From: a virus
Taxonomy: Duplodnaviria; Heunggongvirae; Uroviricota; Caudoviricetes
Virus record (IMG/VR): IMGVR_UViG_2721755710_000007
Coordinates: 11,410-75,409 of that record
Reading direction: 5' to 3' (one strand)
Length of the DNA stretch: 64,000 bases
Shown here: piece after piece, positions 1-64,000 of the stretch
Numbering within the stretch: position 1 is the first letter of the stretch
Layout of the letters: each line of letters starts with the position of its first letter
Program-made: the position numbers and the translations under genes
Notes under the pieces: generated by a model
Database searches by the model: none
Told to the model about the DNA's origin: nothing
The model's input: the letters and a program-made list of their open reading frames with translations, nothing else

Positions 1-1
1 G

Positions 2-1039
2 GCTGGTGAACACGCCGATCATCTCTTGTATATCATCGACGAAGCGTCGGGTGTGAGTGATAAAGCATTCAGTGTGATAACAGGTGCGCTGACCGGTAAG
101 GATAACCGTATTCTGCTTCTTTCCCAGCCTACGCGACCTTCAGGCTATTTCTACGATTCACACCACAGACTAGCTATTCGCCCGGGAAATCCTGATGGAT
201 TGTTTACTGCGATAATACTGAATAGTGAAGAATCTCCGCTTGTAGATGCAAAATTTATACGAGCAAAACTTGCGGAGTATGGCGGTCGTGATAACCCCAT
301 GTACATGATCAAAGTACGTGGTGAATTTCCCAAATCTCAAGATGGCTTTCTTCTTGGTCGTGATGAGGTTGAGCGGGCGACGCGGCGAAAGGTCAAGATT
401 GCCAAAGGATGGGGCTGGGTTGCATGTGTTGACGTTGCTGGTGGCACAGGACGAGATAAGTCCGTTATTAATATCATGATGGTGTCCGGCCAGCGAAATA
501 AACGCCGTGTAATCAACTATCGTATGCTGGAATACACAGACGTTACAGAAACGCAGTTAGCCGCCAAGATTTTCGCAGAATGTAACCCAGAACGGTTCCC
601 GAACATAACCATAGCTATTGATGGCGATGGCTTGGGGAAATCGACGGCTGATCTAATGTACGAACGCTATGGCATTACCGTCCAGCGTATCCGCTGGGGT
701 AAAAAGATGCACAGCCGTGAAGATAAAAGCCTTTATTTCGATATGCGCGCTTTCGCGAATATTCAGGCGGCAGAAGCTGTAAAATCAGGGCGTATGAGGC
801 TTGATAAGGGGGCTGCGACTATAGAGGAAGCATCAAAGATACCGGTAGGGATAAATTCCGCAGGTCAATGGAAGGTGATGTCAAAGGAAGATATGAAGAA
901 AAAACTCAACCTGCACTCACCGGACCATTGGGATACATATTGTTTCGCTATGTTGGCGAACTATGTTCCCCAGGATGAAGTGCTTAGCGTCGAAGACGAA
1001 GCGCAGGTTGATGAAGCTCTGGCATGGCTTAATGAATAA
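2..1039 (+). CDS. pacB: phage terminase large subunit, C-terminal part (PacB-like); 5' end lies outside the window
   Basis: ORF runs from window edge; IIDEAS Walker-B-like and CVDVAGG nuclease-like motifs; sits next to c1 as pacB does in P1. Confidence 0.6.
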
Positions 1040-1063
1040 CTCATTAACCATGCCGGATAGAAA

Positions 1064-1915
1064 CTATTGCGCGCTTTCGGGGTTGTCGTTTACTGGCTGC
1101 CCCTTCTTAGTTTTACGGCTGCGCGTAACTGATGCGGCTGATTTGACCTTTTTCTCTTCGCGAGTGATGGCAATTTGTTTTTTTACATTTTCAATATCTG
1201 CCAGGCGATATATTTTTGCCTGCGGCCAGCGGTCGCAGATGATCGGTTCTATAGAGTCATAAAGGCTAAATTTTGCTTTCTCGAATTCACCGTTGATGAT
1301 GATTCCATCACGGAGAGTTTCATCGCAGATAAACACACCACACAGCGGCACATGGTAACTAACTGATTTACCATCATTGTAGTTAGGGCTACTGGAAATG
1401 TAATGGACGCGCAGCATTGTTTCGCTAAAGCCGTGTACACGCATACGGAATTTTTCATCCTCCGGGTACTGCTTCATTAGCTCTTTTGTTGCTTCCAGGT
1501 TCTCTATGTATTTCGCACTGTGCTCATTGATCCCCGCGCTTTTCTGGATGCGAATGTCCTTATCAATCAGATGAATAATGCGGCCAGCGGTCATGTTGAC
1601 GCTGTTCACAGCTTCTGTCTGATAAGTTGTAACCTTACGCACACCGCGAAGGATGTTAGGCACTGGATATAAAATAGTCTTTGGGATATTGAGGTCTGGG
1701 TACTGTTCCAGTTCTCGCGCCATTAAAGTCCATTTATCAATTTCAGCCTGAATGCTGTCCGTTTCTTTGAACGGCAGAACGACAACCGGGCGTACAGGAC
1801 GACCGTCGCTGGCGGCATCAACGTGTTGGGCGCGTGCAACAGCTTTTTTTAGAAAGAGATCCCTGAAGCTGACGAACTCCTGGTACAGTTGTTCGCCGTA
1901 GACATAATTTATCAT
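1064..1915 (-). CDS. c1: C1 repressor of lysogeny
   Basis: 283-aa ORF starting MINYVYGEQLYQEF, matching recalled P1 C1 in length and N-terminus; cognate operator sites occur across the window. Confidence 0.85.
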   Translation of the reverse strand: MINYVYGEQLYQEFVSFRDLFLKKAVARAQHVDAASDGRPVRPVVVLPFKETDSIQAEIDKWTLMARELEQYPDLNIPKTILYPVPNILRGVRKVTTYQTEAVNSVNMTAGRIIHLIDKDIRIQKSAGINEHSAKYIENLEATKELMKQYPEDEKFRMRVHGFSETMLRVHYISSSPNYNDGKSVSYHVPLCGVFICDETLRDGIIINGEFEKAKFSLYDSIEPIICDRWPQAKIYRLADIENVKKQIAITREEKKVKSAASVTRSRKTKKGQPVNDNPESAQ

Positions 1916-2009
1916 TGATCCTCCTCCAGAATTGACATGGTCAATAACGCCCGGCTGAGAAAACCGGTCATTACTGACCTATATTATAGAGGGATCAAAC
2001 GAAAATAAT

Positions 2010-2026
2010 AGATTTATTAGTGCATT
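2010..2026 (-). promoter_or_regulatory. C1 operator-like site between coi and c1
   Basis: 13/17 match to reverse complement of ATTGCTCTAATAAATTT. Confidence 0.3.
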
Positions 2027-2235
2027 TATTGTGAGTCTAACTGGTTAGTTGCCATGAGATATTCGATTGTGTCAGTGAGGTCATCCAGGTCGTCTTGGGT
2101 GATGCGGTACTCCTGATTGGATATCTTTGAGTAGTGTTCAGCAATGGCGCGGGCTGCGTCGGTTTCGGCAGGGTCTACAGATAAAGCGTTAGAGCAATGT
2201 CTAACGTCGTCGATGGTTGGTTGAATGAAAGCCAT
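2026..2235 (-). CDS. coi: Coi-like small protein (C1 inactivator)
   Basis: 69-aa ORF immediately upstream of c1 on the same strand, as in the P1 immC region. Confidence 0.55.
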   Translation of the reverse strand: MAFIQPTIDDVRHCSNALSVDPAETDAARAIAEHYSKISNQEYRITQDDLDDLTDTIEYLMATNQLDSQ

Positions 2236-2599
2236 AATTATGCCTCACTGTATTGACAACACAGAGCCTGAAGCTCTGACCTACTGTTTCACCCATGATC
2301 CATGCTGGGGTAATCTAACAACATTGCGCTGTGTGTAAGATGAGCAATGCGGTGATGCTGCCAACTTACTGATTTAGTGTATGATGGTGTTTTTGAGGTG
2401 CTCCAGTGGCTTCTGTTTCTATCAGCTGTCCCTCCTGTTCAGCTACTGACGGGGTGGTGCGTAACGGCAAAAGCACCGCCGGACATCAGCGCTATCTCTG
2501 CTCTCACTGCCGTAAAACATGGCAACTGCAGTTCACTTACACCGCTTCTCAACCCGGTACGCACCAGAAAATCATTGATATGGCCATGAATGGCGTTGG

Positions 2600-4052
<1,453 letters not shown>

Positions 4053-4176
4053 ATAGCTGTAATGCCGTTGTATAAGGTTTCCCTGTTTGCTCATTTCCTT
4101 CTGAGCCGCTCTACAACGCTGAAGACACATTAAATAGTGAATCCAAAGTCGTATTACGTAACGGCGGCAAAACTAT

Positions 4177-4193
4177 AATTTATTAGAGCAATT
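4177..4193 (-). promoter_or_regulatory. C1 operator
   Basis: AATTTATTAGAGCAAT, 16/17 match to operator consensus (reverse orientation). Confidence 0.5.
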
Positions 4194-4258
4194 GTCAAAC
4201 AACTATGAAAAACAATCCAGTTTTTGGCTGGTGGAGTGGGATTTTTCTCTCAAAATTT

Positions 4259-4275
4259 ATTGCTCTAATAATTAT
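4259..4275 (+). promoter_or_regulatory. C1 operator
   Basis: ATTGCTCTAATAATTAT, 15/17 match. Confidence 0.5.
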
Positions 4276-4318
4276 TGATTTTTATGCGCAGCTGGACGTA
4301 AACTCCTCTTCAGACCTA

Positions 4319-4352
4319 ATAACTTCGTATAGCATACATTATACGAAGTTAT
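4319..4352 (+). other. loxP recombination site
   Basis: Exact 34-bp ATAACTTCGTATA-GCATACAT-TATACGAAGTTAT. Confidence 0.97.
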
Positions 4353-4419
4353 CTTAGGGGTTATTGAACATGATCAATTTACCTGTAAATCTATACAGTT
4401 CAATACCTTATCAGGTCAA

Positions 4420-4445
4420 ATAGTGATCACTTGATCATTTGATCA
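4420..4445. promoter_or_regulatory. cluster of three GATC (Dam) sites in the cre upstream region
   Basis: GTGATCACTTGATCATTTGATCAAGG; cre promoters are Dam-sensitive in P1. Confidence 0.4.
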
Positions 4446-4770
4446 AGGTTGCGCTACGTAAAATCTGCGAAATGTTGGCAGTGTTAGTGCTCCAGATTTC
4501 GCGTAGCGCACTTAGCACCACCAATCAATCAGAGGTGAAAAATGGGATATTCAGCTGCTAAAGTGTCCACTCATCTTGAGCTTGAGAAAAATCGTGGTTA
4601 CTGGCGGGCAAAAGGGTTTGATCGTGATAGTTGTCAACTGTCATTATCGCGCGGTGAAGAAAAGATAGAACGCAGTCGCGGTCGTTGGCGTTTCTATGAC
4701 GAGAACCATAAACAGGTAAAGGCAGAGCCGATCCTGTACACTTTACTTAAAACCATTATCTGAGTGTCAA

Positions 4771-5802
4771 ATGTCCAATTTACTGACCGTACACCAAAAT
4801 TTTCCTGCATTGCCGGTCGATGCAACGAGTGATGAGGTTCGCAAGAACCTGATGGACATGTTCAGGGATCGCCAGGCGTTTTCTGAGCATACCTGGAAAA
4901 TGCTTCTGTCCGTTTGCCGGTCATGGGCGGCATGGTGCAAGTTGAATAACCGGAAATGGTTTCCCGCAGAACCTGAAGATGTTCGCGATTATCTTCTATA
5001 TCTTCAGGCGCGCGGTCTGGCAGTAAAAACTATCCAGCAACATTTGGGCCAGCTAAACATGCTTCATCGTCGGTCCGGGCTGCCGCGACCAAGTGACAGC
5101 AATGCTGTTTCACTGGTTATGCGGCGGATCCGAAAAGAAAACGTTGATGCCGGTGAACGTGCAAAACAGGCACTAGCGTTCGAACGCACTGATTTCGACC
5201 AGGTTCGTTCACTCATGGAAAATAGCGATCGCTGCCAGGATATACGTAATCTGGCATTTCTGGGGATTGCTTATAACACCCTGTTACGTATAGCCGAAAT
5301 TGCCAGGATCAGGGTTAAAGATATCTCACGTACTGACGGTGGGAGAATGTTAATCCATATTGGCAGAACGAAAACGCTGGTTAGCACCGCAGGTGTAGAG
5401 AAGGCACTTAGCCTAGGGGTAACTAAACTGGTCGAGCGATGGATTTCTGTCTCTGGTGTGGCTGATGATCCGAATAACTACTTGTTTTGCCGGGTCAGAA
5501 AAAATGGTGTTGCCTCGCCATCACCCACCAGCCAGCTATCAACTCGCGCCCTGGAAGGGATTTTTGAAGCAACTCACCGATTGATTTACGGGGCTAAGGA
5601 TGACTCTGGCCAGAGGTACCTGGCCTGGTCTGGACACAGTGCCCGTGTCGGAGCCGCGCGAGATATGGCCCGTGCCGGAGTTTCAATACCGGAGATCATG
5701 CAAGCTGGTGGCTGGACCAACGTAAATATTGTCATGAACTATATCCGTAACCTGGATAGTGAAACAGGGGCAATGGTGCGCCTGCTGGAAGATGGCGATT
5801 AG
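4771..5802 (+). CDS. cre: Cre site-specific tyrosine recombinase
   Basis: 343-aa ORF MSNLLTVHQN...LLEDGD, near-identical to recalled Cre; 420 bp downstream of loxP. Confidence 0.97.
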   Translation: MSNLLTVHQNFPALPVDATSDEVRKNLMDMFRDRQAFSEHTWKMLLSVCRSWAAWCKLNNRKWFPAEPEDVRDYLLYLQARGLAVKTIQQHLGQLNMLHRRSGLPRPSDSNAVSLVMRRIRKENVDAGERAKQALAFERTDFDQVRSLMENSDRCQDIRNLAFLGIAYNTLLRIAEIARIRVKDISRTDGGRMLIHIGRTKTLVSTAGVEKALSLGVTKLVERWISVSGVADDPNNYLFCRVRKNGVASPSPTSQLSTRALEGIFEATHRLIYGAKDDSGQRYLAWSGHSARVGAARDMARAGVSIPEIMQAGGWTNVNIVMNYIRNLDSETGAMVRLLEDGD

Positions 5803-5819
5803 CCATTAACGCGTAAATG

Positions 5820-5836
5820 ATTGCTCTAATTCTTTG
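5820..5836 (+). promoter_or_regulatory. C1 operator-like site
   Basis: ATTGCTCTAATTCTTTG, 13/17, first 11 positions exact. Confidence 0.35.
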
Positions 5837-5852
5837 ATATTTATGGTGACAT

Positions 5853-6164
5853 ATGAGAAAGGATTTCAACATCGACGGAAAATATGTAGTGCTGTCTGTA
5901 AGCACTAATATTCAGTCGCCAGCCGTCATTGTCACTGTAAAGCTGAGCGATAGAATGCCTGATATTGATTCAATATCCGTTGCGTTCCCTGTCAAAAGTA
6001 TGCGTGGTGCTGAACATTTCGTGATGAATGCCACCGAGGAAGAAGCACGGCGCGGTTTTGCTAAAGTGATGTCTGAGTTTGGCGAATTTTTGGGGCACGT
6101 TGACAAAGCCCTCTCAATCAGTTCAGCAAGGTCCAAAGCGTTAACAGCTTCCATGATGAAATAA
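5853..6164 (+). CDS. hypothetical 103-aa protein downstream of cre (position of P1 cra)
   Basis: ORF only; preceded by an operator-like site. Confidence 0.4.
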   Translation: MRKDFNIDGKYVVLSVSTNIQSPAVIVTVKLSDRMPDIDSISVAFPVKSMRGAEHFVMNATEEEARRGFAKVMSEFGEFLGHVDKALSISSARSKALTASMMK

Positions 6165-6295
6165 AAAAAAGCCTGGCAAGGAGCCAGGCTGCACAAAAGA
6201 GCGGGTTTGTATTCCGCATCCAATCAATCAAGAAGGAGTATAGCACACAGGTACTGAAGTGAAAAAATGTGATTCGCGATAAATAAACAACTTTA

Positions 6296-6312
6296 ATTGC
6301 TCTAATTGGTTG
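6296..6312 (+). promoter_or_regulatory. C1 operator-like site upstream of ref
   Basis: ATTGCTCTAATTGGTTG, 13/17; ref is C1-repressed in P1. Confidence 0.4.
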
Positions 6313-6379
6313 ATATAATTGAGTCGCAGTTTTTGTCAACTACGAAGACGTTGCCATTACTTCACTCCTTGACATCATA

Positions 6380-6405
6380 GGCGGCCATTAGGCCGCCTTT
6401 TTTTT
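6380..6405 (+). terminator. GC hairpin plus T8 run immediately upstream of the ref start codon
   Basis: GGCGGCC-ATTA-GGCCGCC followed by TTTTTTTT. Confidence 0.4.
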
Positions 6406-6411
6406 GACCAT

Positions 6412-6972
6412 ATGAAAACAATCGAACAAAAAATTGAACAGTGCCGCAAGTGGCAGAAGGCAGCCAGAGAACGAGCGATCGCTCGGCAACGGGAGAAGTT
6501 GGCTGATCCGGTCTGGCGAGAATCTCAATATCAGAAAATGCGGGATACTATCGACCGCCGTATCGCTAAACAGAAAGAACGCCCACTAACCAGCAAAACG
6601 CGGAAAATCGCGGTAAAAATAAAATCTCGTGGCTTGAAGGGACGAACACCGACGGCAGAGGAACGGCGCATAGCCAATGCTCTTGGCGCTCTCCCCTGCA
6701 TTGCCTGCTATATGCATGGAGTAATATCTGAAGAGGTGTCTCTGCACCATATCTCCGGTCGTACCGCGCCTGGTTGTCACAATAAGCAATTGCCCCTTTG
6801 TAGATGGCACCACCAGCATGCAGCACCGGCTGAAGTAAGAGAAAAATACCCCTGGCTGGTCCCTGTTCATGCCGATGGTGTGGTTGGAGGCAAGAAAGAA
6901 TTCACCCTGCTGAACAAGTCAGAGATGGAGTTGCTGGCTGACGCCTATGAGATGGCAAATATCATGCACTAA
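6412..6972 (+). CDS. ref: Ref recombination enhancement function (HNH endonuclease)
   Basis: 186-aa ORF; Cys/His-rich HNH-like core (CIACYMHG...HHISGR...CRWHH); length and position match P1 ref. Confidence 0.8.
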   Translation: MKTIEQKIEQCRKWQKAARERAIARQREKLADPVWRESQYQKMRDTIDRRIAKQKERPLTSKTRKIAVKIKSRGLKGRTPTAEERRIANALGALPCIACYMHGVISEEVSLHHISGRTAPGCHNKQLPLCRWHHQHAAPAEVREKYPWLVPVHADGVVGGKKEFTLLNKSEMELLADAYEMANIMH

Positions 6973-7018
6973 TATATTTATTATTTTTAAAATATTGGGG
7001 CGCGTATGCCCCTGTTTG

Positions 7019-7573
7019 TTAATGTTTTTTGTCCTCTTCCAGACGAGCAACTTTTAATTGTTTGTCCGTGATAGTAAGCAATGCAACCCCTTCTTTTTCG
7101 TACAAATAACCAGCTCCATTAATCAATAATACAAACCGATCCTTTCCTCGGAATACTTCATAATACTTACCAGCACCACAGGTTTTAGTTTCAATGCAGT
7201 CCAAACCAGAGATTGCAGCCTTATCAAAGATATGGTCCTTCGTCGCAACAGGTTTCCCATACTCTTTTGTAAGCATTTCATCTAATTGCATAAAGGTATA
7301 TTTGCCAACTTTTGTTGTCATGCTCAACTCAACCTTGCCATTAATCAACATTCCTGTGGTATGTGGTTCCTGAGCGTCAGGTGACGATTTATCGTATAAT
7401 GCAAAAAGTTCTATGTCTGGAGTCCGTTTTTCAAAAGTGGCTTCGTCCTGTTCTTCAAGATAACTCTTGTCTTCACCGATAAGTGAGAGTTTATCAATCT
7501 CTGACTGGTTACACCCTGTTAACATTAGAGCCATAGCAATAGAAGCGATGATGTTGAAACTACGATTTTTCAT
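7019..7573 (-). CDS. putative lipoprotein
   Basis: 184-aa ORF with signal peptide and lipobox LTGC. Confidence 0.5.
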   Translation of the reverse strand: MKNRSFNIIASIAMALMLTGCNQSEIDKLSLIGEDKSYLEEQDEATFEKRTPDIELFALYDKSSPDAQEPHTTGMLINGKVELSMTTKVGKYTFMQLDEMLTKEYGKPVATKDHIFDKAAISGLDCIETKTCGAGKYYEVFRGKDRFVLLINGAGYLYEKEGVALLTITDKQLKVARLEEDKKH

Positions 7574-7855
7574 TAATCAATCTCCGTGATTTGTGGTCAT
7601 CAAGACCGGACGCAGGAATAGCCCAGACTCTACTACTGCAACCATATAAAAAATAATAGAAATATTGGTTTATAGCATTTTTACAGATAAAAAAATTGAC
7701 ATCTGACAAATTACTTCTGCCAAAATCACATCAAGCCCGGTACGGATGGATCCCTTTTCAAATATTCCATGGACGGCACAGTCTGAGTACCGGGCGCTAC
7801 CTTCAGTTGTATTGCTAAGCCGCCGCTGGTGGCTTTTCTTTTTTGTAGGGGCGCT

Positions 7856-8500
7856 ATGGATAAGAAAATATGCGTTGTTTCGATGAGCGTCGGCAAACCG
7901 GCGTCAATGACTGCTGCATGGATCAACAACGAGCTGATAATGGCTGATCGGACCAGCTACCCTGAACGCCGCCGCGATATGGAACTCCAGCTGCTGCGCG
8001 AATTGCGAGAAAAAGAGGAAAAGGGTTTTATCGTGCTGGTGGAAGAGGAAAACAGCTTTATTACCGGTCGAGTTGGCCAGCGTGTAAGGTTGCGCGATCC
8101 CTTCATGAACGGCAGGCCGGTACTAATTGAAGCAATGCAGATTTACAAGGAGTTGGAACGCCAGAAAGCGATCAAGTTACCGCGCAAGGAATCCGGCAAA
8201 TACATCCTCCACCAAAGCATCTTCGATTCCGAACACGATAAAAAAGGCGATGAGTTTTTCAACATCAACTGGAGCGAGATAACGACAGAGCATGTTCTAA
8301 CGTTGTTATGCTGCTTCGCAACAGAATACAACAACGTGGTAAGCGCAGACTACATCAGGACAATGACAAACACCGTTACTAAACAAGACAACGAATATTC
8401 ACCATATGAGCTATTTGTAAATATGATAAAAGCATTTTATCGGATGGAGCTCGCTAAAGTTCCTCAAGGTAAATTAACAGGTAAGGATAACATCTTTTAA
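7856..8500 (+). CDS. hypothetical protein
   Basis: ORF from ATG at 7856 (MDKKICVV...); no recognised motif. Confidence 0.4.
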   Translation: MDKKICVVSMSVGKPASMTAAWINNELIMADRTSYPERRRDMELQLLRELREKEEKGFIVLVEEENSFITGRVGQRVRLRDPFMNGRPVLIEAMQIYKELERQKAIKLPRKESGKYILHQSIFDSEHDKKGDEFFNINWSEITTEHVLTLLCCFATEYNNVVSADYIRTMTNTVTKQDNEYSPYELFVNMIKAFYRMELAKVPQGKLTGKDNIF

Positions 8501-8553
8501 GCACAGTAATAAGGTGCTTAGATGTTCATATCAATATCCTAACTCTCTGCATC

Positions 8554-9243
8554 TCATAAATCTGATAGCCACTTACTATCTATGGACTCAATCTCCGTCA
8601 GCGGAATTGATGGGAAAAAATATCCCTGAGCGCCCCATAGCCCTATCCCTTTTGATAACTTATGACAATCAATGTTTTCGACGCCTTCAGCGATGATATT
8701 CGGACATAACTTTTTTAAATTGCTAATAATGACATCAAAATGAGGCTTAATCATATGCTCTTGAAAAAATGACTTATCAAGTTTTATTGCATGATATTTA
8801 TTTTTAATTAATGCTTTCATGGTGGCGTTACCACTTCCAAAATCATCAAGCCAAACATTATCTGTCAAAGTCAGTAGAAAGGATATGACGTAATCCTCAT
8901 CGCTTAAATCAGGATAGTTTTCTGATATCTCAATCGCTATAAATTTATTGTTTATTAGTAGTTCTTGAATTTGTTTATTGCCATATATATATAAACAGGT
9001 ATCATAATCTACATTGATAGAGCATAATATATTATGGCATTCAAAAAAACACTTATATTTGATTATTGTGTTAAGTTGAGATTTTAGCAAGTTAATCTTC
9101 ATCTTGCTTGTAAATATACCTAATACTTTCTGAGTAGAAAGAATAGCCCCCTCGTTGGAATAAAATCTGCTCAACACTTCCACTGCTATCAACTTGTTAG
9201 TGCTTGTGGAAATGATTGGTTCTACTATGTAGATAACTTCCAT
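8554..9243 (-). CDS. EAL-domain protein (c-di-GMP phosphodiesterase-like, possibly degenerate)
   Basis: 229 aa with EVLSRF, EISE, DDFGSG, KLDKSF, EGVE, QGY motifs; AT-rich. Confidence 0.6.
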   Translation of the reverse strand: MEVIYIVEPIISTSTNKLIAVEVLSRFYSNEGAILSTQKVLGIFTSKMKINLLKSQLNTIIKYKCFFECHNILCSINVDYDTCLYIYGNKQIQELLINNKFIAIEISENYPDLSDEDYVISFLLTLTDNVWLDDFGSGNATMKALIKNKYHAIKLDKSFFQEHMIKPHFDVIISNLKKLCPNIIAEGVENIDCHKLSKGIGLWGAQGYFFPSIPLTEIESIDSKWLSDL

Positions 9244-9464
9244 GCTCCCACCCTCTATTTTTAAATTGGTTGGCTTTAGCAGATAAAGTGCCCTTTATAT
9301 TTACAGGGGTTACACACTATGTCAATTTATTTATCTGTAGTGAAATTGATAAAAATTCAATAATAAAAGCAGCAACTGTGACACAAATCAATATTTTTAT
9401 TTTTTGCACAACTTCTTGATTTCAGTGCTGCTGTATCTCTATTCTTGTTCAAAGCCTCTTTAGA

Positions 9465-10198
9465 ATGGTGGTAGCTATGTCAGGAGTCTGTTACTTCATC
9501 CTAATAAAGAAACCGATAAATTTTCAATTTCTTAAGGATTTCTTAATATTAAATTATGGTGATGTGCTGTTGCTTAAACATTCTGAACGCGAATTCTTAC
9601 AAACCTATTCAGATAAATATATCGAATTCGAACTTAATGATAGTGCCGTAAGAAACTATTTATCTTGTCACAATCACCAAGGGAAGCAACTTCTGGATAA
9701 ATGCCCACATTTGCTAAAAAAGTCTTTTGCTTATCCTGATTTATTAATCAGGATGATCGATAATATAAGTGACCAGAATCATATACATCCTGATTTTAAG
9801 GATGCTTTAACTTTTTCATTACTTTCAATTTTTAGTGATGTTGACAACCTTAGAGCTTTTCTTAAATCTGGTATGCCTACTTTCTCAGGGAAAGTACGCA
9901 GCATATTTCTTTCAGATGTATCTAAACATTGGAAACTAAGAGACTTAACTGATTATCTATACATAGTGAGAGTTTAATAAAGAAAAAACTCTTATTAGAA
10001 AACACCTCCTTCAGTAAGTTATTACTTGATACACAAATGGCTTTTGCTATTAAATTACTAAAGCAAAACCGCCCCCTCAAACAAGTATCAGAAAGTTGTG
10101 GTTTTAGTAGCATATCGTACTTTGTGTGCCTATTTAGGCAGTATTATAATTGTACACCATGTGAATATGTAAAACATCAGTTATCATCTGGGAAATAA
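9465..10198 (+). pseudogene. AraC-family transcriptional regulator, frameshifted
   Basis: 170-aa N-terminal ORF, then in another frame a C-terminal HTH (LKQVSESCGFSSISYFVCLFRQYYNCTPCEY) ending at 10198. Confidence 0.5.
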
Positions 10199-10236
10199 GA
10201 TGCATTTATCTCCCAGATAATATTGTAATATTAAAC

Positions 10237-10485
10237 TCAGTCAGCATTTAGTAGCAGAGCATTATCTATGATGATCTGCTCCCATTCTTCGAATGCCCGG
10301 TCGCGGACGCCCTGGGGAACGCTGTTTGTTTTGAAATCGACGACCGTCCGCCATTTCCCGTCCGGACGGTACATGCGCAGAGCTTTACTTCCCCCTTCCC
10401 TGCGCACCTCAACGTTATGCTTGTCAGCAAACTCTTGTAATGCTCGTAGCGTCCCATGCTTTACTGTGTAGTATCGCTTTTTCAA
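10237..10485 (-). CDS. hypothetical 82-aa basic protein, third gene of a three-gene operon
   Basis: Start overlaps the stop of the upstream gene by 4 bp; may be a 3'-truncated fragment because an AT-rich junction follows directly. Confidence 0.45.
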   Translation of the reverse strand: MKKRYYTVKHGTLRALQEFADKHNVEVRREGGSKALRMYRPDGKWRTVVDFKTNSVPQGVRDRAFEEWEQIIIDNALLLNAD

Positions 10486-10922
10486 GTTTTCTCTCCAGCC
10501 TGTGCCAAGGCTTCAACTTCCAAATCGTAAGACTCAAACTCATAGTCCTGGTCGTCAACTTCTTCAGGGACTGGCAGTAAATGCCAGGCTGAGTATATCT
10601 GACCATTATCAAAACGCTCCTGGCTGTAGAGCGTCGCGGCTATGAGTGTTAGCGCCGGGCGGTCATAACGGTAAAATTTGCGAACGTCACGGTCAACGAG
10701 ACGACCGAAATTACCATAACCGCGCTCCAGTAATAATTTTTTAATTTCCGGCCAGTATGGGCCATAGCTGCGGTACAGGCGGGGATTTTTCAGTAATCGC
10801 CCGCGTAGCCCTGACAGGAAGAAATCAACGTATTCGTCTTCTGTCTTTCCTAACAACGCTGTACGGAGTACCGCCTCAAGATATGTTTTATTCGGTTTTA
10901 TTGTATCAGATAGTGTGGCCAT
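10482..10922 (-). CDS. hypothetical 146-aa protein, second gene of operon
   Basis: ORF 33 bp downstream of the large gene; no recognised motif. Confidence 0.45.
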   Translation of the reverse strand: MATLSDTIKPNKTYLEAVLRTALLGKTEDEYVDFFLSGLRGRLLKNPRLYRSYGPYWPEIKKLLLERGYGNFGRLVDRDVRKFYRYDRPALTLIAATLYSQERFDNGQIYSAWHLLPVPEEVDDQDYEFESYDLEVEALAQAGEKT

Positions 10923-10955
10923 ATTATGCGACGCCCGGCGAACCGGGCGCTCCTG

Positions 10956-12887
10956 TTATGCGTATTGTTGGATGACGGCCAGAACGTCCGCCACGTTGTG
11001 TTTTGTCTCGATAATCCACCAGTTGCCCGGGAAATCGCTGTTCTTCGCCTTCGCTGGCAGCCAGCGAGCGCCGAATTTTTCCTTGATTGCGTCTTTAGCA
11101 CGGAAAAGAACGCCTTTCATGCCGGACGCCTCCTGAAGCCCAAATACCTCACCAGCGGCGAATTTTGGTGCGTACATCATCTTCAGGTCGGCGGTGGATA
11201 CGCGATAATTCAGACCAAGAGACTGAGCTATGCTGGTGGCATCACCCTGTATTGATGATAACTCTTCTTGTTTCTCGTTTCTGGCGGCAATTTCTTCCTC
11301 CGTGATGTTGCCTAGGGCCAGGTTTATCCGATCAGCGTCGGCCTGTTTCTCTTCATCGGTGCGCCCGGCAAGAACCGTGTTAATTCTCTGCAATATCTCA
11401 ACATGATTCTTGCGCATGCTAAGCAATTCCGGCGTAACCTCGTTAAGGTCCACCAGCCCAAGGATGGCAAGGTCGGAAAACATTGATACCAGGTTGTAGG
11501 TCATGCGATAGCTGAGTTGCCCATAGGCTGATGGCAACTGCACCGCATCCATTTGATAGGCATCCATAAATTTAGAGCCGTCGTTTACGACATCCGCAAT
11601 TGCCGGTGTGATTTTCCCTGTGGTGGCGGCCTCCCTGATTGCTGTTACCCACGATTGAGTCAGCGCGGCGACTGCATGATTCAGATTGGCTTTCCGTTCT
11701 GCTGCAATACGCGCGCTTGCAGCGTCCATTGCCTGCTTGATCTCGTCTTTATTGCTGTAAATGCCAATGGTGCCAAACTGTGCTGTGGTGATCTCATAAT
11801 CTGACGCCCGGAACTCATGGGTACCGAAAATGGCATTGGTGACCTCAAGTTCAGAATCCCCGTTACGAGTAGCCCCCTGGCTTGTTTTCTCCGGCATTCT
11901 GGCGATCGCATCCGCTATTGTCTCCTGAATTGCTTCAGGGGATAGCGTATCTCCGTATGACGCGATTACTTCGCCATAATTGGAGCCAAACAGTTCAGTC
12001 AGGAATACTTCTGCCAAACGGACCTGGCGGTTATTCCCTTCCGACATCATACCAAGCACCCATTTTGCAATTGACGACTTCAGCGCGCCGTCACGGCGAT
12101 CCGGGTAAACCGCATGCTTCAGTGGGTCCGTATAGGTACCAACAAAATCAATGCTATAGCCTGACTCTGTAGTCTGAACGCCGTATGAGTCAGTGATTTT
12201 GATCATGCCGCGCTGCTGGAAACGGTAGAAATCGTCACAGGAAATGATGTCGTTAATCCCGGCGATGGAGACGCCACCACTGATTTTCTGCATAACAGCA
12301 TCTTCATCGGGAGTTACATCCACCTGTTTATCCAGCGTCTTCACATCCCAGTTACCCGATTTGGTGCCTTTGAAGGTAAAGATGATCTCCACGTCTGCGC
12401 GCTGGCTGTCGAAGTCCAGCGACTTAATGCGAACGATATCACCGGCACAATCGTAGTATTGGCCTACACGCCATGAGCGATCGCCGATAACAAGGAACTC
12501 ATTCGCATGGTTAACCAGATCAGGATCAACATCCAGAATGCCTTTATTTATTGCATCCTCCACCAGCGGGCGCAGGCGTTTGATATCCGTCGCGGCCTTC
12601 TGAGTACGGTTCAATAATTTCTCATAGCGGGAGATGGCTTGAGTGATATTAGCCTTGCGCTGAATGGCGCTTTTCAACGACGCGCGATAATGTGCTAACA
12701 ACGTACGGTCTGTGTGATGGACGCTACCCCAGCGGGCCTTCCAGTCTGCATTATCAGCTGCTTTGGCCATTAACTGGAGTGCCATCAGTACCAAGAACAG
12801 GAGCACCTCCCACGCTAATAGACTGGCCCCCTGAATCTCACCGTTCTGAAACCACAACAAAAAAACATCAGGAATAAAAAACACCAC
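10956..12887 (-). CDS. hypothetical large protein (up to 643 aa), first gene of operon; true start probably internal (Met codon at 12785 or 12770)
   Basis: Long ORF; codons 17-23 are encoded by an IS2 IRL remnant so the annotated N-terminus is doubtful; no Walker or methyltransferase motifs seen. Confidence 0.5.
   Translation of the reverse strand: MVFFIPDVFLLWFQNGEIQGASLLAWEVLLFLVLMALQLMAKAADNADWKARWGSVHHTDRTLLAHYRASLKSAIQRKANITQAISRYEKLLNRTQKAATDIKRLRPLVEDAINKGILDVDPDLVNHANEFLVIGDRSWRVGQYYDCAGDIVRIKSLDFDSQRADVEIIFTFKGTKSGNWDVKTLDKQVDVTPDEDAVMQKISGGVSIAGINDIISCDDFYRFQQRGMIKITDSYGVQTTESGYSIDFVGTYTDPLKHAVYPDRRDGALKSSIAKWVLGMMSEGNNRQVRLAEVFLTELFGSNYGEVIASYGDTLSPEAIQETIADAIARMPEKTSQGATRNGDSELEVTNAIFGTHEFRASDYEITTAQFGTIGIYSNKDEIKQAMDAASARIAAERKANLNHAVAALTQSWVTAIREAATTGKITPAIADVVNDGSKFMDAYQMDAVQLPSAYGQLSYRMTYNLVSMFSDLAILGLVDLNEVTPELLSMRKNHVEILQRINTVLAGRTDEEKQADADRINLALGNITEEEIAARNEKQEELSSIQGDATSIAQSLGLNYRVSTADLKMMYAPKFAAGEVFGLQEASGMKGVLFRAKDAIKEKFGARWLPAKAKNSDFPGNWWIIETKHNVADVLAVIQQYA
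12819..12839 (+). mobile_element. 21-bp IS2 left inverted repeat remnant
   Basis: TAGACTGGCCCCCTGAATCTC identical to the IRL of the intact IS2 at 19645; similarity stops after 21 bp. Confidence 0.6.
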
Positions 12888-13385
12888 ACAAACACAGCAC
12901 TGTACCCCCCCTCATAACTGAAAAGCGCCGCCGCCCCCGCCCGAAGGGCGGGAACAACATCGCTTTTAATTATGAATGTTGTAAGTACATTGTCATCGCT
13001 GTCAGTCTTCTGGCTGGAAGTCCTCAGTACACGCTCGTAAGCGGCCCTCACGGCCCGCTAACGCGGAGATACGCCCCGACTTCGGGTAAACCCTCGTCGG
13101 GACCACTCCGACCGCGCATAAAGGCTCTGTCATGGCTGAAAACGGGTATGGCTTAGCAGGGCCGGGGGTGGGTAAGGTGAAATCTATCAGTCAGTACCGG
13201 CTTACGCCGGGCTTCGGCGGTTTTACTCCGGTATCATATGAAACAACAGAGTGCCGCCTTCCATGCCGCTGGCGCGGCATCAGGACAACTGAAGAGTGAC
13301 GGCGCACATTAACATCAAACAGACTTGTTAAGCAGTCTTTCAGGGTGTAATCTGAAGACCTGTTAAATAGTCTCAGAGGTGTGTT

Positions 13386-13637
13386 ATGCCCAGTATCATT
13401 TTGTCTGACACCAGTGCAAGCGTCAGTGAGCTGAAAAAAAATCCGATGGCAACTGTCAGTGCCGGAGAGGGGTATCCTGTTGCCATTCTTAACCGGAATC
13501 AGCCAGCATTCTACTGTGTCCCTGCTGAGCTCTATGAAAGAATGCTTGATGCCTTGGATGACCAGGAGCTGGTAAAACTGGTTACTGAACGCAGCAGTCA
13601 GCCTCTGCATGATGTGGACCTGGACAGTTATTTATGA
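13386..13637 (+). CDS. stbD: StbD/RelB-like antitoxin
   Basis: 83-aa ORF overlapping the toxin start by 4 bp. Confidence 0.75.
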   Translation: MPSIILSDTSASVSELKKNPMATVSAGEGYPVAILNRNQPAFYCVPAELYERMLDALDDQELVKLVTERSSQPLHDVDLDSYL

Positions 13638-13921
13638 CTTATACAGTAAAATTCCGGGATGATGCACTGAAAGAATGGCTCAGACTGGACAAGACCATTC
13701 AGCAGCAGTTCGCAAAAAAACTGAAAAAATGCAGTGAAAATCCTCATATAGCTTCTGCAAAACTACGTGGATTAAAGGACTGCTATAAAATCAAACTTCG
13801 CGCATCAGGTTTTCGTCTGGTTTATCAGGTTATTGATGATATGTTAATTATTGCGGTCGTCGCAGTAGGTAAACGTGAACGCAGCAACGTTTATCATCTC
13901 GCCAGTGAACGGATGAAATAA
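13634..13921 (+). CDS. stbE: RelE/StbE-family toxin (mRNA interferase)
   Basis: 95 aa; ...LRGLKDCYKIKLRASGFRLVYQVIDD...VGKRERSNVY closely resembles recalled E. coli RelE. Confidence 0.8.
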   Translation: MTYTVKFRDDALKEWLRLDKTIQQQFAKKLKKCSENPHIASAKLRGLKDCYKIKLRASGFRLVYQVIDDMLIIAVVAVGKRERSNVYHLASERMK

Positions 13922-14780
13922 TATCCTGGTCAGCACTCTTTCTTACCTGCTTCCATTTTTTCAGTGATTCTTTTCCTGCATGCAGAAAAAAAGCCTACCC
14001 TGTGGGCAGGCATAACAGACAATCGCACAGTCAGTGTTGAAATTAATGATGTCACGCATTATACCCGGTGGATACACAAACCATCCCTGCAAATGCATTG
14101 GCATCCTAATCAACGTCTGAAACAACTGCAATGGCCGGATCTGTGATTTCAGAGAAAGTTATTATGTTTATTGAATATAACCGAAGTGATAAATAAAAGT
14201 ATTATCACCTTTAATATTTATGCTTATTGCGTGGTTTTATCTGGTTATATAAAGCACAGATGTTCTTATTATTTTCTGAAAAATAACCATATGGATCGAT
14301 TTCCCCCACCCAGCCGAAGCGGTTCGGCTCGTTCGGCGTGTCGTCGACACTGAAGCGCTTATCCATTTCGTTCCAGCGGTAAGAGTTGTCGCTGTCGCTG
14401 ACGAATGCCATCGGGTCGCTAAACAGCGTGATCCGCCATGCGATCAAAAAGCGTAAGTGTTTCCGACAGACGAGCCGGTGAAAAAAGTGGTGTGTCTGGC
14501 AATACAGGCATCGTCCCCGAAATGGACGATGCCGTTGAAGGACTGGGGTATGGCAATAAGCCGCTTTATTATCGGATTCAGTGACCGCCTGGACGGTTAC
14601 TTTTGAGAAAAGGCATTTACACACAATCCTAAACAGACTCCTATATTTCAGATTTTGTTATCAACGCATTTCAAATCTCTTAGAAATCATTACTGTCGTC
14701 ATATTTTCCGAGGCAGCTCACCACCTAACTATGTTTTATCAACAATATTTTGTGAAGGATATTTATAATGTAAAGACACA

Positions 14781-17700
14781 TCAGAAACGATATTCCACAC
14801 TCAACATGGCAGATGTATTATGGTATCCATGTTCTCCAAGTTGAATGCCTGCATCAGCCCGGAATGCTACTTCTGGTGTTATCATTCCCACAACACCACC
14901 ATTTATTTCTCCGATATCACGCGCACCATCCTGGTATATACTTACACCATTCATACTGGTGCCGAAAACACGACTATTGTGCAACCAGTGTGCCTCCACA
15001 AATGGTCTGAACGGAACCGCATACCGCGTATTTTTACCGTTTTTGCTGGTAAGCCATGTTCTTGCTCCCAGGCGGGTGAGAATATTTCCGTTACCGGTAT
15101 TTTCAATACTGGTTCCGTTACTTTCATGATATTTGTCTGATTTTACATTCATCCGGACAACCTGAAGCTGCGGCTGAACATACCATTCATGACTTCCCTT
15201 GTAATTGTCGGTAAACTCTCCAGCCTTCCATGAATATCCTGCTTCCAGAGATACCGTAAACCCTTTTGACTTCCATGACTCAGCAGGCAGCCGTTCTCCA
15301 TTTATATGATTATCAAACCAGCTGTATTGCAGCCAGCTATCAAGATAAGAACCATTGTGTGTTTCATCATTGGCATACCATGTTGCATAAAGACCCGCTG
15401 TGTATCCATTCATTCTTCCTTCCGAATGGTATCCGGTGCTCAGGGCATTCGTACTGTTATTATTATGACCATAGCCAGCCATCATACCTGTATGCCAGCG
15501 ATCGGTACCATTCAGGCTCCACTGAGCTATATCTCCCCCTATTAACACAACGTAGCTATTCCCCCGGGTTCTCAGCTGACTACTGTTGTCACGCCAGCGA
15601 TTATGTTTTCCTTTATTATACATCCAGATACCTGCTTCATTTTCTTCTCCTGTCATGTGGCTGATATACAACTCCTGTCCCTGTCGTTCATACAGATTCG
15701 TTACAAACAGATTATTTGCAGCAGCAATACTGGCAACATAGCTACCTGCCTCAGGACGCAAATTATTATCATGGTTTTCCGGTACAGCTTCAGGTTGTGG
15801 TACAGGAATGTCTTTTCTGCTAATCAGATACCAGTTAGTGCTGTTAATCCCCTGACCACGTTTCAGTATGTAATCATAAGCTCCGGCTGTAATACGTTCC
15901 GTCTGAATGAATTCAGCATTATCAGCATTGCCACTGACGTGAATCACTTCAATCCCATTAAGTGTCTCTGCACCAGTACCACCGGCCTGAGTAACAGCGA
16001 CACGGGTACGGCCACTGGCATTACCTTTAATCACCAGACGATCTGTTTTCGAATTGTCACCACCTGTTTCTGTCTGGAGGAGAATAAGTCCATTTCTGCC
16101 AGTGTAATTCCCTCCGACAGTCAGTATATTACCCGGCATATATGTAGTGAGATCGACTATACCACTATTGCTCAGATTTCCTGCAACGCCCCCAAACCCG
16201 GAGAGTTTGCCCTGCTCTTCAACAATGACCTGGTTACTGCCGAGCATCACCGGTGAATCTGCGTTCCCCAGTATCACTGTCCCCTGAATAATATCTGTCA
16301 TCCCGGTCCATTTTGCGTTATCGCTAATGTTCAGTGCACCTGCTCCCGTCTTGCGAACATTACCATAACCACTGATATTGTTGGTAAGCTGCCATGCTGA
16401 TGTACTGTTCAGAGTTAATGTGCCATAGTTATCAACAAAGGCTGTCCCCAGATTATCAGCCGTGGATACAGCCAAATGAGCCCCCTTATTCACGGTAAAA
16501 ACACCGGAAAAATTACGATTATTACCCGTTATATCAAGCATTCCCCCATTTATGTTCAGAGAACCATCCCCTGCAATAGTACCTGCAGATTCTCCTCCAT
16601 TATTCAGTATCAGGCTTCCGCCATGAATGTTCAGCACAGAGCCTGCAGCCGTCAGTAGTTTGCTTATTGTCTGAGGATACCCATTCATATCCAGTTCTGC
16701 GCCACGGGATAAATATAAATACTCAGTCCGACCAAGAGCATCAGGTGCAGCAAGAATTAATACGCCAGATTTAACCTCTGTATTTCCTGTATAATTGTTT
16801 GTTGCAGAAAGTATAAGAGTACCATTACCTGATTTTGTCAGACTTTTGCCGTCCCAGCCATCATATAATAAAGGTGAAAGATTATCGGAAAGAGAAACAC
16901 CTATGTTCAGAGTGGCATCTTTTTCTATATTAAAGGTTCCATATCCCATGCCTTTTGTATTATTCCATCTCAGCATGGAGATCAGTTTGTTATCGTCGTC
17001 ATTTAAAGACGTATAAACATAACTTTCAGCACCTTCTGTCAGTAATACATTGTATTGTACAATGTGACTATTATCAGCGATCGAGATACCTGTGTCTGAC
17101 GACAATAATGTGTAATAGTCCTGAGTCCAGTTCTTAATTGATGTGTCTATATTAAGCCATGAATCACTTTTTAATGTAATAGTATTTGCGTGAACATTAG
17201 CATTTCCTACAGACAGGTTCATAGATGCGTCTTCATCAATACTTATATTTCCGTTAAAAATGGAGTTCTTGCCTGACAGATAAACAGATGAGCCATTCCC
17301 AATCATTAGCCCACCATTAATTGCTGTTGCGTTATTGATGTTTTTAATAATTAATTCATTTGTACCATTAACAGGTATACTAGCTAGTTTAATATCACCA
17401 TTAATCACAGAATCTGAATAAATATCTAATGAATTATACCCGCCAGAAAAAATTATTGATGTATTATAAGCATCTTTTTGGCTATTATATAATCCTGAAA
17501 GATTACCATGATTATTAATATGGATATCTTCTCCATAAACAGAGCAACCACCGTCGGGGCCATATCCCCCCTGAACAATACCGTTATTATTCAAAGTGAT
17601 TTGATTTCCAGAAATAGCATCTCCCCCTTGTTTTATTCCATATCCTCCAGATATCATGTTGTCGTTAGTAATGAAAAGATTACTACCATTAATACCATCA

Positions 17701-18278
17701 CCACCGTTTACGCCATTACCGCCCAATATTCCTCCGGAATTATGCACTGTAATATTGCTACCGGTTACACCGGAACCACCTGTCCCACCTACATCATCAC
17801 CTCCGTATATACTTCTGTAATTATCAACTATAATATCATCCCCGCTTAACCCTGCACCTCCGCTACTTCCTGAGCCACCAAGACCATTACCCCCATATAC
17901 ATTTCTGTAATTGTTTATAGATATTTTGTTGCCACTAACAGCAATTCCACCATTATATCCATCTCCTCCCCAAACACTACCATTATTATTTAGCGTAAAG
18001 TTTTCACCGTAGACACCTGCACCACCGATTGATGTATTGCTTGTTCCTCCTTTGATGTTAATACTGCTTTCAACAGATAGTATATTTTGAGTATAACTTG
18101 TTTTATACGGCACGCTGATATTAAGCGCCGCGTTTCCATCAACACCTGTAATACTCCTGGTTATACTTTTAGGTATACCATTACCATTCAGTTGTATTGT
18201 TTGCGCACCAGAAAAATGAGACTGCACAGAATAAATTATACTGACCAGAAATTGTAAAATTCGTATATTCTTATTCAT
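14781..18278 (-). CDS. autotransporter adhesin (AIDA-I/TibA/Ag43-like)
   Basis: 1165 aa; signal peptide, glycine-rich ~19-aa passenger repeats, C-terminal beta-barrel ending ...SVEYRF; AT-rich. Confidence 0.75.
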   Translation of the reverse strand: MNKNIRILQFLVSIIYSVQSHFSGAQTIQLNGNGIPKSITRSITGVDGNAALNISVPYKTSYTQNILSVESSINIKGGTSNTSIGGAGVYGENFTLNNNGSVWGGDGYNGGIAVSGNKISINNYRNVYGGNGLGGSGSSGGAGLSGDDIIVDNYRSIYGGDDVGGTGGSGVTGSNITVHNSGGILGGNGVNGGDGINGSNLFITNDNMISGGYGIKQGGDAISGNQITLNNNGIVQGGYGPDGGCSVYGEDIHINNHGNLSGLYNSQKDAYNTSIIFSGGYNSLDIYSDSVINGDIKLASIPVNGTNELIIKNINNATAINGGLMIGNGSSVYLSGKNSIFNGNISIDEDASMNLSVGNANVHANTITLKSDSWLNIDTSIKNWTQDYYTLLSSDTGISIADNSHIVQYNVLLTEGAESYVYTSLNDDDNKLISMLRWNNTKGMGYGTFNIEKDATLNIGVSLSDNLSPLLYDGWDGKSLTKSGNGTLILSATNNYTGNTEVKSGVLILAAPDALGRTEYLYLSRGAELDMNGYPQTISKLLTAAGSVLNIHGGSLILNNGGESAGTIAGDGSLNINGGMLDITGNNRNFSGVFTVNKGAHLAVSTADNLGTAFVDNYGTLTLNSTSAWQLTNNISGYGNVRKTGAGALNISDNAKWTGMTDIIQGTVILGNADSPVMLGSNQVIVEEQGKLSGFGGVAGNLSNSGIVDLTTYMPGNILTVGGNYTGRNGLILLQTETGGDNSKTDRLVIKGNASGRTRVAVTQAGGTGAETLNGIEVIHVSGNADNAEFIQTERITAGAYDYILKRGQGINSTNWYLISRKDIPVPQPEAVPENHDNNLRPEAGSYVASIAAANNLFVTNLYERQGQELYISHMTGEENEAGIWMYNKGKHNRWRDNSSQLRTRGNSYVVLIGGDIAQWSLNGTDRWHTGMMAGYGHNNNSTNALSTGYHSEGRMNGYTAGLYATWYANDETHNGSYLDSWLQYSWFDNHINGERLPAESWKSKGFTVSLEAGYSWKAGEFTDNYKGSHEWYVQPQLQVVRMNVKSDKYHESNGTSIENTGNGNILTRLGARTWLTSKNGKNTRYAVPFRPFVEAHWLHNSRVFGTSMNGVSIYQDGARDIGEINGGVVGMITPEVAFRADAGIQLGEHGYHNTSAMLSVEYRF

Positions 18279-18325
18279 ACTGTTTTTTCTTTAGTGATGC
18301 ATTTTTTATCAACCTGGATTTGCCC

Positions 18326-19231
18326 CTATATTTCCAGACACCTGTTATCACTTAACCCATTACTGGCTTGCTGCCGTAGATATTCCCGTGGCGAGCGATA
18401 ACCCAGTGCACTATGCGGATGCCATTCGTTATAATGCTCGAATGCCTCTGCAAGGTTCTTTGCTGCCGTTAACCCGTCTGGTTTGGGCATGACACTGATG
18501 TAGTCACGCTTTATCGTTTTCACGAAGCTCTCTGCTATGCCGTTACTCTCCGGACTCCGCACCGCCGTGTTCTTCGGTTCAAGCCCCAACATCCGGGCAA
18601 ACTGCCGTGTTTCATTAGCCCGGTAGCATGAACCATTATCCGTCAGCCACTCTACTGGAGACGCCGGAAGCTCGTTGCCGAAACGGCGTTCCACCGCTCC
18701 CAGCATGACGTCCTGTACTGTTTCACTGTTGAAGCCGCCCGTAGTGACCGCCCAGTGCAGTGCCTCACGGTCACAGCAGTCCAGCGCGAACGTGACTCGC
18801 AGTTTTTCTCCGTTATCACAGCGGAACTCGAACCCGTCAGAGCACCATCGCTGATTACTTTCTTTCACAGCCACTCTGCCGGTATGTGCCCGTTTCGATG
18901 GCGGTACAGCGGGTTTTCGCTCAAGCAACAGCGCATTCTGGCGCATGATCCGGTAAATACGTTTGGCATTGATCGCAGGCATACCATCAAGTTCGGCCTG
19001 TCTGCGAAGCAGCGCCCATACCCGACGATAACCATACGTGGGCAGCTCTCCGATAACATGGTGTATACGGAGAAGCACATCCGTATCATCTGAGTGACGG
19101 CTGCGGCGACCATCTTTCCAGTCATCGGTTCGTCTGAGAATTACGTGCAACTGCGCACGCGACACCCGGAGACAACGGCTGACTAAGCTTACTCCCCATC
19201 CCCGGGCAATAAGGGCGCGTGCGCTATCCAC
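18326..19231 (-). CDS. insD: IS2 OrfB transposase
   Basis: 301-aa IS3-family integrase-core ORF. Confidence 0.9.
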
Positions 19232-19554
19232 TTTTTTGCACGCCCGTATTCAACGGCTTCTTTAAGGAGTTCATTTTCCATCGTTTTTTTGCCGAGCAGG
19301 CGCTGGAGTTCTTTAATCTGCTTCATGGCAGCAGCAAGTTCAGAGGCAGGAACGACCTGCTCTCCTGCGGCCACAGCAGTAAGACTTCCCTCCTGGTATT
19401 GCTTGCGCCAGAGAAATAACTGGCTGGCTGCCACACCGTGTTGCCGGGCAACAAGGGAGACCGTCATTCCCGGTTCAAAACTCTGCTGAACAATAGCGAT
19501 CTTTTCCTGTGTAGTACGCCGTCTGCGTTTCTCCGGTCCTAAGACATCAATCAT
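19189..19554 (-). CDS. insC: IS2 OrfA
   Basis: Starts [24 protein letters not shown]; overlaps OrfB as in IS3-family frameshift arrangement. Confidence 0.85.
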
Positions 19555-19759
19555 CTGCTCTCCAATGACTAGTCTAAAAACTAGTATTAAGACTATCACT
19601 TATTTAAGTGATATTGGTTGTCTGGAGATTCAGGGGGCCAGTCTAATTTATTATAGAGTATATATATGTACTGCGTTTAAATCATGAAGACGACAACCTG
19701 TTTTACATAAATTATTCCTAAGTATTTTTCCAGAGAAGACCTAGGTATAATGATGTGCA

Positions 19760-20527
19760 GGTAATGACTCCAACTTATTGATAGTGTTTTATGTTCAGAT
19801 AATGCCCGATGACTTTGTCATGCAGCTCCACCGATTTTGAGAACGACAGCGACTTCCGTCCCAGCCGTGCCAGGTGCTGCCTCAGATTCAGGTTATGCCG
19901 CTCAATTCGCTGCGTATATCGCTTGCTGATTACGTGCAGCTTTCCCTTCAGGCGGGATTCATACAGCGGCCAGCCATCCGTCATCCATATCACCACGTCA
20001 AAGGGTGACAGCAGGCTCATAAGACGCCCCAGCGTCGCCATAGTGCGTTCACCGAATACGTGCGCAACAACCGTCTTCCGGAGACTGTCATACGCGTAAA
20101 ACAGCCAGCGCTGGCGCGATTTAGCCCCGACATAGCCCCACTGTTCGTCCATTTCCGCGCAGACGATGACGTCACTGCCCGGCTGTATGCGCGAGGTTAC
20201 CGACTGCGGCCTGAGTTTTTTAAGTGACGTAAAATCGTGTTGAGGCCAACGCCCATAATGCGGGCAGTTGCCCGGCATCCAACGCCATTCATGGCCATAT
20301 CAATGATTTTCTGGTGCGTACCGGGTTGAGAAGCGGTGTAAGTGAACTGCAGTTGCCATGTTTTACGGCAGTGAGAGCAGAGATAGCGCTGATGTCCGGC
20401 GGTGCTTTTGCCGTTACGCACCACCCCGTCAGTAGCTGAACAGGAGGGACAGCTGATAGAAACAGAAGCCACTGGAGCACCTCAAAAACACCATCATACA
20501 CTAAATCAGTAAGTTGGCAGCATCACC
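19760..20527 (-). mobile_element. IS1 copy 2
   Basis: 768 bp identical in ORF content to copy 1 (insB 19775-20278, insA 20197-20472); no 9-bp duplication. Confidence 0.95.
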
Positions 20528-20563
20528 CTTAAGAAGATCGCCCTGAAATTCATCAAATAATCC

Positions 20564-21286
20564 TTAGCGGCGTTTACCAGACAGTTCCGCAGCAATATAA
20601 GCCTGCACGCTTTTGTACTGTTTTACCTTTTCGATAAACTCATCGGGACTGTAAGCACCTTTTACACGACGGGATACGTTAAGTGTTTTCTTAACCCGTT
20701 CGATATACATGTTGAGACTTCGAATAATATTGTGCGCCATTACGTTGTAATCGCTAACCGGTAATTGACCCAGAGAGTTGAATTTGTACATCTGGGTCAG
20801 AAGGTTGTTCATTTCAAAGATGTGCTTATAAAAACGCATTGTATTTTGATTGTTGAAGTTTAACTGGACCGATTCAAATCGGAACGGAGAAAACTCAGTT
20901 GATGAGAAGAATGGATCACTTTCATCAACGTGAATAGTGGCGATATGATGTTCCAGATTCTCCTTCATTAAATTATTTTCGTCGTGCAATTCATTAAACC
21001 AGTCCTGAATTGCCTGCACCAATTCGGGGTGCCTTACCGCATTAACCGTCCTGAATAATGATGAAATAGCAATACTTACATCATCAAAGCCTCTAATTAC
21101 GGAACGATTCCGAGCCGTAAGGAAACGGTTAAAATCGGGAGTACCTGGCTTAATGGTTACTGTGGCCATGCCGTAAAGTTCATTTTTACTTTGCACGACT
21201 TTTCGGGTATTGTCAGATGCCTGAGAGGTGCGGGCATTTACATCAGGAGTTTTCTGCTCGGTTTCATTTATTGATACGTCGGTCAT
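20564..21286 (-). CDS. hypothetical 240-aa protein, second gene of two-gene operon
   Basis: ORF; start overlaps upstream gene stop by 4 bp; no recognised motif. Confidence 0.5.
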   Translation of the reverse strand: MTDVSINETEQKTPDVNARTSQASDNTRKVVQSKNELYGMATVTIKPGTPDFNRFLTARNRSVIRGFDDVSIAISSLFRTVNAVRHPELVQAIQDWFNELHDENNLMKENLEHHIATIHVDESDPFFSSTEFSPFRFESVQLNFNNQNTMRFYKHIFEMNNLLTQMYKFNSLGQLPVSDYNVMAHNIIRSLNMYIERVKKTLNVSRRVKGAYSPDEFIEKVKQYKSVQAYIAAELSGKRR

Positions 21287-21768
21287 TGTGCCACCTCATA
21301 TTTTGAGTATTTACGGATTTTCCGTCCCAGTTTGATATATGCAGCATGATAGAATTCAAGTAATTCTCTGTAGGGTTCCAGTAATCCCTCCGTTTTTTCG
21401 ATCATTTCATATTCCCAAGACGCGTGATTAACAAAGCAGCTTTTTGAATATTTTCCGTTTTTCATCGCAGAAACCCGTTTCGACATATAGCTGGGTGCCC
21501 TGGTTTTAAACGGACTGAACTTATGCCAGGTGATAGTGACTTTTTTCGCATTACCAATTAATTCTAGTTTCGGTGCATACGAACCCAGATACTCACGTTT
21601 TAGTGTATTGCTAGGCCGGGGTAAATTAATCTCCAGATGATTCCGTTCTTTCCACTCGATCCAGTAATTTGTACACAAGTCTTCAGCCTCCTCCCGCAGA
21701 GCCTCGATTTGTGAACGCATTAAGCTGCGCGATAATTCAAGTGACTTTATTAGTTTCGAATTAGACAT
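21283..21768 (-). CDS. hypothetical 161-aa protein, first gene of two-gene operon
   Basis: ORF; lysine-rich; no recognised motif. Confidence 0.5.
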   Translation of the reverse strand: MSNSKLIKSLELSRSLMRSQIEALREEAEDLCTNYWIEWKERNHLEINLPRPSNTLKREYLGSYAPKLELIGNAKKVTITWHKFSPFKTRAPSYMSKRVSAMKNGKYSKSCFVNHASWEYEMIEKTEGLLEPYRELLEFYHAAYIKLGRKIRKYSKYEVAQ

Positions 21769-22035
21769 GTGACCTCCTGATGTGAAATCACTATACCGAA
21801 GTGGTTTTTATTTTTTTTCACAAACAGGACTTTTTTCAGTGATTTTTTTCTGAGAATTATGAGGGGCGTGTCGTTGGTGCGATGCATACCGATAGTGAAT
21901 AACACCAGATGAGCTCGGGAACGGCATAGCGGGGTGTACTTATGTTCGGCAGAAAAGTAGCTTTTTCTGCAATGGGTATTCCTGATCCGGTGATTTGAAA
22001 AGTGCTGTTTTACTTACTAAGTTATACATATATCT

Positions 22036-22197
22036 AGTGCCACTTTTTAATCAAAAGTGACCCTAGGTTTTTTGCGCATAGTGCCACTTTTTAAAAAAGT
22101 GACCCTATGTCCTGTCTACATAGGGTCACTTTTCACAAAGAAGTGACCCTATGTCGAGGCTCCATAGGGCCACTTTTCAGCAAAAAGTGACCCTATG
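22036..22197. repeat. array of eight copies of a ~14-bp motif (AAAAGTGACCCTATG) in alternating orientation
   Basis: Copies at 22036, 22054, 22080, 22097, 22121, 22141, 22163, 22185 forming four or more inverted-repeat pairs. Confidence 0.8.
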
Positions 22198-22780
22198 TAA
22201 TAGCCATTGTTAATCAATCGGAAAAATATTCATGCTAGCTCGCTCTTATCGCTAAGGTTATTGCTGCTTTCTGCCGATAACAGTGCAAGTTTTGCGATTT
22301 TTTTAAGCGCTTCACAGTTCGTTAGCAAGCTCAGTTTTTTTTGATAAAATTCTGGTCAGTTTGTTTAAAAAGTGTTACAAGTAAGGCGAATGGTTGAATG
22401 GTTAGTTTTAAGACTCAAATCGGCAGTATTAAAATTCCAAAAGTAGCTTTTCATACTTCAAAAAACCAAACTTTAATTTCATGTAGAAGAGTTGTACTAT
22501 TGTATTGACTCAAGGACAATCCGACATGTCAGAATCAGATAACATAACGCGTAACTATTACGTACCGAGGTTTCGATTATTCGTAGTTACCGTGCATTCC
22601 TAATGTTATTGCCTATCCATGATCTTCTTCGTATCAATCAGGGTCTCCACTCTTGCAACGCCGTCTATTTGGAGACGGATTTGGGACAATGACTGATAAT
22701 GCATTTGAAGTTGAAACTCGTCCGGGAAGTTTCCTCGTTCCACGTTCTTTAGGCAAAGAGATTTCCTGGGATAATTTTTT

Positions 22781-23311
22781 ATGGCTGTTGTCGATGGTGA
22801 CACTAACGTTATTCGAGAATATGACAGTGACGATGCTGACTTCGGTATTTACAATGCTGGGGAAAAAGTTACTTTACTGTGTGGCCGGGAAGACTTTTAT
22901 AATCCGACAAAAATTCAGCAGTTACGCTCTAAGTGTGTAGATATACAAAATGATTACTTTATTCAAATCTTCTTTATGTCAATGCTTGCACCTGAGTTTG
23001 TCAGCATATTTTTTGGATTAAAGCCTGCCACCGCAGATGCAATAAAAGATGTTGGCGTTTCATCACTTAAAGCAATTAACGATGTTGTTCTCTTTCCGCG
23101 AACAATTGCCTTTACGCCAGGACTGGGGGATGATAGCACTACGTTAAAATCTAAAGTATTCGCCAGGGCATACGAATTATCTGCCGACATTCGTTTGGGT
23201 AAAGTTAGTGATGACTTAATGGAACTACTGCGTTACGACACTATGTTTACGTGTCACCGTCAGGATGTGTTTAACTCATTAGCAAATAAAGTGCTCTTGA
23301 AGGATTATTGA
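22781..23311 (+). CDS. hypothetical acidic 176-aa protein
   Basis: ORF only; stops 7 bp before IS1 copy 3. Confidence 0.3.
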   Translation: MAVVDGDTNVIREYDSDDADFGIYNAGEKVTLLCGREDFYNPTKIQQLRSKCVDIQNDYFIQIFFMSMLAPEFVSIFFGLKPATADAIKDVGVSSLKAINDVVLFPRTIAFTPGLGDDSTTLKSKVFARAYELSADIRLGKVSDDLMELLRYDTMFTCHRQDVFNSLANKVLLKDY

Positions 23312-23317
23312 ATATGG

Positions 23318-24085
23318 GGTAATGACTCCAACTTATTGATAGTGTTTTATGTTCAGATAATGCCCGATGACTTTGTCATGCAGCTCCACCGATTTTGAGA
23401 ACGACAGCGACTTCCGTCCCAGCCGTGCCAGGTGCTGCCTCAGATTCAGGTTATGCCGCTCAATTCGCTGCGTATATCGCTTGCTGATTACGTGCAGCTT
23501 TCCCTTCAGGCGGGATTCATACAGCGGCCAGCCATCCGTCATCCATATCACCACGTCAAAGGGTGACAGCAGGCTCATAAGACGCCCCAGCGTCGCCATA
23601 GTGCGTTCACCGAATACGTGCGCAACAACCGTCTTCCGGAGACTGTCATACGCGTAAAACAGCCAGCGCTGGCGCGATTTAGCCCCGACATAGCCCCACT
23701 GTTCGTCCATTTCCGCGCAGACGATGACGTCACTGCCCGGCTGTATGCGCGAGGTTACCGACTGCGGCCTGAGTTTTTTAAGTGACGTAAAATCGTGTTG
23801 AGGCCAACGCCCATAATGCGGGCAGTTGCCCGGCATCCAACGCCATTCATGGCCATATCAATGATTTTCTGGTGCGTACCGGGTTGAGAAGCGGTGTAAG
23901 TGAACTGCAGTTGCCATGTTTTACGGCAGTGAGAGCAGAGATAGCGCTGATGTCCGGCGGTGCTTTTGCCGTTACGCACCACCCCGTCAGTAGCTGAACA
24001 GGAGGGACAGCTGATAGAAACAGAAGCCACTGGAGCACCTCAAAAACACCATCATACACTAAATCAGTAAGTTGGCAGCATCACC
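23318..24085 (-). mobile_element. IS1 copy 3
   Basis: 768 bp; insB 23333-23836, insA 23755-24030; same orientation as copy 2; no duplication. Confidence 0.95.
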
Positions 24086-25559
24086 TATCAATGGCCTGGG
24101 CAATACTTTCCGTCGAAAATGATTGCAACATATTGCCGATATCCTCAAATCCAAGTGATTTGAGAGCCTCACCAATGGCGCTGCTAATACCAGATACCAG
24201 TCCCCCCATATCAAGAACATTAGCTAACGTATAAGCGGCTTTTTGCTGGAATGATGGATCTTGTCCTGATTTAAGCCCAAACGCTCGACGTTGCGCTTCT
24301 GTATCATTCCAACCGGTTACCGCATCATAAATACCTCCAGCCACTGTGCCGACTAGGGGAATTGCGCGTAACGCCCCTTTACCAACTGCCTTTAATCCAA
24401 GTTTACCTGCTGCCCGGGCAGCCAAATCTCCGCCTTCATGGGCGAGAGTCTTCTTGCCACCACCGCGTAGCATTCCTACAAGTTTCTTTGCCCCCAGAGC
24501 GCCAAAAGCGAGTGCTCCAGCTTTTTTCAGCATGCCACGCCCCATTAACAACGACGCGACGCCACCGGCCCCCTTCCCTAACAGGCTAAATAGTTTGGAC
24601 AGCAAGCCGCCCTTCTTTTTCCCGGTGTTTTTGGCTATCTGATCAAGGGCACGGAGAATCTTGTCATTGCCCTCTTTAATTTCGCTGGTCTGCTCCTGAA
24701 GTTCCTGAACCGTCCGTTTTTGGGTGTTAACCTGAACGACATCGGCACTATTTTGCGATTTACGCCTAAAAAAACCTTTTCTACGGCTGTTATCGTCGTT
24801 GCCACGAATCACATCGGCAATAGACTTTCTGGCACCATTAAGCGATCCACCAACTTCTTTTGATATCCCGCCAAGCTCCTTCCCTGCTGCCCACAATGGA
24901 CCAGCAACGGCATAACCTAACGCATCGACGGCACGAGTCTCTGAAGGGTTACCTATGCCTTCAGCTACTTTTGACAGTTTTTTTAATAAACCTGATTCAG
25001 CATTTAGACGCTCATCATCCTCTTTGCGCCTGGCCTTTTCAGCACGTTCAGCACGGGCATCTTCCGCTGCGGCCTTACTCCCTGACTTTCCAATAAAACG
25101 ACCACGCGCATCGCGTTGGTTTTGGCTTTTTTGCGCACCGCCTTTTTGACCGAACATTTCGCGAGCGTGTTCGGCTGCTTCGGTCCGTTGCGCCTTTACA
25201 TCTTCTGTTATAGCCTTCTTGCGTCGTTTTTTACCCTTTCGCGTAGTTGATTTGGCCTGCGGTTCCTGTAGAGCAACATCCTCCTGAACTACACGAGAAA
25301 CGTCCCCTAAATTAAGCCGTTTCATTGCCTCAACAATAGGGTCCACTGATGGCGCATTGGCCACAAAGTCTGGCCGGGAATTTTCGATTGTGCGATTTAA
25401 TGCCGACACACTGCGAGAGACAGGATCAACTGTAGCAACTCGCCCACCTTTCAAATCTTCAACGGCTTCCCGAATACCTGCAAGCTCTTCCAGCTCTTTT
25501 GCGCTGGCGGTTTCAACCGTCCTTATCACATCGTCAATGTTGGCGTTTTTTCTTTCCAT
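24081..25559 (-). CDS. Gly/Ala/Lys-rich phage structural-like protein; 3' end abuts IS1 and may be truncated
   Basis: 492-aa ORF whose stop codon lies inside the IS1 terminus. Confidence 0.45.
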   Translation of the reverse strand: MERKNANIDDVIRTVETASAKELEELAGIREAVEDLKGGRVATVDPVSRSVSALNRTIENSRPDFVANAPSVDPIVEAMKRLNLGDVSRVVQEDVALQEPQAKSTTRKGKKRRKKAITEDVKAQRTEAAEHAREMFGQKGGAQKSQNQRDARGRFIGKSGSKAAAEDARAERAEKARRKEDDERLNAESGLLKKLSKVAEGIGNPSETRAVDALGYAVAGPLWAAGKELGGISKEVGGSLNGARKSIADVIRGNDDNSRRKGFFRRKSQNSADVVQVNTQKRTVQELQEQTSEIKEGNDKILRALDQIAKNTGKKKGGLLSKLFSLLGKGAGGVASLLMGRGMLKKAGALAFGALGAKKLVGMLRGGGKKTLAHEGGDLAARAAGKLGLKAVGKGALRAIPLVGTVAGGIYDAVTGWNDTEAQRRAFGLKSGQDPSFQQKAAYTLANVLDMGGLVSGISSAIGEALKSLGFEDIGNMLQSFSTESIAQAIDR

Positions 25560-25640
25560 GATCTTATCGCCTACCGCTTCGGTTTAAGTTTTTCTTCCAG
25601 TTTCTCCAACAGGAAAAACGCATAGGATTCAGTGAGCCTT

Positions 25641-26522
25641 TCAGCGTCCTGAATCGGTATACCCCCATACAAAACCAGGTTGGACACTAAGGTCTGATAG
25701 CTTTTCAATCCCCACCTGTGGAATGAAGTCGGTAGCCCGAAAGGGCACCCACAGACGGGTATACGCACCCTCTGTGGACTCCTTTGTATCCTGGTTTGGG
25801 CATTTGTGCGGCGGGAGACGAAGACGCATTTCGCCTTTATCGATGTAGCACGGTAAACCATGTTCGAGCTTTTCATGAGCCAGCCGGATGTGTGCCGCCA
25901 GCTTCATAAATTCAGTATCAATGGCCATCCGTTTGATCGTTTCATAACGACGCTCAGCCTGCTCTTCACGAGTACCGCTAACATCGTTATAAAGTTCACA
26001 CTGATAAGCGAATTCCCAAAAACGCAAATCAACGATCGCTTCTTTGAATTCCGCGTCGTCTTCAGGTGGCAATGCTGCACGGCGCATCTCCAGCATTTCC
26101 ATTGCCCAACCATCAAGCGGCACGATACGCCATTGATAAGGCACGCCCTCTACAGACACCTCAATATCGTCAATGAACGGTTCCACTTCCAGGACCTGGA
26201 TATCTTCAGCCAGAGCATTCATATCGCAATCGTAATAATGCTCTTTACCGCAATGTTTACAGGTGTAGGTGAATGTCTCGACCGGTGTTTCACGGGAGCC
26301 GGTAAATATCCACCATAACGCGGTAATCCGGTCCTGCGCCGTCCATGTCAGGGGATCATGTTTCGCGGGTTCAGCCAGCAAGGCTTTTAAATACGCCGTT
26401 GTCTGTTGTTCTTGTTCCTCCGGTGTTATCGAGTTGAAACGCATCGCATCAGCAATATTTGGCTGACGGAACTGGATCAATTCAGTTGGCCGCGATGGTA
26501 GCGGGAAAAGGGGTAAAAGCAT
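25641..26522 (-). CDS. hypothetical phage protein (293 aa)
   Basis: ORF; contains CKHCGKEHYYDC Cys cluster. Confidence 0.45.
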   Translation of the reverse strand: MLLPLFPLPSRPTELIQFRQPNIADAMRFNSITPEEQEQQTTAYLKALLAEPAKHDPLTWTAQDRITALWWIFTGSRETPVETFTYTCKHCGKEHYYDCDMNALAEDIQVLEVEPFIDDIEVSVEGVPYQWRIVPLDGWAMEMLEMRRAALPPEDDAEFKEAIVDLRFWEFAYQCELYNDVSGTREEQAERRYETIKRMAIDTEFMKLAAHIRLAHEKLEHGLPCYIDKGEMRLRLPPHKCPNQDTKESTEGAYTRLWVPFRATDFIPQVGIEKLSDLSVQPGFVWGYTDSGR

Positions 26523-26536
26523 CCTTGCTCCTTAAT

Positions 26537-27148
26537 TCAAAGAGAAAAACTAAAGCCCAGAAGGGAAGCCAAAGAACTTGAGGATTGGTTAAACGTGCTG
26601 TGCAATGCGAAGGTCATTGGGAATGACTTAAATTCCGTAACCTGATCCCGCGCATAGGTGACATCGCCGGTAGTGACCGGGAATACCGTCATCTCATTTT
26701 CCAGTTTGGTTAAGCCGGAAGACAGCAACCGATAAATACGCACATTGAGCAAATATTTAGACGGTATATTCCCGGTACCGTCCGGATTGATCACCCGACT
26801 TTTTGCCGTCTTAAACCAGTCTAAAACGAGGCCATCAACGGTATCCCTGACCATCATTGTTATCTGCCCAGGCGAACGCTCCGTTGGTTGAAGGATATTC
26901 CCTCCGCCGATTTTAATCGTTTCATATTCGATGCTGTAATCGTGGTAGGTAATGTCTTTGGCAAAGAAGTCTGCCCCCTCCAGTCCATCAACTTCGACAG
27001 AGAACTGCCATCCTTGCGCGAACAGCATTTTGTTCATGATGATTGACGTCAGCTTACCAACTTCCCGCTCACCAACGCCGGAGCCAAATAATGTCGTCGT
27101 TAATGCCGAAGATACATAAGACTTTACTGAAGCAACATTAAGCCCCAT
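26537..27148 (-). CDS. hypothetical phage protein (203 aa)
   Basis: ORF in tight minus-strand array. Confidence 0.45.
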   Translation of the reverse strand: MGLNVASVKSYVSSALTTTLFGSGVGEREVGKLTSIIMNKMLFAQGWQFSVEVDGLEGADFFAKDITYHDYSIEYETIKIGGGNILQPTERSPGQITMMVRDTVDGLVLDWFKTAKSRVINPDGTGNIPSKYLLNVRIYRLLSSGLTKLENEMTVFPVTTGDVTYARDQVTEFKSFPMTFALHSTFNQSSSSLASLLGFSFSL

Positions 27149-27158
27149 ATCAGCCCCC

Positions 27159-27749
<591 letters not shown>

Positions 27750-27805
27750 TTAACAGATTCTACGAGTTGTCATTTGTGACAGTATGCTCGCAATCGTAGT
27801 GATTA

Positions 27806-28345
27806 CTACCACCAACTGCTAGCTTTCTTCTCTCTAGCTTTTCCTTCGCTTTGCAGTAAATCTTTACTTCCTGTAGAAATATTTCTATTTGCATCAGCCT
27901 CAGACTGAATTACATCTGTCTTAGCTGCTCTCTCCTTCAACTCCTGCTCTATAAAATCGTTTTCTCGCTGGACACGAGCCGCTTTTGCTTGCAGTTCGAG
28001 TTTCATGCTTTCGAGTTGCAGCTTGCGAAGCTCATCCTCATAAGCTTGATCTCGCTTCTTGTCATTTGCTAGCTCGGCTTCTCGTTTCGCTCTACGTTCA
28101 TTTTCTGCAGCAACACGCTGTTTTTCGCGTGCAGCAGCGGCAGATGCTGCTTTTTCTCTTCTAATACGTTCAGCTTGTGCTTGTTGGCGAATAAGTTCTT
28201 TTCTGGCATCCTCAGCTTGCTGCTCTTTAGCTCGCCCTTCATTTTCCGCTTGAGCAATAGCAGCAATTTGACTTTGCAACGAGTTAGCCAAGGCAGTGCC
28301 TACACTAAACGTAGAAAAGATTAGAAATAAAATAATTTTATTCAT
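27806..28345 (-). CDS. secreted coiled-coil protein
   Basis: 179 aa; signal peptide then Ala/Glu/Lys/Arg-rich coiled coil. Confidence 0.45.
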   Translation of the reverse strand: MNKIILFLIFSTFSVGTALANSLQSQIAAIAQAENEGRAKEQQAEDARKELIRQQAQAERIRREKAASAAAAREKQRVAAENERRAKREAELANDKKRDQAYEDELRKLQLESMKLELQAKAARVQRENDFIEQELKERAAKTDVIQSEADANRNISTGSKDLLQSEGKAREKKASSWW

Positions 28346-28348
28346 AAA

Positions 28349-28870
28349 TTATTTCTTTTCTGGACAAGTAGCATTTGGCTGAATTCGAGTTTCATTATCT
28401 TTAGTTGAAATAAGCACAGCAAGCCCCGTTGTAAACTGGCATGCTTTACCAACTTGAGTTGAAGTGAACACCTTAGTTCCTTCTTTATAAGTCAGTGAAA
28501 CACCTTCAACAATTGTTTTATCACTAACCAAAGAACCAGCCGCTGCACCAAGAGCCGCACCACCAGTACCGCCAGCTACAGCACCCAGTGTCGATGTGCC
28601 TTTAACATTATAACCGGCAACGCCCCCAGCAACAGCTCCCAGTACCGCACCAAATGTCTGTGCCGCTTCTTTATTAGCTTTATTATCAACTTTCACTTTA
28701 GCTGGAAGCACAGAGATAATATTGACTGTCTTTGTTTCCTGCTTCGAATTCAATTGAGCGGTATCATAAACATCGGCAGCATAATCAGCACCGCTAGATT
28801 GACACCCAGAAAGAAGAATTGCAGATACAACAAGAGCGCATAAAGTATACTTTTTAGACATAAGAATCAT
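28349..28870 (-). CDS. lipoprotein with glycine-zipper region
   Basis: 173 aa; lipobox LSGC; GAVLGAVAGGVAG repeats. Confidence 0.5.
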   Translation of the reverse strand: MILMSKKYTLCALVVSAILLSGCQSSGADYAADVYDTAQLNSKQETKTVNIISVLPAKVKVDNKANKEAAQTFGAVLGAVAGGVAGYNVKGTSTLGAVAGGTGGAALGAAAGSLVSDKTIVEGVSLTYKEGTKVFTSTQVGKACQFTTGLAVLISTKDNETRIQPNATCPEKK

Positions 28871-29379
28871 CCCAGAAAAACAAAAACCGGCGAGAAGTTA
28901 CCACGAGAACGGAAAGTAAACAAGAATACTCCCATTGACTTATATCAAATAATCAACTTTTTATAAGCTATCCCTAACTTATTGTGTATAGCTGAAAAGT
29001 CAGAGATAAGTTCACCATCTGCATTATTTCTTAAGTTAATAGTTTATTGCTAACTTAATTTATGTATCGACTATTGATATCCATCTTAAAGTAACAATAT
29101 CCCTCTGCATTATTTTTCATCACAAATAATACATCTATTGCACTACGCTCACCTGCTCTAATAAATTTGTATTTTTAAGTCGCGAATGCTATCTTTTCGC
29201 ATCATATTGACCTTTTAATCGTTCAGGCTTATAGTTTCGCCGTCGTAGCAAATTCTGCGACCAGGTTTGACAGCCTGAATGATTGTGCGGACAACCGCAG
29301 ATTTCCGATATTGCGGTATTTTTGTGTCCGTTAAACCGCGTTACGCCCAAATTATGGTGGGGCGTGATGGGGAGGCTTC

Positions 29380-29470
29380 GGCCTGCTGGTTTCACAATCG
29401 CCAGTCTGTCAACCCTGTCACGTCCTGCCACCTGTTTGACAGCGGGTAGCAGGTTGTTAAACCTGATTGT
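29380..29470 (+). ncRNA. c4: expected location of c4 antisense RNA (boundaries not determined)
   Basis: Positional inference only: structured non-coding stretch immediately upstream of icd-ant, as in P1 immI. Confidence 0.3.
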
Positions 29471-29482
29471 GAGGCCGTAACT

Positions 29483-29704
29483 ATGGTTAATGCCAATCCT
29501 TGCGCACGCCCAGAATTCATCTGGCGTTTCTATTCCTGTAAAAAACACCACTATCACTTCGTTATCGCAGCAACTGAAGACGAAGCACGCTCTCAATTGC
29601 CTGATGGCCCCTGCATTTTTACTGCCCGTTTTTCAACTAACTCGCGCAATTCACTTAGTTACTGGAGCCTCCCCTTCTCTGCCGACGTTCAGGGGGGTTT
29701 ATGA
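29483..29704 (+). CDS. icd: Icd-like small protein
   Basis: 73-aa ORF whose stop overlaps the ant start, matching P1 icd length and position. Confidence 0.5.
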   Translation: MVNANPCARPEFIWRFYSCKKHHYHFVIAATEDEARSQLPDGPCIFTARFSTNSRNSLSYWSLPFSADVQGGL

Positions 29705-30735
29705 AAACACCTCTCGTCACCCGTAATGAAATAGCCGAAGCGATCGCCTTGCATACTGCCTGTATGCCGACACGGGAGATCCCCGGCGCAATTGCTAACT
29801 ATTTCATGATAACCAGACGTTTTTATACCCGAACAGATAAGGCTGTGATCAACAGGCTACTGATAGCCGAGATCAGGGATTATTTGATTGAACAAGGACG
29901 TCTACGTTACGCAACAGTGGCAGCAGAAATGAGAAAGGAGGCACATAGAATGACCGGTAATAATTTAAATGTTGAAAAACCAGCACCTGTTGCTTCAGCT
30001 ACGCCAGCACCAGCCCTGAATGTCATCCCCAACACCGGAGACACAATCGACAGCCAAACATTGTTGAAGATGGTCAATGAGGCACGGAAATTATGTAGCG
30101 AAAAACCAGTTCGCAACAATGATTTCATTGCCAGAGTTAAGGATGAGCTTGAAGGAGAAACCTACGAAATTTTCGTAGGTCAAAAAAACGGCGCAGAAAT
30201 AGATATTATAACCATGACCTACAAACAAGCCCTGCGAGTTGCCGCGCGCGAGTCAAAAGCGGTCCGCCGTTCGCTGATCGACAAACTGGAAGAATTGCAG
30301 CAGGCAAACTCCCCTACCCCATCGATCCCCCAAACATTACCAGAAGCTCTACGCCTGGCTGCCGAGTTGGCAGAACAGAAAATGCAGTTGGAACAACAGC
30401 TGGTGGCCGCAGCCCCTAAAGTCGATTTTGCCGACCGGGTATCAGCGGCTAATGGAATCCTGATCGGGGACTTTGCAAAGGTCGTTGGACTTAAGCAAAA
30501 CGCCCTTTTCTCATGGTTGCGCCAGAACGGCATTCTCATGGCTTTTGGTGCGCGCAAAAACGTACCGCGCCAGCAGTACATTAACGCCGGGTATTTCACG
30601 GTGAAAGAAGTGGTGCTGGATGATGAAAATGGCTACCAGATACGGCTGACGCCCCAATTAACGGGTAAAGGCCAGCAGTGGTTAACTCGCAAGCTACTTG
30701 ATGCTGGTTTGTTAAAACCAGTAGCAATAGGTTAA
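29701..30735 (+). CDS. ant: antirepressor Ant
   Basis: 344 aa; C-terminal ~135 aa paralogous to KilA C-terminus. Confidence 0.7.
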   Translation: MKTPLVTRNEIAEAIALHTACMPTREIPGAIANYFMITRRFYTRTDKAVINRLLIAEIRDYLIEQGRLRYATVAAEMRKEAHRMTGNNLNVEKPAPVASATPAPALNVIPNTGDTIDSQTLLKMVNEARKLCSEKPVRNNDFIARVKDELEGETYEIFVGQKNGAEIDIITMTYKQALRVAARESKAVRRSLIDKLEELQQANSPTPSIPQTLPEALRLAAELAEQKMQLEQQLVAAAPKVDFADRVSAANGILIGDFAKVVGLKQNALFSWLRQNGILMAFGARKNVPRQQYINAGYFTVKEVVLDDENGYQIRLTPQLTGKGQQWLTRKLLDAGLLKPVAIG

Positions 30736-30812
30736 CAAAAGAAAAAACCTGCCAGCTAACTGGCAGGTTTCTGAGCAGATCGTCCAACCCGATCTGGATC
30801 GAGTCAGAAAAA

Positions 30813-30829
30813 TTTGCTCTAATAAATTT
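30813..30829 (+). promoter_or_regulatory. C1 operator upstream of kilA
   Basis: TTTGCTCTAATAAATTT, 16/17. Confidence 0.55.
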
Positions 30830-30898
30830 CGTTTTCTAAGTGCAAAGAATCACCATTTCGAGCTGGTGATTGAAGGTTGATGCAAATTTGGAGAAAAA

Positions 30899-31699
30899 AT
30901 GCAACAAACATTCAATGCGGATATGAATATATCAAACCTTCATCAAAATGTCGATCCTTCCACCACTCTGCCCGTTATTTGTGGTGTTGAAATTACGACC
31001 GACCGCGCTGGCCGTTACAACCTTAATGCTCTACACAGAGCGAGCGGACTCGGTGCCCATAAAGCGCCAGCTCAATGGCTAAGAACGCTGTCAGCCAAAC
31101 AGCTCATCGAAGAGCTGGAAAAAGAAACTATGCAGAATTGCATAGTTTCGTTCGAAGGCCGTGGCGGCGGCACTTTTGCCCATGAATTGCTCGCAGTGGA
31201 GTACGCTGGTTGGATTTCTCCCGCGTTTCGGCTGAAGGTAAACCAGACATTTATCGACTATCGCGCTGGAAGATTACAACCTGCTATTCCGAAGAGCCTC
31301 CCAGAAGCTCTCCGTTTGGCTGCTGACCTGGCAGAGCAAAAGCAACGGCTGGAGCAAAAAATGCTGATGGATGCACCTAAAGTCGAATTCGCCGAACGCG
31401 TTGCTACCGCCAGCGGGGTTCTAATCGGCAACTATGCCAAAGTGCTCGGCCTGGGCCAAAACTATCTCTTCACCTGGTTGCGTGATAACGGAATTCTGAT
31501 CGCAACCGGTGAACGCAGGAACGTCCCCAAACAAGAATACATATCCCGTGGGTATTTCACCCTTAAAGAAACCGTGATCGATACAAGCAATGGAAGCAGG
31601 ATTTCTTTCACGACTCGTATAACCGGCAAAGGTCAGCAGTGGCTGATGAAGCGATTGCTTGATGCTGGTGTGCTGGTACCTGTCGCGGCAACGCGCTAA
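30899..31699 (+). CDS. kilA: KilA (KilA-N domain protein)
   Basis: 266 aa; position upstream of repL and P1-matching length. Confidence 0.75.
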   Translation: MQQTFNADMNISNLHQNVDPSTTLPVICGVEITTDRAGRYNLNALHRASGLGAHKAPAQWLRTLSAKQLIEELEKETMQNCIVSFEGRGGGTFAHELLAVEYAGWISPAFRLKVNQTFIDYRAGRLQPAIPKSLPEALRLAADLAEQKQRLEQKMLMDAPKVEFAERVATASGVLIGNYAKVLGLGQNYLFTWLRDNGILIATGERRNVPKQEYISRGYFTLKETVIDTSNGSRISFTTRITGKGQQWLMKRLLDAGVLVPVAATR

Positions 31700-31728
31700 C
31701 AGACGTAGTAAGAACCACCAGCATTGTA

Positions 31729-32574
31729 ATGCTGGCTAAAGTCACTTTCCTGAGCTGTATAACGATGAGCGATTTTACTTTTTCTGGCTATGAATTGGCC
31801 TTCTTTGTAACACACTCCGGTCTATCCCGTAGCGCCGGGCATATCCTGTCGCAATGTGCAAATCTCGCGGCAACAACCAGTGAATACTTCATTCACAAGC
31901 CCCACCGCCTGATCGCGGCAGAAACTGGTTATAGCCAATCAACCGTCGTTCGTGCATTCCGTGAAGCTGTAAACAAAGGAATTCTATCTGTAGAGATTGT
32001 TATCGGCGATCACCGTGAACGTCGCGCTAACCTGTACCGGTTTACACCATCCTTTTTGGCCTTCGCACAACAAACCAAAAATGCGCTGATTGAAAGCAAA
32101 TTAAAGATCTCTTCAGCGGCAACCAAGGTTAAAGCTGTTCTCGCTAAGACATTGGCTTTATTTGATTTTTTATCCACACCCCCATGTCAAAATGATACCC
32201 CCTCCCCCTGTCAGGATGACGTGGCAATAAAGAATAAGAAGTCACAAGTTAAAAAAACAAAAAGATCAGTTTCCGGCGGTGCCGGAACGACCAGACTCAA
32301 AAAATTGACTTCATGGATCGCTGAGGCAAAAGCAAAGGCTGACAATCTGCGGTTATCCAAAAAACGCGCTCAAAAACATGAGTTCAAGCAGAAAGTAGAG
32401 GCGGCTGCGCGGAAATATGCTTACCTGAAGAACAAGCGTTCGCCTGATATTGGCGGGATATCAAACTTCGATAATCTACCGCATTGCATGACGGTAAACG
32501 AAGCTCTTAATGCGGTTTTAGCCAAAAATAAAGATAACGAAAAATGGGGTATACCGGCAGGATTCAGGGGGTGA
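31729..32574 (+). CDS. repL: RepL lytic replication initiator
   Basis: 281-aa ORF directly downstream of kilA, matching P1 repL length. Confidence 0.8.
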   Translation: MLAKVTFLSCITMSDFTFSGYELAFFVTHSGLSRSAGHILSQCANLAATTSEYFIHKPHRLIAAETGYSQSTVVRAFREAVNKGILSVEIVIGDHRERRANLYRFTPSFLAFAQQTKNALIESKLKISSAATKVKAVLAKTLALFDFLSTPPCQNDTPSPCQDDVAIKNKKSQVKKTKRSVSGGAGTTRLKKLTSWIAEAKAKADNLRLSKKRAQKHEFKQKVEAAARKYAYLKNKRSPDIGGISNFDNLPHCMTVNEALNAVLAKNKDNEKWGIPAGFRG

Positions 32575-32624
32575 TAGATTGCTCTAATCTGGAGTCACCT
32601 GGCGTTTTCAGTTTGAGGTCGGAG

Positions 32625-32870
32625 ATGCAATCTGATTTTTTACAGTTAGCGATCGCTTTTGCAGGATATGTTTGTATTGGCTTCTGTGTATACATGATCA
32701 GCCGAAAAATGCTTGTCGATATCTACCGCAAAGAACGAGCAGAGGAGATCTTAGTATGGATTTTCTTTGGCGCGGTCTGGCCATTAGGGATCATGTTTGC
32801 TGCAACATTTCTTCTGATGTGGATATTCACCCTTCCAGGTGATTTCTATAGAAAAAAAGCCAGACATTGA
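32625..32870 (+). CDS. small membrane protein
   Basis: Two hydrophobic helices; preceded by an operator half-site ATTGCTCTAAT at 32578. Confidence 0.35.
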   Translation: MQSDFLQLAIAFAGYVCIGFCVYMISRKMLVDIYRKERAEEILVWIFFGAVWPLGIMFAATFLLMWIFTLPGDFYRKKARH

Positions 32871-33561
32871 TACAATCGTTGCGGGTGCTTGAGGCTATCT
32901 GCTTCAGGCATGACCCGAAAAGCAGATAGAAGAAAGCCCCAGATAACATTACGCGTCCTGCAAGACGCTTAACATTAATCTGAGGCCATATCTATGCTTA
33001 GCATACGTAGATTAGCCTCTTACCGACCAAAAGGTCAAGGAGAAGCAGGCTATGAAGCAGCAAAAAGCGATGTTAATCGCTCTGATCGTCATCTGTCTAA
33101 CCGTCATTGTGACGGCACTGGTAACGAGGAAAGACCTCTGCGAGGTACGAATCCGAACCGGCCAGACGGAGGTCACTGTCTTCACAGCCTACGAATCTGA
33201 AAGGTAAGAGACCTGGCGGGGAGTGATCCCCGCCACTCTTCGTGTGTCTGGTAACCTCAATGCACCCTTTTCTCCCCAATAGTGTAAAACACAATGAAGT
33301 AGAAGGAGTTATTTCACATCATGCAAAGATTCAGACCATATCTCCCAATAGCCTTCGCGACATGATGACTTTCAGAAATATCTAGCTGTTAACAAAATTC
33401 CATACTTGCTTTGCTAATACCACCTAGATTATATATGGAAAAATACACCTAAAACTTAAACAAATTATATCCACAACAAACATCCATCTATTAGGATTAA
33501 AATTAATTTAATAATAAATAATACAACACCGGTTCATTTTCTAACAAACCGGTGGGCACCA

Positions 33562-34632
33562 TTATTGGAATAACTTACTGATTACATTAAAAACATTAAG
33601 GGCGTTACTTGCCACACTAGACATCTTGGCTGAATTTTTTTCGATTGAGTCAAGAACACTTTCGACTTCCGATAAAGTTCTTCTGCTATCTGCATCTTTT
33701 CCTGAGTCTATCGCATCTTTAATTGCAGATATAGCAGACTCTAAATTCTCCTTAAACTCACCTGTCGTCTCATCCTTCAAGAGAAGTTCTAACTCTTGTT
33801 TAAGTTTTTCCAATGATGCTCTTTTCTCATCAGTTTTACTAATCTTCCCTGAATAACTGACACAAACACATTCTCTTTTATTGCAGACAGGACAACCATT
33901 TAGATAATAACTTTCAAACGCCTCGCCAAGATCATCATCTTTAAAAATAATCCCCCATAAAGAAAACAACCAAGCATATATATCAGCACACTCTTCATGA
34001 AGATTTTCTTTGTTGTAATTTTTATCTTCAATTGATTTAGCATAAGCCTCTTGCAACTCACCCAACTCTTCGAATAACCTGGATGAATGATAAAACCCAC
34101 CAAAAGTAGACCAAATGGTTCTATTCGACGGATAGATGTCATTAATCATTCGTGGCGCATAAGGCGGAAATTGCATAGGTTTAATAGCGTTATATTTATT
34201 GAAAAGCTCATCTTTAATTCCTTTTGCGCTTCTTATTTTCTCTGGCTTTCTGTGTGTTTGAGAACAGGAACAAGGCGCCCCTAAGCAATAAGGACAGCAA
34301 CTAGGAAATTTTTTATAAAATGCTTCCTGTGGTTGTATTTCAAGTTTATCACAGATTGCAAAAAGCCAAGACAATGCTTCTATATAGGTATTTTTTAATA
34401 ATTCTTTATCCTGATTACCATCACGAATAAACTCACGTGTTAAATAAGCTGTTTTCCTTGTCAGATAAGAGTACATATACTCAAATGATTTTTCTTCATT
34501 TTTTTTGCTGTAAATACCTACAATAATATTGCTCATATCATTGATACGTAACATGACATTCCTCTTAAATAAGCCAATACTTCCTAGAACCATATATGTT
34601 TCGACAAAGATTAACGGACATCTTGCCTTCAC
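33562..34632 (-). CDS. MazG-like nucleotide pyrophosphohydrolase-domain protein with two Cys clusters
   Basis: 356 aa; EELGELQEA ... EECADIY motif; CCPYCLGAPCSCS and CPVCNKRECVCV; AT-rich. Confidence 0.5.
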   Translation of the reverse strand: MKARCPLIFVETYMVLGSIGLFKRNVMLRINDMSNIIVGIYSKKNEEKSFEYMYSYLTRKTAYLTREFIRDGNQDKELLKNTYIEALSWLFAICDKLEIQPQEAFYKKFPSCCPYCLGAPCSCSQTHRKPEKIRSAKGIKDELFNKYNAIKPMQFPPYAPRMINDIYPSNRTIWSTFGGFYHSSRLFEELGELQEAYAKSIEDKNYNKENLHEECADIYAWLFSLWGIIFKDDDLGEAFESYYLNGCPVCNKRECVCVSYSGKISKTDEKRASLEKLKQELELLLKDETTGEFKENLESAISAIKDAIDSGKDADSRRTLSEVESVLDSIEKNSAKMSSVASNALNVFNVISKLFQ

Positions 34633-34851
34633 AAACTTTGACGCTACATAAATTTAACCATGTGCATACTAAATATTTAAGGTAGAAAAGTATAGGAGTA
34701 TTTATTAATAGGTAACTGTTAGTTTACACTCACTTCATACCAGAGTATTTACAAGATGTTATTTTACTCTATTCGCTAGGCGGTGGAATGCGGTTGTATC
34801 AAGGGGAGGTAAACCTCCCCCGAAGAAGATTAAAAGTACAAGGGATAACAC

Positions 34852-35361
34852 TTAATCCCACTCAATCCAGTTGTAGACGATACGAAGTGACGGGCGCACA
34901 GCGGCAGTCACATCTTCGGTACTAAAGTCGATTGCATCACTGTAGATTTTGCAGTCCAACATTTCAATTGTTGTAGCAGCTTTTGTCACAGCGTTAACCC
35001 CGGAAGATTTGGATTCAGGGGTAGCAGCCATCGTGATATCAACATAGTCCTTCGCCGCAATGCGATCTTTAATGAACTGAAGAATATCGCCTTCGATAGT
35101 CTCCACGCACTGGACCTGGATTTCCCCAGAGTTTCGAATTGGACCGTGCTGGTTGAACTTCACACCATTCGGACCATAGTCCTCCACATCCTCGCGGGTC
35201 ATTTCAGGAATTTGCGACGTGCGAACCAGTACGCTGATATCTTCATGGCCTGCAAAAGTGAGCTGGAATTCAGAAGATACCAGTCGTTCGCCTTTGGCCG
35301 CGTTGGCAGTATAGCGGCCCTTAATAAATTTACGGTTTCCCTTAGTGTTATTGTGCCCCAT
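34852..35361 (-). CDS. phage structural protein (169 aa)
   Basis: ORF in minus-strand morphogenesis array. Confidence 0.4.
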   Translation of the reverse strand: MGHNNTKGNRKFIKGRYTANAAKGERLVSSEFQLTFAGHEDISVLVRTSQIPEMTREDVEDYGPNGVKFNQHGPIRNSGEIQVQCVETIEGDILQFIKDRIAAKDYVDITMAATPESKSSGVNAVTKAATTIEMLDCKIYSDAIDFSTEDVTAAVRPSLRIVYNWIEWD

Positions 35362-35372
35362 ATAAAATCCTT

Positions 35373-35954
35373 TTACTGGAACGCCCGAACAATATCGGAG
35401 CTGTTATATATCGAAGAACCGGTCAACTGGAGGTTGACGGTGTTTTTCAGGAAATGCCCATTGCTGTCCCTGGGTGCATCGAGATCGAAACTTATGTCCT
35501 GGATAGCGACATCAATGATGTTGATCCGGCGACCAATGTTTAGCGTCACACGCTCCGGGATTCGACCACCAATACTGGCATCTTTAAGTTCCGGGCTAAT
35601 CATCGCTGACAATGCGGCGATAGCTCCTGAAACCTCCGTGAATGGGTCAAACAAAGCGATGAAAGTTACTGGCAGCGTGAAAGTCGGCGGTGTTCCCCCC
35701 TCCCAAACCATTAAGCTATTCCAACGGGCCACCGACGTTGTTTCAGTACCAACCTGCGCAAAACCACTGAAAGCACCAGCAACAGACCCCATGGACATAC
35801 CGGTAAACGGCGCTTCCCAATTCTGGGCCATGTTCATTGCTGCCCCCTGGCTGATATATCCGGTAACCTGGTACTGAGAGTTCGTTAAAGTAACTTTCAG
35901 AAATGGCGATACACCATCAGCCTGGCTGTAAACCCCATAAGGTATAGGTGCCAT
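35373..35954 (-). CDS. phage structural protein (193 aa)
   Basis: ORF in minus-strand morphogenesis array. Confidence 0.4.
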   Translation of the reverse strand: MAPIPYGVYSQADGVSPFLKVTLTNSQYQVTGYISQGAAMNMAQNWEAPFTGMSMGSVAGAFSGFAQVGTETTSVARWNSLMVWEGGTPPTFTLPVTFIALFDPFTEVSGAIAALSAMISPELKDASIGGRIPERVTLNIGRRINIIDVAIQDISFDLDAPRDSNGHFLKNTVNLQLTGSSIYNSSDIVRAFQ

Positions 35955-35989
35955 TCAAGTTAAAGGCCGGAGTTCTCCGGCCTCCTCCT

Positions 35990-36805
35990 TTAGCCAAGGC
36001 GCTTACGGCGCAGTTTCATTGACTTTTTGCGGGCAAGTTTTGCCGCGCCGGTCTGGGCTTTTCGACGCGCTTTTTTCAGCGCCGATTTTTGAGCCGCAGT
36101 CAGACGTTTTTTCCGCAGGCGTTTACGGATGAGTTTGATCTCACCGTTACGAACAACCTTCTTAAATGCTTCAGTCAGCATTTCATCAGAAGTGCCAGCA
36201 ACAACAAACGCCGCTTCCAGTTCGTCGCGGTCGTCGCTATCTAAACCAGCGATAGAGGCACCAACATCAGCAGCAGCGTCGTCGTCTTCATCGTCAGCCA
36301 GTGCTTCGATCATGTCATCATCTACACCGCATGCTGCGAGGAAGTCAGCAACATTTGCCCATGCTTCGTTATAGGCATCGTCCTGTTCTTCTGTAACTTC
36401 GGAGTCGTCGTCATCAGAGATACCAGCGATAGCCTGAACGAAACCATCAAGGGAGTCGAAAGTCAGATCACCGCTATCAGCCCAGGCGAAAACGGCGTCG
36501 GCCGCATCACTCAACGCATTCTGCATCGCACTTCGATTTGCAGCTTCCAGAATCATCTGGTGCGCCTGTTCAACGGTCCATTCTTTACCGTCTTTCTCTT
36601 CCAGGATTTGCTCAGGAGCCGGATCAGATGGAACGTTATCGTTAGTCTGTGCCGCCGGTTCCGGATTATTATTAATAACCGGATCTGTTGGCGGTTCGGC
36701 GCTTGCTCGGGCAGACTCCATCAGCTGCACAGGATCAGAGTTCAAAGCGAAACGGGACAGTCCATTCCCCAAAAATGCCCCGGATTGAAAAAAGTTTTTG
36801 CTCAT
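35990..36805 (-). CDS. acidic protein with basic C-terminal tail
   Basis: 271 aa; Asp/Glu-rich body, Lys/Arg-rich C-terminus. Confidence 0.45.
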   Translation of the reverse strand: MSKNFFQSGAFLGNGLSRFALNSDPVQLMESARASAEPPTDPVINNNPEPAAQTNDNVPSDPAPEQILEEKDGKEWTVEQAHQMILEAANRSAMQNALSDAADAVFAWADSGDLTFDSLDGFVQAIAGISDDDDSEVTEEQDDAYNEAWANVADFLAACGVDDDMIEALADDEDDDAAADVGASIAGLDSDDRDELEAAFVVAGTSDEMLTEAFKKVVRNGEIKLIRKRLRKKRLTAAQKSALKKARRKAQTGAAKLARKKSMKLRRKRLG

Positions 36806-36814
36806 TGTATTCCC

Positions 36815-38404
36815 TTACTTAATAAGCAGCGGTACGCCCTGGATACGACGGGCTACGCCAGTCGGGCAGCAGGCCCAGACTACTTCCCATTTATCGAATT
36901 CCGCCTGCGTAACTTTCAGCACATACGGTTCTGTACCGTCAGCATCAGGATCACGAGGAGCCACCAGAGCGCCGGAGGCGACAAAGCGATCTAAAAGTTT
37001 GGTCATCCCTTTAGTCAGGCCAGCCGCAGTAATACCGTCCGGGCTATGCTTCATCTGTCGGGCTAACTGGACAAAGAAACGGCTGATTGCATTCATCAGG
37101 GATGGGACGTGCTGGAAGTGCAGATAGTTATCCTGCGTGCAGCAAGTTAAAGCATCGTCGATGATCATCTGGCCAGAGGTGCCAACAGATACTTTATTGA
37201 GACGGCCCTTGACCATTGCTTCTTCGTCCGGGGTATCTTCCGGATACAGCGGTTGAATTGACGCACGAGCAATGACGGCACGTTCTTCACCAGCCGGTGA
37301 GTAATGCCAACCGCCGACATCAGAGTTTTTCTTGACGCCACGAGCTTTCGCCGCATACGCCGAGCCAGACAGACCGAAGACCACACGGGATTGGGTCCAT
37401 TTGTCTTTGCAGGAGAACGGGAAGTGATAGACAGCACAGCTTACATAATCGGTACCAAGTAAACCGGTATCTTCAACAGCAGAGATCGCTTCCGTGTACG
37501 TCAATGTCGGTTTGACATCAAAGAAGCCATCAATCAGGCGATCTGCACAGATTTTACCTAATGCGGTGATAGCCGCATTGTCATAGCAGCCCAAGCCAAG
37601 AACAGCGGTGTACATGTACGGCGCATTATTCAGCACTTTAACCGCACGCAGGTAAGCAGCGGTTGAGATTTTCGACTGATCGCCATTGGTACCGCCAGTG
37701 AATGCCACCGATTTTTTATTTGTTACTTTCGCTGTCGAAATCAGCTCTTCATTAACAACCGCACGCAGATATTTAGAACGGGCTTCCAGAGCCGTAGGCA
37801 GATAACACAAGCGGCCCATGTCATCTTTCGCTTCTTCCGCCAAAGACACAGTGTGTGTCTCCAGGGTCGTTACCACACCGAGCGAAGTCGTCTGGGTCAG
37901 TTTTAAGAGGAAGCGTTCATTACCCGCGCTGTCCGCTGTTGCCGTTTCGATGGTTAACTCACGGGTAGGTGAAATACACGGATCACCATCATCAACGTAG
38001 ATAGCAAAGGCTTCGCCGCTATCAAGTTCAATTTCAGAACCGTATGGCAACGCACTGTAAGCCGGTTCGCCTGATTCATCGAACATAATAATCGGGAACT
38101 TCGCATCATCCGGAACAGCACGGACAACATAACCAGACGTTTGCTGAATAGCTTCGTACACATGGCGAATTGGTTCGAACTGTGAGCCGGAAGACGGCTT
38201 CAGCGGTTCGCCGAGAACATCTTCGTAATTGGACTCAGTAACCGCAAGAACAGTAAACGGCTTGCCACGCGCAAATACGCCAATACCAGCCCACAAGCTG
38301 CTATTTAATGCAACACCGGTAGATAACGTCGCATCGGCATTGATCGGGCTAACCGCGACGCCGGATGCATTACCTAATGACTGTTGAATTGAATATTGAG
38401 ACAT
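36815..38404 (-). CDS. contractile tail sheath protein
   Basis: 529 aa; GGWHYSPAG sheath-like motif. Confidence 0.55.
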   Translation of the reverse strand: MSQYSIQQSLGNASGVAVSPINADATLSTGVALNSSLWAGIGVFARGKPFTVLAVTESNYEDVLGEPLKPSSGSQFEPIRHVYEAIQQTSGYVVRAVPDDAKFPIIMFDESGEPAYSALPYGSEIELDSGEAFAIYVDDGDPCISPTRELTIETATADSAGNERFLLKLTQTTSLGVVTTLETHTVSLAEEAKDDMGRLCYLPTALEARSKYLRAVVNEELISTAKVTNKKSVAFTGGTNGDQSKISTAAYLRAVKVLNNAPYMYTAVLGLGCYDNAAITALGKICADRLIDGFFDVKPTLTYTEAISAVEDTGLLGTDYVSCAVYHFPFSCKDKWTQSRVVFGLSGSAYAAKARGVKKNSDVGGWHYSPAGEERAVIARASIQPLYPEDTPDEEAMVKGRLNKVSVGTSGQMIIDDALTCCTQDNYLHFQHVPSLMNAISRFFVQLARQMKHSPDGITAAGLTKGMTKLLDRFVASGALVAPRDPDADGTEPYVLKVTQAEFDKWEVVWACCPTGVARRIQGVPLLIK

Positions 38405-38464
38405 AACTTTCCCTGTTATGCGCCCCGCACGGGGGCGCTATGTTAAACGGAGAACTTCCCCTGA

Positions 38465-40192
38465 TTACTCAGAGTCACCGGCATCAATCGTGTCGCCGCT
38501 AATGAAGTTAAGCCCGCCTTTTTTGGCCATTGTCAGCGTTACACGAGTGAAGTAATCAGCGCCGTTGCGTGGGTGCATATCGTTGATAGCCGAACCCCAC
38601 AGCGTGGTACGGTTGACCAGCGCCGGAGTGGTCGGATGCTGGAACGGGATGGCCGGGACAGCATCACCAGTCACGAAGCCTGCTTTACCCGGATTTTCAT
38701 CACGGACGTAGCACAGCACATCCATCGAGCTGAACTGAATGTTCTCTGTCGTTAAGTTCTTACAAATACCAGCAGGTACTTCGTACACTTTCACGTTACC
38801 GAACAGGGTACCGATGTAGTGAACATACGGAGTCTGGATATAGTCTTCGGCTGGCTGGAAGAAATCCTTCGGCAACTGTTTGAAGAAAGATGCTGCATCA
38901 GCACCAGCAAACATCCCCATCGCACCAGAAGATTTAACGCGCTCAATAATGTCGCGATATACAGTCTGGAATTTGCCACGAATGATGGTTGCCCATACAT
39001 CAAAGGACTGGTTAACCGGCAGAGCGATGTCAAAGGTATCGGTCGCAAGAGTACGCCAGATCATGATGCGGAGACGCAACATATCCTGTTCATGGGACAG
39101 GTATTCTTTCAGGGTGCGGAACTGTAGGGAACCCAGGTCCAGACCAAATTCACGCTGTGCTTCATACGCCGCCTGTACCGTGTGCTCAGCCGCGATAACG
39201 AACTGGCTTGGGAACAGGGTGTATTTCTTCATTTCGTGGTTGATCAGCGGGATCAGCTCAGGAGCGGCTTCAATATTGATTTCCGTCTCAATTGCGATCT
39301 CAGTGCCTTTATCCGGCGCTTTGGAGAACGACAGGGCAATCTGACCAATGTTGTAGTTCAGAGAGCAGGTAACAGTGATTTGCTCACCAGCAGCATTAGT
39401 AAACGAGTGAAGTAGGCTGCCGGAACCGTTATCAACAACAGACTTAATACGGTTAACGTAGATGTTAGTACGACCTTTTCGGATTGGTACATTCTGGCCT
39501 TCGAAGTCTTCCATCTTGAAGGTTGCGGTTTTGCTGGTGCCATCGGAGCTTGCCACCAGCACATAGCGGCGACGTAACTGGCTGTACACACCGACGGATT
39601 GCATGTCCAGAACATCACCAGCAGCATAAGAACCAAAAGAGGAACCTGCCACGTTAAAGACTTCATAGATGTCGGACTGGTCACGCGTAACCGGAATGAA
39701 GGTACACGCATCAGCGGTAGCTGCCCCCAACTGAACCGGCAGGATCATCGCGAGGAATAAAGGCAGACGCATAACACCGTCAGAAACGCTCATCATCTCT
39801 GCTGCGACGGATTCCAGCATCGCTTTATTAGTGGCATCCATGCTATTGCGGGTGGACTCAATCAGGCAGTTTTCCAGCGTCTGGTGGCAGGAGGCCAGAA
39901 TTTCCGGACGCGGCATAGATTTATGTGCTGCGGCGTAGTCAGCCAGTGCACTTGCCCACGCTGTAGCGATTTGAGCGGTGGCATTATCAGAGATACCCGC
40001 AAAAACCGGGTCTTTACGTGCAGCTTCAAGGATAGATGCGGCACGCGCGGCATCATCTTTAATGAATTGGTTATCAGTACCGAACTGCGCAGTGCTTGCC
40101 CAGCCAAGCACAGCTTTAGAGCGTTTTGCGATATCTGCAATACGATTCTGGTATTCGCGTAAGTTACTCAATTTACTCTTCCTTAAACACAA
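38465..40192 (-). CDS. major capsid protein precursor-like
   Basis: 575-aa ORF adjacent to parB, the position of P1 gene 23. Confidence 0.45.
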   Translation of the reverse strand: MCLRKSKLSNLREYQNRIADIAKRSKAVLGWASTAQFGTDNQFIKDDAARAASILEAARKDPVFAGISDNATAQIATAWASALADYAAAHKSMPRPEILASCHQTLENCLIESTRNSMDATNKAMLESVAAEMMSVSDGVMRLPLFLAMILPVQLGAATADACTFIPVTRDQSDIYEVFNVAGSSFGSYAAGDVLDMQSVGVYSQLRRRYVLVASSDGTSKTATFKMEDFEGQNVPIRKGRTNIYVNRIKSVVDNGSGSLLHSFTNAAGEQITVTCSLNYNIGQIALSFSKAPDKGTEIAIETEINIEAAPELIPLINHEMKKYTLFPSQFVIAAEHTVQAAYEAQREFGLDLGSLQFRTLKEYLSHEQDMLRLRIMIWRTLATDTFDIALPVNQSFDVWATIIRGKFQTVYRDIIERVKSSGAMGMFAGADAASFFKQLPKDFFQPAEDYIQTPYVHYIGTLFGNVKVYEVPAGICKNLTTENIQFSSMDVLCYVRDENPGKAGFVTGDAVPAIPFQHPTTPALVNRTTLWGSAINDMHPRNGADYFTRVTLTMAKKGGLNFISGDTIDAGDSE

Positions 40193-40230
40193 GGCACTTG
40201 TGTGAATCCCTTTTCGGAAGAGATTTTATT

Positions 40231-40400
40231 GAAAGTCACTTGTTGACTTTCTCGCTAAAAGTAATTTTTTAAATTTTTTGTGCGGGGGAGGGGGGCAAGT
40301 AAAACAGGCGTGAAACCGTGGGAATTTCAGTCTGAAATTTTTCATGAATATCTATATATATCATATATTTATACATGAAATAGACGCGGGACATTTTAGA
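40231..40400. other. parS-like centromere region
   Basis: Downstream of parB; perfect palindrome GAAAGTCA-cttgt-TGACTTTC at 40231-40251 and ATTTCA/TGAAAT heptamers. Confidence 0.35.
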
Positions 40401-40437
40401 CAGGGGAGGGGGCTAAAGCCGCCTCCCACCAGCGGGA

Positions 40438-41403
40438 TTATTCCCCAGCAGACATTTTCCCAATGATTTTTTTTATTGCTTCGTCAATTTCAGTTTGCAC
40501 TTCAGACGGGAGTCTGGAGAACTCGTAGGCGACAACCCGTTTTTTCGGATCGGACTTCTTTCGGGCATATTGGCGACGGTCAGAGAAGTCTCGCAGCTTC
40601 TCAACCACCACAGATTTAACCGGCGCGGGCTTCAGGCTTTTGCTTTCCGCTTTGAAGATAGCCAGTATCTTCGCTTTATCCTCTTTCGCGCCCTCAGTCT
40701 CTGCAATTCGTTCGCGCACCGTATCAACCAGCTCTTCAATCGGCACGCTTTTAGCGTTAGCATCCTCGGCGATCTGGAGCAGTAACTGGTAATCTGGAAG
40801 GGCGAGCTCGCTGGCTACGGGGAAGACAGCAATCATCTCATCCGGCACCGCGGCAGCCTGGAAAGCTCGCGTCACTTTAGCCTTTGAGATGTTCTCAGCT
40901 CGGGCGATCTCTTCTTTGGTCATATTCTTACCGTACATAACCTCGAAGCGTTTACCCAGCTCGCGCAGAGTGTGTTCGCGGGCTGTCTGGATATCAATGG
41001 CCAGCTGGCGGGCATCCGCCAGGCTGATCTCATCTTTCGTCACCAGAATCTCAAATTTCGTTTCATTGAAGATACACGCAGCACGGCGACGCGATCCGTC
41101 CAATACCTCAATGCGCTCCCCAACCATACGACCGATAGCCGGGAAGAACTGTTGCAATTTAATGGTGCGGGAAATATCGCTTACCGACTCAGGGGTGAGC
41201 AGAGACTGATCGCGGCCGTTAACTGCCGGGTCAACGAACGTGCGCGACTCAATCTCACCACTCAGCACGACGGTAAGCAAGAATTTAGCCTGGCGGCCAG
41301 ATTTTAGGGTAAAGGTTTTGGTGCCTTCACTGCCTTCAAGCATGCGAGCAAACTCGGAGCTATTCTTGCCCAGCACTCGTCCACGGGAAACTATTTTTTT
41401 CAT
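40438..41403 (-). CDS. parB: ParB partition protein
   Basis: 321 aa; ILDGSRRR and HTH region; diverged from recalled P1 ParB. Confidence 0.8.
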   Translation of the reverse strand: MKKIVSRGRVLGKNSSEFARMLEGSEGTKTFTLKSGRQAKFLLTVVLSGEIESRTFVDPAVNGRDQSLLTPESVSDISRTIKLQQFFPAIGRMVGERIEVLDGSRRRAACIFNETKFEILVTKDEISLADARQLAIDIQTAREHTLRELGKRFEVMYGKNMTKEEIARAENISKAKVTRAFQAAAVPDEMIAVFPVASELALPDYQLLLQIAEDANAKSVPIEELVDTVRERIAETEGAKEDKAKILAIFKAESKSLKPAPVKSVVVEKLRDFSDRRQYARKKSDPKKRVVAYEFSRLPSEVQTEIDEAIKKIIGKMSAGE

Positions 41404-42611
41404 GCCGCCTCACCCCTAACAAACTCAATTCGATCAAACACAGCCTTAGTGAAACGCTCGGCCTCGGTTCGTGCCTTCTTCAGCGCCTCTGCACTGCCTG
41501 GATACGATTGCGGGTTGGCACTGATTACGGTGTCGAAAGACTCGCCGCATCGCTCAAATCCATCCAGACGAGGCAGAGAAGAGTCCAGAATGTTGCTGGC
41601 GTAAACCTCACGCGCAAGGCTGTGTGATGTCTCGTGATCGCGCTTGCCGGTCATCTTCGACATAAAACCAATGCTGGCGCTTAAACGCGGTTCTACGCCT
41701 TCCTCCTCCAGTTGCTCCAGCATTTCTGGCAGACGGGTGAGATATTTCAGTGTTGAGTGGAAGTCAACCTGGGCTGGTGGGGTAGGGGTAAGCAGCAAAT
41801 CGCTGGCCGCCAGACCGTTGAGCAGGAACGGATCCAGGTGTGGACCGGTATCAATAAAGATAAAGTCATAATCATCCGCAACACGATCAATGATATTGCG
41901 TCGAAGGATTTCGTACTGATTTTGTCCGGGAAGATGCTCTTCAACCAGCTCTTTCCATTGGCTGGCAACAAAGCCATCGTCGATAGAGGCTGGAATCACG
42001 TCTACGCCAGGAACGATGGTCGGACGAATCACCTCTTTGCGTAGCGTCTCCGCGTCCAGGTCGTTCAGCATCGCCTGCGCGGCGGTTTCCAGGATGGAAC
42101 CAATACTGTGAGTATGGTCGAGGAACATTGTGCTGGATGCCTGAGGGTCAAGGTCAATTACCAGAATGCGCAGATCGTGACGCAGTAAATCCTGATGCAC
42201 ACGCAGAGCGTGCGCCAACGTGACTGTGGAAACCGTTTTGGATACGCCACCCTTCAGGTTTACGACAAAAATAACGTAAGGCGATTTGTGAATGTCGCGA
42301 TATTTTGGGATCTTACGGTGGGCATAGATATCAATGACGTTCTGGATGGTCAGCGCGTACTGTTCAACGTTACCGACCTGTTTCTTGTTGAACTGGTACC
42401 CATCATCTTCCATCTCTTTGATGGCCTGCTCCACAATGCGGCGGCTCAGCTTCGGCAACTTTGCCACAGCGTTACGAGTGAACGTCTGATAATACTCGGT
42501 CTGATTGAACTCTTTGCGCTGATCTTCAATATCCTGGCTCATGGCCTTAAGTAATGCGCTTGCACGAAGAGCTATGGTGCCGACACCGCCGTAATCGCGT
42601 TTCATCATCAT
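41400..42611 (-). CDS. parA: ParA partition ATPase
   Basis: 403 aa; deviant Walker A NLKGGVSKT. Confidence 0.85.
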   Translation of the reverse strand: MMMKRDYGGVGTIALRASALLKAMSQDIEDQRKEFNQTEYYQTFTRNAVAKLPKLSRRIVEQAIKEMEDDGYQFNKKQVGNVEQYALTIQNVIDIYAHRKIPKYRDIHKSPYVIFVVNLKGGVSKTVSTVTLAHALRVHQDLLRHDLRILVIDLDPQASSTMFLDHTHSIGSILETAAQAMLNDLDAETLRKEVIRPTIVPGVDVIPASIDDGFVASQWKELVEEHLPGQNQYEILRRNIIDRVADDYDFIFIDTGPHLDPFLLNGLAASDLLLTPTPPAQVDFHSTLKYLTRLPEMLEQLEEEGVEPRLSASIGFMSKMTGKRDHETSHSLAREVYASNILDSSLPRLDGFERCGESFDTVISANPQSYPGSAEALKKARTEAERFTKAVFDRIEFVRGEAA

Positions 42612-42715
42612 CTCCTTATCATTTCGTATGAGTGAATTGTACGTTTGATTCTGCTACGTGCAACTTTTTTTGATTCGTGCGTCAATTATTGCACGTAAAG
42701 AAATGGCGATGAGGC

Positions 42716-43010
42716 TATTAGATGTGTGCTGGAGGGATGATGCAGGACCAGAATGTGCGAGAGAGGGAAGTCGCATTGAATTATGTGCTGTGGAGGGATC
42801 GCTGGTATCAAATATGTGTGCTGGAGGGAAAGGCAGAGAATTACATGTGCACTGGAGGGAAAAACGGATGGACAGATGTGTGCTGGAGGGAAAGTCTGGG
42901 CAAACTGCGGGGCGTCCCCCTCCAGCGCACATCAAAAACAGGAAATTGGACAAGCCTTCCCGGCAGCACACATTTTTTTAATGCAGCTTCCCTCCAGCAC
43001 ACACTTATTC
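42716..43010. repeat. incA iteron array
   Basis: About nine copies of GATGTGTGCTGGAGGGAAA-like 19-mers in both orientations. Confidence 0.8.
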
Positions 43011-43865
43011 TGGGAGTTTCAGCTTTGGATTGCGAGAATGGACGATTACAAAACTTTCCCGGCCTTTCTTCTCAATTGAACAGTCGAGATAGCCGATTGT
43101 TTTAAGCTGTTCTATCGCTTTCTTAATGATACGGTTTTGCTCGCCAACAGCTGACTGCAAAGCCAGGCGCTCACGGATTCGGGCGAAAGATAGCGGCAAC
43201 GGATTCTGCGGAAGGCTTTCGATGAAAGTGTAAATGGCTTGTGCAGCTTCTTTCTTCGGAAGGGCACGCAAGGCGTGGTGTTGCAACAGAACGCGATAAT
43301 CAAGCTGGAACAGCTCCCACAGCTTCGAATCAGCCTCCAGCTCTATCAGATCAAGGTCAGCATCAAAACGACCGACCTTTAGCAGACCAGTCTGATAGCC
43401 GCCTTTAGCATCTTTTCCGCGCTTAAAAGCGATACCCTTGTTACGTAAGCGTCCAAGTGATTCATGAATGGTTAAACGCAGTTTCGCATCCAGACGTTTT
43501 GAGGGGAAACCACAGGCTTTAGCGAATTCCTGAAACGATAACTGGATGGTGTTTGAGGACAAGCCGTATTTGCTGAACGCGTAGATGACACCGATCCACG
43601 TTTTGAAATCAGTATCCATATCGAGTCGAGGACCGGTGATTTTAATATCATCGTAACCCTCGGCTTTAGCTATCTCCAGCTGGGAAAACGCTTTGGTGGC
43701 ATCAATCTCTTTACTTTCTCCTTTGCTCTTTGATGGCTTCGGCACGAATACCCCCAAGCGCATCAACGCTACAGGCTGCACAGTGTTGTTTGAATTAACT
43801 GTTAGTTCTTTTGCCTTACTTTCAATGTCTGCGTAAAGAATATCGGAGATAAATGATTGATTCAT
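43005..43865 (-). CDS. repA: RepA plasmid replication initiator
   Basis: 286 aa starting MNQSFISDILYADIES, matching recalled P1 RepA; flanked by iteron arrays. Confidence 0.9.
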   Translation of the reverse strand: MNQSFISDILYADIESKAKELTVNSNNTVQPVALMRLGVFVPKPSKSKGESKEIDATKAFSQLEIAKAEGYDDIKITGPRLDMDTDFKTWIGVIYAFSKYGLSSNTIQLSFQEFAKACGFPSKRLDAKLRLTIHESLGRLRNKGIAFKRGKDAKGGYQTGLLKVGRFDADLDLIELEADSKLWELFQLDYRVLLQHHALRALPKKEAAQAIYTFIESLPQNPLPLSFARIRERLALQSAVGEQNRIIKKAIEQLKTIGYLDCSIEKKGRESFVIVHSRNPKLKLPE

Positions 43866-43914
43866 ATTACTTTTTCCGAATTATGTAGATAGTTTTTATA
43901 AGTGATGATAACTA

Positions 43915-44140
43915 CCCAGGCTTTCCCGTCAGCACACATCCTATATCCCGCCAGCACACATTAGCAACCCGTCAGCACACATTTTTATCCCGCCAGCACA
44001 CATCGTTTTCCCGCCAGCACACATCGCGATACACTTCTAGGCCAGACGTGGCGCGGCCTGCAACGATCAGGGATCTATATGGATCTAATTGGGATCTGTA
44101 TGGACCTAATTATTGGATCTATCCAGTGGATAATGTGGAT
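43915..44140. other. oriR plasmid origin
   Basis: Five CCCGCCAGCACACAT iterons, then GATC heptamer repeats and DnaA boxes (TGTGGATAA). Confidence 0.75.
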
Positions 44141-44183
44141 AAGTGAAAAACCGGCCAACAAAGCCGGTTGGAAGGAAGCTGTA

Positions 44184-44576
44184 TTATTCTATGCTTTCGA
44201 TGAGAAGACCATGTTCATAACATTTAAGCTCATCGCCTTCGTACAGGAATTGGTATCCAATACCACCATCTTCATGGACATTAGGGAATAACTCATAACT
44301 CACTGAAGAGCAAATCACACCAATACAGCGATCAACGCCTTCTCGTTCTTCAGTGCTGAAAAAATCCTCTTCGGTAAGAACATGAGTACATTGCTCATCA
44401 GCATAGGTCGGAAATACATGCTCAATGCAATCCGGGTGTTTTAAACCAAGCTGATCGGCAAGCTCGAAAGCACGACGGTATTGTTCAGATCCTGGCTTGC
44501 CAACAGTGATTTGCTCAATTTTGTAGATTGAAGTCGCTTTGTTGATAGTTTGCTTTACTGTTACTTTATCAGACAT
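44184..44576 (-). CDS. hypothetical protein (130 aa)
   Basis: ORF only. Confidence 0.4.
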   Translation of the reverse strand: MSDKVTVKQTINKATSIYKIEQITVGKPGSEQYRRAFELADQLGLKHPDCIEHVFPTYADEQCTHVLTEEDFFSTEEREGVDRCIGVICSSVSYELFPNVHEDGGIGYQFLYEGDELKCYEHGLLIESIE

Positions 44577-44587
44577 AAAAATCCCTT

Positions 44588-44839
44588 TTAGTTACCGCTA
44601 ATAGCTCGGTTGTAATCATTAACGTTGCGATTCTTCCTGTTAATCCCCATCAGCATCGTTTCTGTATCGAGGATATACGCTGGCAGATCATCAAAATATT
44701 CACTGCTAAACTCTGGCATCCTGCACATAAATGCACTTTTTGGGTCAGGGTGGTTAACCTTTGTCGGCGTCGGCGTTAAATTCGCTGATCGACTCCCGGA
44801 GCAACCGCTGAGTGTCAGCAGGAATACGCTGGCGAACAT
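44588..44839 (-). CDS. putative o-spanin-like lipoprotein
   Basis: 84 aa from internal Met; lipobox LSGC; 5' end embedded in the preceding gene in another frame. Confidence 0.3.
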   Translation of the reverse strand: MFASVFLLTLSGCSGSRSANLTPTPTKVNHPDPKSAFMCRMPEFSSEYFDDLPAYILDTETMLMGINRKNRNVNDYNRAISGN

Positions 44840-45176
44840 TACCCGCCGCAACCAGTTGTTTCTGAACTTCAGCTTTTCGTTCCATTTGCCTGTCAGCATA
44901 TTTGGCTTGTTCTGATTCATTTTTCACTTCCTGGCTGTGAAAATGTTGCTCTGCTTTGTTCATCGTCTCAATGGTCTGGTTAAGATCCATTATTGACTTA
45001 TCACGTTCCTTAACAGCCTGATCAAGACTGCCAATTTTCTCCATGGCTTGCTTTAGCTGATGACGTTCCCATGCAAACCCAGCACCAACAAGTGCGCAAA
45101 TCAGAACAAGAACACCAGTAGCAGCAAGTTTCTCCTTCAAAGACAAAGCTGTTTTTAACGTAGAAAAGAATGACAT
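44754..45176 (-). CDS. putative i-spanin-like protein
   Basis: N-terminal transmembrane helix then coiled coil. Confidence 0.35.
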   Translation of the reverse strand: MSFFSTLKTALSLKEKLAATGVLVLICALVGAGFAWERHQLKQAMEKIGSLDQAVKERDKSIMDLNQTIETMNKAEQHFHSQEVKNESEQAKYADRQMERKAEVQKQLVAAGNVRQRIPADTQRLLRESISEFNADADKG

Positions 45177-45215
45177 GTCTTCCTCCTGAAGAAAAATTAT
45201 CAATGAAGTCCTTTG

Positions 45216-46004
45216 TTACTGTGCCGCTTTGTTTAATTCATCAAGAACTGAATCAGGAACCAAAGCGGCAACTGCGCTGGCTGTGCTGGCCTTATTTGCT
45301 GATGCTTCCGCAAGCGCGGTACCGATAGCATGGTTATAAGCAGTTATGGCTACGTTGGCGCTTTCATTCGCTCGTTCATACTGCTGTTGTAACGCAGTTG
45401 TGGGCGCTGTTGTCTGGTTGAAAACAACCCCAAACTGTTCAGTTGCTACTTTCAGAGATTCAATTTGCTCTTCTGTTAGTGCTGGTGGGGGAGTGGCAGT
45501 GCCGCCGCCTGAACCAGAGCCTGACGAGCTTCCTGAGCCAGTGTTAAGGGTCTGGTTAATCTCCCCCATAGCAGCGACTAAACTTGATGTATTAAGCGCG
45601 TTAACAGCGTCCTCAAGCGATTTAGTAATATTCACATTACCAATGGCAATAGAGATCGGCAGTTCTGAAACTTCTCGCTCATTAGCACGGCAGTAAACAT
45701 CCCAACCAATATCGAGTTGAAGCAGCATTGACAGATCTGCATAACCAGCCAACAGGTCCGCGTGCTTAGTTGCCAGTTCTCCAATGTTCGTTAAGCCGGT
45801 TGTGGTTGTTCTGATCGTTGAAACATAGCTGGTAATAGTGTCGGGATAGACAATGGTATCCAGAATTAATCCGGTCAATTCTTCTGCAAGCAGTTTTGCT
45901 GTGTTAGCACTGTTTCGTGCCGATGTTATGGCACCAGGTGTTTTCATCCCACCGGCGGCGGCCAATTTTTTATATGCGGATAACTGGTAGTCTTTTTCCA
46001 GCAT
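45216..46004 (-). CDS. hypothetical protein with Gly/Ser linker
   Basis: ORF from internal Met (MLEKDYQL); GSGSSSGSGSGGG linker. Confidence 0.4.
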   Translation of the reverse strand: MLEKDYQLSAYKKLAAAGGMKTPGAITSARNSANTAKLLAEELTGLILDTIVYPDTITSYVSTIRTTTTGLTNIGELATKHADLLAGYADLSMLLQLDIGWDVYCRANEREVSELPISIAIGNVNITKSLEDAVNALNTSSLVAAMGEINQTLNTGSGSSSGSGSGGGTATPPPALTEEQIESLKVATEQFGVVFNQTTAPTTALQQQYERANESANVAITAYNHAIGTALAEASANKASTASAVAALVPDSVLDELNKAAQ

Positions 46005-46012
46005 GATATCTC

Positions 46013-46297
46013 CTAACTTACCTGAACCAGGCCGTCTCCGGACGCTACGGTAGATCCGCATGAAACAGGGTCACCAACGCATACGATCCCTTTACCATTG
46101 ACGGTAAACCATGCCCTGGTTGATATAGCTTGCCCACCGTGCGTACTGTTTCCATCGGTATGCTGTGCATATTGCTTACCATCAACTAACACTTCGACTC
46201 CGTTGACTTTAAGTAGTGGTTCACTCTCTACAGGAGGCCTGGATGGGAATCCTCCGTGCCCCGAACAAATGCTGTCTTTTGTTGCAATACTTGCCAC
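46013..46297 (-). CDS. small Gly/Cys/His-rich protein, possibly PAAR-like
   Basis: 94 aa; CSGHGG ... STHGG ... GDPVSCGS pattern. Confidence 0.3.
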   Translation of the reverse strand: MASIATKDSICSGHGGFPSRPPVESEPLLKVNGVEVLVDGKQYAQHTDGNSTHGGQAISTRAWFTVNGKGIVCVGDPVSCGSTVASGDGLVQVS

Positions 46298-46378
46298 GCC
46301 ATCACCAATTATTTGCTCTGATTTTCGTTATTTTAACTTAGGTTATTTGTGGTCTGTATGGCGTTTACTTATTACAAA

Positions 46379-46395
46379 ATTGCTCTAATAAATAT
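46379..46395 (+). promoter_or_regulatory. C1 operator
   Basis: ATTGCTCTAATAAATAT, 16/17. Confidence 0.55.
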
Positions 46396-46466
46396 TGTTT
46401 TTTATGTCGTATTTTCGGTACCATTCAGCCATCGCCCTTCAATGGGCATTTGTTTGGAGTCGTCAG

Positions 46467-46751
46467 ATGCAGATGGAGCTAATAAGCCGCAAAGAGTTCG
46501 ATAGCCGTGTAACCAGCGGTGAACTCGACAACTTGCAGGCTATCAAGGTGAAAGAAGGCTTTTGCCTCATTGGGAATCAGAGCGGAACAAATCGCGTTTT
46601 TATGCTTCGCCGTACGGATTTGAAGCCATTTGTCTGGAAGAACGAAATTGGTCCCAGCTCATACGCTCAAACGAGGGGGTGCCACAACCTGGCCTTTTTC
46701 TACAAAGACGAGCTTTCTGTGGTTGATATTCAAGGGTTACAACATGTTTAA
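46467..46751 (+). CDS. hypothetical protein upstream of hrdC
   Basis: ORF from [11 protein letters not shown]; stop overlaps hrdC start. Confidence 0.4.
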
Positions 46752-47649
46752 GCACTGGAAAAACATTACTATTTATAAACTTTCTCGTGAGGCGGATCTG
46801 ACCGACTTAGAAGATAAAAAGAAAATGATCCTTTTCACGCCATGCGGTAGTCAGGATATGGCCAAGTTCGGTTTTGTATCTCCATTTGGTGATAATTCCG
46901 AAGTTATCGCTATGCATGGAAATGGTTTTATCCTTGTTGAAGCAAAGCGCGAAACAAAAATTCTTCCCCCGCCGGTTATCCAGCGAGCTATTCAAGAAAA
47001 AATTGAAAAACTTGAGCAAGAACAAGCGTGTAAACTGAAGAAAACAGAGAAGGACTCCCTGAAAGACGAAGTTCTGCATTCTCTTCTGCCACGGGCTTTT
47101 TCAAAGTTTTCTGTTATCCAGGCGATCTACGACGGTTCAACTAAACGTATCTATATCAATGCCAGCGCGCGGCAGGCAGAGGATATGCTCGCGCTTATGC
47201 GTAAGTCTCTGGGTTCTCTTCCTGTTGTTCCCCTGAGTGTTGAAAATCCCATTGAATTAACGCTGACCGACTGGGTACGTGATGGTAGTGCTCCACAGGG
47301 ATTTCAAATGGGGGATGCGGCAGAACTTAAGGCAGTGCTTGAGGATGGCGGTATTGCCCGAGTGAAAAAGCAGGATTTGGGAAGCGATGAAATTTCCACA
47401 CACCTGGAAGCTGGCAAGCTCGTCACTAAGTTGGCACTCGACTGGCAGAACCGCATTAAATTTACACTGGACCATAACTTCAGCCTTACCAGCGTCAAAT
47501 TTGCGGATGAATTGCTTGAGCAGAACTCTGATATTGATAGTGAAGATGTAGCGCAGCGACTGGACGCAGATTTCTTCCTGTTGACCAGTGAAATTTCGTG
47601 CCTGGTTGATGCTCTGGTAAATGCCCTTGGTGGAGAGGCTAAGCAGTGA
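46744..47649 (+). CDS. hrdC: RdgC-like recombination-associated protein
   Basis: [19 protein letters not shown]...[11 protein letters not shown]...[23 protein letters not shown] closely resembles recalled E. coli RdgC. Confidence 0.8.
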
Positions 47650-50600
47650 AAGAGCTGTGCTATGGATCTGTTTGCAGTGGAATTGAAGCCGCGAGTATTG
47701 CCTGGGAACCGTTGGGTATGCGTCCGGTTTGGTTTGCTGAAATCGAGCCTTTTCCATCGGCCGTTCTTGCGCTCCGCTGGCCCCATGTCGCCAACCTTGG
47801 CGACATGACAAAACTTGCCAAAAAAGTCTAGGCTGGGGAAATCGAATCCCCTGACGTGCTCGTCGGGGGAACACCATGTTTTACCGCGGGGCATATGGTT
47901 CTTTGTAAAAATGGTTATAAACCAATAGAAGATATTTGCCCTGGCGATTACGTAGTCAGTCATCTCGGGCGGTTACAACAAGTAAAAAGAGTTGGTTCAA
48001 AAATAGCTAATACGGGGTTACTTAATGCCGTTGGGCAGCCTTTAGGTATAAGAACAACCAATGACCATCCCTTCCTGGCGGTTCGGTGGAAAGCCCAAAA
48101 CACCCGGAAAAATGGCACATATTTTAAGAGAGAGTTGTTGTCTGAACCGGAATGGCGAGCAGCATGTGATATGCCGGGATATCAATGGTGCGCTCTAACT
48201 AATTTCAATATTGCATCTCCAGATATTTGTTCTCGGTTCTTGTCTGAAGAACAGGCTATGTATCTTGCGGGCGCTTATGTTGGCGATGGATATATTAGGA
48301 GATGGAGAGGTAAATCTAAGAAGGCGGTTGTTTTTGGCATAAATTGCCAGAAATTGAGAAAGTTTCATTGCCGCATACCAGAAAACATATTTTCCGTGGC
48401 AAGCGAAATCCGAGGGAGCATCAAAGTAACCTTGAATGATACGTGTTATGCCAATTGGCTTAATGAACATTTTGGCGAGTTAAGCCATGCTAAGCGTATC
48501 CCTGCATGGGTGATGTCGCATCCATTGCGTCATGTGTTTTTACAAGGCTATCTTGATACTGATGGGACACCAAGTGGTAAAGCGGGATTTAGAATTAATA
48601 GTGTTAGTCCTGCGCTTGCTTGGGGCGTTGCGGGGTTGTCACAGACTTGTGGTTATGTTTCTTCGGTCAGCTTTATTGAAGTTGAGCCCAAAAAAGTGAT
48701 CGAGGATCGCGTGGTAAATCAACGGAATTATTATCAGGTAACAATCTGCCCGCAGAAATTGTCACGTAAATCAAGATTGGCTCATGGAATGCTTTTACGA
48801 ACAGTCAAAGAGTTTAAATCGGTAGGCCTAGATACTGTATACAACATAGAAGTCGAAGGTGATCATTCCTATATCCTCAATGGTGCGGTGGTCCATAACT
48901 GTCAGGCATTCAGTATCGCGGGATTACGTGGTGGGCTTGATGATGAGCGTGGCGCGCTAACTTTAAAGTATGTGGAGCTTGCAAATGCAATTGACGACAA
49001 ACGGGCTGAGTCATTTCTCAAACCAGCCGTTATCGTCTGGGAAAATGTCCCAGGAGTCTTGTCATCGGCAGATAACGCCTTCGGATGTTTCCTTGCCGGA
49101 TTGGCTGGAGAAGATGCGCCATTTGAACCAGGTGATCGACCTGAATCAGGAAAAAGTAACGCGTTCTGGCGGTGGGATGGCAAAACCGGTTGCCATGCTC
49201 CAAAGTGGCCGCAGTGTGGTTGTATTTATGGGCCGCAGCGAAAGGTGGCCTGGAGAATCCTTGATGCCCAATACTTCGGAGTGGCACAACGACGCCGACG
49301 CGTGTTTGTTGTCGCAAGTGCTCGAACAGACCTCGATCCCGCAACGGTACTTTTTGAGTTCGAAGGCGTGCGCCGGAATATTGCGCCGAGCCGAAAAAAG
49401 AAGGAAATCGCTTCCGCCATTACTGCAAATGGCGCTGCAATCAGTGGCGAAAGCCTAAATCCATGCCTACACGCTGGCATGTCCCCCGGTATGAAATCGA
49501 CGAAAGCCGTAAACGGTTTCAGGATGGCGGCATTTGGGGAATATATTGACGATGAAACCGCATCGACAGTAAAGGCAAGAGACTTTAAAGATGCCACTGA
49601 CCTTGCTGTTTTTAGCAGCACAGGAGCAGGTTTTTGGTCAGAAGGGCATGGTACATTGCGGGCTCGTGAGCAAGAAAGCCATGAGCATCTTGTTACATTG
49701 GCTTTTCCTGAGCGTATGAGCGGTACACAACATGCTGCAACTAAGAATACTTCACCATCTCTAATGGCTAAAAATCCAACAGCTGTTTGCTATGAAGTAA
49801 GAAACGCAGAAGTAGCTGTCCGCCGTCTTACCCCTGTCGAATGTGAAAGGCTGCAAGGTTTTCCTGATGGGCATACGTTGATCCCGACGGAAAAGCGTAA
49901 AAAAGTTAATTCAGATGAACTGGCATATCTTCGCAATCACTATCCAGATTTAAGCGAAGAAGAGGCCGCGATGCTTGCAGCTGACGGACCGCGTTACAAA
50001 GCGATCGGCAATAGTATGGCAATACCAGTAATGCGCTGGATTGGCGATCGGATTACTAAGGCCGTATGTCGGCAGAAAGAAGGAAGTGAAACAAAAGAGC
50101 GAAAAGTTAAACCAGCGGCAGAATTCGAACGGTCCATATTCAAATGGGCTGGTGGAAAATTTGGTGTTCTGGAACAAATCTTTCGCTATTTGCCAGAAGG
50201 GAAGCGCCTGATTGAACCTTTCGTCGGTGGTGGAGCTGTCTTCATGAATGCCGGATACCAGGAAAATCTGCTAAATGATGTGAATGCTGACCTGATTAAC
50301 TTTTACAAGACTCTGCAACGCGAGGCGCATTCACTTATCACTCTGGCTCATCGTTTCTTCTTGGACTACAACACCCAGGAGGGATTCCTGGCAGTACGGA
50401 ATGCGTTTAACAAACAAGTCTATGATGATTTACATCGCGCAGCGGCGTTTTTGTTCCTGAACCGACATTGTTTTAACGGATTGACGCGTTACAACCAGGC
50501 CGGTGAGTTCAATGTCGGTTATGGGAAGTATAAAACTCCGTATTTCCCATTACAGGAGATGGAAGCCTTCCTCGGTGCGGAAGGTCGTTCTGAGTTTGTA

Positions 50601-50933
50601 TGTGGTGATTTTGCTGCGGTGATTGAAGCTGCCGGAGAAGGAGATGTCATTTTTTGCGATCCGCCATATGAACCGCTTCCAAATACAGAGGGATTCACGA
50701 ACTATTCCGGTCATGACTTTAAGTTTGAAGAGCAACAACGCCTGGTGTCTCTGTTGACGGATGCTCATCGCCGAGGTGCAAAGGTTCTCATTACTAACAG
50801 TGGCGCGCCAAACATCAGAGAGCTTTATCATGACAATGGTTTCAGAGTGGAACCTCTTTTTGCCAGACGTTCTGTGTCTTGTAAGGGGGACACTCGAGGT
50901 GTTGCTCATGACGTTTTAGGTATATTGCTCTAA
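47646..50933 (+). CDS. dmt: Dmt-like bifunctional DNA methyltransferase (N-terminal C5-cytosine MTase, C-terminal Dam-like N6-adenine MTase), interrupted by an in-frame TAG at 47829-47831 and by an intein
   Basis: C5-MTase motifs I (CSGIEAAS), IV (GGTP-CQAFS), ENV, QRRR, GNS; Dam motifs KWAGGK, DPPY; exteins total about 753 codons. Confidence 0.75.
47877..48899 (+). mobile_element. intein with LAGLIDADG homing-endonuclease domain (341 codons) within dmt
   Basis: Starts with Cys after GGTP, ends HN followed by Cys; TTNDH block B; [11 protein letters not shown] and [11 protein letters not shown] blocks. Confidence 0.8.
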
Positions 50934-50940
50934 TAAATTT
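50924..50940 (+). promoter_or_regulatory. C1 operator, perfect consensus, overlapping the dmt stop codon
   Basis: ATTGCTCTAATAAATTT, 17/17. Confidence 0.65.
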
Positions 50941-51608
50941 ATTAGTGTAATATCGCCTCAATGAATCGTGATTTATAGAGCGATTTAGCTGTTAGCCGCG
51001 ACAGGCGCGGCGGCAAGTATGGCGGGGTAGTGACTCCTTCCCCATCATGACGCCGAGTTGCCAGGTTGACCATACGCCTAAGTGGCAACACCGAAGTGCG
51101 TTACGAGCTTCCAGTTTGCCCATCTTCGGGTGGGCGTTTTTTCAGGGTTTTCGTCATGGTTAGCGACTTTGCGGCGGTTTAGAAACTGACCATTAAAGTA
51201 AATGCAAACGATGATCTGATGATGGCAGCGGCCTAAGAAGCCTGATGCCACGGGGTATGAGTCGTCCCCCGTCAAAAAAATCGACCGCAGAGTGTCCCCG
51301 TCTGTGTATTAGGGAACGGGGAGGCACAACAGGTAAGGGCGCTGGTGTGATTAACCAGATGAACGAGAAGGGGCCATCTGTTGGTCAGCGTCCTTTCCTG
51401 TTGCGTCTTCTTTTCAGCGTAACAGCGGTGCTTAACAGCACTTTGGGTACAGTTCCACGAATTTACGGGTATATCCCGTCATGCTGAAAGCGCTAATCAC
51501 GCTGGAAGCCAGGGTTATGCATCCCCTGTTACCGAATTGCAGCCAGGGCGCGGTGCGCCGAAAAGCATACGGAGGTGGAAGCCCTCGCCGGAGACGTACC
51601 CGGCAAGT

Positions 51609-51684
51609 GATGGTGTAGCTCAGCGGTTAGAGCGGTTGACTGTTAATCAACGGGTCGATGGTTCAAATCCATCCACCATCGCCA
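51609..51684 (+). tRNA. tRNA-Asn (anticodon GTT)
   Basis: 76 nt; acceptor GATGGTG/CACCATC, anticodon loop CTGTTAA, T-loop TTCAAAT, encoded CCA. Confidence 0.85.
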
Positions 51685-51686
51685 AT

Positions 51687-51762
51687 GCCGGTTTAGCTCA
51701 GTTGGTAGAGCGCCTGCTTTGTAAGCAGGATGTCAGCGGTTCGAGTCCGTTAATCGGCACCA
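51687..51762 (+). tRNA. tRNA-Thr (anticodon TGT)
   Basis: 76 nt; anticodon loop TTTGTAA, T-loop TTCGAGT, encoded CCA; 2 nt after tRNA-Asn. Confidence 0.85.
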
Positions 51763-52493
51763 GCACAACAGGTAAGGGTATTTTGCGACGTCGGAGATCG
51801 CCGAGCTTGGCAGAGGGTTCGAATCCCTACGAAGTACCCTTACCGTTGTGAGGAAGTGCAGCTCTTTGAAGCAACCAGAAGATAAGCATCTGGCTTCACA
51901 ACATAAACCGCAGGAACGACCAATAAACGGTAGTCCGTATGGAGAACACCCCGTTGAGGAAGAGGCCTGGCCGGAACCGTAACCGGCACTACAACGTTGA
52001 GAACACTGGCGTAACGGGGTCATATCCCAATCTACGAATAAATGTTGCGTTGCAGCGTGACAACCAGTGTTCTCAACATTGTGGTGAATGCACAGGCTGA
52101 TGTGCCGCAACTACAGTAGTGCGCGCTTTGCGGGGCTTGCTACAACCCTGTGTCGGAGTTCAGCACCGACCATCACAGTTTGATTCTCTGGCATGAGCAT
52201 AACGCTGAAATAAGTCCAGTCTGGTGCGGCCCGATCACCCGCCGTTAGCTCCACGAAACGGAGCACGTAACAGGTAAGAGCATTCTCCTGTAACGGGTTC
52301 ATATCCCAATCTACAGGTCCACCAGGAATGCTCTTTCCGTTGCGGTGAATGCGGCTAAGCGCACGCGGAACAGTTAAAACAATCCTCCTTAATGGTTAAA
52401 CATTCCGGCGTTAATTGTTAACTGGTTAACGTCACCGGGAGGCACTCGGCACCGCAATCTAATAAATATGTCACTTTTATTGAGGGATAACCA

Positions 52494-52928
52494 ATGTTCG
52501 GTAAATTGTTCGGCAAGAAAGTCGCTTCTGCAAAAGTAGAGCTGAAAAAAGTTGAGAATCGCGATCTGATGGAGGCCATCATCGGTGGCTGTTTGTTGGT
52601 GTCTGCCGCTGATGGTGAAATCGAAAAAGAAGAAACAGCGAAACTTGATCAGCTTGTCCGCTCTAATCCGCGTCTTAGTCATTTTGGTAACGAAATTACT
52701 GCAACAATTACCCGCTTTACCGAGCAACTGGAAGCTGGCTTCCGTGTTGGTCGCATGAATATCCTTCGCGAAATTGAAGATATCAAAAACGATCCAAAAG
52801 AAGCGGAAGAAGTATTCGTTAACATGCTGACAATTGCAGAAGCGGACGGTGAAATCGAGCCAGCAGAACACAAAGTACTGGAAGAAGTAGGCCGTCGTTT
52901 AGGTCTTCGTGTGGAAGATTATCTGTAA
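52494..52928 (+). CDS. tciA: TerB-like protein (tellurite resistance / Tci family)
   Basis: 144 aa with paired ADGEIE acidic repeats typical of TerB. Confidence 0.65.
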   Translation: MFGKLFGKKVASAKVELKKVENRDLMEAIIGGCLLVSAADGEIEKEETAKLDQLVRSNPRLSHFGNEITATITRFTEQLEAGFRVGRMNILREIEDIKNDPKEAEEVFVNMLTIAEADGEIEPAEHKVLEEVGRRLGLRVEDYL

Positions 52929-53092
52929 TGGCAAGCAAGGCACGTATCGCAATCGCCATTGGTTTTCTCTTGCTGTCCGTGCTGGTGGATTTCACCAGCA
53001 CAATGCTGTCAGTTTTATCGGACGGGGCGTTGGTGGCAGTAGCTGTAACATTGGTATGGCCGATATTAAAAACAGCTTCTAAGGATCAGTGA
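52928..53092 (+). CDS. small hydrophobic protein (tciB position)
   Basis: 54 codons, translationally coupled (TAATG); below the ORF-track size cutoff. Confidence 0.4.
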   Translation: MASKARIAIAIGFLLLSVLVDFTSTMLSVLSDGALVAVAVTLVWPILKTASKDQ

Positions 53093-53199
53093 TGGGCTTC
53101 TGGGATTTTGCTGACAAGCATCCAATTGTTCTCGTTGTCATTGCTGGCATAGTTGTAGGCGGTATTGCTGGCGTCATAGAAGCACTCAGGAAACAGTAA
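53092..53199 (+). CDS. small hydrophobic protein (tciC position)
   Basis: 35 codons, coupled (TGATG); single transmembrane helix. Confidence 0.4.
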   Translation: MGFWDFADKHPIVLVVIAGIVVGGIAGVIEALRKQ

Positions 53200-53202
53200 T
53201 CC

Positions 53203-53278
53203 GGCCCTTTAGCTCAGTGGTTAGAGCTGGCGACTCATAATCGCACGGTCACCGGTTCAAGTCCGGTAGGGGCCACCA
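53203..53278 (+). tRNA. tRNA with CAT anticodon (Met, or Ile2 if lysidine-modified; P1 trnI position)
   Basis: 76 nt; acceptor GGCCCTT/AGGGGCC, anticodon loop CTCATAA, T-loop TTCAAGT, encoded CCA. Confidence 0.8.
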
Positions 53279-53558
53279 TATTTGGTTGTAACACGGCGTC
53301 TGGCACATGCGTCGTTAGCGGTCTGGTGACGTTAAAAGGGGGGAACCTTGCCCCTAGCTCAGGCAACGAACCAGGTAGCCGGAATGTGCAAGCCACCGTT
53401 TGTTGTTTCTCGGGTAAAGGGATTCACCATCCTGGCGATTCGGTGTGACAGCCGGGAAGAGTCCGGCGCATTAATCCTGATTTTCTGGTGATGACTCATA
53501 TCGTTAGGAGTGATTTGAGTATGCCGATTATATCTGACATTCAGCACGCCTGGGTGGA

Positions 53559-64000: not shown

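Follow-up and report, generated by a model that had tools for sequence, protein, structure and literature searches.

The interruption of imcA, in the immunity region (immC) of P1-like elements, is already on record in two published phages, RCS47 (FO818745, a P1-like phage carrying blaSHV-2) and phi456 (OR339795), both of which have the same immC allele as the DNA described here and an IS5 at the same imcA position (...GCAATGCATAG/GGAAGGTGCG); in RCS47, imcA is annotated as a split pseudogene and dmsABC cargo lies beside the IS5. The window, by which we mean the whole stretch of 64,000 nucleotides analysed, is assigned to the P1 family by its megablast matches (RCS47, phi456, P7 and P1), and judged by its sequence it is a P1-like plasmid. 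It differs from RCS47 and phi456 in that their IS5 has a complete left end and keeps the left ATAG, with no IS1 abutting imcA; the IS1 of RCS47 lies inside IS5 and in the opposite orientation. A closer relative is p22Q34-2 (NZ_ON934557.1, an IncY plasmid of E. coli), which like the window reads coi, imcA', IS1, truncated IS5, 'imcA, cra, cre; its IS1/IS5 fusion point is identical to that of the window and no difference was detected in the region. The whole 2,201-bp query is matched without a break by p22Q34-2, NZ_CP073950.1 and NZ_LR883966.1, with 99.6-99.8% identity. Because the same scar is present in dozens of public plasmids, the insert at the imcA site is an ordinary IS scar whose type and position are both known already.

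Projecting the P1 annotation onto the window, together with its open reading frames (ORFs), gives the following features for the immunity region.

26-1039, plus strand: pacB (ORF), ending 25 nt before the end of c1 (1064)
1064-1915, minus strand: c1, the primary repressor gene, 283 aa, intact (ORF)
1983-2012, minus strand: promoter Pc1, -10 at 1983-1988 and -35 at 2007-2012, 0 mismatches to P1
1999-2026, minus strand: Oc1ab, a bivalent operator overlapping Pc1 and contiguous with c1, 0 mismatches to P1
2026-2235, minus strand: coi, the C1 inactivator gene, 69 aa, intact (ORF)
2182-2198, minus strand: operator Oc1c (formerly Op99c), ATTGCTCTAACGCTTTA, identical to P1
2201-2296, minus strand: imcB, 31 aa, intact, protein identical to P1 ImcB
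2315-2350, minus strand: 3' fragment of imcA, codons 27-37 plus stop, severed from its start (P1 imcA mapped)
2351-3118, plus strand: complete IS1, 768 bp, both ends present, the left inverted repeat (IRL) abutting the imcA fragment
2406-2681, plus strand: insA, 91 aa (ORF)
2600-3103, plus strand: insB', 167 aa, overlapping insA (ORF)
3119-4052, plus strand: truncated IS5 (ISKpn26-like), element positions 263-1196, right inverted repeat intact
4053-4130, minus strand: 5' fragment of imcA, codons 1-26 (P1 imcA mapped, with the P1 ImcA translation)
4169-4198, minus strand: promoter P1coi (formerly P99d), intact, 0 mismatches to P1
4176-4192, minus strand: operator Oc1d within P1coi, 0 mismatches, also found by an independent consensus search
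4259-4275, plus strand: operator Oc1e, 1 mismatch to P1
4275-4304, plus strand: P4cre (P1 annotation mapped)
4319-4352, plus strand: loxP, 34 bp, identical to P1
4376-4403, minus strand: promoter P2coi, hexamers identical to P1
4381-4400, minus strand: LexA box overlapping P2coi, 1 mismatch, CTGT...ACAG kept
4542-4763, plus strand: cra, intact (ORF)
4771-5802, plus strand: cre, intact (ORF)

The C1 protein differs at one residue (position 193) from that of the P1 c1.100 mutant, and Coi differs at two residues from P1 Coi. RCS47 (2867-3982), phi456 (2650-2982) and locus L010 (100-432) have an extra antirepressor-like (ant/KilAC-domain) gene between pacB and c1; the window has none, pacB ending at 1039 and c1 at 1064.

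As an earlier note on this DNA had stated, IS1 stands beside the region upstream of coi and c1; it begins at 2351, 115 bp upstream of coi. The bases between them, 2236-2350, are P1 immC sequence and comprise the ribosome-binding region of coi, the imcB gene and the final 12 codons of imcA. The note had further proposed that the insertion removed what P1 has between this point and loxP; a blastn comparison with P1 (AF234172) contradicts this, since window 1-2349 corresponds to 669-3017 of the P1 junction sequence and window 4053-6500 to 3019-5466 of it; P1 runs colinear on either side of the insert, and not one base is missing. The base at 2350 is a T-to-C substitution relative to P1 that RCS47 and phi456 have as well. 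An insert-free query of 900 bases, made by joining 1901-2350 to 4053-4502, is matched as one piece from end to end on uninterrupted P1-like plasmids, at up to 99.4% identity. We could map c1, coi, imcB, imcA, Pc1/Oc1ab, Oc1c, P1coi/Oc1d, Oc1e and loxP, and only imcA is interrupted. Nor does the insertion abut or truncate the operator and promoter region, as had been thought: it lies inside the imcA reading frame, every P1-annotated site is present with 0-1 mismatch, and the alignment with P1 immC leaves all operators and promoters intact.

The bases directly before IS1 (2341-2350, TGAGCAATGC) do read GCATTGCTCA on the minus strand, but taking them for the start of a C1 operator is not supported. 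The full 17-mer, ATTGCTCATCTTACACA at 2332-2348 on the minus strand, has only 9 of 17 matches to the C1 operator consensus ATTGCTCTAATAAATTT, and the identical bases in P1 are imcA coding sequence and none of the five annotated operators Oc1a-e. The heptamer ATTGCTC occurs 20 times in the window, against about 7.8 occurrences expected from its length. Heptamer sites that coincide with P1-annotated operators or pass a search allowing three mismatches match the consensus at 12-17 of 17 positions, and most of the remaining heptamer sites in the window match at 7-11, like 2332-2348; two others, at 5820 and 6296, score 13 and lie outside the set mapped to P1 features. The 17-mer reads from IS1 outward into P1 DNA and is therefore not truncated by IS1. 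To judge by these comparisons, it is native imcA sequence with a chance match to the heptamer.

The insert itself occupies 2351-4052 (1,702 bp) and consists of an IS1 of 768 bp fused directly to the last 934 bp of an IS5. The size of the IS1 and both of its ends, with the imperfect terminal inverted repeats expected of the element (GGTGATGCTGCCAACTTACTGAT/GGTAATGACTCCAACTTATTGAT), are found at 2351-3118: the IRL reads GGTGATGCTGCC..., the element opening with GGTGATGCTGCCAACTTACTG at 2351 and closing with ...GGAGTCATTACC at 3118, and it is 98.8% identical to P1's own IS1. Transcription of insA/insB' points away from coi, and it is the 5' end of IS1 (the IRL) that faces coi. On comparing the flanks of this copy (left, GAGCAATGC; right, CATGCAGCA), we found no 9-bp target duplication; the right flank is IS5-internal sequence. 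The lack of a duplication fits a rearrangement rather than a simple insertion. The reference IS5 is 1,196 bp long with terminal repeats GGAAGGTGCGAA..., of which the window copy has lost the left one; its transposase ORF begins inside the gene, the N-terminus being gone, and the copy is an inactive remnant. The tetranucleotide ATAG at 4053-4056 is most likely the surviving right copy of the IS5 target duplication, the left copy, present at the same site in phi456 and RCS47, being gone. In consequence imcA spans 1816 bp in the window (2315...4130) against 114 bp in P1, and ImcA is broken after residue 26, where reading into the IS5 end adds GRCE and then a stop.

Our main reading, to which we give a probability of about 0.75, is that an otherwise intact immC has been split in imcA by an IS1/IS5 block, that this block arose through a nested series of deletions, and that it uncouples coi from its promoters. 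As regards its origin, the complete IS5 that phi456 and RCS47 have at ...GCAATGCATAG/, with ATAG repeated on its far side in phi456, indicates that the IS5 insertion came first. In NZ_CP070027.1 (FDAARGOS_1337 unnamed1) the two outer junctions, imcA'/IS1 (GCAATGC/IS1L) and IS5/ATAG'imcA (IS5R/ATAG), are identical to those of the window; between its IS1 and a complete IS5, inside imcA, lies a cargo of 11,330 bp (20969-32298) comprising a Tn1721-like mcp, TnAs1 (with the 5-bp duplication TCATA), dmsABC, a chaperone and a 4Fe-4S ferredoxin, so that the window differs from it by lacking this cargo and 262 bp of IS5. Of the same cargo, precisely the final 327 bp remain in CP010243 and the final 154 bp in AP027513; in others the cargo is gone entirely and the loss extends into IS5, by 137 bp in CP080123, 232 bp in CP070953 and 262 bp in the window and p22Q34-2. 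Deletions promoted by IS1 in adjacent DNA are anchored at an end of the element, and a fixed IS1 right end with variable end-points is the pattern expected from them. By this comparison the series runs from an IS5 inserted in imcA (ATAG), through a cargo with IS1 at its left border and IS5 at its right, to deletions extending from the right end of IS1, the final one removing 262 bp of IS5 and leaving the window as the most reduced form seen. In CP032239 the first 85 bp of the cargo are joined directly to IS5L, which means that the IS5 end, and not the IS1 end, served as the anchor of one deletion at least. IS1, at GCAATGC, stands exactly 4 bp from the former left end of IS5, a position that it may have reached through an IS1 cointegrate followed by IS5-IS5 recombination, a route that we only infer. 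We rejected a simple deletion leading from the RCS47 type to the window type: the left IS5 of RCS47 meets the dms cargo 76 bp deeper than the point where the IS1-type cargo starts, and its IS1 has the opposite orientation. The dms segment of the NZ_CP070027.1 cargo is the one that RCS47 carries beside its IS5, but the upstream IS junction of this segment in RCS47 differs by 5 bp from that in CP032239.

As regards regulation, P1coi and P2coi point leftward in the P1 annotation, so that transcription passes imcA and imcB before it enters coi and c1, and the 1.7-kb insert now places P1coi 1.9 kb from the coi start codon. Transcripts from P1coi, which is controlled by C1, and from P2coi, which is overlapped by the LexA box, would have to run antisense through IS5 and then IS1 before reaching imcB, coi and c1. 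Insertions of IS1 exert polarity whichever way they are oriented, and since this passage is needed coi would be largely cut off from its promoters; uncoupling of coi by the insert is therefore likely, and little C1- or SOS-regulated expression of imcB and coi would be expected. Coi has been reported to be expressed only from P1coi (PMC8546580). For its part, c1 keeps Pc1 with Oc1ab and Oc1c, and should be maintained normally from its own autoregulated promoter. With c1 under its operators and coi uncoupled, C1 repression would hold while the Coi arm of the lysis-lysogeny switch is lost, which would bias the element toward the plasmid state. The suggestion that the insertion could alter immunity regulation thus retains its plausibility, through the separation of coi from P1coi and P2coi and not through damage to an operator.

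The polar effect could be aided by a terminator-like hairpin: of those on the minus strand in the insert, only one has a U tract (3941-3954, just inside IS5), and it is weak (-5.9 kcal/mol); the other two are unremarkable when compared with shuffled sequences. C1 mediates looping between operators, and the displacement of Oc1d and Oc1e by 1.7 kb might affect their cooperation with the others. Read-through over IS5 and IS1, or a weak hybrid promoter, could provide some coi expression.

Limits on the size of any effect come from work on related phages. Phi456 has its IS5 at this very position in imcA, and yet it undergoes spontaneous induction, is responsive to nalidixic acid and makes plaques (PMC10967188); as it is still a working phage, interruption of imcA alone does not lock the element. 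In a CRISPRi screen coi and imcB were non-essential for lytic growth of P1 (PMC10695390), so that any phenotype may be subtle. We therefore expect the insert, if it has any effect, to modulate the switch rather than to disable the phage.

The same observations lend themselves to another explanation, that the insert has no meaningful regulatory consequence and is kept by descent in a successful plasmid lineage. The dispensability of coi and imcB for lytic growth and the working state of phi456 agree with it, as do the intact reading frames of coi, imcB and c1. So does the distribution of alleles. The c1 leader (1913-1997, minus strand, from the Pc1 -10 to the c1 ATG) carries 21 substitutions relative to P1, clustered at 1941-1997, and yet the two alleles share one fold, a long, interrupted hairpin whose loop has 5 nt and which immediately precedes the c1 ribosome-binding site (-27.0 kcal/mol, z -4.4, in the window; -33.5 kcal/mol, z -4.9, in P1), in what looks like a compensatory replacement of a structured leader. 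Every examined locus that has either the IS5 junction or an IS1 junction of the window type shares the leader allele of the window, which indicates one lineage, and pLKSZ04, discussed below, has the P1 allele. Against an inconsequential insert, coi is physically parted from the only promoters documented for it, and at least one further, independent IS1 insertion, found in 13 plasmids with a different immC allele, lies 20 bp away, a hint that the site is permissive or favoured and was not hit once only. On balance we consider this explanation rather unlikely.

The wider survey gives a measure of how common such interruptions are. Among 705 PLSDB records with the immC segment, 571 are uninterrupted, 78 have the imcA-IS5 junction and 54 an imcA-IS1 junction, the latter dividing into 41 with the exact junction of the window and 13 with the separate insertion; roughly 19%, or about one in five, of the P1-like plasmids in PLSDB are interrupted at the imcA site. 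The separate insertion (...CATAGCGGTAATGCCGTTGTA/IS1L) is 20 bp beyond the window site, in the same orientation and in the P1-type immC allele; an example is NZ_CP030285.1 (pLKSZ04; locus positions 3150-3241), and its hosts include Salmonella, Shigella, E. albertii and E. fergusonii. Interruption at the imcA site thus reflects at least two independent events. Twelve RefSeq genomes of E. coli contain the full 2.2-kb arrangement or a close variant, and the phage collection that we searched for the IS1 junction of the window returned no record of it. The variable regions listed in comparative studies of P1 do not include imcA (PMC6906374, PMC9603915), and in the literature that we searched no paper dealt with this site of insertion in imcA, with its regulation or with looping of Op99. 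One may speculate from this survey that the imcA site is a recurrent, tolerated docking point for IS-bounded cargo, whose occupation would uncouple Coi from its C1-controlled promoter and from the one that a LexA box overlaps, so that gaining cargo would move an inducible phage toward a stable plasmid; we think this generalization doubtful.

It could also be argued that IS1 activates rather than separates, the TTGGCA 8 bp inside its IRL forming with the imcA flank a C1-independent hybrid promoter that would give low constitutive transcription of imcB-coi (and c1) and a raised tendency to derepression. The 5' end of IS1, which carries a half promoter, does face coi, and the minus strand at 2365-2338 has TTGGCA, in the IRL, followed after 16 nt by CATCTT. 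However, CATCTT, the only -10 candidate in the 20 bp adjoining IS1, has only three of six matches to TATAAT, and a consensus scan of 1900-4500 reported no sigma-70 promoter on the minus strand where IS1 meets imcA, and gave only the inward promoter of IS1 itself; that scan also misses the known Pc1 and P1coi, and its negative result is therefore a weak one. In published work the 5' end of IS1 provides only a context-dependent half promoter, and IS1 termini alone gave no reporter expression (PMC5526668). We see no convincing outward IS1 promoter here, and hold both the hybrid promoter and the constitutive transcription that it would drive to be improbable.

IS1 is known to make adjacent deletions, and the absence of a target duplication and the ATTGCTC adjoining IS1 could be cited for the earlier note's model, in which IS1 sits on a C1 operator and promoter, the P1 DNA up to loxP is deleted and C1 control is removed; with P1 colinear over the insert and no base lost, an untruncated imcA-coding 17-mer matching at 9 of 17 positions, and Oc1d, Oc1e, P1coi, P2coi, the LexA box and loxP all in place at 4169-4403, the alignment already refutes it, and we assign it almost no probability. 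Of the earlier account as a whole, the sequence facts stand, the operator truncation and the deletion do not, and a change in immunity of a general kind is plausible.

According to the map of the window against P1, some 30 kb of P1 (12285-42920) are absent, with other DNA in their place at window 12772-24086; the missing part encodes most of darB, the portal, head-processing, lysis, ssb, dar, cin, tail-fibre and baseplate genes, and part of sit. At and within the replacement we find the following.

10956-12887, minus strand: darB, truncated to 643 aa
14781-18278, minus strand: autotransporter, 1165 aa (Pfam scan of the replacement genes)
18326-19231, minus strand: IS3-family transposase (Pfam scan of the replacement genes)
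21283-21768, minus strand: MobI-like ORF (same Pfam scan)
19760-20527 and 23317-24086, both minus strand: IS1 copies 2 and 3, inverted relative to copy 1

IS1 copy 3 (23317-24086) directly adjoins P1 position 42920, within sit, which is what a deletion anchored in P1's native IS1 would produce, and the remaining window is colinear with P1 up to pmgP. Recombination between IS1 copy 1 and copy 2 or 3 would invert the segment with loxP, cre, ref and lxc. The P1 res-mod region is replaced at 7000-10240 by other genes, including one for an EAL-domain protein (8554-9243, minus strand). Since about 30 kb including portal, lysis, tail-fibre and baseplate genes are absent within the window, we regard the element, as judged within these 64 kb, as probably a defective derivative of P1 that exists only as a plasmid; in principle the morphogenetic genes that are missing here might be located beyond these limits.

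If interruption of imcA silences coi, about one-fifth of the sequenced P1-like phage-plasmids would have an altered lysis-lysogeny switch, which would bear on whether resistance genes spread with them as phages or as plasmids, many of the interrupted elements carrying cargo at that site. For the window itself the consequence is small: the scar is of a known type, found also in two published phages, and the element is apparently defective. In classical polar insertions IS1 lies between a promoter and its gene, and the adjacent deletions share a fixed IS1 end; compared with those cases, the polarity of the insert described here is one that we infer, and the insert is a composite in which IS1 is joined to an IS5 remnant.

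Follow-up and report, generated by a model that had tools for sequence, protein, structure and literature searches.

A 21-bp IS2 end beside accessory cargo in a P1-derived plasmid is most probably the scar of a lost insertion

What does a short but perfect end of an insertion sequence record when it stands beside accessory genes? In the 64,000-nt stretch of DNA analysed here (the window), the sequence TAGACTGGCCCCCTGAATCTC lies on the plus strand at 12819-12839, and its exact reverse complement at 19625-19645 forms the outer 21 nt of a minus-strand IS2 at 18315-19645. The plus-strand 21-mer is identical at 21/21 positions to the left inverted repeat (IRL) of this resident IS2, flush from the outermost base (position 1). 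When up to three mismatches were allowed, the 64 kb contained just two matches and 100 shuffled sequences contained none. The original prediction, a perfect rightward IS2 IRL facing the IRL of an intact IS2 at 19645 across ~6.8 kb, is therefore borne out as a description. It had gone on to propose that an IS2-mediated event delivered the toxin-antitoxin and autotransporter genes between these ends. The features needed to follow the argument are these:

10956-12801, minus strand: 3' remnant of P1 darB, recognised by P1 homology and annotated as a 'helicase-related' or 'DEAD/DEAH box helicase' pseudogene
12802-13280, plus strand: origin-region block of the IncI complex, without an adjacent rep gene (91.9% identity to IncI1 pNF1358 1854-2330)
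12814-12818, plus strand: GCTAA, probably the left copy of a 5-bp target duplication that survived the loss of an IS2 (from the L008 sequence)
12819-12839, plus strand: probable IS2 left-end (IRL) scar (perfect 21/21 IRL match; full-IS2 precursor in L008 and L009)
13386-13637, plus strand: Phd/YefM-type antitoxin, first gene of the pair at 13386-13921
13634-13921, plus strand: RelE/StbE-type toxin, second gene of the pair
14781-18278, minus strand: aatA-type AIDA-family autotransporter adhesin gene (3498 bp, 1165 aa)
18315-19645, minus strand: intact IS2 (1331 bp), with the right inverted repeat (IRR) at 18315 and the IRL at 19645

The backbone resembles P1-like phage-plasmids with accessory cargo (P1, P7, RCS47), sharing cre-ref-mat-lxc-ulx-darB synteny at 96-98% identity; window 10241-12772 is 98.2% identical to P1 9754-12285, and P1 sequence resumes from window 24068 onward. 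In place of ~28.5 kb of P1 (14438-42919, from the 5' part of darB into sit), the window has 11.3 kb of accessory DNA, and the element has probably ceased to be a complete phage. Within the darB remnant itself, 2121 bp are deleted, the junction lying at 12771/12772 (positions 4274-6394 of the related record L003 are missing from the window). We considered the scar as an edge of this deletion and rejected the idea, given that the junction shows ~2 bp of microhomology and lies 47 bp to the left. P1 homology stops at L003 6425, corresponding to window 12801. The adjoining block matches a segment of pNF1358 situated between repA (455-1486) and yacA (2395) and is 90.9% identical to IncK2/Z pE2855-1; the IS2 target and a native, IRL-like 19-mer both fall within the first 38 nt of the block. 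The true left edge of the cargo is thus not the scar but 12801/12802, 17 bp further left, where P1 darB meets the IncI-type origin block.

Plasmid records present this junction in three states. In the native state (S0), CACGCTAA is followed by CGCGCGGGCCCCGAATCTC, the native allele of the 19-mer, and by ACCG. In S1, a complete 1331-bp IS2 accompanied by the 5-bp duplication GCTAA stands flush against the native 19-mer, as in L008, which reads CACGCTAA, IS2, GCTAACGCGCGGGCCCCGAATCTC; the copies in L008 and L009 measure 1331 bp, share 98.7% identity with the window copy and have GCTAA on both sides. S2, the state of the window, is S1 less exactly 1334 bp, with the crossover within a shared GAATCTC. 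The S1 structure, with its GCTAA duplication and retained native 19-mer, had been predicted from S0 and S2 and was found afterwards; one example is NZ_LR130553 at 72.8-74.3 kb. PLSDB holds 131 S0, 14 S1 and 22 S2 records, and complete E. coli genomes in RefSeq ~138, 16-17 and 20, respectively; a pattern scan of IMG/VR returned two loci only, both with the native allele. The block with the native 19-mer has matches in 786 plasmid records, IncI1 and IncK2/Z origin regions among them, and we take the native allele to be ancestral. Near-identical versions of the site (GACCCTC, GAACCTC) occur on IncI1 and IncK plasmids.

With a full IS2 sitting at precisely this junction in L008 and L009, sequence comparison identifies the 21-mer as a true remnant of an IS2 left end rather than a conserved piece of another element. 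The IS2 origin proposed for it accordingly holds, while its link to the intact IS2 through a single event does not. The inner 15 bases of the 21-mer were in large part already there: 13 of them (GG.CCCC..GAATCTC) pre-existed in the native sequence. The demonstrably IS2-derived part amounts to ~14 nt (12819-12832), the remaining GAATCTC (12833-12839) being common to IRL positions 15-21 and the native sequence and holding the crossover. Only IRL positions 1-21 are retained, and most of the transposase-binding domain, defined by the transposase footprint on residues 16-41 (PMC3299598), is gone, which argues against the proposal that the 21-mer could serve as a transposing end. A promoter scan at the scar found no promoter-like site. 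Given the missing binding part and the lack of a newly created promoter-like site, the scar is probably inert.

The darB deletion orders the states. It is present in all S1 records, which share one common backbone, and in 21 of the 22 S2 records in PLSDB, and is combined with S0 in none of the PLSDB records, a distribution that nests S2 within the S1 lineage. One pair, L010 (S2) and L008 (S1), have in common the darB deletion as well as the right-hand IS2 insertion with its duplication GATAC. At the site itself, exactly 1334 bp separate them, and their alignment overlaps by 15 nt at the repeat; the 7.7 kb to the right of the site contain 4 mismatches. These observations bear on the idea that S0 was converted directly to S2 by an abortive, IR-targeted IS2 attack involving branch migration and gene conversion, with no full insertion in the window's lineage. 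For IS30, gene conversion of targeted inverted repeats has been documented (Olasz 2003, as cited in PMC9333248), and a converted tract would end at the limit of homology, position 21. We nevertheless regard direct conversion as very improbable: S2 has the unique 2121-bp darB deletion in common with S1, never with S0, L010 and L008 differ essentially by IS2 alone, and a real S1 insertion with a normal duplication means that an ordinary insertion did happen at this site.

One record stands apart. L012 is the sole S2 record with an undeleted darB remnant, although the remnant is deleted in every S1 record, and the intermediate thereby predicted (an undeleted remnant together with a full S1 IS2) occurred in 0 of 5426 RefSeq genomes. 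L012 would be accounted for by two or more identical losses that occurred independently, by a crossover inside the 47 bp, or by an unsampled lineage; that the intermediate is unsampled also speaks for direct conversion. A further observation concerns the window, which combines the left side of the S1 lineage with a right-hand IS2 of the L003 type and so also requires recombination between plasmid lineages. Both sit less easily with a simple descent through insertion and loss.

The history that very likely produced the 21-mer is the insertion of an IS2 copy at 12819 and its later deletion by recombination between its real IRL and the adjacent IRL-like native sequence. The native 19-mer matches IRL positions 7-21 at 13 of 15 bases, with native positions 5 and 7-12 equal to IRL positions 5 and 7-12 and exactly in register with the duplication boundary. 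Under this history, a P1-derived plasmid would first have acquired the ancestral CACGCTAA CGCGCGGGCCCCGAATCTC ACCG within the IncI-type origin block, a sequence state that is itself sampled, its resemblance to the IRL being fortuitous. IS2 would then have inserted in the plus orientation with the normal 5-bp duplication GCTAA seen in PLSDB and RefSeq, bringing its right end to 5 bp from the tip of the 19-mer, in register, and turning the real IRL and the look-alike into direct repeats (GGCCCCCTGAATCTC and GGGCCCCGAATCTC) 1336 bp apart. Finally, a deletion between these repeats, with the crossover in GAATCTC, would have removed 1334 bp and kept one repeat; we infer this route from a product that the records contain. 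The loss would comprise IS2 positions 22-1331, one GCTAA and the first 12 nt of the look-alike, and the remainder would read flank, IRL 1-21 and ACCG.

The precursor's own 5-bp duplication marks it as a simple insertion. Transposition gives copy-out/paste-in elements such as IS2 no means of excision. For insertion sequences of this type, an IS-free state arises only via rare illegitimate recombination (PMC9333248). The most likely route of loss is RecA-independent slippage or microhomology deletion by the host, of the 'nearly precise excision' type.

From sequence alone, host slippage and a transposase-assisted reaction look the same. The latter would run through the same three states, with IS2 targeted to the IRL-like 19-mer, as in the IR-targeting of IS30 and IS911; the arrangement of IRR, 5 bp and pseudo-IRL would then act as a surrogate IR-IR junction, whose reaction with the real IRL excises the element in a manner resembling 'dimer dissolution' and leaves a hybrid IRL. 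Several features speak for it. The tip of the IRR faces an IRL-like tip, an IRL-IRR orientation exclusive to IR-targeting (PMC9333248); the look-alike keeps exact register with the duplication boundary and, at up to two edits, is the only match to IRL 7-21 in the window besides the real IS2 (0.23 expected per 64 kb); and identical scars on at least two backgrounds suggest an efficient reaction. Despite its 13/15 match, register and right orientation, however, the look-alike covers IRL 7-21 only and lacks most of the binding domain, and the 5-bp spacer with an ordinary duplication departs from the 1-bp spacer (2 bp in vitro) of IS2 junctions (PMC3299598). Hundreds of IncI/IncK plasmids carry near-identical sites and IS2 was found in none of them; a chimeric query of IRR, GCTAA and IncI1 sequence matched known S1 phage-plasmid records only, and no recurrent independent IS2 insertion at the same or a homologous look-alike site appeared among the records searched. 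An IRL-like flank is likewise absent at the other three IS2 insertion sites of these loci, and ascertainment bias enters as well, as a scar is possible only for insertions adjoining a microhomology. On balance, we consider a transposase-driven series unlikely. The same low weight falls on its fullest version, in which a native mimic of IS2's left-end cleavage domain attracted the element and afterwards stood in for a real end while transposase assisted the loss, so that the scar arose repeatedly.

Did IS2, then, bring in the genes between the two ends? The toxin-antitoxin pair is the one found after the origin block in IncK plasmids. The aatA-type protein has an autotransporter beta-domain and an autochaperone domain and equals the published aatA in length; its gene is 99.8% identical to copies from records whose descriptions name engineered E. 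coli variants or NEBExpress, which we take to be B-strain derivatives. Across complete E. coli genomes, aatA was present in 687 of 5426, mostly in the chromosome (486 of 735 places). The whole cargo (origin block, toxin-antitoxin pair and aatA) is collinear in L006 and L007, which have the native site and IS2 at neither position, and in L001, which has the native site and IS2 elsewhere. By this comparison, the cargo predates both IS2 features.

A single IS2-mediated event that imported the toxin-antitoxin and autotransporter cargo, with the IRL remnant and the intact IS2 as its two ends (by IRL-IRL or one-ended transposition, as a composite transposon, or through an IS2-mediated deletion), is therefore close to excluded. 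It draws on the bracketing of the cargo by two inward-facing IRLs, on IS2-like sequences reported 5' of aatA (PMC2944236) and on S1 relatives in which two complete, inverted IS2 copies flank the toxin-antitoxin pair and aatA with their IRLs outermost, much like an IS2 composite transposon. Searching for the cargo beside IS2 and comparing junctions did recover relatives with IS2 on both sides, alongside the IS2-free L006 and L007. Unlike in a composite transposon, the two IS2 copies of the S1 relatives stand in separate duplications (GCTAA and GATAC), the cargo is older, and the unit shows no sign of having moved. In the window, different 5-bp sequences adjoin the two IRLs on the outside (GCTAA at 12814-12818, ATTTA at 19646-19650), and hence there is no duplication of a composite unit. 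Nor do scar and intact IS2 behave as paired ends, since the scar co-occurs with three right-hand configurations: an empty site (L011, L012), an IS2 at another site (L010, ~25 bp further right and with its own duplication GATAC) and the window's IS2. The mostly chromosomal location of aatA and the cargo edge at the darB/IncI-origin junction also count against a single event. For the toxin-antitoxin pair and the adhesin, no consequence of the scar or the IS2 finding is evident.

The right-hand IS2 is an independent insertion, unlinked to the scar. Its ORFs exceed the curated cut-offs for IS2 TnpB (709.7 bits against 597) and IS2 TnpA (275.8 bits against 229). A 5-bp target duplication is absent at this copy (flanks CAACC and ATTTA), having been lost together with 134 bp of adjacent DNA that IS2-free relatives retain and that the element replaces. 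The pattern would fit an insertion with a later deletion next to it, or recombination of one IS2 copy with another. An origin from the L008-type insertion was rejected, since DNA would have to be lost on either side and 36 positions distinguish the two copies.

Solo inverted-repeat remnants are known from bacterial transposons such as Tn10 and Tn5, as is 'nearly precise excision', a RecA-independent deletion across short direct repeats located at, or close to, the ends of the element; in the classic cases both repeats lie within the element or its duplication. The present case shares with them a two-repeat precursor, the exact loss of the intervening DNA, a single hybrid repeat and a scar of the terminal element. 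Here, by contrast, only one repeat belongs to IS2, lying within its IRL, and the second is native DNA beyond the element that resembles the IRL by chance; natural precursor and product are both sampled. As for targets, Sengstag et al. in 1983 reportedly described a hot one for IS2 in P1. IR-targeting by IS30 and IS911 (PMC9333248, which cites Loot et al. 2002) likewise places an end beside a sequence resembling its own inverted repeat, in IRR-to-IRL orientation, but here a normal duplication puts 5 bp between the two, the transposase-binding domain is missing from the look-alike, and the lack of recurrence at homologous IncI/IncK sites leaves targeting as suggested only.

The event is a tidy case of an already known kind, and in this sense the finding is ordinary. 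It does caution that a short, perfect IS end beside cargo is no delivery boundary without a comparison of empty and occupied sites. The clean natural series from native site through insertion to scar illustrates how a copy-out/paste-in element can be lost near-tracelessly when it stands beside a look-alike of its own end, and it hints, in a testable way, that IS2 may choose targets under the direction of its ends. If the transposase-assisted reading were true, the series would be a natural record of IR-targeting and 'dissolution' by IS2, so far experimental in IS30 and IS911.

The window carries a P1 backbone: positions 4336-8365 correspond to P1 cre-ref-mat and 10241-12772 to lxc-ulx-darB, at 94-98% identity. 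P1 homology stops at 12801 and restarts at 24068 inside P1 sit; 11.3 kb of accessory DNA (12802-24067) stands in place of ~28.5 kb of P1 (14438-42919). The replaced segment comprises the 5' part of darB, prt, pro, the lysis genes, the darA operon, cin, head, tail fibre and baseplate genes, and part of sit. The P1-derived plasmid can probably not make phage particles. Elsewhere, two clusters of 19-bp GATGTGTGCTGGAGGGAAA-type repeats (42720-44025) presumably resemble P1 plasmid-replicon iterons, and we take scattered ATTGCTCTAATAAAT motifs (4259, 29152, 30813, 46379) to resemble P1 C1 operator sites. The accessory DNA contains an IncI-type origin block, a Phd/YefM-RelE/StbE pair, pseudogene debris, the autotransporter gene aatA, IS2, and two direct IS1 copies around a MobI-like gene.

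Insertion sequences of the window and features inside the direct IS1 pair
2351-3119, IS1, inverted; one of three copies in the window
18315-19645, minus strand, IS2 of 1331 bp; IRR at 18315, IRL at 19645
19760-20527, IS1, first of the direct pair
20564-21286, minus strand, 240-aa ORF without a family match
21283-21768, minus strand, MobI-family gene
22035-22200, array of ~44-bp palindrome-rich repeats
23317-24085, IS1, second of the direct pair

The direct IS1 copies enclose a 2.8-kb segment in what looks like a composite transposon, and the 9 bp flanking the arrangement in the window show no obvious match between sides.

The original prediction of a perfect 21-bp IS2 left end facing that of an intact IS2 was correct as a description. 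The plus-strand sequence at 12819-12839, TAGACTGGCCCCCTGAATCTC, recurs as its exact reverse complement at 19625-19645, the outer end of the intact IS2 (TnpA ORF, 275.8 bits versus a cut-off of 229; TnpB ORF, 709.7 versus 597). A search allowing up to three mismatches returned only these two matches in the 64-kb window, and 100 shuffles gave none.

Among related plasmids in PLSDB, RefSeq and IMG/VR, the left site occurs in three states. The native state S0 (loci L001, L003, L006 and L007) reads ...CACGCTAA CGCGCGGGCCCCGAATCTC ACCGTT..., and already matches the 21-mer at 13 of its 15 inner bases before any IS2. The occupied state S1 (L008, NZ_LR130553; L009, pTB422) reads ...CACGCTAA, a complete IS2 in plus orientation, then GCTAA CGCGCGGGCCCCGAATCTC ACCGTT...: a normal insertion with a 5-bp duplication, leaving a native IRL-like 19-mer 5 bp from the IRR tip, in register. 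The scar state S2 (the window, L002 and L010-L013) reads ...CACGCTAA TAGACTGGCCCCCTGAATCTC ACCGTT.... S1 was predicted from S0 and S2 beforehand and then recovered with a chimeric query from 14 PLSDB records and 16 RefSeq genomes. PLSDB has 131, 14 and 22 records of S0, S1 and S2, respectively, and the complete E. coli genomes of RefSeq about 138, about 17 and about 20.

Removing 1334 bp from S1 gives S2, and the crossover falls in GAATCTC, a stretch that the native 19-mer has in common with IRL positions 15-21. The scarred L010 and the occupied L008 share both a deletion in the darB remnant and the right-hand IS2 insertion, and differ by 4 mismatches over 7.7 kb to the right of the left site and by exactly 1334 bp at it (alignment overlap, 15 nt). 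IS2 transposes by copy-out/paste-in, the donor copy staying in place. An IS-free state arises only through rare illegitimate recombination (PMC9333248). The simplest reading, inferred from S1 and S2, is that a host-mediated deletion between direct repeats, of the 'nearly precise excision' type, would yield S2; the repeats in S1 are 7 bp perfect, 13/15 when extended, and spaced 1336 bp. The IS2 transposase protects residues 16-41 (PMC3299598). Because the scar retains only IRL positions 1-21, and a promoter scan found no promoter-like site created there, its sequence is probably inert.

As to the order of events, S0 is ancestral, since the origin block that starts with the native site matches 786 plasmid records, and S1 cannot derive from S2 because it retains the native 19-mer. 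A 2121-bp deletion in the darB remnant occurs in all S1 records, 21 of 22 S2 records and no S0 record; since this unique deletion follows S1 and S2 but never S0, S2 descended from S1, not straight from S0. The deletion (3 x 707 bp; 4274-6394 of reference L003) has its junction at 12771/12772 (window 12765-12778), with only ~2 bp of microhomology, and in the collections searched was confined to plasmids that have IS2 or the scar at a distance of 47 bp, and absent from those with the native allele. Not being flush with the IS2 end, it is no classical IS-adjacent deletion; the association reflects either a mechanistic link or merely shared descent.

The single scarred plasmid with an undeleted darB remnant is L012 (p13QT31-2). 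Compared with L003 it has densely spaced SNPs as far as position ~5392 and hardly any beyond, across scar and cargo, so its right part derives from a donor in which an undeleted remnant was combined with IS2 or scar. As every sampled S1 carries the deletion, L012 requires one of three histories: the identical loss happened independently two or more times, a crossover fell within 47 bp, or a lineage has gone unsampled. No S1 intermediate with an undeleted remnant was found in RefSeq.

That IS2 was directed to the IRL-like native 19-mer is a minority possibility. The 19-mer is the sole match within two edits of IRL 7-21 in the window besides the real IS2 (~0.23 expected per 64 kb), and the S1 insertion lies at its exact tip in IRR-to-IRL orientation, a hallmark of IR-targeting in IS30 and IS911 (PMC9333248). 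However, an ordinary 5-bp duplication forms the spacer, the binding domain is missing from the look-alike, hundreds of IncI/IncK plasmids have near-identical sites with no IS2 found there, and the remaining IS2 sites in the compared loci have no IRL-like flank. Scars, moreover, can form only where an insertion adjoins microhomology, which biases the view.

Left and right sites in the window and relatives
Window and L002: darB remnant deleted; scar; IS2 at right-hand site R
L003: remnant intact; native; same site-R IS2 as the window
L010: remnant deleted; scar; IS2 ~25 bp further right, duplication GATAC
L011: remnant deleted; scar; no right-hand IS2
L012: remnant intact; scar; no right-hand IS2
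L001: remnant intact; native; right site empty, a third site (window ~14760) carries IS2
L006: remnant intact; native; no IS2
L007: remnant intact; native; locus ends within aatA, no IS2 in the part covered

The window IS2 lacks a target duplication (flanks 18310-18314 and 19646-19650), and 134 bp of the empty site (L001 13273-13406), present in IS2-free relatives, are missing there; the L010 copy differs from it at 36 positions. The L001 IS2 lies just downstream of aatA. Altogether, the window and its relatives have four independent IS2 insertion sites within ~6 kb. Composite, one-ended or IRL-IRL delivery of the bracketed cargo, as originally proposed, is unsupported because the cargo is collinear across IS2 states, IS2-free relatives included (window, L001-L003, L006, L007, L010-L012), and the outer 5-bp flanks of scar IRL and intact IRL differ. 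The scar occurs with and without a right-hand IS2; the two are unrelated, and the scar had no role in cargo delivery.

The cargo itself begins with the origin block (12802-13280), adjoining the darB remnant and 91.9% identical to IncI1 pNF1358. More broadly, its counterpart in IncI1 and IncK2/Z plasmids, at 91-92% identity, lies downstream of the replication gene (in pNF1358 at 1854-2330, between repA, 455-1486, and yacA, 2395); the 19-mer there differs little, with GACCCTC or GAACCTC instead of GAATCTC. No IncI rep gene lies alongside; the block may be a non-functional relic acquired with the neighbouring toxin-antitoxin pair. The spacer between toxin gene and aatA (13922-14780) contains gene debris: for the homologous part of L008, RefSeq lists a fragment of an alkaline phosphatase and a hypothetical gene with a frameshift. 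This spacer was also hit by IS1 in L011 and L012 and by IS2 in L001. The autotransporter gene (14781-18278) has the published aatA length of 3498 bp; across the window and L008-L012 it measures 3498, 3516, 3534 or 3555 bp, and these increments of 18-21 bp suggest varying repeat numbers in the passenger domain. Of 5426 complete E. coli genomes, 687 carry aatA, with 486 of its places on chromosomes and 249 on plasmids. Copies in records labelled engineered E. coli variants or NEBExpress, which we take to be B-strain derivatives, are 99.8% identical. These observations are in line with Dai et al. 2010 (PMC2944236); IS2 and IS91 sequences 5' of aatA were also noted in that study.

The 21-mer is thus a real IS2 scar of unusually well documented origin, and its formation an event of known kind. 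Experimental proof of end-directed targeting or transposase-assisted loss would add modest significance.

Follow-up and report, generated by a model that had tools for sequence, protein, structure and literature searches.

An orphaned 'repA4 region' of an IncFII/I-complex-type plasmid replicon beside the stbDE toxin–antitoxin genes

The hairpin-dense, non-coding DNA directly upstream of the stbDE toxin–antitoxin (TA) genes is an orphaned 'repA4 region', the part of an IncFII or I-complex plasmid that adjoins the origin, and is not itself an origin. In our assessment, positions 12802–13280 of the 64,000-nucleotide stretch that we analysed (the window) are very probably the origin-distal tail of an IncFII/I-complex-type replicon that was cut from repA and the minimal origin and has persisted beside stbDE in a mosaic Rep_3-type plasmid. 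This kind of element is already known, and the fragment comes from among the best-studied plasmid replication regions.

Results

The block is the downstream part of a plasmid replicon

A first reading of the DNA, made from its letters alone (the sequence-only reading), had marked 12890–13385 as a region with no convincing gene, many inverted repeats and a composition sharply different from its flanks. No convincing gene was found in 12890–13280: the open reading frames (ORFs) overlapping 12890–13385 encode 78, 55, 43 and 30 amino acids (aa), apart from a 139-aa ORF on the minus strand, which crosses stbD in antisense and reaches the region with its tail, and neither the 55-aa ORF, the 78-aa ORF nor the stretch called RepA4 by the PGAP annotation had a match in Pfam/NCBIfam. 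The G+C content is 0.575–0.595 at 12900–13299 compared with 0.49–0.50 to the left and 0.39–0.46 to the right, a real but moderate step, so that 'sharply' somewhat overstated it. Both inverted repeats that had been quoted lie where they were placed (GCGGCCCTCACGGCCCGC at 13041–13058 and CCGGCTTACGCCGGGCTTCGGCGG at 13197–13220), and the density of hairpins is above chance. When folded as single-stranded DNA and compared with dinucleotide-preserving shuffles, 12900–13290 is more stable than expected on both strands (minus strand, z = −3.52, with 0 of 100 shuffles as stable; plus strand, z = −2.31). The limits needed revision at both ends: the block starts about 90 bp further left, at around 12802, and the final 105 bp (13281–13385) are a separate, putative stbDE promoter/operator region.

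12802–13280, plus strand: replicon-homologous block ('repA4 region', located immediately downstream of the minimal origin in IncFII R1/R100-type and IncK/I-complex plasmids), from blastn

Using blastn, we found that the block matches the IncK replicon L003 (1445–1921) over 480 bp at 92.3% identity, and that 12905–13280 matches the IncFII replicon L002 (1332–1707) over 376 bp at 92.6%. The match with plasmid pL2 (L008, 1239–2356) extends over 1121 bp (12803–13920) at 90.4% and includes stbDE. Window 12802–13920 is collinear with the intact-replicon segment at 90–93% identity, and it is the sole match when three whole replicons are compared with the window by blastn. In records that start at repA, the match lies at 1331–1707 in IncFII (repA 1–858) and at 1445/1491–1921 in IncK-type replicons (repA 46–1077). 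In pL2, an IncFII-family repA (1–873) and a DnaA box (1049–1057) precede the block, which is followed by stbD and stbE, and the gene table of pEntH10407 gives the order repA1, repA4, stbD, stbE (PMC2762410). The fixed place of the homology and the gene order in these two plasmids indicate that the window holds the downstream part of such a replicon and its TA module, in agreement with the earlier suggestion of plasmid-derived DNA carried with that module. Judged by homology, the block thus belongs to the origin-downstream region of the IncFII/I-complex family.

The resemblance extends to both branches of the family. The repA4/ter/leading-strand-start region of the IncFII plasmids R1 and R100 (NR1) shows the conserved hairpin, the Ter site and modules a and b (described below) in the order found in the window, whereas the window has no repA1, copA or oriR upstream. 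A TA module also lies downstream in IncFII, namely pemIK after an intervening gene in p2947-NDM5, compared with stbDE directly in the window and pL2. The leftmost part of the block, including the A/C-rich tract at 12850–12900, is matched best by the origin-downstream region of the I-complex (IncK, IncB/O and IncI1); the similarity to IncK stops at 13280 with no stbDE, whereas the window continues into stbDE. Megablast with 12850–13400 matched 6357 records, with the block present in 4078 of 5426 complete Escherichia coli genomes and 7507 of its 7566 places in them on plasmids. It is also present in at least 5000 PLSDB plasmids from Escherichia, Klebsiella, Salmonella and Shigella, and the allele of the window occurs at 99% identity or more in 176 E. 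coli records.

The stretch could also be read as a truncated protein-coding gene, repA4. In an identical plasmid, PGAP labels the equivalent of 12905–13156 'replication-associated protein RepA4', as an incomplete pseudogene, and R100-type plasmids and pEntH10407 (PMC2762410) carry annotated RepA4 ORFs. However, neither this frame nor the local ORFs tested match Pfam/NCBIfam, and the annotation of intact replicons is inconsistent (mostly nothing, with overlapping and differently bounded 'hypothetical' ORFs of 46 aa and 55 aa in two). Moreover, homologues carry 1- and 2-nt indels within the frame, and conservation tracks base-pairing, not codons. A repA4 gene is therefore very improbable.

repA and the minimal origin are missing

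12773–12802, no strand: left junction, about 30 bp between the end of helicase/methylase-type similarity and the start of replicon homology, from the limits of record matches

Records H128 and H129 match window 12700–12772 only, replicon-type records start at 12802/12803, and the match of record H72 begins at 12771, beyond which its upstream DNA is different. Inspection of three intact replicons placed the DnaA box TTATCCACA and the origin within about 190–200 bp to the left of the homology start (DnaA box at L002 1034, L003 1244 and L008 1049). IncK also has, in this origin stretch left of the homology start, four AANCNGCAA repeats, so that a DnaA box and RepA-site repeats stand directly upstream of its copy of the block (L003 1244–1315); in the window, by contrast, that place is filled by the 5′ end of a minus-strand helicase/methylase-type gene, which is a pseudogene in identical plasmids. 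We found no DnaA box TTATCCACA in window 12000–13600, and tblastn with three proteins, the RepA of IncFII, IncK and pL2, gave no match anywhere in the 64-kb window. With no RepA homologue in the window, the block counts as an orphaned piece of this family and falls short of full membership.

The same conclusion emerged from comparison with other species. When one genome per species was searched with a 17-mer from module a, 120 stretches were obtained, of which 58 are true homologues, from Erwinia, Pantoea, Mixta, Yersinia pestis, Klebsiella, Citrobacter, Kluyvera, Enterobacter and others. In 32 of these 58 loci, the end of a same-strand IncFII/I-complex repA is 586–797 bp upstream of the anchor, and the window, with no RepA homologue, departs from this rule of about 0.6–0.8 kb. 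At least 15 of the 58, each with more than 1.1 kb of upstream sequence, had no IncFII-type repA detectable with three RepA queries, which suggests that the module of the block may also serve in other contexts.

These observations bear on the earlier suggestion of an origin, which holds in that the DNA adjoins one and carries its Ter site and priming hairpins, but fails in that the components of a functional IncFII-type oriR (the DnaA box, the RepA-binding and A+T-rich regions and a cognate repA) are missing from the window. In intact replicons the homology boundary leaves the DnaA box, the RepA-binding sequences and the A+T-rich unwinding region on its left, and with these and repA absent, the tail could not fire as an origin. 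An origin that is autonomous, or fired in trans by the RepA of a co-resident IncFII plasmid, would fit the descent of the DNA from an origin region and the fact that carrier strains often also hold intact IncFII replicons (for example, EF7-18-58; H71 and H112). Set against this are the missing sequences and the preference of IncFII-family RepA for acting in cis, and we regard a functional origin as hardly tenable.

A conjugative transfer origin (oriT), also proposed from the sequence, fares worse still. Hairpin-rich non-coding plasmid DNA is what might be expected of one, but wherever a homologue has a detectable repA, a fixed distance separates that gene from the block downstream, and the block has no relaxase gene next to it. 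In addition, a search with the F-type consensus found no nick-site match in or near the region, with two matches at two mismatches elsewhere, fewer than chance expects. We give this reading almost no weight.

A terminator-like hairpin and an altered Ter site

12921–12967, no strand: conserved G+C-rich hairpin between AAAA and TTTT, from an inverted-repeat search and folding
12974–12987, plus strand: Tus-binding-type Ter site GAATGTTGTAAGTA, counterpart of R1 terRR with a C-to-G change at core position 17, from the consensus and aligned replicons

The A/C-rich tract at 12850–12900 is common to the window, IncK and pL2. At the position of this tract, R1-type replicons have an inverted Ter (L002 1265–1278, minus strand), which is absent from the window and from the IncK and pL2 lineage. 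The hairpin at 12921–12967 resembles a two-way terminator and sits between the two Ter sites in R1-type replicons. On the plus strand, the stretch 12912–12975 has a DNA fold of −15.8 kcal/mol (z = −3.79), and in the alignment the stem varies on both sides between lineages (CCCGCCC/GGGCGGG, CCGGCCC/GGGCCGG and CCCGGCC/GGCCGGG).

All four intact replicons checked (L002, L003, L007 and L008) have GAATGTTGTAACTA at the place aligned with 12974–12987, a full fit to the consensus GNRNGTTGTAAYKA. The window copy retains 13 of the 14 consensus positions, including G6 and the GTTGTAA core, and fails at Y only; with G at Y it falls outside the Ter core consensus, and no site that fits the full consensus was found anywhere in the 64-kb window. 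Compared with the E. coli Tus/Ter barrier, the window has G at position 17 where the consensus has C/T, inside the conserved core of positions 6 and 8–18 (PMC10331603). R1 has two ter sites between oriR and the leading-strand start, of which one halts the leftward fork at once and the other halts the fork after it has circled the plasmid (PMC10331603). The window site is placed as these are, between origin and leading-strand start, and represents the second, the one that stops the circled fork, in altered form. To judge from the core substitution, Ter function has probably been lost in the window. The description 'decaying remnant' applies to the Ter site only, modules a and b being essentially undamaged.

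The hairpins are conserved and covary across genera

We aligned 52 sequences, adding the pairs of hairpins b2 and b3 by hand. Of the cells, 91.8% are paired, compared with 31–48% when partners are slid by one to three columns. Fourteen pairs change on both sides, giving 58 such cells against 13.2 ± 3.0 in shuffles (0 of 500 shuffles reach 58); relatedness among the sequences makes the shuffle control overstate significance, a weakness from which the slid-partner control is free. The covariation of the hairpins extends over 51 homologues from other Enterobacterales. Strand choice could be sought in G–T versus A–C mismatches, but these are mixed in the pair table and were not used; the asymmetry in folding energy is clear for module a only.

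13029–13118, minus strand: module a, near-invariant Y-shaped fold of about 90 nt, candidate second single-strand initiation (ssi) signal, from the RNAalifold consensus
13032–13034 with 13114–13116, minus strand: closing helix of module a, from RNAalifold
13036–13063, minus strand: hairpin a1, core GCGGCCC..GGCCCGC, from RNAalifold
13064–13110, minus strand: hairpin a2, CGGAG..CCCGAC..GTCGGG..CTCCG, from RNAalifold

The consensus structure of module a was obtained with RNAalifold on the 52 sequences, across which the module is nearly invariant, the 17-mer anchor being so by construction. Its helices 1–6 are 96.6–100% paired, with two-sided changes at four pairs, and variants of the a2 stem still pair (CCCGAC/GTCGGG versus CCCGGC/GCCGGG). 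The copy in the window is identical to that of IncFII. Strand bias is pronounced: in every one of 47 distinct homologues, the minus strand folds more stably (mean −24.7 versus −19.0 kcal/mol for the plus strand), and window 13020–13125 gives z = −3.30 on the minus strand versus −1.27 on the plus strand. The spacer between the two modules is less conserved and unstructured, and its strand bias is opposite to that of module a.

Reportedly, a second ssi signal was found in an R1 derivative by Bahk et al. in 1988; pSY343 derives from R1. Module a, which is even more conserved than module b, is probably this second signal. We did not assign it as a mapped G site because no conserved CTG was found 3′ of it on the minus strand; CAGTAC precedes it in the R1/IncK lineage only. 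Two short likenesses on the plus strand were also set aside. A 9-mer, CGGAGATAC, common to the plus strand of module a and the viral strand of phage G4 can be attributed to chance (about 0.4 occurrences expected by rough arithmetic) and lies on the wrong strand for rightward leading-strand priming. The hexamer AAGCGG (13038–13043) resembles the n′/PriA-site hexamer, but six letters are too weak for us to claim a PriA site.

Alternatively, module a could be a distinct strand-specific element of single-stranded DNA, such as a site recognized by a protein or a portable signal for priming or restart, that also works outside IncFII replicons. In favour of a distinct element are the near-invariance of a Y-shaped fold of about 85–90 nt from Escherichia to Erwinia, Pantoea and Yersinia plasmids, the greater stability of the minus strand in every homologue, and the lack of an Rfam family and, as far as checked, of an assigned function. 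Action outside IncFII replicons is suggested by the 15 or more repA-less loci and by the recurrence of the module next to TA modules. We hold this to be unlikely, although it deserves some weight.

13188–13280, minus strand: module b, candidate G4-type primase signal ('G site'), from the minus-strand fold
13280–13263, minus strand: hairpin b3, ATGCCGC..GCGGCAT, from the fold
13258–13254 with 13220–13216, minus strand: closing stem of hairpin b2, from the fold
13210–13197, minus strand: hairpin b1, CCGGC-GTAA-GCCGG, from the fold
After b1, minus strand: unpaired TACTGACTG, with CTG at 13194–13192 and 13190–13188, from the fold

The minus strand of 13287–13183 folds into three stem–loops (b3, b2 and b1) followed by unpaired TACTG (z = −2.65 for 13183–13287). 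The complementary-strand origin of phage G4 (oric; L004 3886–4005), folded likewise, gives three stem–loops followed by unpaired CTACTG, where the record marks the primer start. Module b is thus predicted to have the G4-type layout of three template-strand stem–loops with a CTG a few bases 3′ of stem–loop I. In this model the primer would start opposite T13193 and synthesis would proceed rightwards, making the minus strand the template, and the predicted primer would share its first letters, AGUA, with the G4 primer. The two folds are unlike in the lengths of their stems and the sizes of their loops. In a blastn search in distant mode against 50,697 phage records, only chance-level matches of 27–32 nt were obtained, none of them G4-like, and the comparison with G4 therefore rests on the layout of the fold, not on sequence.

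Across genera, b2 covaries (GGCGCC/GGCGCC versus GGTGCC/GGCACC), as does b3 (ATGCCGC/GCGGCAT versus ATGCGC/GCGCAT versus ATGACGC/GCGTCAT). The CTG beside b1 is not universal, with TTG or other bases at the aligned place in some homologues, and the strand bias is slight (minus strand more stable in 32 of 50). Masai and Arai in 1989 reportedly placed the start of the R1/R100 leading strand at a 'G site', similar to the G4 complementary-strand origin and about 400 bp downstream of oriR, where primase alone lays the primer. Window position 13193 corresponds to L002 1620, and the DnaA box begins 586 bp away, at L002 1034. If the 188-bp minimal oriR of R1 begins at the DnaA box, the predicted start would lie 399 bp beyond its right end. 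From this distance and the geometry, we suggest with moderate confidence that module b is the G site.

Conserved, covarying structure might also be sought in a structured non-coding RNA (ncRNA), as the sequence-only reading had proposed, or in a long structured 5′ leader that regulates stbDE. The block stands directly upstream of stbD, and on the plus strand the hairpin CGCCGGGCTTCGGCG, with GTTTTACT after it, scores like a terminator. However, a covariance-model search of window 11500–15000 on both strands gave no Rfam match at E ≤ 1, and a promoter scan found no consensus promoter for the block. Elsewhere the block precedes unrelated genes (a CPBP-family gene then pemIK, IS91 or hypothetical genes), which ties it to repA and the origin, not to stbDE. 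Furthermore, the strand on which module a folds more stably in all 47 homologues, the minus strand, is antisense to stbDE. An ncRNA or leader is improbable, and signals in single-stranded DNA explain the conserved structure better.

The stbDE genes and their plasmid

13281–13385, plus strand: putative stbDE promoter/operator region, from repeats and conservation with pL2
13321–13338 and 13356–13373, plus strand: 18-bp palindromic repeats AGACTTGTTAAGCAGTCT and AGACCTGTTAAATAGTCT, respectively, from a repeat search
13375–13379, plus strand: Shine–Dalgarno-like AGAGG, with the stbD ATG at 13386
13386–13637, plus strand: stbD, Phd/YefM-type antitoxin, from the ORF, a weak sub-threshold YafN match and RefSeq annotation of identical plasmids
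13634–13921, plus strand: stbE, RelE-type toxin, from the ORF, NCBIfam TIGR02385 (RelE_StbE) and RefSeq annotation of identical plasmids

The region 13281–13385 has a G+C content of 0.42 and no excess folding (z of about −1.0 and −0.35), and it is conserved with pL2 but not with IncK or the IncFII plasmid p2947, in which similarity stops at 13280. Type II antitoxin operons are usually autoregulated, from which we infer an operator role for the region. A consensus scan found no stbDE promoter site in it; reading by hand suggests a possible promoter with TTGTTA (13325–13330) and TGTAAT (13346–13351) separated by a short spacer.

Elsewhere the window encodes a Rep_3 initiator (43005–43865), a DnaB-like helicase (53559–54929) and RdgC (46630–47649), and an identical plasmid has ref and mat pseudogenes, a set that we take to suggest a P1-like phage-plasmid backbone. 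Given this different, Rep_3-type initiator and the absence of an IncFII-type repA, the fragment is not the replicon of its host molecule. In identical plasmids the locus lies among insertion sequence (IS) elements and pseudogenes.

Discussion

Replication of R1 and R100 is unidirectional, away from repA, with RepA and DnaA loading DnaB at oriR. In the intact replicon, as we picture it, RepA and DnaA would open the origin at the left and DnaB would unwind the DNA rightwards, while the Ter/Tus site between the origin and the leading-strand start (two sites in R1-type replicons) would restrict replication to one direction. The displaced minus strand would fold into the hairpin signals, at which DnaG primase would lay the first leading-strand primer; module b would be the primase site, with the G4 layout of three hairpins plus CTG, where the R1 G site is reported. 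In the window, repA and the origin would have been lost by recombination and the addictive TA pair kept with the DNA attached to it. The block is thus most likely a passenger retained by linkage to this module, acting at most as a passive priming signal when the minus strand is exposed.

A continued passive or cis-acting role in priming is thinkable because modules a and b are intact. On a stronger reading, selection keeps the orphan block because it is still used, either as an ssi signal in cis for complementary-strand or restart synthesis or as a stability determinant together with stbDE. The identity of module a with its IncFII counterpart, the recurrence of one allele in 176 E. coli records and the 15 or more other-species loci with no IncFII-type repA upstream would accord with use; in one of these, L024 from Enterobacter asburiae, ORF translations place the module again directly upstream of a TA-like pair. 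The repA4 region contains the ter sites and is required for stable maintenance, and insertions in it destabilize pEC958 (PMC4398462). By contrast, recent spread alone predicts high identity within E. coli, the repA-less loci were screened with three RepA queries only, and the Ter core substitution and the neighbourhood filled with pseudogenes and IS elements argue against continued use. General priming by DnaB and DnaG, furthermore, makes a dedicated ssi dispensable away from its origin. We judge selection for use to be a minor possibility, and retention as a passenger remains our preferred explanation.

Labels such as origin, RepA4 gene or unknown ncRNA should be avoided when the block is annotated, and replicon-typing and origin-finding tools could mistake such a fragment for evidence of an IncF or IncK replicon. 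The multi-genus alignment of 52 sequences gives covariation support to the classical priming-region hairpins of R1 and R100, a region that no curated Rfam model matches. With about 480 bp at 90–93% identity to most IncF and I-complex plasmids of E. coli, the block is a ready substrate for homologous recombination and cointegrate formation with co-resident plasmids, and it provides an example of a TA pair preserving adjacent non-coding DNA after the deletion of its replicon.

Replicon of the molecule and genes around the fragment

Three genes of the window lie away from the fragment:

43005-43865, minus strand: Rep_3-family initiator, 286 aa
46630-47649, plus strand: RdgC
53559-54929, plus strand: DnaB-like helicase

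Together with the ref and mat pseudogenes carried by an identical plasmid, these genes suggest a P1-like phage-plasmid backbone, and the molecule's own replicon is therefore unrelated to the IncFII fragment.

The genes around the fragment and the neighbouring stbDE toxin–antitoxin pair are as follows:

8554-9243, minus strand: EAL-domain (cyclic-di-GMP phosphodiesterase-like) protein, 229 aa, a few kilobases left of the fragment
10956-12887, minus strand: helicase-related/DEAD-box gene (elsewhere annotated 'N-6 DNA methylase'), adjoining the fragment
14781-18278, minus strand: autotransporter (beta-barrel outer-membrane protein), 1165 aa, just beyond stbDE

The helicase-related gene encodes 1296 aa in plasmid NZ_CP104527 and reaches upstream to about position 8835 in related plasmids; the window copy appears to be missing approximately 2.1 kb internally. 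In an identical plasmid the annotation gives it as a frameshifted pseudogene, and the remaining 643-aa open reading frame has no Pfam or NCBIfam match. The EAL-domain protein scores under the NCBIfam family cut-offs. On the other side of the fragment, the autotransporter gene is bordered by pseudogene fragments (alkaline phosphatase and IS3) in identical plasmids.

In the intact IncFII (L002, about 1708-1716) and IncK (L003, about 1922-1930) replicons, b3, the last hairpin of the module, is followed by ATATCCTGG, in place of which the window has CATCAGGAC. ATCCTG within ATATCCTGG resembles the IncP/Q-type nick-site core, a likeness that is probably coincidental.

Copies of the hairpin module on other records

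The hairpin module was also found on chromosomal records, namely a Pantoea stewartii chromosome (L040) and a 4.8-Mb Erwinia tracheiphila contig (L013 and L026). In two of these three copies the match to repA is no more than partial, covering 70 and 146 aa, and all three are probably integrated or decayed plasmids.

Two further copies lie on an 8.2-kb Streptomyces morookaense contig (contig146; L022) and a 2-kb contig of a Lachnospiraceae metagenome-assembled genome (L086). In an ungapped comparison with the window, the left (40 nt) and right (60 nt) flanks of the 17-mer anchor were 97% and 93% identical, respectively, for L022, and 88% and 92% for L086; in L022, an IncFII-family repA lies upstream of the module. 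Because assemblies from unrelated phyla should not carry such sequence, both matches most likely represent contaminating enterobacterial plasmid DNA.

A further copy without repA occurs in the region 2282-3303 of a 3,686-bp Enterobacter asburiae contig (L024), with transposase and resolvase fragments upstream. Judged solely from the translations, the gene pair directly after this module (115 and 93 aa) looks like a toxin and an HTH antitoxin, an arrangement that follows the same remnant pattern of replicon tail plus toxin–antitoxin pair as in the window.

Follow-up and report, generated by a model that had tools for sequence, protein, structure and literature searches.

The aatA autotransporter adhesin gene with IS2 in place of its native promoter region on a P1-derived, probably defective IncY plasmid

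The aatA gene and the domain anatomy of its product

The stretch of DNA analyzed here (64,000 nucleotides, hereafter the window) carries at 14781..18278, on the minus strand, a coding sequence of 3,498 bp including the stop codon that encodes a protein of 1165 amino acids. In the list of open reading frames of the window this is a single, uninterrupted ORF without disabling mutation, in agreement with the first-pass annotation, which had described an autotransporter of 1165 amino acids at this place. The ORF call and the allele comparison identify it as the E. coli B-type allele of aatA. The product shows no amino acid differences from the BL21 protein (WP_001038839.1), which is the allele named aatA by Dai et al., or from the p22Q34-2 allele, 5 differences from Orf60 of the P1-like phage phi456, which likewise carries aatA, and 32 differences from AatA of pAPEC-O1-ColBM (1133 of 1165 residues identical, 97%, without gaps), where aatA adjoins eitABCD. 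The published length of aatA (3,498 bp) and the size of its product (approximately 124 kDa) are both matched by the window ORF. By its sequence, the ORF is thus aatA, encoding the APEC autotransporter adhesin A, an already known gene and not the unnamed AIDA-like protein that had been proposed.

Since 2010, aatA has been characterized as an APEC virulence-associated adhesin (Li et al. 2010, Dai et al. 2010). AatA mediates adhesion to DF-1 cells and an antibody inhibits this adhesion. On autoaggregation the sources diverge: Li et al. 2010 are cited as reporting none, and the title of Wang 2011 names cell aggregation. Known aatA loci include APECO1_O1CoBM96 (pAPEC-O1-ColBM), ECBD_0123 (BL21(DE3)), and ECB_03531 (REL606), and the gene occurs in approximately 12% of complete E. 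coli genomes; in BL21 its position is 52.7-56.2 kb, within the selC chromosomal island. Dai et al. described aatA as a single-gene locus flanked by IS2 or IS91 at the 5' side and by IS1, IS30, or IS629 at the 3' side. The same IS-flanked single-gene pattern is found here, with IS2 (18315-19645) and IS1 (19760-20527), and in all loci compared the shared module stops at IS elements. The window thus holds the same gene in the same IS2/IS1 setting as the type loci, but differs from them in the upstream region, where IS2 abuts position -36, and in the replicon, which is a P1-derived IncY plasmid instead of a ColBM/ColV IncF plasmid or the selC island. Because the gene is the well-studied aatA of poultry-pathogenic E. 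coli, its presence is in itself ordinary.

Inspection of the N-terminus revealed a probable Sec signal peptide in codons 1-25 (18204..18278, minus strand), composed of MNKNIR, ILQFLVSIIYSV and QSHFSGA and followed by Q, with a basic n-region, a hydrophobic core (residues 7-18, with a mean Kyte-Doolittle value of 2.16), and the small residues of an SGA motif. A SignalP-predicted signal peptide has been reported for AatA by Dai et al. Toward the C-terminus, a Type 1 autochaperone was detected at amino acids 717-805 (15864..16130, minus strand; Pfam PF18883, E 6.1e-24; IcsA autochaperone structure 3ML3, E 3.7e-24; AIDA-I structure 4MEE), followed by a linker helix region at approximately amino acids 838-870 and by the β-barrel translocator at amino acids 884-1143 (14850..15629, minus strand; PF03797, TIGR01414, 4MEE). 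The PF03797 match covers positions 1-254 of the 255 positions of the profile (Pfam, E 9.6e-35), TIGR01414 scores 322.7 bits, the solved AIDA-I translocator 4MEE matches amino acids 711-1165 (E 2.6e-73), and the Pertactin family PF03212 was also matched in Pfam. The C-terminal autotransporter barrel that had been proposed is therefore well founded, and the autochaperone and barrel of AIDA-I, with which AatA shares type Va secretion, are the closest solved relatives of those of AatA. This domain composition identifies AatA, as predicted from its sequence, as a classical type Va autotransporter with an AIDA-type translocator and an autochaperone. From this anatomy and the established biology of type Va secretion, the 124-kDa precursor would reach the periplasm via its Sec signal peptide, BAM would insert the AIDA-type 12-stranded barrel into the outer membrane, and the passenger would be threaded outward with its C-terminus first. 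The autochaperone would nucleate folding of the β-helical passenger, which would remain at the cell surface.

Repeats and kinship of the passenger

The passenger contains seven Gly-rich repeats of the IcsA type at amino acids 76-260 (17499..18053, minus strand), with units of 25-30 amino acids, which were delimited by autocorrelation, unit alignment, and tblastn. The autocorrelation of the Gly-rich region is highest at lag 25 (z 6.8); at lag 19 the z is only 3.3, with no harmonic at lag 38, so that the glycine-rich repeats of about 19 amino acids initially described are not borne out. Alignment of the seven units gave the consensus GGxGxxGGxGVxGxxIxxNNxGxxx, with G1, G2, G9, G10, G15, and N22 invariant. 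Further along the passenger we detected a VirG/IcsA insertion domain at amino acids 377-434 (16977..17150, minus strand; PF22364, 31.5 bits versus a cut-off of 27) and a passenger-associated transport repeat (PATR) at amino acids 480-508 (16755..16841, minus strand; PF12951, E 4.5e-09; TIGR02601, E 4.3e-09), and the IcsA structure 5KE1 aligns with amino acids 376-549. Because a frameshift affects the first approximately 290 codons of the icsA reference of S. flexneri (CP026812), the comparison with icsA was made by all-frame tblastn and not by protein-protein alignment. It matched amino acids 45-244 with the Gly-rich region of IcsA at 35% identity, 219-635 at 32% (1.8e-55), and 483-1165 at 32% (8e-110), and the alignment of AatA with IcsA is thus colinear across amino acids 45-1165 at approximately 32% identity. 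The NCBIfam model of AIDA-I (NF033176), in contrast, is aligned only to amino acids 649-1165, or 45% of the protein counted from the C-terminus; its score of 272.8 bits lies far below the cut-off of 1200.

These comparisons indicate that the passenger of AatA, judged by its sequence, resembles IcsA/VirG and not AIDA-I. IcsA/VirG of Shigella has the same plan of Gly-rich repeats, VirG insertion domain, PATR, autochaperone, and barrel, although only about one-third of the residues are identical and the documented role of AatA is that of an adhesin in extracellular APEC. In agreement with this, a 2022 phylogeny places AatA in Group 8 with IcsA, MisL, and ShdA (a group that also includes YfaL, EhaA/J, and UpaE), and the SAATs AIDA-I, TibA, and Ag43 in Group 4. 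The label AIDA-like therefore fits the translocator but not the passenger.

The kinship with IcsA raises the possibility that AatA recruits the host actin machinery in an intracellular role rather than adhering. The colinear identity, which includes the Gly-rich region, and the VirG/IcsA insertion domain are in line with such a role, but the repeat regions share little identity, and this is driven by composition, the annotation of LR883966.1, the closest complete replicon (see below), offers no T3SS or invasion context, and the published experiments assign AatA an adhesion role in extracellular APEC. We regard actin recruitment as scarcely credible.

A different proposal is that AatA is a SAAT adhesin of the AIDA-I/TibA/Ag43 type, with 19-residue repeats, whose heptosyltransferase partner was lost when IS2 inserted at the 5' side. 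Its barrel and autochaperone are indeed nearest to those of AIDA-I (4MEE, and NF033176 over amino acids 649-1165), AatA clusters near AIDA-I, TibA, and Ag43 in the tree of Dai et al., and the aggregation in the title of Wang 2011 would suit such a protein. However, the 25-residue period, the restriction of the AIDA-I model to the C-terminal part, and the homology of the passenger to IcsA, together with its Group 8 placement, all speak against it. Unlike AIDA-I and the SAATs TibA and Ag43, AatA has neither a 19-residue repeat array nor an adjacent heptosyltransferase gene of the Aah/TibC type. The absence of a glycosyltransferase gene beside aatA in the window, which had been attributed to IS2, was confirmed, but the cause was not: no Aah/TibC-type heptosyltransferase gene adjoins aatA in phi456, pAPEC-O1-ColBM, or BL21 either, loci that do not have that IS2, and the DNA displaced by IS2 was non-coding and no more than 134 bp long, so the argument from the missing enzyme fails. 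Moreover, no heptosyltransferase is annotated anywhere in the near-identical complete plasmid LR883966.1. The SAAT reading is thus largely refuted already, and we consider it very improbable.

The cargo island and its P1-derived replicon

Alignment with P1 covers 43.7 of the 64 kb of the window at 92-99% identity. The closest complete replicon, LR883966.1, matches the window at 99.9-100% identity, and the P1 maintenance and immunity genes repA/par, c1, and cre-lox are present (window-versus-P1 map; IncY typing and annotation of LR883966.1). The window-versus-P1 map further showed that P1 12,286-42,919, approximately 30 kb with portal, lysis, tail-fibre, and baseplate genes, is missing and replaced by an IS-rich cargo island (12773..24086, unstranded). 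This island contains a toxin-antitoxin pair, aatA, IS2, IS1, an IncA/C mobI fragment (MobI, 21283-21768, PF19456), and a second IS1. Its left edge is formed by a truncated darB that retains the 3' third of the P1 gene (10956..12887, minus strand), window 10241-12772 corresponding to P1 9754-12285; the full darB of P1 spans 10469-17236. The toxin-antitoxin pair, of the Phd/YefM-ParE/RelE type, occupies the 3' flank of aatA (13386..13921, plus strand; Pfam PF02604 and PF05016) and is annotated beside aatA also in p22Q34-2, LR883966, and pF1267-1. From 13812 onward, the 3' flank is common to the window and BL21. The aatA gene is thus carried as cargo, as first annotated, in an IS-bounded module on a P1-derived replicon.

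The missing P1 genes comprise prt, pro, lyz, lydA-E, darA, cin, S/U/R, 16, bplA, pmgA, and the 5' part of sit, and P1 12,286-22,623 and 23,396-43,022 are absent across the whole of LR883966.1, which leaves the virion morphogenesis and lysis gene set incomplete for a functional phage-plasmid. The replicon is therefore, as far as its gene content tells, a defective P1 (IncY) plasmid and not a working phage-plasmid. With approximately 30 kb of P1 genes for morphogenesis and lysis gone, its inheritance would be that of a plasmid, without spread as a phage. The proposal that the trait is mobilized by a phage-plasmid is unsupported for this replicon, since neither the island nor LR883966.1 contains the P1 genes for portal, lysis, tail fibres, and baseplate. 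LR883966.1 does carry pacA, pacB, and lpa, so that packaging of the plasmid by a helper P1 in the same cell is conceivable in principle. The P1-like IncY phage-plasmids pSvP1 and pTZ20_1P (Venturini et al. 2019) share the same P1 backbone (repA/par, c1, cre, tail and head genes), IS-borne accessory genes, and backbone loss. Compared with these and with phi456, the window replicon lacks P1 12.3-42.9 kb; it has phage ancestry but no virion-making gene set. No literature linking aatA with IncY, P1-like, or phage-plasmid replicons was found in searches that were polluted by an unrelated EAEC gene also named aatA.

IS2 in place of the native promoter and its consequences for expression

The IS2 expected at the 5' side of the adhesin gene is present as a 1331-bp element (18315..19645, minus strand), identified by its terminal sequences and the HTH_Tnp_1 and rve domains (Pfam). 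It encodes InsC (insC, 19189-19599) and InsD (insD, 18326-19231), is co-oriented with aatA with its right end toward the gene, and shares 97% identity with the IS2 copies of pAPEC-O1-ColBM. A comparison base by base with phi456, pAPEC-O1-ColBM, and pTB422 showed that only 36 bp of the native 5' region remain between the right end of IS2 and the ATG (18279..18314, minus strand). They include a TGATAAAAA motif and AAAGAAAAAA, which weakly resembles a Shine-Dalgarno sequence. IS2 replaced 134 bp of native non-coding DNA (-37..-170) and has no target-site duplication. On its other side lies a remnant of the native far-upstream region of aatA (19646..19759, minus strand, equal to -171..-284) that is 100% identical to phi456 L002 11723-11836, of which 84 bp are identical to pAPEC-O1-ColBM. 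The remnant is cut by the IS1 that bounds the aatA module (19760..20527, unstranded; InsA/InsB ORFs), which is 98.8% identical to the IS1 of P1.

The native aatA promoter has been published as lying within 100 bp upstream of the gene, where FNR binds at a site at -79 and activates. This site, TTGAGAAAAAACAT (-93..-80 in the native upstream region), falls inside the deleted 134 bp and is found nowhere in the window, and the deleted segment also holds the predicted aatA start sites (the true start being predicted, not mapped). The gene thus has here neither its native promoter within 100 bp upstream nor an FNR site near -80, a regulatory difference that leaves its identity unaffected. With the 134 bp, the FNR site was lost together with the predicted start sites, so that the expression of aatA on this replicon is uncertain. 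Since IS2 took the place of the promoter, transcription should be independent of FNR and probably low; if there is any, read-through from IS2 or a weak residual promoter would have to supply it. Altogether, we judge with a probability of about 0.9 that the locus is the B-type allele of aatA, encoding a type Va adhesin, on a defective P1 plasmid, with its promoter replaced by IS2 and with low, FNR-independent transcription.

The level of this transcription allows different readings. The gene may be a silent passenger, intact but effectively untranscribed after deletion of the promoter and FNR site, and hitch-hiking on the island. The loss of native -37..-170 with the FNR site argues for this, as does the lack of a consensus promoter upstream: no σ70-like site was found on the minus strand at 17099-19800 by a crude consensus scan that may overlook promoters derived from IS2 or of the extended -10 type. 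The literature on BL21 offers a precedent, in which an identical protein with a different upstream region is undetectable and its transcript low. On the other hand, insD lies 47 nt upstream of aatA in the same orientation, and a consensus scan predicted no terminator between the 2 genes or downstream of aatA, so that some read-through is likely. The ORF is, moreover, undamaged and identical or nearly so in several plasmids with the same junction, which may only reflect recent clonal spread. We consider a silent passenger distinctly possible, if short of likely.

IS2 lies upstream of aatA at 3 positions, with the right end always facing the gene: at -36 in the window, at -63 in pTB422, and at approximately -254 in pAPEC-O1-ColBM. 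The pTB422 copy has a clean 5-bp duplication (GTATC), whereas the -36 copy of the window is associated with the 134-bp deletion. Among 5,426 complete genomes, approximately 50 carry an IS2-proximal aatA junction, and the IS2/-36 junction of the window is preserved in at least 6 plasmids from different hosts and countries. We considered whether the different promoter of BL21 is this same junction and rejected it, as the upstream region of BL21 is diverged but uninterrupted. That the ORF is intact in at least 6 plasmids with the same junction could mean that aatA continues to be expressed and to be of use.

IS2 is among the textbook cases of an IS able to activate neighboring genes, although its own promoter is weak. 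Accordingly, aatA may be driven by IS2, either by read-through or by an outward -35 in the right end combined with the residual TGATAAAAA, which would change its control from FNR-activated to constitutive or IS-controlled. The repeated geneward orientation at 3 positions and the number of genomes with an IS2-proximal junction fit this idea; yet neither inspection nor the scan revealed a good -35/-10 pair across the junction, and 3 co-oriented insertions are not statistically significant. We therefore hold IS2-driven expression to be rather unlikely. Taken a step further, the recurrent landing of IS2 upstream of aatA could represent a selected promoter rewiring off FNR and oxygen control, after which the -36 variant would have been disseminated among poultry, wildlife, and humans by a lineage of defective P1-derived plasmids and, within a P1 cre-darB'-aatA block, by other plasmids. 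This scenario is speculative and we think it unlikely.

With aatA already known, these findings are mostly of little significance, and their practical value is confined to smaller points. Scoring aatA by PCR or presence as a virulence marker overlooks alleles without the FNR-dependent promoter, such as that of the window, and the literature records no detectable expression of the identical protein in BL21. In phi456 the gene is annotated as hypothetical, and the adhesion and colonization phenotype of this phage was published without considering aatA. Finally, the finding of a gene as phage-plasmid cargo should not be taken to mean that phage particles spread it, as the P1 derivative described here carries aatA without the genes for making particles.

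Identity and architecture of the autotransporter

An ORF scan of the window found an uninterrupted ORF of 1165 aa on the minus strand (14781..18278), in exact agreement with the coordinates and length reported by the first-pass annotation. Its size, 3,498 bp, suggested aatA, the gene for APEC autotransporter adhesin A, which Dai et al. (2010) described as a 3,498-bp gene with a 124-kDa product, flanked by IS2/IS91/IS1 and carried by pAPEC-O1-ColBM, BL21(DE3) (ECBD_0123), and REL606 (ECB_03531). Direct comparison with the window protein showed that the autotransporter adjoining eitABCD in pAPEC-O1-ColBM is identical at 1133 of 1165 residues with 0 gaps, that Orf60 of the P1-like phage phi456 differs at 5 residues, and that the copy in the selC island of BL21 differs at none (WP_001038839.1, an accession common to the BL21 and plasmid p22Q34-2 copies). 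Because 0 to 32 residues separate it from these published loci, the window gene is identified by comparison as the E. coli B-type allele for AatA, an adhesin that has already been characterised. The first-pass annotation was right to see an autotransporter adhesin here; the gene, however, is a known one, and the AIDA-like family assignment was wrong in detail. With 80% of a 3.9-kb query as the minimum match, aatA DNA was present in 664 of the 5,426 complete E. coli genomes and in 220 plasmids of PLSDB; phi456 was the one phage record with aatA DNA.

Pfam searches detected a full-length autotransporter beta-domain (aa 884-1143, E 9.6e-35), a type 1 autochaperone (aa 717-805), a PATR repeat (aa 480-508), a VirG insertion domain (VID; aa 377-434), and a Pertactin-like segment. 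With the barrel present and the gene undisrupted, the gene encodes an intact classical type Va autotransporter. In a search of solved structures, the last 455 residues hit the AIDA-I translocator (4MEE, E 2.6e-73) and 2 passenger segments hit IcsA (5KE1 and 3ML3). The likeness to AIDA-I holds for the secretion unit but not for the passenger: the curated AIDA-I model aligns with aa 649-1165 only, and its 272.8 bits fall far short of the cut-off of 1200. The glycine-rich region (aa ~76-260) consists of 7 units of 25-30 aa with the consensus GGxGxxGGxGVxGxxIxxNNxGxxx. Repeats of ~19 aa, as first proposed, are not there: relative to shuffled sequences, autocorrelation is strongest at lag 25 (z 6.8), compared with z 3.3 at lag 19, and a harmonic at lag 38 is absent.

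In tblastn searches, a Shigella icsA locus gave 3 colinear matches, covering the glycine-rich repeats (aa 45-244 of AatA, 35% identity), aa 219-635 (32% identity, 1.8e-55), and aa 483-1165 (32% identity, 8e-110). These agree with the Pfam VID match and with a 2022 phylogenetic classification that places AatA in Group 8 with IcsA, MisL, ShdA, YfaL, EhaA/J, and UpaE, and the SAATs AIDA-I, TibA, and Ag43 in Group 4. On this comparison, the AatA passenger is built like that of IcsA/VirG. The icsA copy in the S. flexneri 64-5500 plasmid NZ_CP026812.1 is itself out of frame from ~codon 19 to ~290 (L015 1735-2610) and lacks an annotated feature; either this copy is a pseudogene, or its glycine-rich repeat region contains a sequencing error.

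The domain anatomy, the homology of the translocator, autochaperone, and parts of the passenger to solved structures, the intact ORF, and the lost promoter region are directly seen in this analysis. Type Va proteins are exported by Sec, their barrel is inserted in a BAM-dependent manner, and the passenger is translocated from C to N, folds into a beta-helix nucleated by the autochaperone, and is displayed on the surface. AatA would follow the same steps, from Sec export and BAM-dependent barrel insertion to C-to-N passage and a surface-displayed passenger. In the literature, near-identical alleles adhere to chicken DF-1 fibroblasts, an activity blocked by anti-AatA, contribute to virulence, and are activated by FNR.

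IS2 and the region upstream of aatA

A 1331-bp IS2 (18315..19645) lies upstream of aatA in the same orientation, and its right end abuts position -36 relative to the ATG. The 5-bp target duplication is absent, so this was either an insertion with an adjacent deletion or recombination between 2 IS2 copies. Base-level comparison with the uninterrupted upstream region of phi456 showed that IS2 replaced just 134 bp of non-coding DNA (-37 to -170), and native DNA persists beyond it for 114 bp (19646..19759), followed by IS1. These values do not support the proposal that IS2 accounts for the missing glycosyltransferase partner gene, nor do the phi456, pAPEC-O1-ColBM, and BL21 loci, which lack this IS2 and also have no such gene; none is annotated across LR883966.1, a complete near-identical plasmid, and Dai et al. 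described aatA as a single-gene locus. For a non-SAAT passenger there is no reason to require such a partner.

The lost 134 bp include predicted start sites at -59 and -86 and the motif TTGAGAAAAAACAT at -93 to -80, the FNR site reported for pAPEC-O1-ColBM (coordinates 81,838-81,851). Barbieri et al. showed that FNR activates aatA and binds a PCR product from its promoter region that carries this predicted site, and Dai et al. placed promoter activity in the 100 bp that precede the ORF. TTGAGAAAAAACAT was not found anywhere within the 64-kb window, and a consensus scan of the minus strand from 17099 to 19800 detected no sigma-70-like site. Transcription of aatA on this replicon would thus be FNR-independent and probably weak. 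Because the insD stop codon lies 47 nt before the aatA ATG and no terminator is predicted between them, aatA may be transcribed by read-through from the IS2 transposase message; alternatively, a residual TGATAAAAA motif could serve as the source. Dai et al. found AatA not detectable and its transcript low in BL21, which encodes the identical protein behind a different upstream region. The BL21 region is diverged but does not share the IS2 junction of the window.

The native -1 to -170 region is present in 449 complete genomes and an IS2-proximal junction in 50; the exact -36 junction occurs in at least 6 records among the IS2-proximal matches listed. In plasmid pTB422, IS2 has inserted cleanly at -63 and duplicated GTATC (L016 1595-1725), and in this and like records the FNR site is left on the far side of IS2. 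In pAPEC-O1-ColBM the IS2 right end is at about -254 (L005 6660-6940). IS2 thus occupies 3 positions upstream of aatA in different plasmids (-36, -63, and about -254), each time with its right end toward the gene, a pattern of independent co-oriented positions that is suggestive but statistically not meaningful.

A P1-derived carrier

Phage P1 aligns with 43.7 kb of the window at 92-99% identity, including pacB, c1, lox/cre, ref, lxc, tail and head genes, repA/par, dmt, and ban. At the IS-rich island that holds aatA (12773..24086), the P1 map jumps from 12,285 (in darB) to 42,920 (in sit), with loss of prt (portal), pro, lyz, lydA-E, ssb, darA, hdf, ddrAB, cin, the S/U/R tail fibres, gene 16, bplA, and pmgA. 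Among complete replicons, the nearest relative is LR883966.1 (IncY, 104.7 kb; red fox, Norway), which shares 99.9-100% identity with the window aside from IS1-bounded differences, and P1 12,286-22,623 and 23,396-43,022 are absent from its entire sequence. The missing portal, lysis, and tail-fibre genes indicate that the carrier is a defective, 'crippled' P1-derived plasmid, and with ~30 kb of P1 portal, lysis, tail-fibre, and baseplate genes gone, the idea that the phage-plasmid mobilises aatA is not supported.

Alongside aatA, the island carries the toxin-antitoxin pair ParE/Phd and a mobI fragment of IncA/C type. The latter belongs to an IncA/C (IncC) transfer-region fragment (20528-23317) with mobI at 21283-21768 (PF19456) and a 240-aa ORF without a Pfam match. 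A MobH relaxase gene follows this fragment in LR883966.1 and has been cut off in the window by IS1 (19760-20527). An IncC helper, and not phage, might mobilise the plasmid.

The junction between truncated darB (darB') and the island (12772/12773) is exact in 21 plasmids of 80-175 kb. In pF1267-1 (NZ_OY754417.1 126-142 kb; 174 kb, IncHI1B), a P1 block (cra-cre-c8 ... lxc-ulx-darB'-toxin/antitoxin-aatA) sits between unrelated genes, the dms operon and bcs genes. Both observations indicate that the P1 remnant travels with aatA between plasmid backbones. Elsewhere in the window, IS1 and a partial IS5 (2351-4055) are inserted at P1 ~94,517, upstream of coi/c1 in the imcA/imcB immunity-C region, and P1 segments are swapped for non-P1 DNA at 6991-10240, 27778-29153, 32589-34818, and 40342-42717. 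An EAL-domain gene and hypothetical genes stand in place of the EcoP1 res/mod region, the sim region has likewise been replaced, IS421 and hokD are inserted, and the parA/parB region is divergent.

As in the window, the aatA island of the P1-like phi456 sits at a backbone deletion, here of 16 kb in the deposited genome (P1 63,075-79,151: dmt, ban, tRNAs, and tail/baseplate genes 5, 6, 24, 7, 25, and 26). The deposited genome also lacks P1 89,323-93,231 (lpa, pacA, pacB), yet phi456 is described as plaque-forming; unless a helper takes part, its assembly must be incomplete or rearranged. Its AatA (L002 8055-11552; OR339795.1 49743-53240) is annotated as 'hypothetical protein', and the phi456 paper, which mentions neither an autotransporter nor aatA, explains the weaker colonisation by the phage-cured strain through a decrease in type 1 fimbriae (fimA/fimH). 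An obvious competing or further explanation of this effect is AatA.

P1-like elements with IS-mediated virulence or resistance inserts and backbone deletions are of a known kind. No paper joining aatA with P1-derived replicons was found in the literature searched, and this association, together with the IS2-mediated loss of the FNR-dependent promoter, appears mildly new. Outside the window, the 57-72 kb stretch of LR883966.1 contains qnrS1, blaTEM-1, and tet(A) together with IS26/Tn3 and a type I restriction-modification system. On the window replicon, aatA would have low or rewired expression and plasmid-only inheritance, and the cargo of LR883966.1 links the aatA lineage to multidrug resistance.

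Follow-up and report, generated by a model that had tools for sequence, protein, structure and literature searches.

An IS1-bracketed gene pair in a P1-derived plasmid is very probably a decayed IncHI oriT-mobI region encoding a predicted AcaB-like protein

Two small coupled genes enclosed by two IS1 copies in a P1-like element raise the question of what they encode and where they come from. In the window, i.e. the whole stretch of 64,000 nucleotides that was analysed, the left IS1 copy (19760..20527, minus strand, 768 bp; insA/insB on the minus strand; ends GGTAATGACTCC... and ...GGCAGCATCACC) and the right copy (23318..24085, minus strand, 768 bp) are 100% identical and in direct orientation, and they enclose a segment of 2,790 bp (20528-23317), in agreement with the original prediction of two direct IS1 repeats around 2.8 kb. 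The gene arrangement was also correctly predicted: a 161-aa gene (21283..21768, minus strand) is translationally coupled to a 240-aa gene (20564..21286, minus strand), stop and start codon overlapping as ATGA, and the inverted-repeat array placed about 270 bp upstream consists of eight 11-mers and starts 267 bp upstream of the first ATG. The function of the pair had been called unknown. Our data suggest that the segment very probably derives from the Tra1 region of a conjugative plasmid of the IncHI1 group and has since decayed; the surviving parts would be the transfer origin and the two leading genes of the 'H' operon for DNA processing.

A megablast search with the 2.8-kb insert matched 1,431 plasmids in PLSDB, which fall into three groups, and returned no match in 50,697 phage records. 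E. coli plasmids match with at least 99% identity, IncHI1/IncHI1B conjugative plasmids match over the full length with 85-90% identity, and hundreds of IncHI2 plasmids including R478 match at query positions 1492-1651 only, which is exactly the repeat array. The closest conjugative relative in PLSDB is pLEC-7c0d with 89.5% nucleotide identity, and R27-like plasmids reach about 85%, defining the window lineage as a separate one; the copies with at least 95% identity, found in roughly 170 plasmids, all appear to be in non-conjugative plasmids. The gene order of intact IncHI plasmids, read from pLEC (IncHI1B), R478 (IncHI2), p109/9 (R27-like) and R27, is array, mobI, the 240-aa gene, mobH (the traI relaxase gene), traD (coupling protein; traG), an unnamed gene and a DUF4400 gene, and in the opposite direction a 266-aa gene (trhR), a 170-aa gene (trhY) and then trhF/trhH/trhG. 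All of these plasmids, as well as distant relatives, keep mobI followed by the 240-aa gene, so that the pair does co-occur in other genomes as the original prediction had proposed to examine. Counting locus tags on the R27 maps makes R0122 the traH or mobI gene, R0121 the 240-aa gene and R0123 trhR, which agrees with the R27 transcriptome paper: there R0122 is entered as 'traH, relaxosome protein', R0121 belongs to the same H operon but carries no name, and at 25 C the two genes are induced 8-12 fold. The two genes in the window occupy the R27 traH/R0122 and R0121 positions beside oriT and are IncHI conjugation genes rather than an operon of unknown function.

The borders of the segment show what has been lost. 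Abutting the left IS1 end, ATGAATTTCAGGGCGATCTTCTTAAG represents the first 26 nt (8 codons and 2 nt) of the MOBH relaxase gene traI (20528..20553, minus strand), and in relatives the 3-kb mobH/traI gene starts at the matching position. On the other side, trhR is a pseudogene (22526..23311, plus strand), which compared to the intact 266-aa trhR of pLEC, p109/9 and R478 carries a 13-bp deletion and two 1-bp deletions resulting in three frameshifts; the 176-aa ORF at 22781-23311 is the tail of trhR only. It is followed by the first 4 nt (ATGG) of trhY (23314..23317, plus strand), where relatives read on as ATGGCTAAAGTC... and the window as the right IS1. The identity of these parts, their synteny and their decay are established. 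An Rfam scan of window positions 19000-25000 returned no match.

The original prediction had seen no motif in either protein, but the 161-aa protein matches Pfam MobI PF19456 with 74 bits (cut-off 26.6; E 1.4e-20) across profile positions 1-115 of 116. It is 82% identical to R27 TraH, and its homologues carry PF19456, named MobI(A/C). On the basis of the family match and the TraH identity we assign the gene as traH, encoding a MobI-family relaxosome accessory factor. It has an AGGAGG sequence 6 nt ahead of its ATG. No other gene lies between it and the conserved array, which also holds for R27, R478, pLEC and the distant relatives. The literature names R27 TraH as the MobI-like factor in MOBH11 systems, and papers citing Lawley et al. 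2002 place mobI of R27 directly beside oriT. In A/C plasmids MobI self-associates into dimers, determines the choice of oriT and brings in the MOBH relaxase; for IncC MobI, two-hybrid analyses and domain swaps showed that it is needed for transfer and binds the TraI C-terminal domain. A MOBH (TraI_2) relaxase on the same element, encoded by a full gene in the relatives, is absent in the window apart from the 26 nt of traI, which bears on the completeness of the system and not on the identity of the protein. Mutants of R27 traH are reportedly transfer-deficient.

The array (22035..22195) is built from eight sites that match AAGTGRCMCTA exactly and alternate strictly between the strands, with a spacing of 20/24/18/24/20/24/20 nt, and the motif occurs nowhere else in the 64-kb window, even with one mismatch allowed. 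Folding of the array as single-stranded DNA is far more favourable than that of shuffled sequences (z = -7.97). It lies in the 758-bp traH-trhR intergenic region, for which a four-way alignment across IncHI1B, IncHI1 and IncHI2 shows the array and a second block (22338..22385; invariant run T570 to G617) to be nearly invariant while the surroundings drift. In p109/9, of which 200 of 207 kb were scanned, the motif is present eight times in the order and spacing of the window, confined to the traH-trhR intergenic region and absent from other tra promoters. Being a single cis site in p109/9, the array is more in line with an origin of transfer than with a general tra operator, and it most likely represents the core element of the IncHI oriT. 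The R27 oriT was reportedly mapped to the traH-trhR interval, and this intergenic region, when cloned, was reportedly mobilised by R27; to our knowledge no nick site has been described for such IncHI-type systems, which we count against the assignment. The second block is located between the array and trhR, contains AAAAAGTGTTAC, follows the consensus TTTTTGATAAAATTCTGGT.AGTTTG.T.AAAAAGTGTTACAAGTAAG and holds a degenerate copy of the array motif; it is a candidate nick region or promoter/operator. Distant relatives, whose proteins are 24-52% identical, also have an alternating inverted-repeat array upstream of mobI with a differing motif, i.e. AAAAGTTACACTGTG in L009 (5073-5240) and CTTTAGCTAACTTTT in L010 (5043-5287), with 44- or 54-nt periodicities. 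Such a change of motif is as expected of sites co-evolving with a specificity protein, and these arrays should be useful for working out the recognition code of MobI-type or AcaB-like proteins.

The 240-aa protein is 91% identical to R27 R0121 and is called 'hypothetical' in all sources. It belongs to a small family of 21 representatives, all unannotated, as found by an exhaustive profile search of 1.84 billion proteins, and its gene is always located between mobI and the TraI_2 relaxase gene, down to relatives with 22-27% identity. Searches against Pfam, NCBIfam and PADLOC gave no meaningful match, sequence and profile searches against the PDB gave no significant match, and PF08900 (AcaB) did not match the protein or 15 family members at E values up to 1. 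PF08900 is named 'AcaB', yet the match of IncC AcaB to this model does not go beyond E 0.033 (14 bits, cut-off 27), so that name and model may correspond poorly. In PHROGs, near-identical families of 'unknown function' exist for both window proteins (phrog_18898, E 3.6e-111; phrog_20548, E 1.5e-143); both proteins are absent from all records of the phage collection, and the PHROGs source is presumably a P1-derived element treated as a prophage.

An AF2 model of the 240-aa protein built with 13 homologues (pLDDT 71, pTM 0.63) shows a helical core together with a short strand (residues 41-45), and its N-terminus is disordered. In a Foldseek search with this model AcaB was the only hit below E 0.001 (E 4e-5, probability 1.0, target TM 0.67), and the protein is predicted to have an AcaB fold. 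The link at the sequence level is weak but consistent: AcaB ranked fifth when the R0121 family profile was searched against the PDB with hmmsearch (E 0.23), and hhalign of the R0121 family against the AcaB-family alignment gave P 3.5e-4, a probability of 37% and 123 co-linear columns. Among the positions best conserved in the R0121 family are G39, M40, P47 and F52, which flank the N-terminal strand, fitting a DNA-binding ribbon as in ribbon-helix-helix (RHH) proteins. The R0121 homologue is therefore predicted from the model to be an AcaB-like, RHH-type DNA-binding protein. AcaB is an activator of IncC plasmids with structural similarity to RHH factors, which switches on acaDC and is itself activated by AcaCD. 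A tentative and rather unlikely extension of the fold prediction is that the R0121 family constitutes the IncHI (MOBH11) counterpart of AcaB, which would be an RHH-type protein made from the TrhRY-activated H operon, would bind the traH-trhR region, perhaps at the eight-site array, and would feed back positively on trhRY and/or help relaxosome assembly at oriT. If true, the thermoregulated switching-on of IncHI conjugation would gain a component that has so far been missing, and an incoming IncHI helper could be perturbed or exploited by the relic in this P1-derived plasmid. Nine of the 14 Tra1 ORFs are reportedly essential with R0121 not among them, which would set R0121 apart from AcaB. A literature search for R0121 with AcaB and for AcaB with IncHI found no paper joining the two.

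How did this segment reach its present place? The flanks of the cargo are P1/P7-like with 95-98% identity, making the host replicon a P1/P7 derivative. P1 homology breaks off within darB (about 12772) and sets in again within sit (24086), so that 12773-24085 is foreign cargo, and about 30 kb of P1 are missing here (OP279344 coordinates 7725-38373). The broken darB and sit genes together with the missing 30 kb suggest that the element is probably a defective phage. Of darB, the 3' part only is left (window 10956-12887, a 643-aa ORF), and of sit the 5' (N-terminal) 492 codons only (24081-25559), its ORF running from 25559 to 24081 into IS1. The other cargo between the darB remnant and the left IS1 (13386-19599) consists of a Phd/YefM-RelE/ParE pair at about 13386-13921, a 1165-aa autotransporter gene (14781..18278, minus strand) and an IS3-family element (18326..19599). 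The order differs in NZ_LR883966, where the Tra1 remnant has the autotransporter gene and the IS3 element at its opposite flank, with their orientation reversed, which implies an inversion or rearrangement. The only record with the exact locus, NZ_CP010146, is typed as IncY and as non-mobilizable by MOB-suite. The available text of the survey by Pfeifer and Rocha 2024 classes it as 'Plasmid' among the P1-derived plasmids, reports a relaxase gene or oriT for 30 of 38 P1-derived plasmids and none for all but two P1-like phage-plasmids, and describes how phage genes were lost and oriT or mob functions acquired; the general phenomenon has thus already been described.

Comparison with related E. 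coli plasmids suggests how the IS1 brackets arose. The relaxase gene traI at one end and the activator gene trhY at the opposite end would have been lost through IS1-mediated deletions. Three E. coli plasmids, L001 (NZ_LR883966.1), L003 (NZ_CP042894.1) and L008 (NZ_CP044294.1), have traI and trh genes cut by IS1 at positions other than those in the window, and L003 and L008, which keep more of Tra1, share two of the three trhR frameshifts. These three stand for many E. coli plasmids of 90-160 kb, typed IncHI1B or IncY and 'mobilizable, MOBH', in which mobH is found only as IS1-truncated fragments of 1.1-1.3 kb beside the module, and the MOBH relaxase call in such plasmids probably reflects a pseudogene.

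The IS1 copies invite the reading as a composite transposon that carried two genes between replicons, and the term potential translocatable unit is formally true of any segment bracketed by two identical direct IS1 copies; nothing, however, shows that the unit travelled as a transposon. No target-site duplication of 8-9 bp is present at the outer ends (...GATGTGCA and TATCAATGG...) or around either IS1 copy, and each IS1 junction is contiguous in one of 72,556 plasmid records only, i.e. NZ_CP010146.1, so that the 2.8-kb unit with its IS1 brackets was found in no other plasmid among these records. The absent duplication, the single-record junctions and the longer Tra1 flanks with other IS1 positions in related plasmids support that the brackets formed in place by IS1-mediated deletion or recombination, and we reject the travelling transposon as very unlikely. 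A P1-like replicon with genes adjoining IS1 also recalls the IS1-associated isaA/isaB genes of P1, which the original prediction had mentioned. This identity is rejected as practically excluded: neither at the DNA level nor by tblastn is there a match in the 50,697 phage records, P1 and P7 included, and the IS1 copies sit at the broken ends of the darB-side cargo and of sit rather than at an intact P1 IS1 locus. Superficially, small coupled genes behind a repeat array resemble par or toxin-antitoxin loci, and the pair might accordingly serve toxin-antitoxin, anti-phage defence or plasmid-maintenance functions with the array as operator, centromere or iterons. Against this stand the absence of PADLOC or Pfam matches to defence or toxin-antitoxin families and of Walker or ParB-type domains, the MobI family membership of the first gene, the relaxase and coupling-protein genes that come next after the pair in every relative, and the ParAB/ParM and Rep loci that IncHI plasmids have elsewhere. 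We consider a toxin-antitoxin pair, a defence system, and a partition site or iterons highly improbable and reject them, including the phage-defence and toxin-antitoxin behaviour for which the original prediction had suggested functional tests. Homology to the P1 backbone or to a plasmid-maintenance family had been named as the finding that would speak against the original prediction; what we found is close to that in spirit, namely homology to a characterised plasmid family, but one of DNA transfer.

With the segment read as an IncHI Tra1 remnant, its present role is most likely that of a relaxase-less oriT-mobI module that would be mobilisable only by a co-resident IncHI helper, or it is simply a relic. 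Alone, the module would be unable to start transfer and would probably be barely expressed, since activation of the H operon requires both TrhR and TrhY. An IncHI helper could supply TrhRY, TraI, TraG, TraJ and the H-pilus system, and oriT-traH would then let the plasmid be mobilised. IncHI transfer requires low temperatures. An A/C oriT-mobI module alone makes a vector mobilisable by a helper with a TraI matching MobI, and relaxase-less islands do likewise. Against mobilisation, the plasmid itself provides neither the cognate relaxase nor either of the two activators. A scan for a sigma-70-like promoter upstream of traH on the minus strand found none and remained at background level, so that expression may be nil; transcription reading through from the right IS1, which has its genes in the direction of traH, is no more than a possibility. 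A matching helper is undocumented, as the nearest conjugative plasmid in PLSDB is just 89.5% identical. Mobilisation of the module in the real world appears conceivable to us, with a chance somewhat short of even.

Alternatively, the segment may be an inert relic, a silent leftover of successive IS1 deletions kept only through the youth of the lineage, a reading to which we give nearly even chances. The deletion of traI and trhY, the three frameshifts in trhR and the missing promoter-like site upstream of traH all support it, and the differing IS1 cut-points in traI and trhY of sister plasmids suggest continuing erosion. However, none of the sampled copies has a damaged array or a broken ORF of the pair, four plasmids share one accession for the 240-aa protein, and all three indels fell into the roughly 790-bp trhR; the probability that this happened by chance, with trhR and the two genes as possible targets, is about 0.06, which is suggestive only. 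The contrast to the decay of trhR is weak evidence for a retention of the two genes and the array.

As a summary, the finding is largely ordinary, the transfer module being a known one of IncHI plasmids, in a decayed state, and its P1-derived carrier belonging to a class already described. Modestly new are the IncHI identity of the gained oriT in a plasmid typed as non-mobilizable and the AcaB-like fold predicted by modelling for the conserved, uncharacterised R0121 family. A plasmid typed 'non-mobilizable' still has an intact IncHI-type oriT and a MobI-type specificity factor, and mobility predictions for this common E. coli plasmid family may be too low where IncHI plasmids co-circulate. For R0121, kept between mobI and traI in all IncHI-type systems, the AcaB fold prediction provides a testable hypothesis for the regulation of IncHI transfer or for relaxosome assembly.

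Compared to R27 Tra1 (Lawley et al. 2002; H operon of Gibert et al.), gene order, coupling, the spacing of the eight-site array and the divergent trhR all match, whereas the window version is 2.8 kb only, has lost traI, traG, traJ and trhY, carries a frameshifted trhR and resides in a P1-derived IncY plasmid instead of an IncHI plasmid. Relative to the P1-derived plasmids of Pfeifer and Rocha 2024, the IncHI type and the decayed state of the gained transfer function are details not specified in the available text of that survey. The predicted AcaB-like protein differs from AcaB itself (PDB 6N8A/6N8B; Hancock et al. 2020) by a sequence identity of just 11-13%, by about 30 additional residues, a disordered N-terminus and a conserved C-terminal QYKSVQAYI motif, and by gene location, acaB lying near traN in IncC and the 240-aa gene beside the oriT-traH module. 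With IncA/IncC plasmids, SXT/R391 elements and relaxase-less islands of the MGIVchHai6 type the module shares a MobI-family gene directly beside oriT and transcribed away from it, and like the oriT-mobI modules of islands and test plasmids, which work through the TraI of a helper, it has no relaxase of its own. In contrast to these IncA/IncC-type modules, the window module belongs to the MOBH11 (IncHI) and not to the MOBH12 branch, and in the IncHI branch an extra gene, encoding the predicted AcaB-like protein, is always located between mobI and traI.

Follow-up and report, generated by a model that had tools for sequence, protein, structure and literature searches.

An array of eight inverted sites in a P1-like phage-plasmid: a probable protein-recognition core of an IncHI-type origin of transfer

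Introduction

What is a dense array of alternating inverted repeats doing in the non-P1 DNA of a P1/P7-like phage-plasmid? The window analysed here, a stretch of 64,000 nucleotides, holds eight such repeats within less than 170 bp. An earlier note, made from the letters of the sequence, had read them as a binding platform for several protein dimers and had offered an operator bank, a centromere-like site and an iteron set as possible functions. We have compared the array and its flanking genes with plasmid, phage and bacterial genome sequences, and weigh below what kind of platform it is likely to be.

Results

Anatomy of the array

Reading of the sequence together with a repeat finder located eight 15-bp sites of alternating orientation at 22033-22198 (consensus AAAAGTGACCCTATG):

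22033-22047, minus strand: site 1, GGCAC variant
22053-22067, plus strand: site 2, GACCC variant
22077-22091, minus strand: site 3, GGCAC variant
22095-22109, plus strand: site 4, GACCC variant
22119-22133, minus strand: site 5, GACCC variant
22139-22153, plus strand: site 6, GACCC variant
22163-22177, minus strand: site 7, GGCCC variant
22183-22197, plus strand: site 8, GACCC variant
22095-22133, no strand: central perfect palindrome of sites 4 and 5, with 15-bp arms and a 9-bp spacer

The eight alternating inverted copies described earlier are real, although the unit quoted as 14 bp is actually 15 nt long. Oriented alike, the sites read AAAAGTG[A/G]C[C/A]CTATG; the common core holds, but the single uniform repeat sequence that had been reported dissolves into three variants (GGCAC, GGCCC and GACCC). 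Between sites of 15 bp the spacers measure 5, 9, 3, 9, 5, 9 and 5 bp, in keeping with the 3-9 bp previously given, and the centre-to-centre distances are 20, 24, 18, 24, 20, 24 and 20 bp. The proposed spacing near helical turns fits the distances of 18-20 bp but not the constant one of 24 bp. The array can be described as four tandem units of ~44 bp, each an inverted pair, with unit periods of 44, 42 and 44 bp; on 22077-22198 TRF reports a period of 44 with 2.8 copies and 85% matches. Allowing up to one mismatch, the core AAGTGRCMCTA has eight matches in the 64-kb window, all eight within the 166 bp of the array. Shuffled controls contain on average 2.9 matches scattered over 64 kb, so that it is the clustering within 166 bp which is non-random.

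For the central palindrome the repeat finder gives 16-nt arms with 100% complementarity. In an alignment of the intergenic regions of the window, IncHI1B, IncHI1 and IncHI2 (alignment A1), the arms of this palindrome are unchanged in all four plasmid lineages while the spacer is variable, and the loop that separates sites 4 and 5 (TCCTGTC) is kept by neither IncHI1 nor IncHI2. Inspection by eye for an IncP-like nic consensus (ATCCTG) yielded only non-conserved partial matches. The GC content is 42.2% for the array, 38.0% for the intergenic region around it and 46.7% for the window; AT-richness is thus combined with multiple inverted sites, as looked for in an origin of transfer (oriT). Folded as single-stranded DNA, the two strands of 22015-22215 reach -39.6 and -49.9 kcal/mol (z = -8.1 and -10.9 relative to shuffles), and a search of the region against known RNA families returned only sub-threshold hairpin matches to miRNA models.

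The IS1-bounded segment and its genes

The window belongs to a P1/P7-like phage-plasmid and is 95-98% identical to P1, P7 and their relatives over 1-12772 and from 24100 onwards. The array lies between these parts, in a non-P1 segment of 2,790 bp (20528-23317, ~2.8 kb) that is enclosed by two identical IS1 copies:

19760-20527, minus strand: IS1, bounding the fragment on the traI side (terminal repeats and length)
20528-20553, minus strand: first 26 nt only of traI (MobH-family relaxase), with the ATG at 20553-20551; the remainder was removed by IS1
20564-21286, minus strand: intact 240-aa ORF of the R0121 family (ORF240), second gene of the H operon, predicted AcaB-like fold
21283-21768, minus strand: intact mobI/traH, 161 aa (Pfam PF19456 MobI, E=1.4e-20)
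22322-22350, plus strand: predicted sigma-70 promoter of trhR, TTAGCA-17-TAAAAT with TG (consensus match only)
22526-23311, plus strand: trhR pseudogene, with a 13-bp deletion and at least two further frameshifts
23318-24085, minus strand: IS1, bounding the fragment on the trhR side (terminal repeats and length); P1-like DNA resumes beyond it

The array is no P1 site because the DNA of this segment is not P1, which agrees with the earlier remark that the repeats resemble none of the P1 sites known. P1 or another phage as the source of the array region can be ruled out, as it has no match among 50,697 phage records. It does match 1,445 plasmid records: 161 of them, E. coli plasmids of ~84-240 kb, at 99% identity or more, and 1,257, large conjugative plasmids of Escherichia, Salmonella, Enterobacter and Klebsiella, at 80-90%. 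By its homologies the segment is what is left of the Tra1 region once carried by an IncHI-type conjugative plasmid; in it the oriT region, mobI and the 240-aa ORF are intact and trhR is a pseudogene. A third IS1 copy is present in the window (2351-3118), with zero differences among the three. A composite IS1 transposon was considered and rejected: the IS1 copies are identical, but no target duplication was found around 19760-24085, which argues for an IS1-eroded remnant left by rearrangement or deletion rather than a clean transposon. The erosion is progressive, since sister plasmids retain 355-438 codons of traI whereas that of the window is cut 26 nt after its start; a full traI is present in R27 and pHCM1 and a partial mobH in NZ_LR883966.1. 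Besides the relaxase, the window lacks the coupling protein, TraJ, TrhY and all pilus genes. The array is also not the end of an IS or transposon, an outcome which the earlier note had named as refuting its reading. It sits inside a conserved intergenic region between conjugation genes, away from the terminal repeats of IS1 (19760/20527 and 23318/24085), whose sequence is different.

The fragment adjoins a further non-P1 accessory region (~12773-19760), with toxin-antitoxin genes of the RelE/ParE and Phd/YefM families (named after the annotation of sister records), a 1,165-aa autotransporter ORF (14781-18278) and an IS3-family element. The combination of toxin-antitoxin genes, autotransporter and IS3 recurs in several P1-like plasmids of E. 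coli and E. fergusonii.

The location of the array between a divergent 161/240-aa operon and a 176-aa ORF was described correctly, and these genes can now be named. The array is noncoding and lies 265-430 bp upstream of mobI, the 161-aa ORF, which RefSeq annotates as 'conjugative transfer protein MobI(A/C)'. In the nomenclature of R27, traH is R0122, a 'relaxosome protein' encoded in the H operon, R0121 comes next, and trhR is R0123 in the R operon (PMC7366339). The MobI protein of the window is 82% identical to R27 TraH and 76% to the IncHI2 protein. Its AlphaFold (AF2) model (pLDDT 67) shows long helices at residues 3-43 and 117-160 with central strands or a sheet, and at moderate confidence shares the layout described for IncC MobI (PMC13635750); we found no sequence-level link of MobI to solved structures and no significant fold match of the model in the PDB. 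The predicted structure of ORF240 suggests, again with moderate confidence (pLDDT of the predictions 66-67), the fold of an AcaB-like DNA-binding regulator, with neither similarity to AcaB nor a link to solved structures detected at the sequence level. Three-frame translation against R27 TrhR and gapped blastn place the start codon of trhR at 22526 and the 13-bp deletion after codon 10. The 176-aa ORF (22781-23311) corresponds to the C-terminal two thirds of TrhR and is a 'hypothetical protein' in the RefSeq sister records. Both hexamers of the predicted trhR promoter are invariant in alignment A1; on the minus strand no sigma-70 promoter for mobI was found at consensus level. Within 22322-22381 this promoter is followed by the block TTAAAAAGTGTTACAAGTAAGG, which is near-invariant in all four IncHI lineages (one C in pN330-1) and may be an operator or a leader element.

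Homology to the IncHI oriT region

In pHCM1 and R27 (IncHI1), pN330-1 (IncHI1B) and pC309-VIM4 (IncHI2) the genes follow a common order, traD/traG <- traI(MobH) <- orf240 <- mobI [~757 bp] trhR -> trhY -> trhF -> trhH -> trhG. The intergenic region of the window aligns with R27 108372-109166, that is with the traH-trhR intergenic region holding the R27 oriT, at 85% identity over 797 columns, and all eight sites are shared. A motif search among related plasmids had been proposed; in the whole R27 sequence (180,461 bp, assembled for this purpose from the four loci L006-L009) the core motif occurs exactly eight times, all at 108417-108577, where R27 has its counterpart of the window array. With up to one mismatch, three isolated matches (95025, 126555 and 128455) join the eight array sites. 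TraH is the MobI-like factor of R27 (PMC13635750), and a mobI-like gene directly adjoins oriT in R27 and SXT (PMC10838148). Taken together, the gene order, the homology to R27 and an oriT adjacent to mobI place the array in the region that houses the IncHI oriT; judged by its flanking genes, the locus belongs to a transfer module of the IncHI type (MOBH11) and represents the oriT region of that module. In 2002, Lawley et al. reportedly cloned the traH-trhR intergenic region, and R27 is said to have mobilised the clone.

Conservation and co-variation with MobI lineages

Within alignment A1 invariant columns make up 91% of the sites (109/120) versus 27% of the spacers (12/45; Fisher p=1e-15), and 51% (306/597) of the rest of the intergenic region. 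Copy-specific variants are conserved too, such as GGCAC in copies 1 and 3, while the 9-bp head-to-head loops change freely. When a 301-bp query was compared with E. coli genomes by megablast, the only part still aligning with IncHI2 plasmids was query 70-229, which is the array.

A word-based protein search for MobI recovers close relatives only; the diversity described here comes from tblastn on plasmids, a scan of genome contigs (12 loci) and contigs with ORF240 homologues. Distant mobI loci carry an array of alternating sites at a similar distance, about -280 to -445 from the mobI ATG. Across these lineages the sites have a common 5′ half (AAAAGTNAC) and a 3′ half that varies with the MobI lineage. 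The latter is CCTATG where MobI is 100% (window), 82% (R27) or 76% (IncHI2) identical to that of the window, TCTATG in a lineage with 58-59% identity (site AAAAGTSACTCTATG) and ACTGTG in one with 53% (site AAAAGTTACACTGTG); a Klebsiella record of the virulence-plasmid type with a 42% identical MobI has the site AAAAAGTACTAATG. In a Vibrio lineage (MobI 32%), which has no trhR neighbour, eight direct repeats with the core CGGCACCGAAC lie upstream of mobI. TraI, ORF240 and TrhR diverge alongside MobI, and the co-variation of the sites does not therefore single out MobI.

Two of these distant loci deserve a brief description. K. pneumoniae pJX11-1 (NZ_CP064209.1, L012; IncFIB/IncHI1B), a hypervirulence-type plasmid typed 'non-mobilizable', carries at 3100-4200 an analogous IS-bounded remnant with a 42% identical mobI, an ORF240 homologue and no relaxase, and an array of alternating CATTAGTACTTTT and AAAAAGTACTAATG sites upstream of mobI. 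The repeats of V. cholerae pW7G (L011, 4456-4948) and V. hepatarius (L024) number eight or nine, are direct, and have a core TCGGCACCGAAC that is itself partly palindromic; they are spaced by 55/88/55/87/55/75 bp and reach within ~50 bp of the mobI start.

A separate palindrome and an iteron-like trio in R27

A 13-bp palindrome, AAAAGTWACTTTT, flanks the array. It shares the AAAAGT core with the array repeat and is a separate conserved element, present in two copies:

21953-21965, no strand: palindrome AAAAGTAGCTTTT, copy 1, ~185-195 bp upstream of mobI and distinct from the array
22439-22451, no strand: palindrome AAAAGTAGCTTTT, copy 2, ~75-80 bp upstream of the trhR start

All MobI lineages keep the palindrome unchanged, near -195 from mobI and -80 from trhR. 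R27 contains 27 exact and 23 one-mismatch copies (for example at 108335, 108820, 38319, 48736 and 64083; loci L006-L009) versus 0-1 in shuffles, and according to the annotation tables roughly every second exact site precedes a start codon by 60-300 bp. The palindrome occurs upstream of the H, R and AC operons and is absent upstream of the F and Z operons, for which reason we rejected it as simply a TrhR/TrhY box. It resembles an operator whose undescribed regulator would act plasmid-wide; ORF240 is a candidate for this binder. Between trhA and a RepB-family rep gene (39480-40355) R27 also carries AAAAGGCACTTTT three times (38881, 38924 and 38967), an iteron-like layout with 43-bp spacing and a core resembling those of the array and the palindrome.

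Discussion

We propose, with a probability of roughly three in four, that the array is the protein-recognition core of an IncHI-type oriT of the MobI-dependent MOBH1 kind, bound by multimers of MobI/TraH. A conserved platform of several inverted sites is of the kind bound by dimers or multimers, so the earlier idea of a multi-dimer platform stands. In IncC plasmids, ChIP-exo of MobI gave one major peak at oriT/mobI, and MobI self-associates into dimers and multimers and recruits TraI through its C-terminal domain (PMC13635750). Directly upstream of mobI, the oriT of IncA/C consists of ~150 bp of AT-rich DNA in which inverted and direct repeats form an array (PMC5587640). By homology to IncC MobI we infer that MobI/TraH binds the eight sites. 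Its assembly into multimers, the place of nic and any function in the present element are likewise inferences.

In such a mechanism the eight sites, as four inverted pairs with a period of ~44 bp, would be occupied by dimers or higher multimers of MobI/TraH. Tail-to-tail pair members about two helical turns apart, in units recurring every 44 bp, would yield a nucleoprotein platform from which bound MobI could recruit the MobH-family relaxase TraI to a nearby nic; TraI would then nick one strand and lead it out through the type IV secretion system of IncHI. Recruitment may proceed otherwise than in IncC, since the C-terminal domain of the MOBH11 relaxase differs from the MobI-binding domain of MOBH12 relaxases (PMC13635750). 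The conserved GGCAC variant in copies 1 and 3 might also mean that there are two different binders. In the window the array cannot act alone, as the module has lost its relaxase, trhY and all pilus genes and has kept trhR only as a pseudogene. Any role would be confined to cis action, with the array offering an IncHI1 or IncHI2 plasmid in the same cell a handle by which to mobilise the phage-plasmid; cross-recognition is plausible since the IncHI1 and IncHI2 sites share the consensus. Even mobI may be silent without a helper, given that transcription of the H operon requires TrhR/TrhY (PMC7366339) and trhR is dead here. With 26 nt of traI left and the cognate relaxase gone, the module is not autonomous, which bears on function in the present host and not on the identity of the DNA site.

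The arrangement of the genes allows other binders to be considered. ORF240, with its predicted DNA-binding-regulator fold, is an equally local candidate and could occupy the sites either to regulate transcription of the divergent H and R operons or to serve as a second accessory protein of the relaxosome. We regard this as unlikely in view of its lack of sequence-level similarity to AcaB and of the IncC, SXT and MGIVchHai6-type systems, in which oriT recognition needs MobI and no AcaB-like gene is adjacent (PMC13635750, PMC7449626); moreover, the invariant plasmid-wide palindrome offers a regulator at least as good a target as the array. It is very unlikely that the array serves the H promoter, the R promoter or both as an operator bank for TrhR/TrhY, or for the antagonist HtdA, with no direct role in DNA processing. 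The H operon, which must have its promoter within this intergenic region, is indeed activated by TrhR/TrhY (PMC7366339), and trhR is the divergent neighbour of the array. However, the motif is missing in R27 upstream of the F, AC and Z operons, which are also activated by TrhR/TrhY, and this speaks against the general operator bank envisaged earlier; in the Vibrio lineage the array lies upstream of mobI without a trhR neighbour, and in the window all eight sites have remained intact even though trhR is a pseudogene and trhY is gone.

The inverted repeats could instead work as hairpins in single-stranded DNA, in relaxase recognition or termination or in promoter activity or priming in the recipient, rather than as duplex sites. 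This would be partly compatible with a MobI-type oriT, and both strands do fold far better than shuffles, the central pair being a perfect 15/16-bp palindrome in all lineages. Any inverted-repeat array folds strongly by default, however, and no compensatory changes between arms were seen. Pairs 1-2 and 3-4 each keep two mismatches (GGCAC versus GACCC) in four of four lineages, from which it appears that the sequence of each copy, not the pairing, is conserved, and the Vibrio lineage has direct repeats instead; hairpins as the functional form are distinctly unlikely. An iteron set or a partition centromere, both suggested earlier on account of the regularly spaced multi-copy array, is the least probable of the readings considered and can practically be set aside. 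The three AAAAGGCACTTTT copies of R27, at 43-bp spacing near a RepB-family rep gene, have a vaguely similar core, but the array has no rep or par gene beside it in the window, nor has its counterpart in any of 12 homologous loci inspected for their flanking genes, and on this ground it is neither iteron set nor centromere. The IS1-bounded segment contains no par gene, and the window carries its P1 par and rep regions in DNA apart from it. In R27 parAB, parM and three rep genes lie elsewhere (the par genes at 18-25 kb, the array at 108 kb), and the strictly alternating orientation is unlike that of iterons.

Among the 5,426 complete E. coli genomes compared, 496 contain the array region, with 10 places chromosomal; 146 E. 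coli genome records match it at 99% identity or more and hold a near-identical cassette. Identical or near-identical sequence exists in well over a hundred deposited plasmids. The kind of element and the locus are already known, and the anatomy is that expected of a MobI-type oriT. In the 30 E. coli records listed no annotated feature lies under the array match, and a full-text literature search for either motif string returned unrelated primers only. The eight-site architecture, its co-variation between lineages and the AcaB-like nature of R0121 appear to be undescribed in the literature searched.

IncHI1 and IncHI2 plasmids play a major part in carrying multidrug resistance and resistance to colistin. 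To our knowledge the IncHI transfer origin has been mapped to an intergenic region only, and we know of no MOBH1 system with a defined nic site or a protein-DNA map. Eight 15-bp sites with a variable half that tracks the MobI lineage would provide a concrete target for footprinting, specificity-swap and inhibitor work. The array would also improve oriT detection, because its region is so frequent in E. coli genomes and lacks annotation in the records listed. More tentatively, and as a possibility we would not favour, a P1-type phage-plasmid may have gained through a relaxase-less oriT-mobI cassette a means of hitching on IncHI1/IncHI2 plasmids, and would then spread by their conjugation as well as in the virion. 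Alternatively, the array might act as a decoy, titrating the TraH/TraI supplied by an IncHI plasmid in the same cell and making that plasmid less fertile. A linked and similarly tentative possibility is that ORF240 and the plasmid-wide palindrome constitute an undescribed IncHI regulon. Activity of the remnant, if there is any, would mean that IncHI helpers can mobilise many P1-like and other E. coli plasmids now classed as 'non-mobilisable'.

Compared with known systems, IncA/IncC plasmids and SXT/R391 elements (MOBH12) share MobI as their oriT-binding and relaxase-recruiting factor, with nic unmapped (PMC5587640, PMC13635750), but their DNA sequences are unrelated to the window array. In IncC, oriT directly adjoins the 5′ end of mobI and extends over the mobI promoters, whereas the window array starts ~265 bp upstream; IncC has 14-bp direct repeats and several different inverted repeats, in contrast to a single 15-bp site repeated eight times with a regular 44-bp period. 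MGIVchHai6-type islands likewise possess their own oriT and mobI with no relaxase and no T4SS, and depend for transfer on the TraI and pilus of helper IncC plasmids (PMC7449626, PMC13635750). These islands are integrative and their mobilisation has been shown experimentally, while the window cassette has a P1-like carrier and a putative IncHI helper, and may be only an IS1-generated relic. P1-derived plasmids with acquired oriT or relaxase genes (Pfeifer and Rocha 2024, PMC10879196) offer the same combination of a P1-like backbone with plasmid-derived conjugation DNA; the study documents such plasmids as a class and describes neither the present module nor the architecture of its sites. The near-identical sister NZ_LR883966.1 (IncY) is typed 'mobilizable, MOBH' by MOB-suite, and the relaxase fragment that triggers the MOBH call is gone in the window. 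The closest counterpart is the IncHI1 oriT of R27 (traH-trhR intergenic, Tra1, MOBH11), which has the same flanking genes in the same order and eight sites with the same variants in the same order, at 85% identity over ~800 bp. In comparison with R27 the window represents a distinct lineage, with MobI at 82% and diverged spacers and 21850-21950, and its copy, which sits between IS1 elements in a P1-like phage-plasmid, has been cut off from traI, traG, traJ and trhY as well as from both Tra regions.
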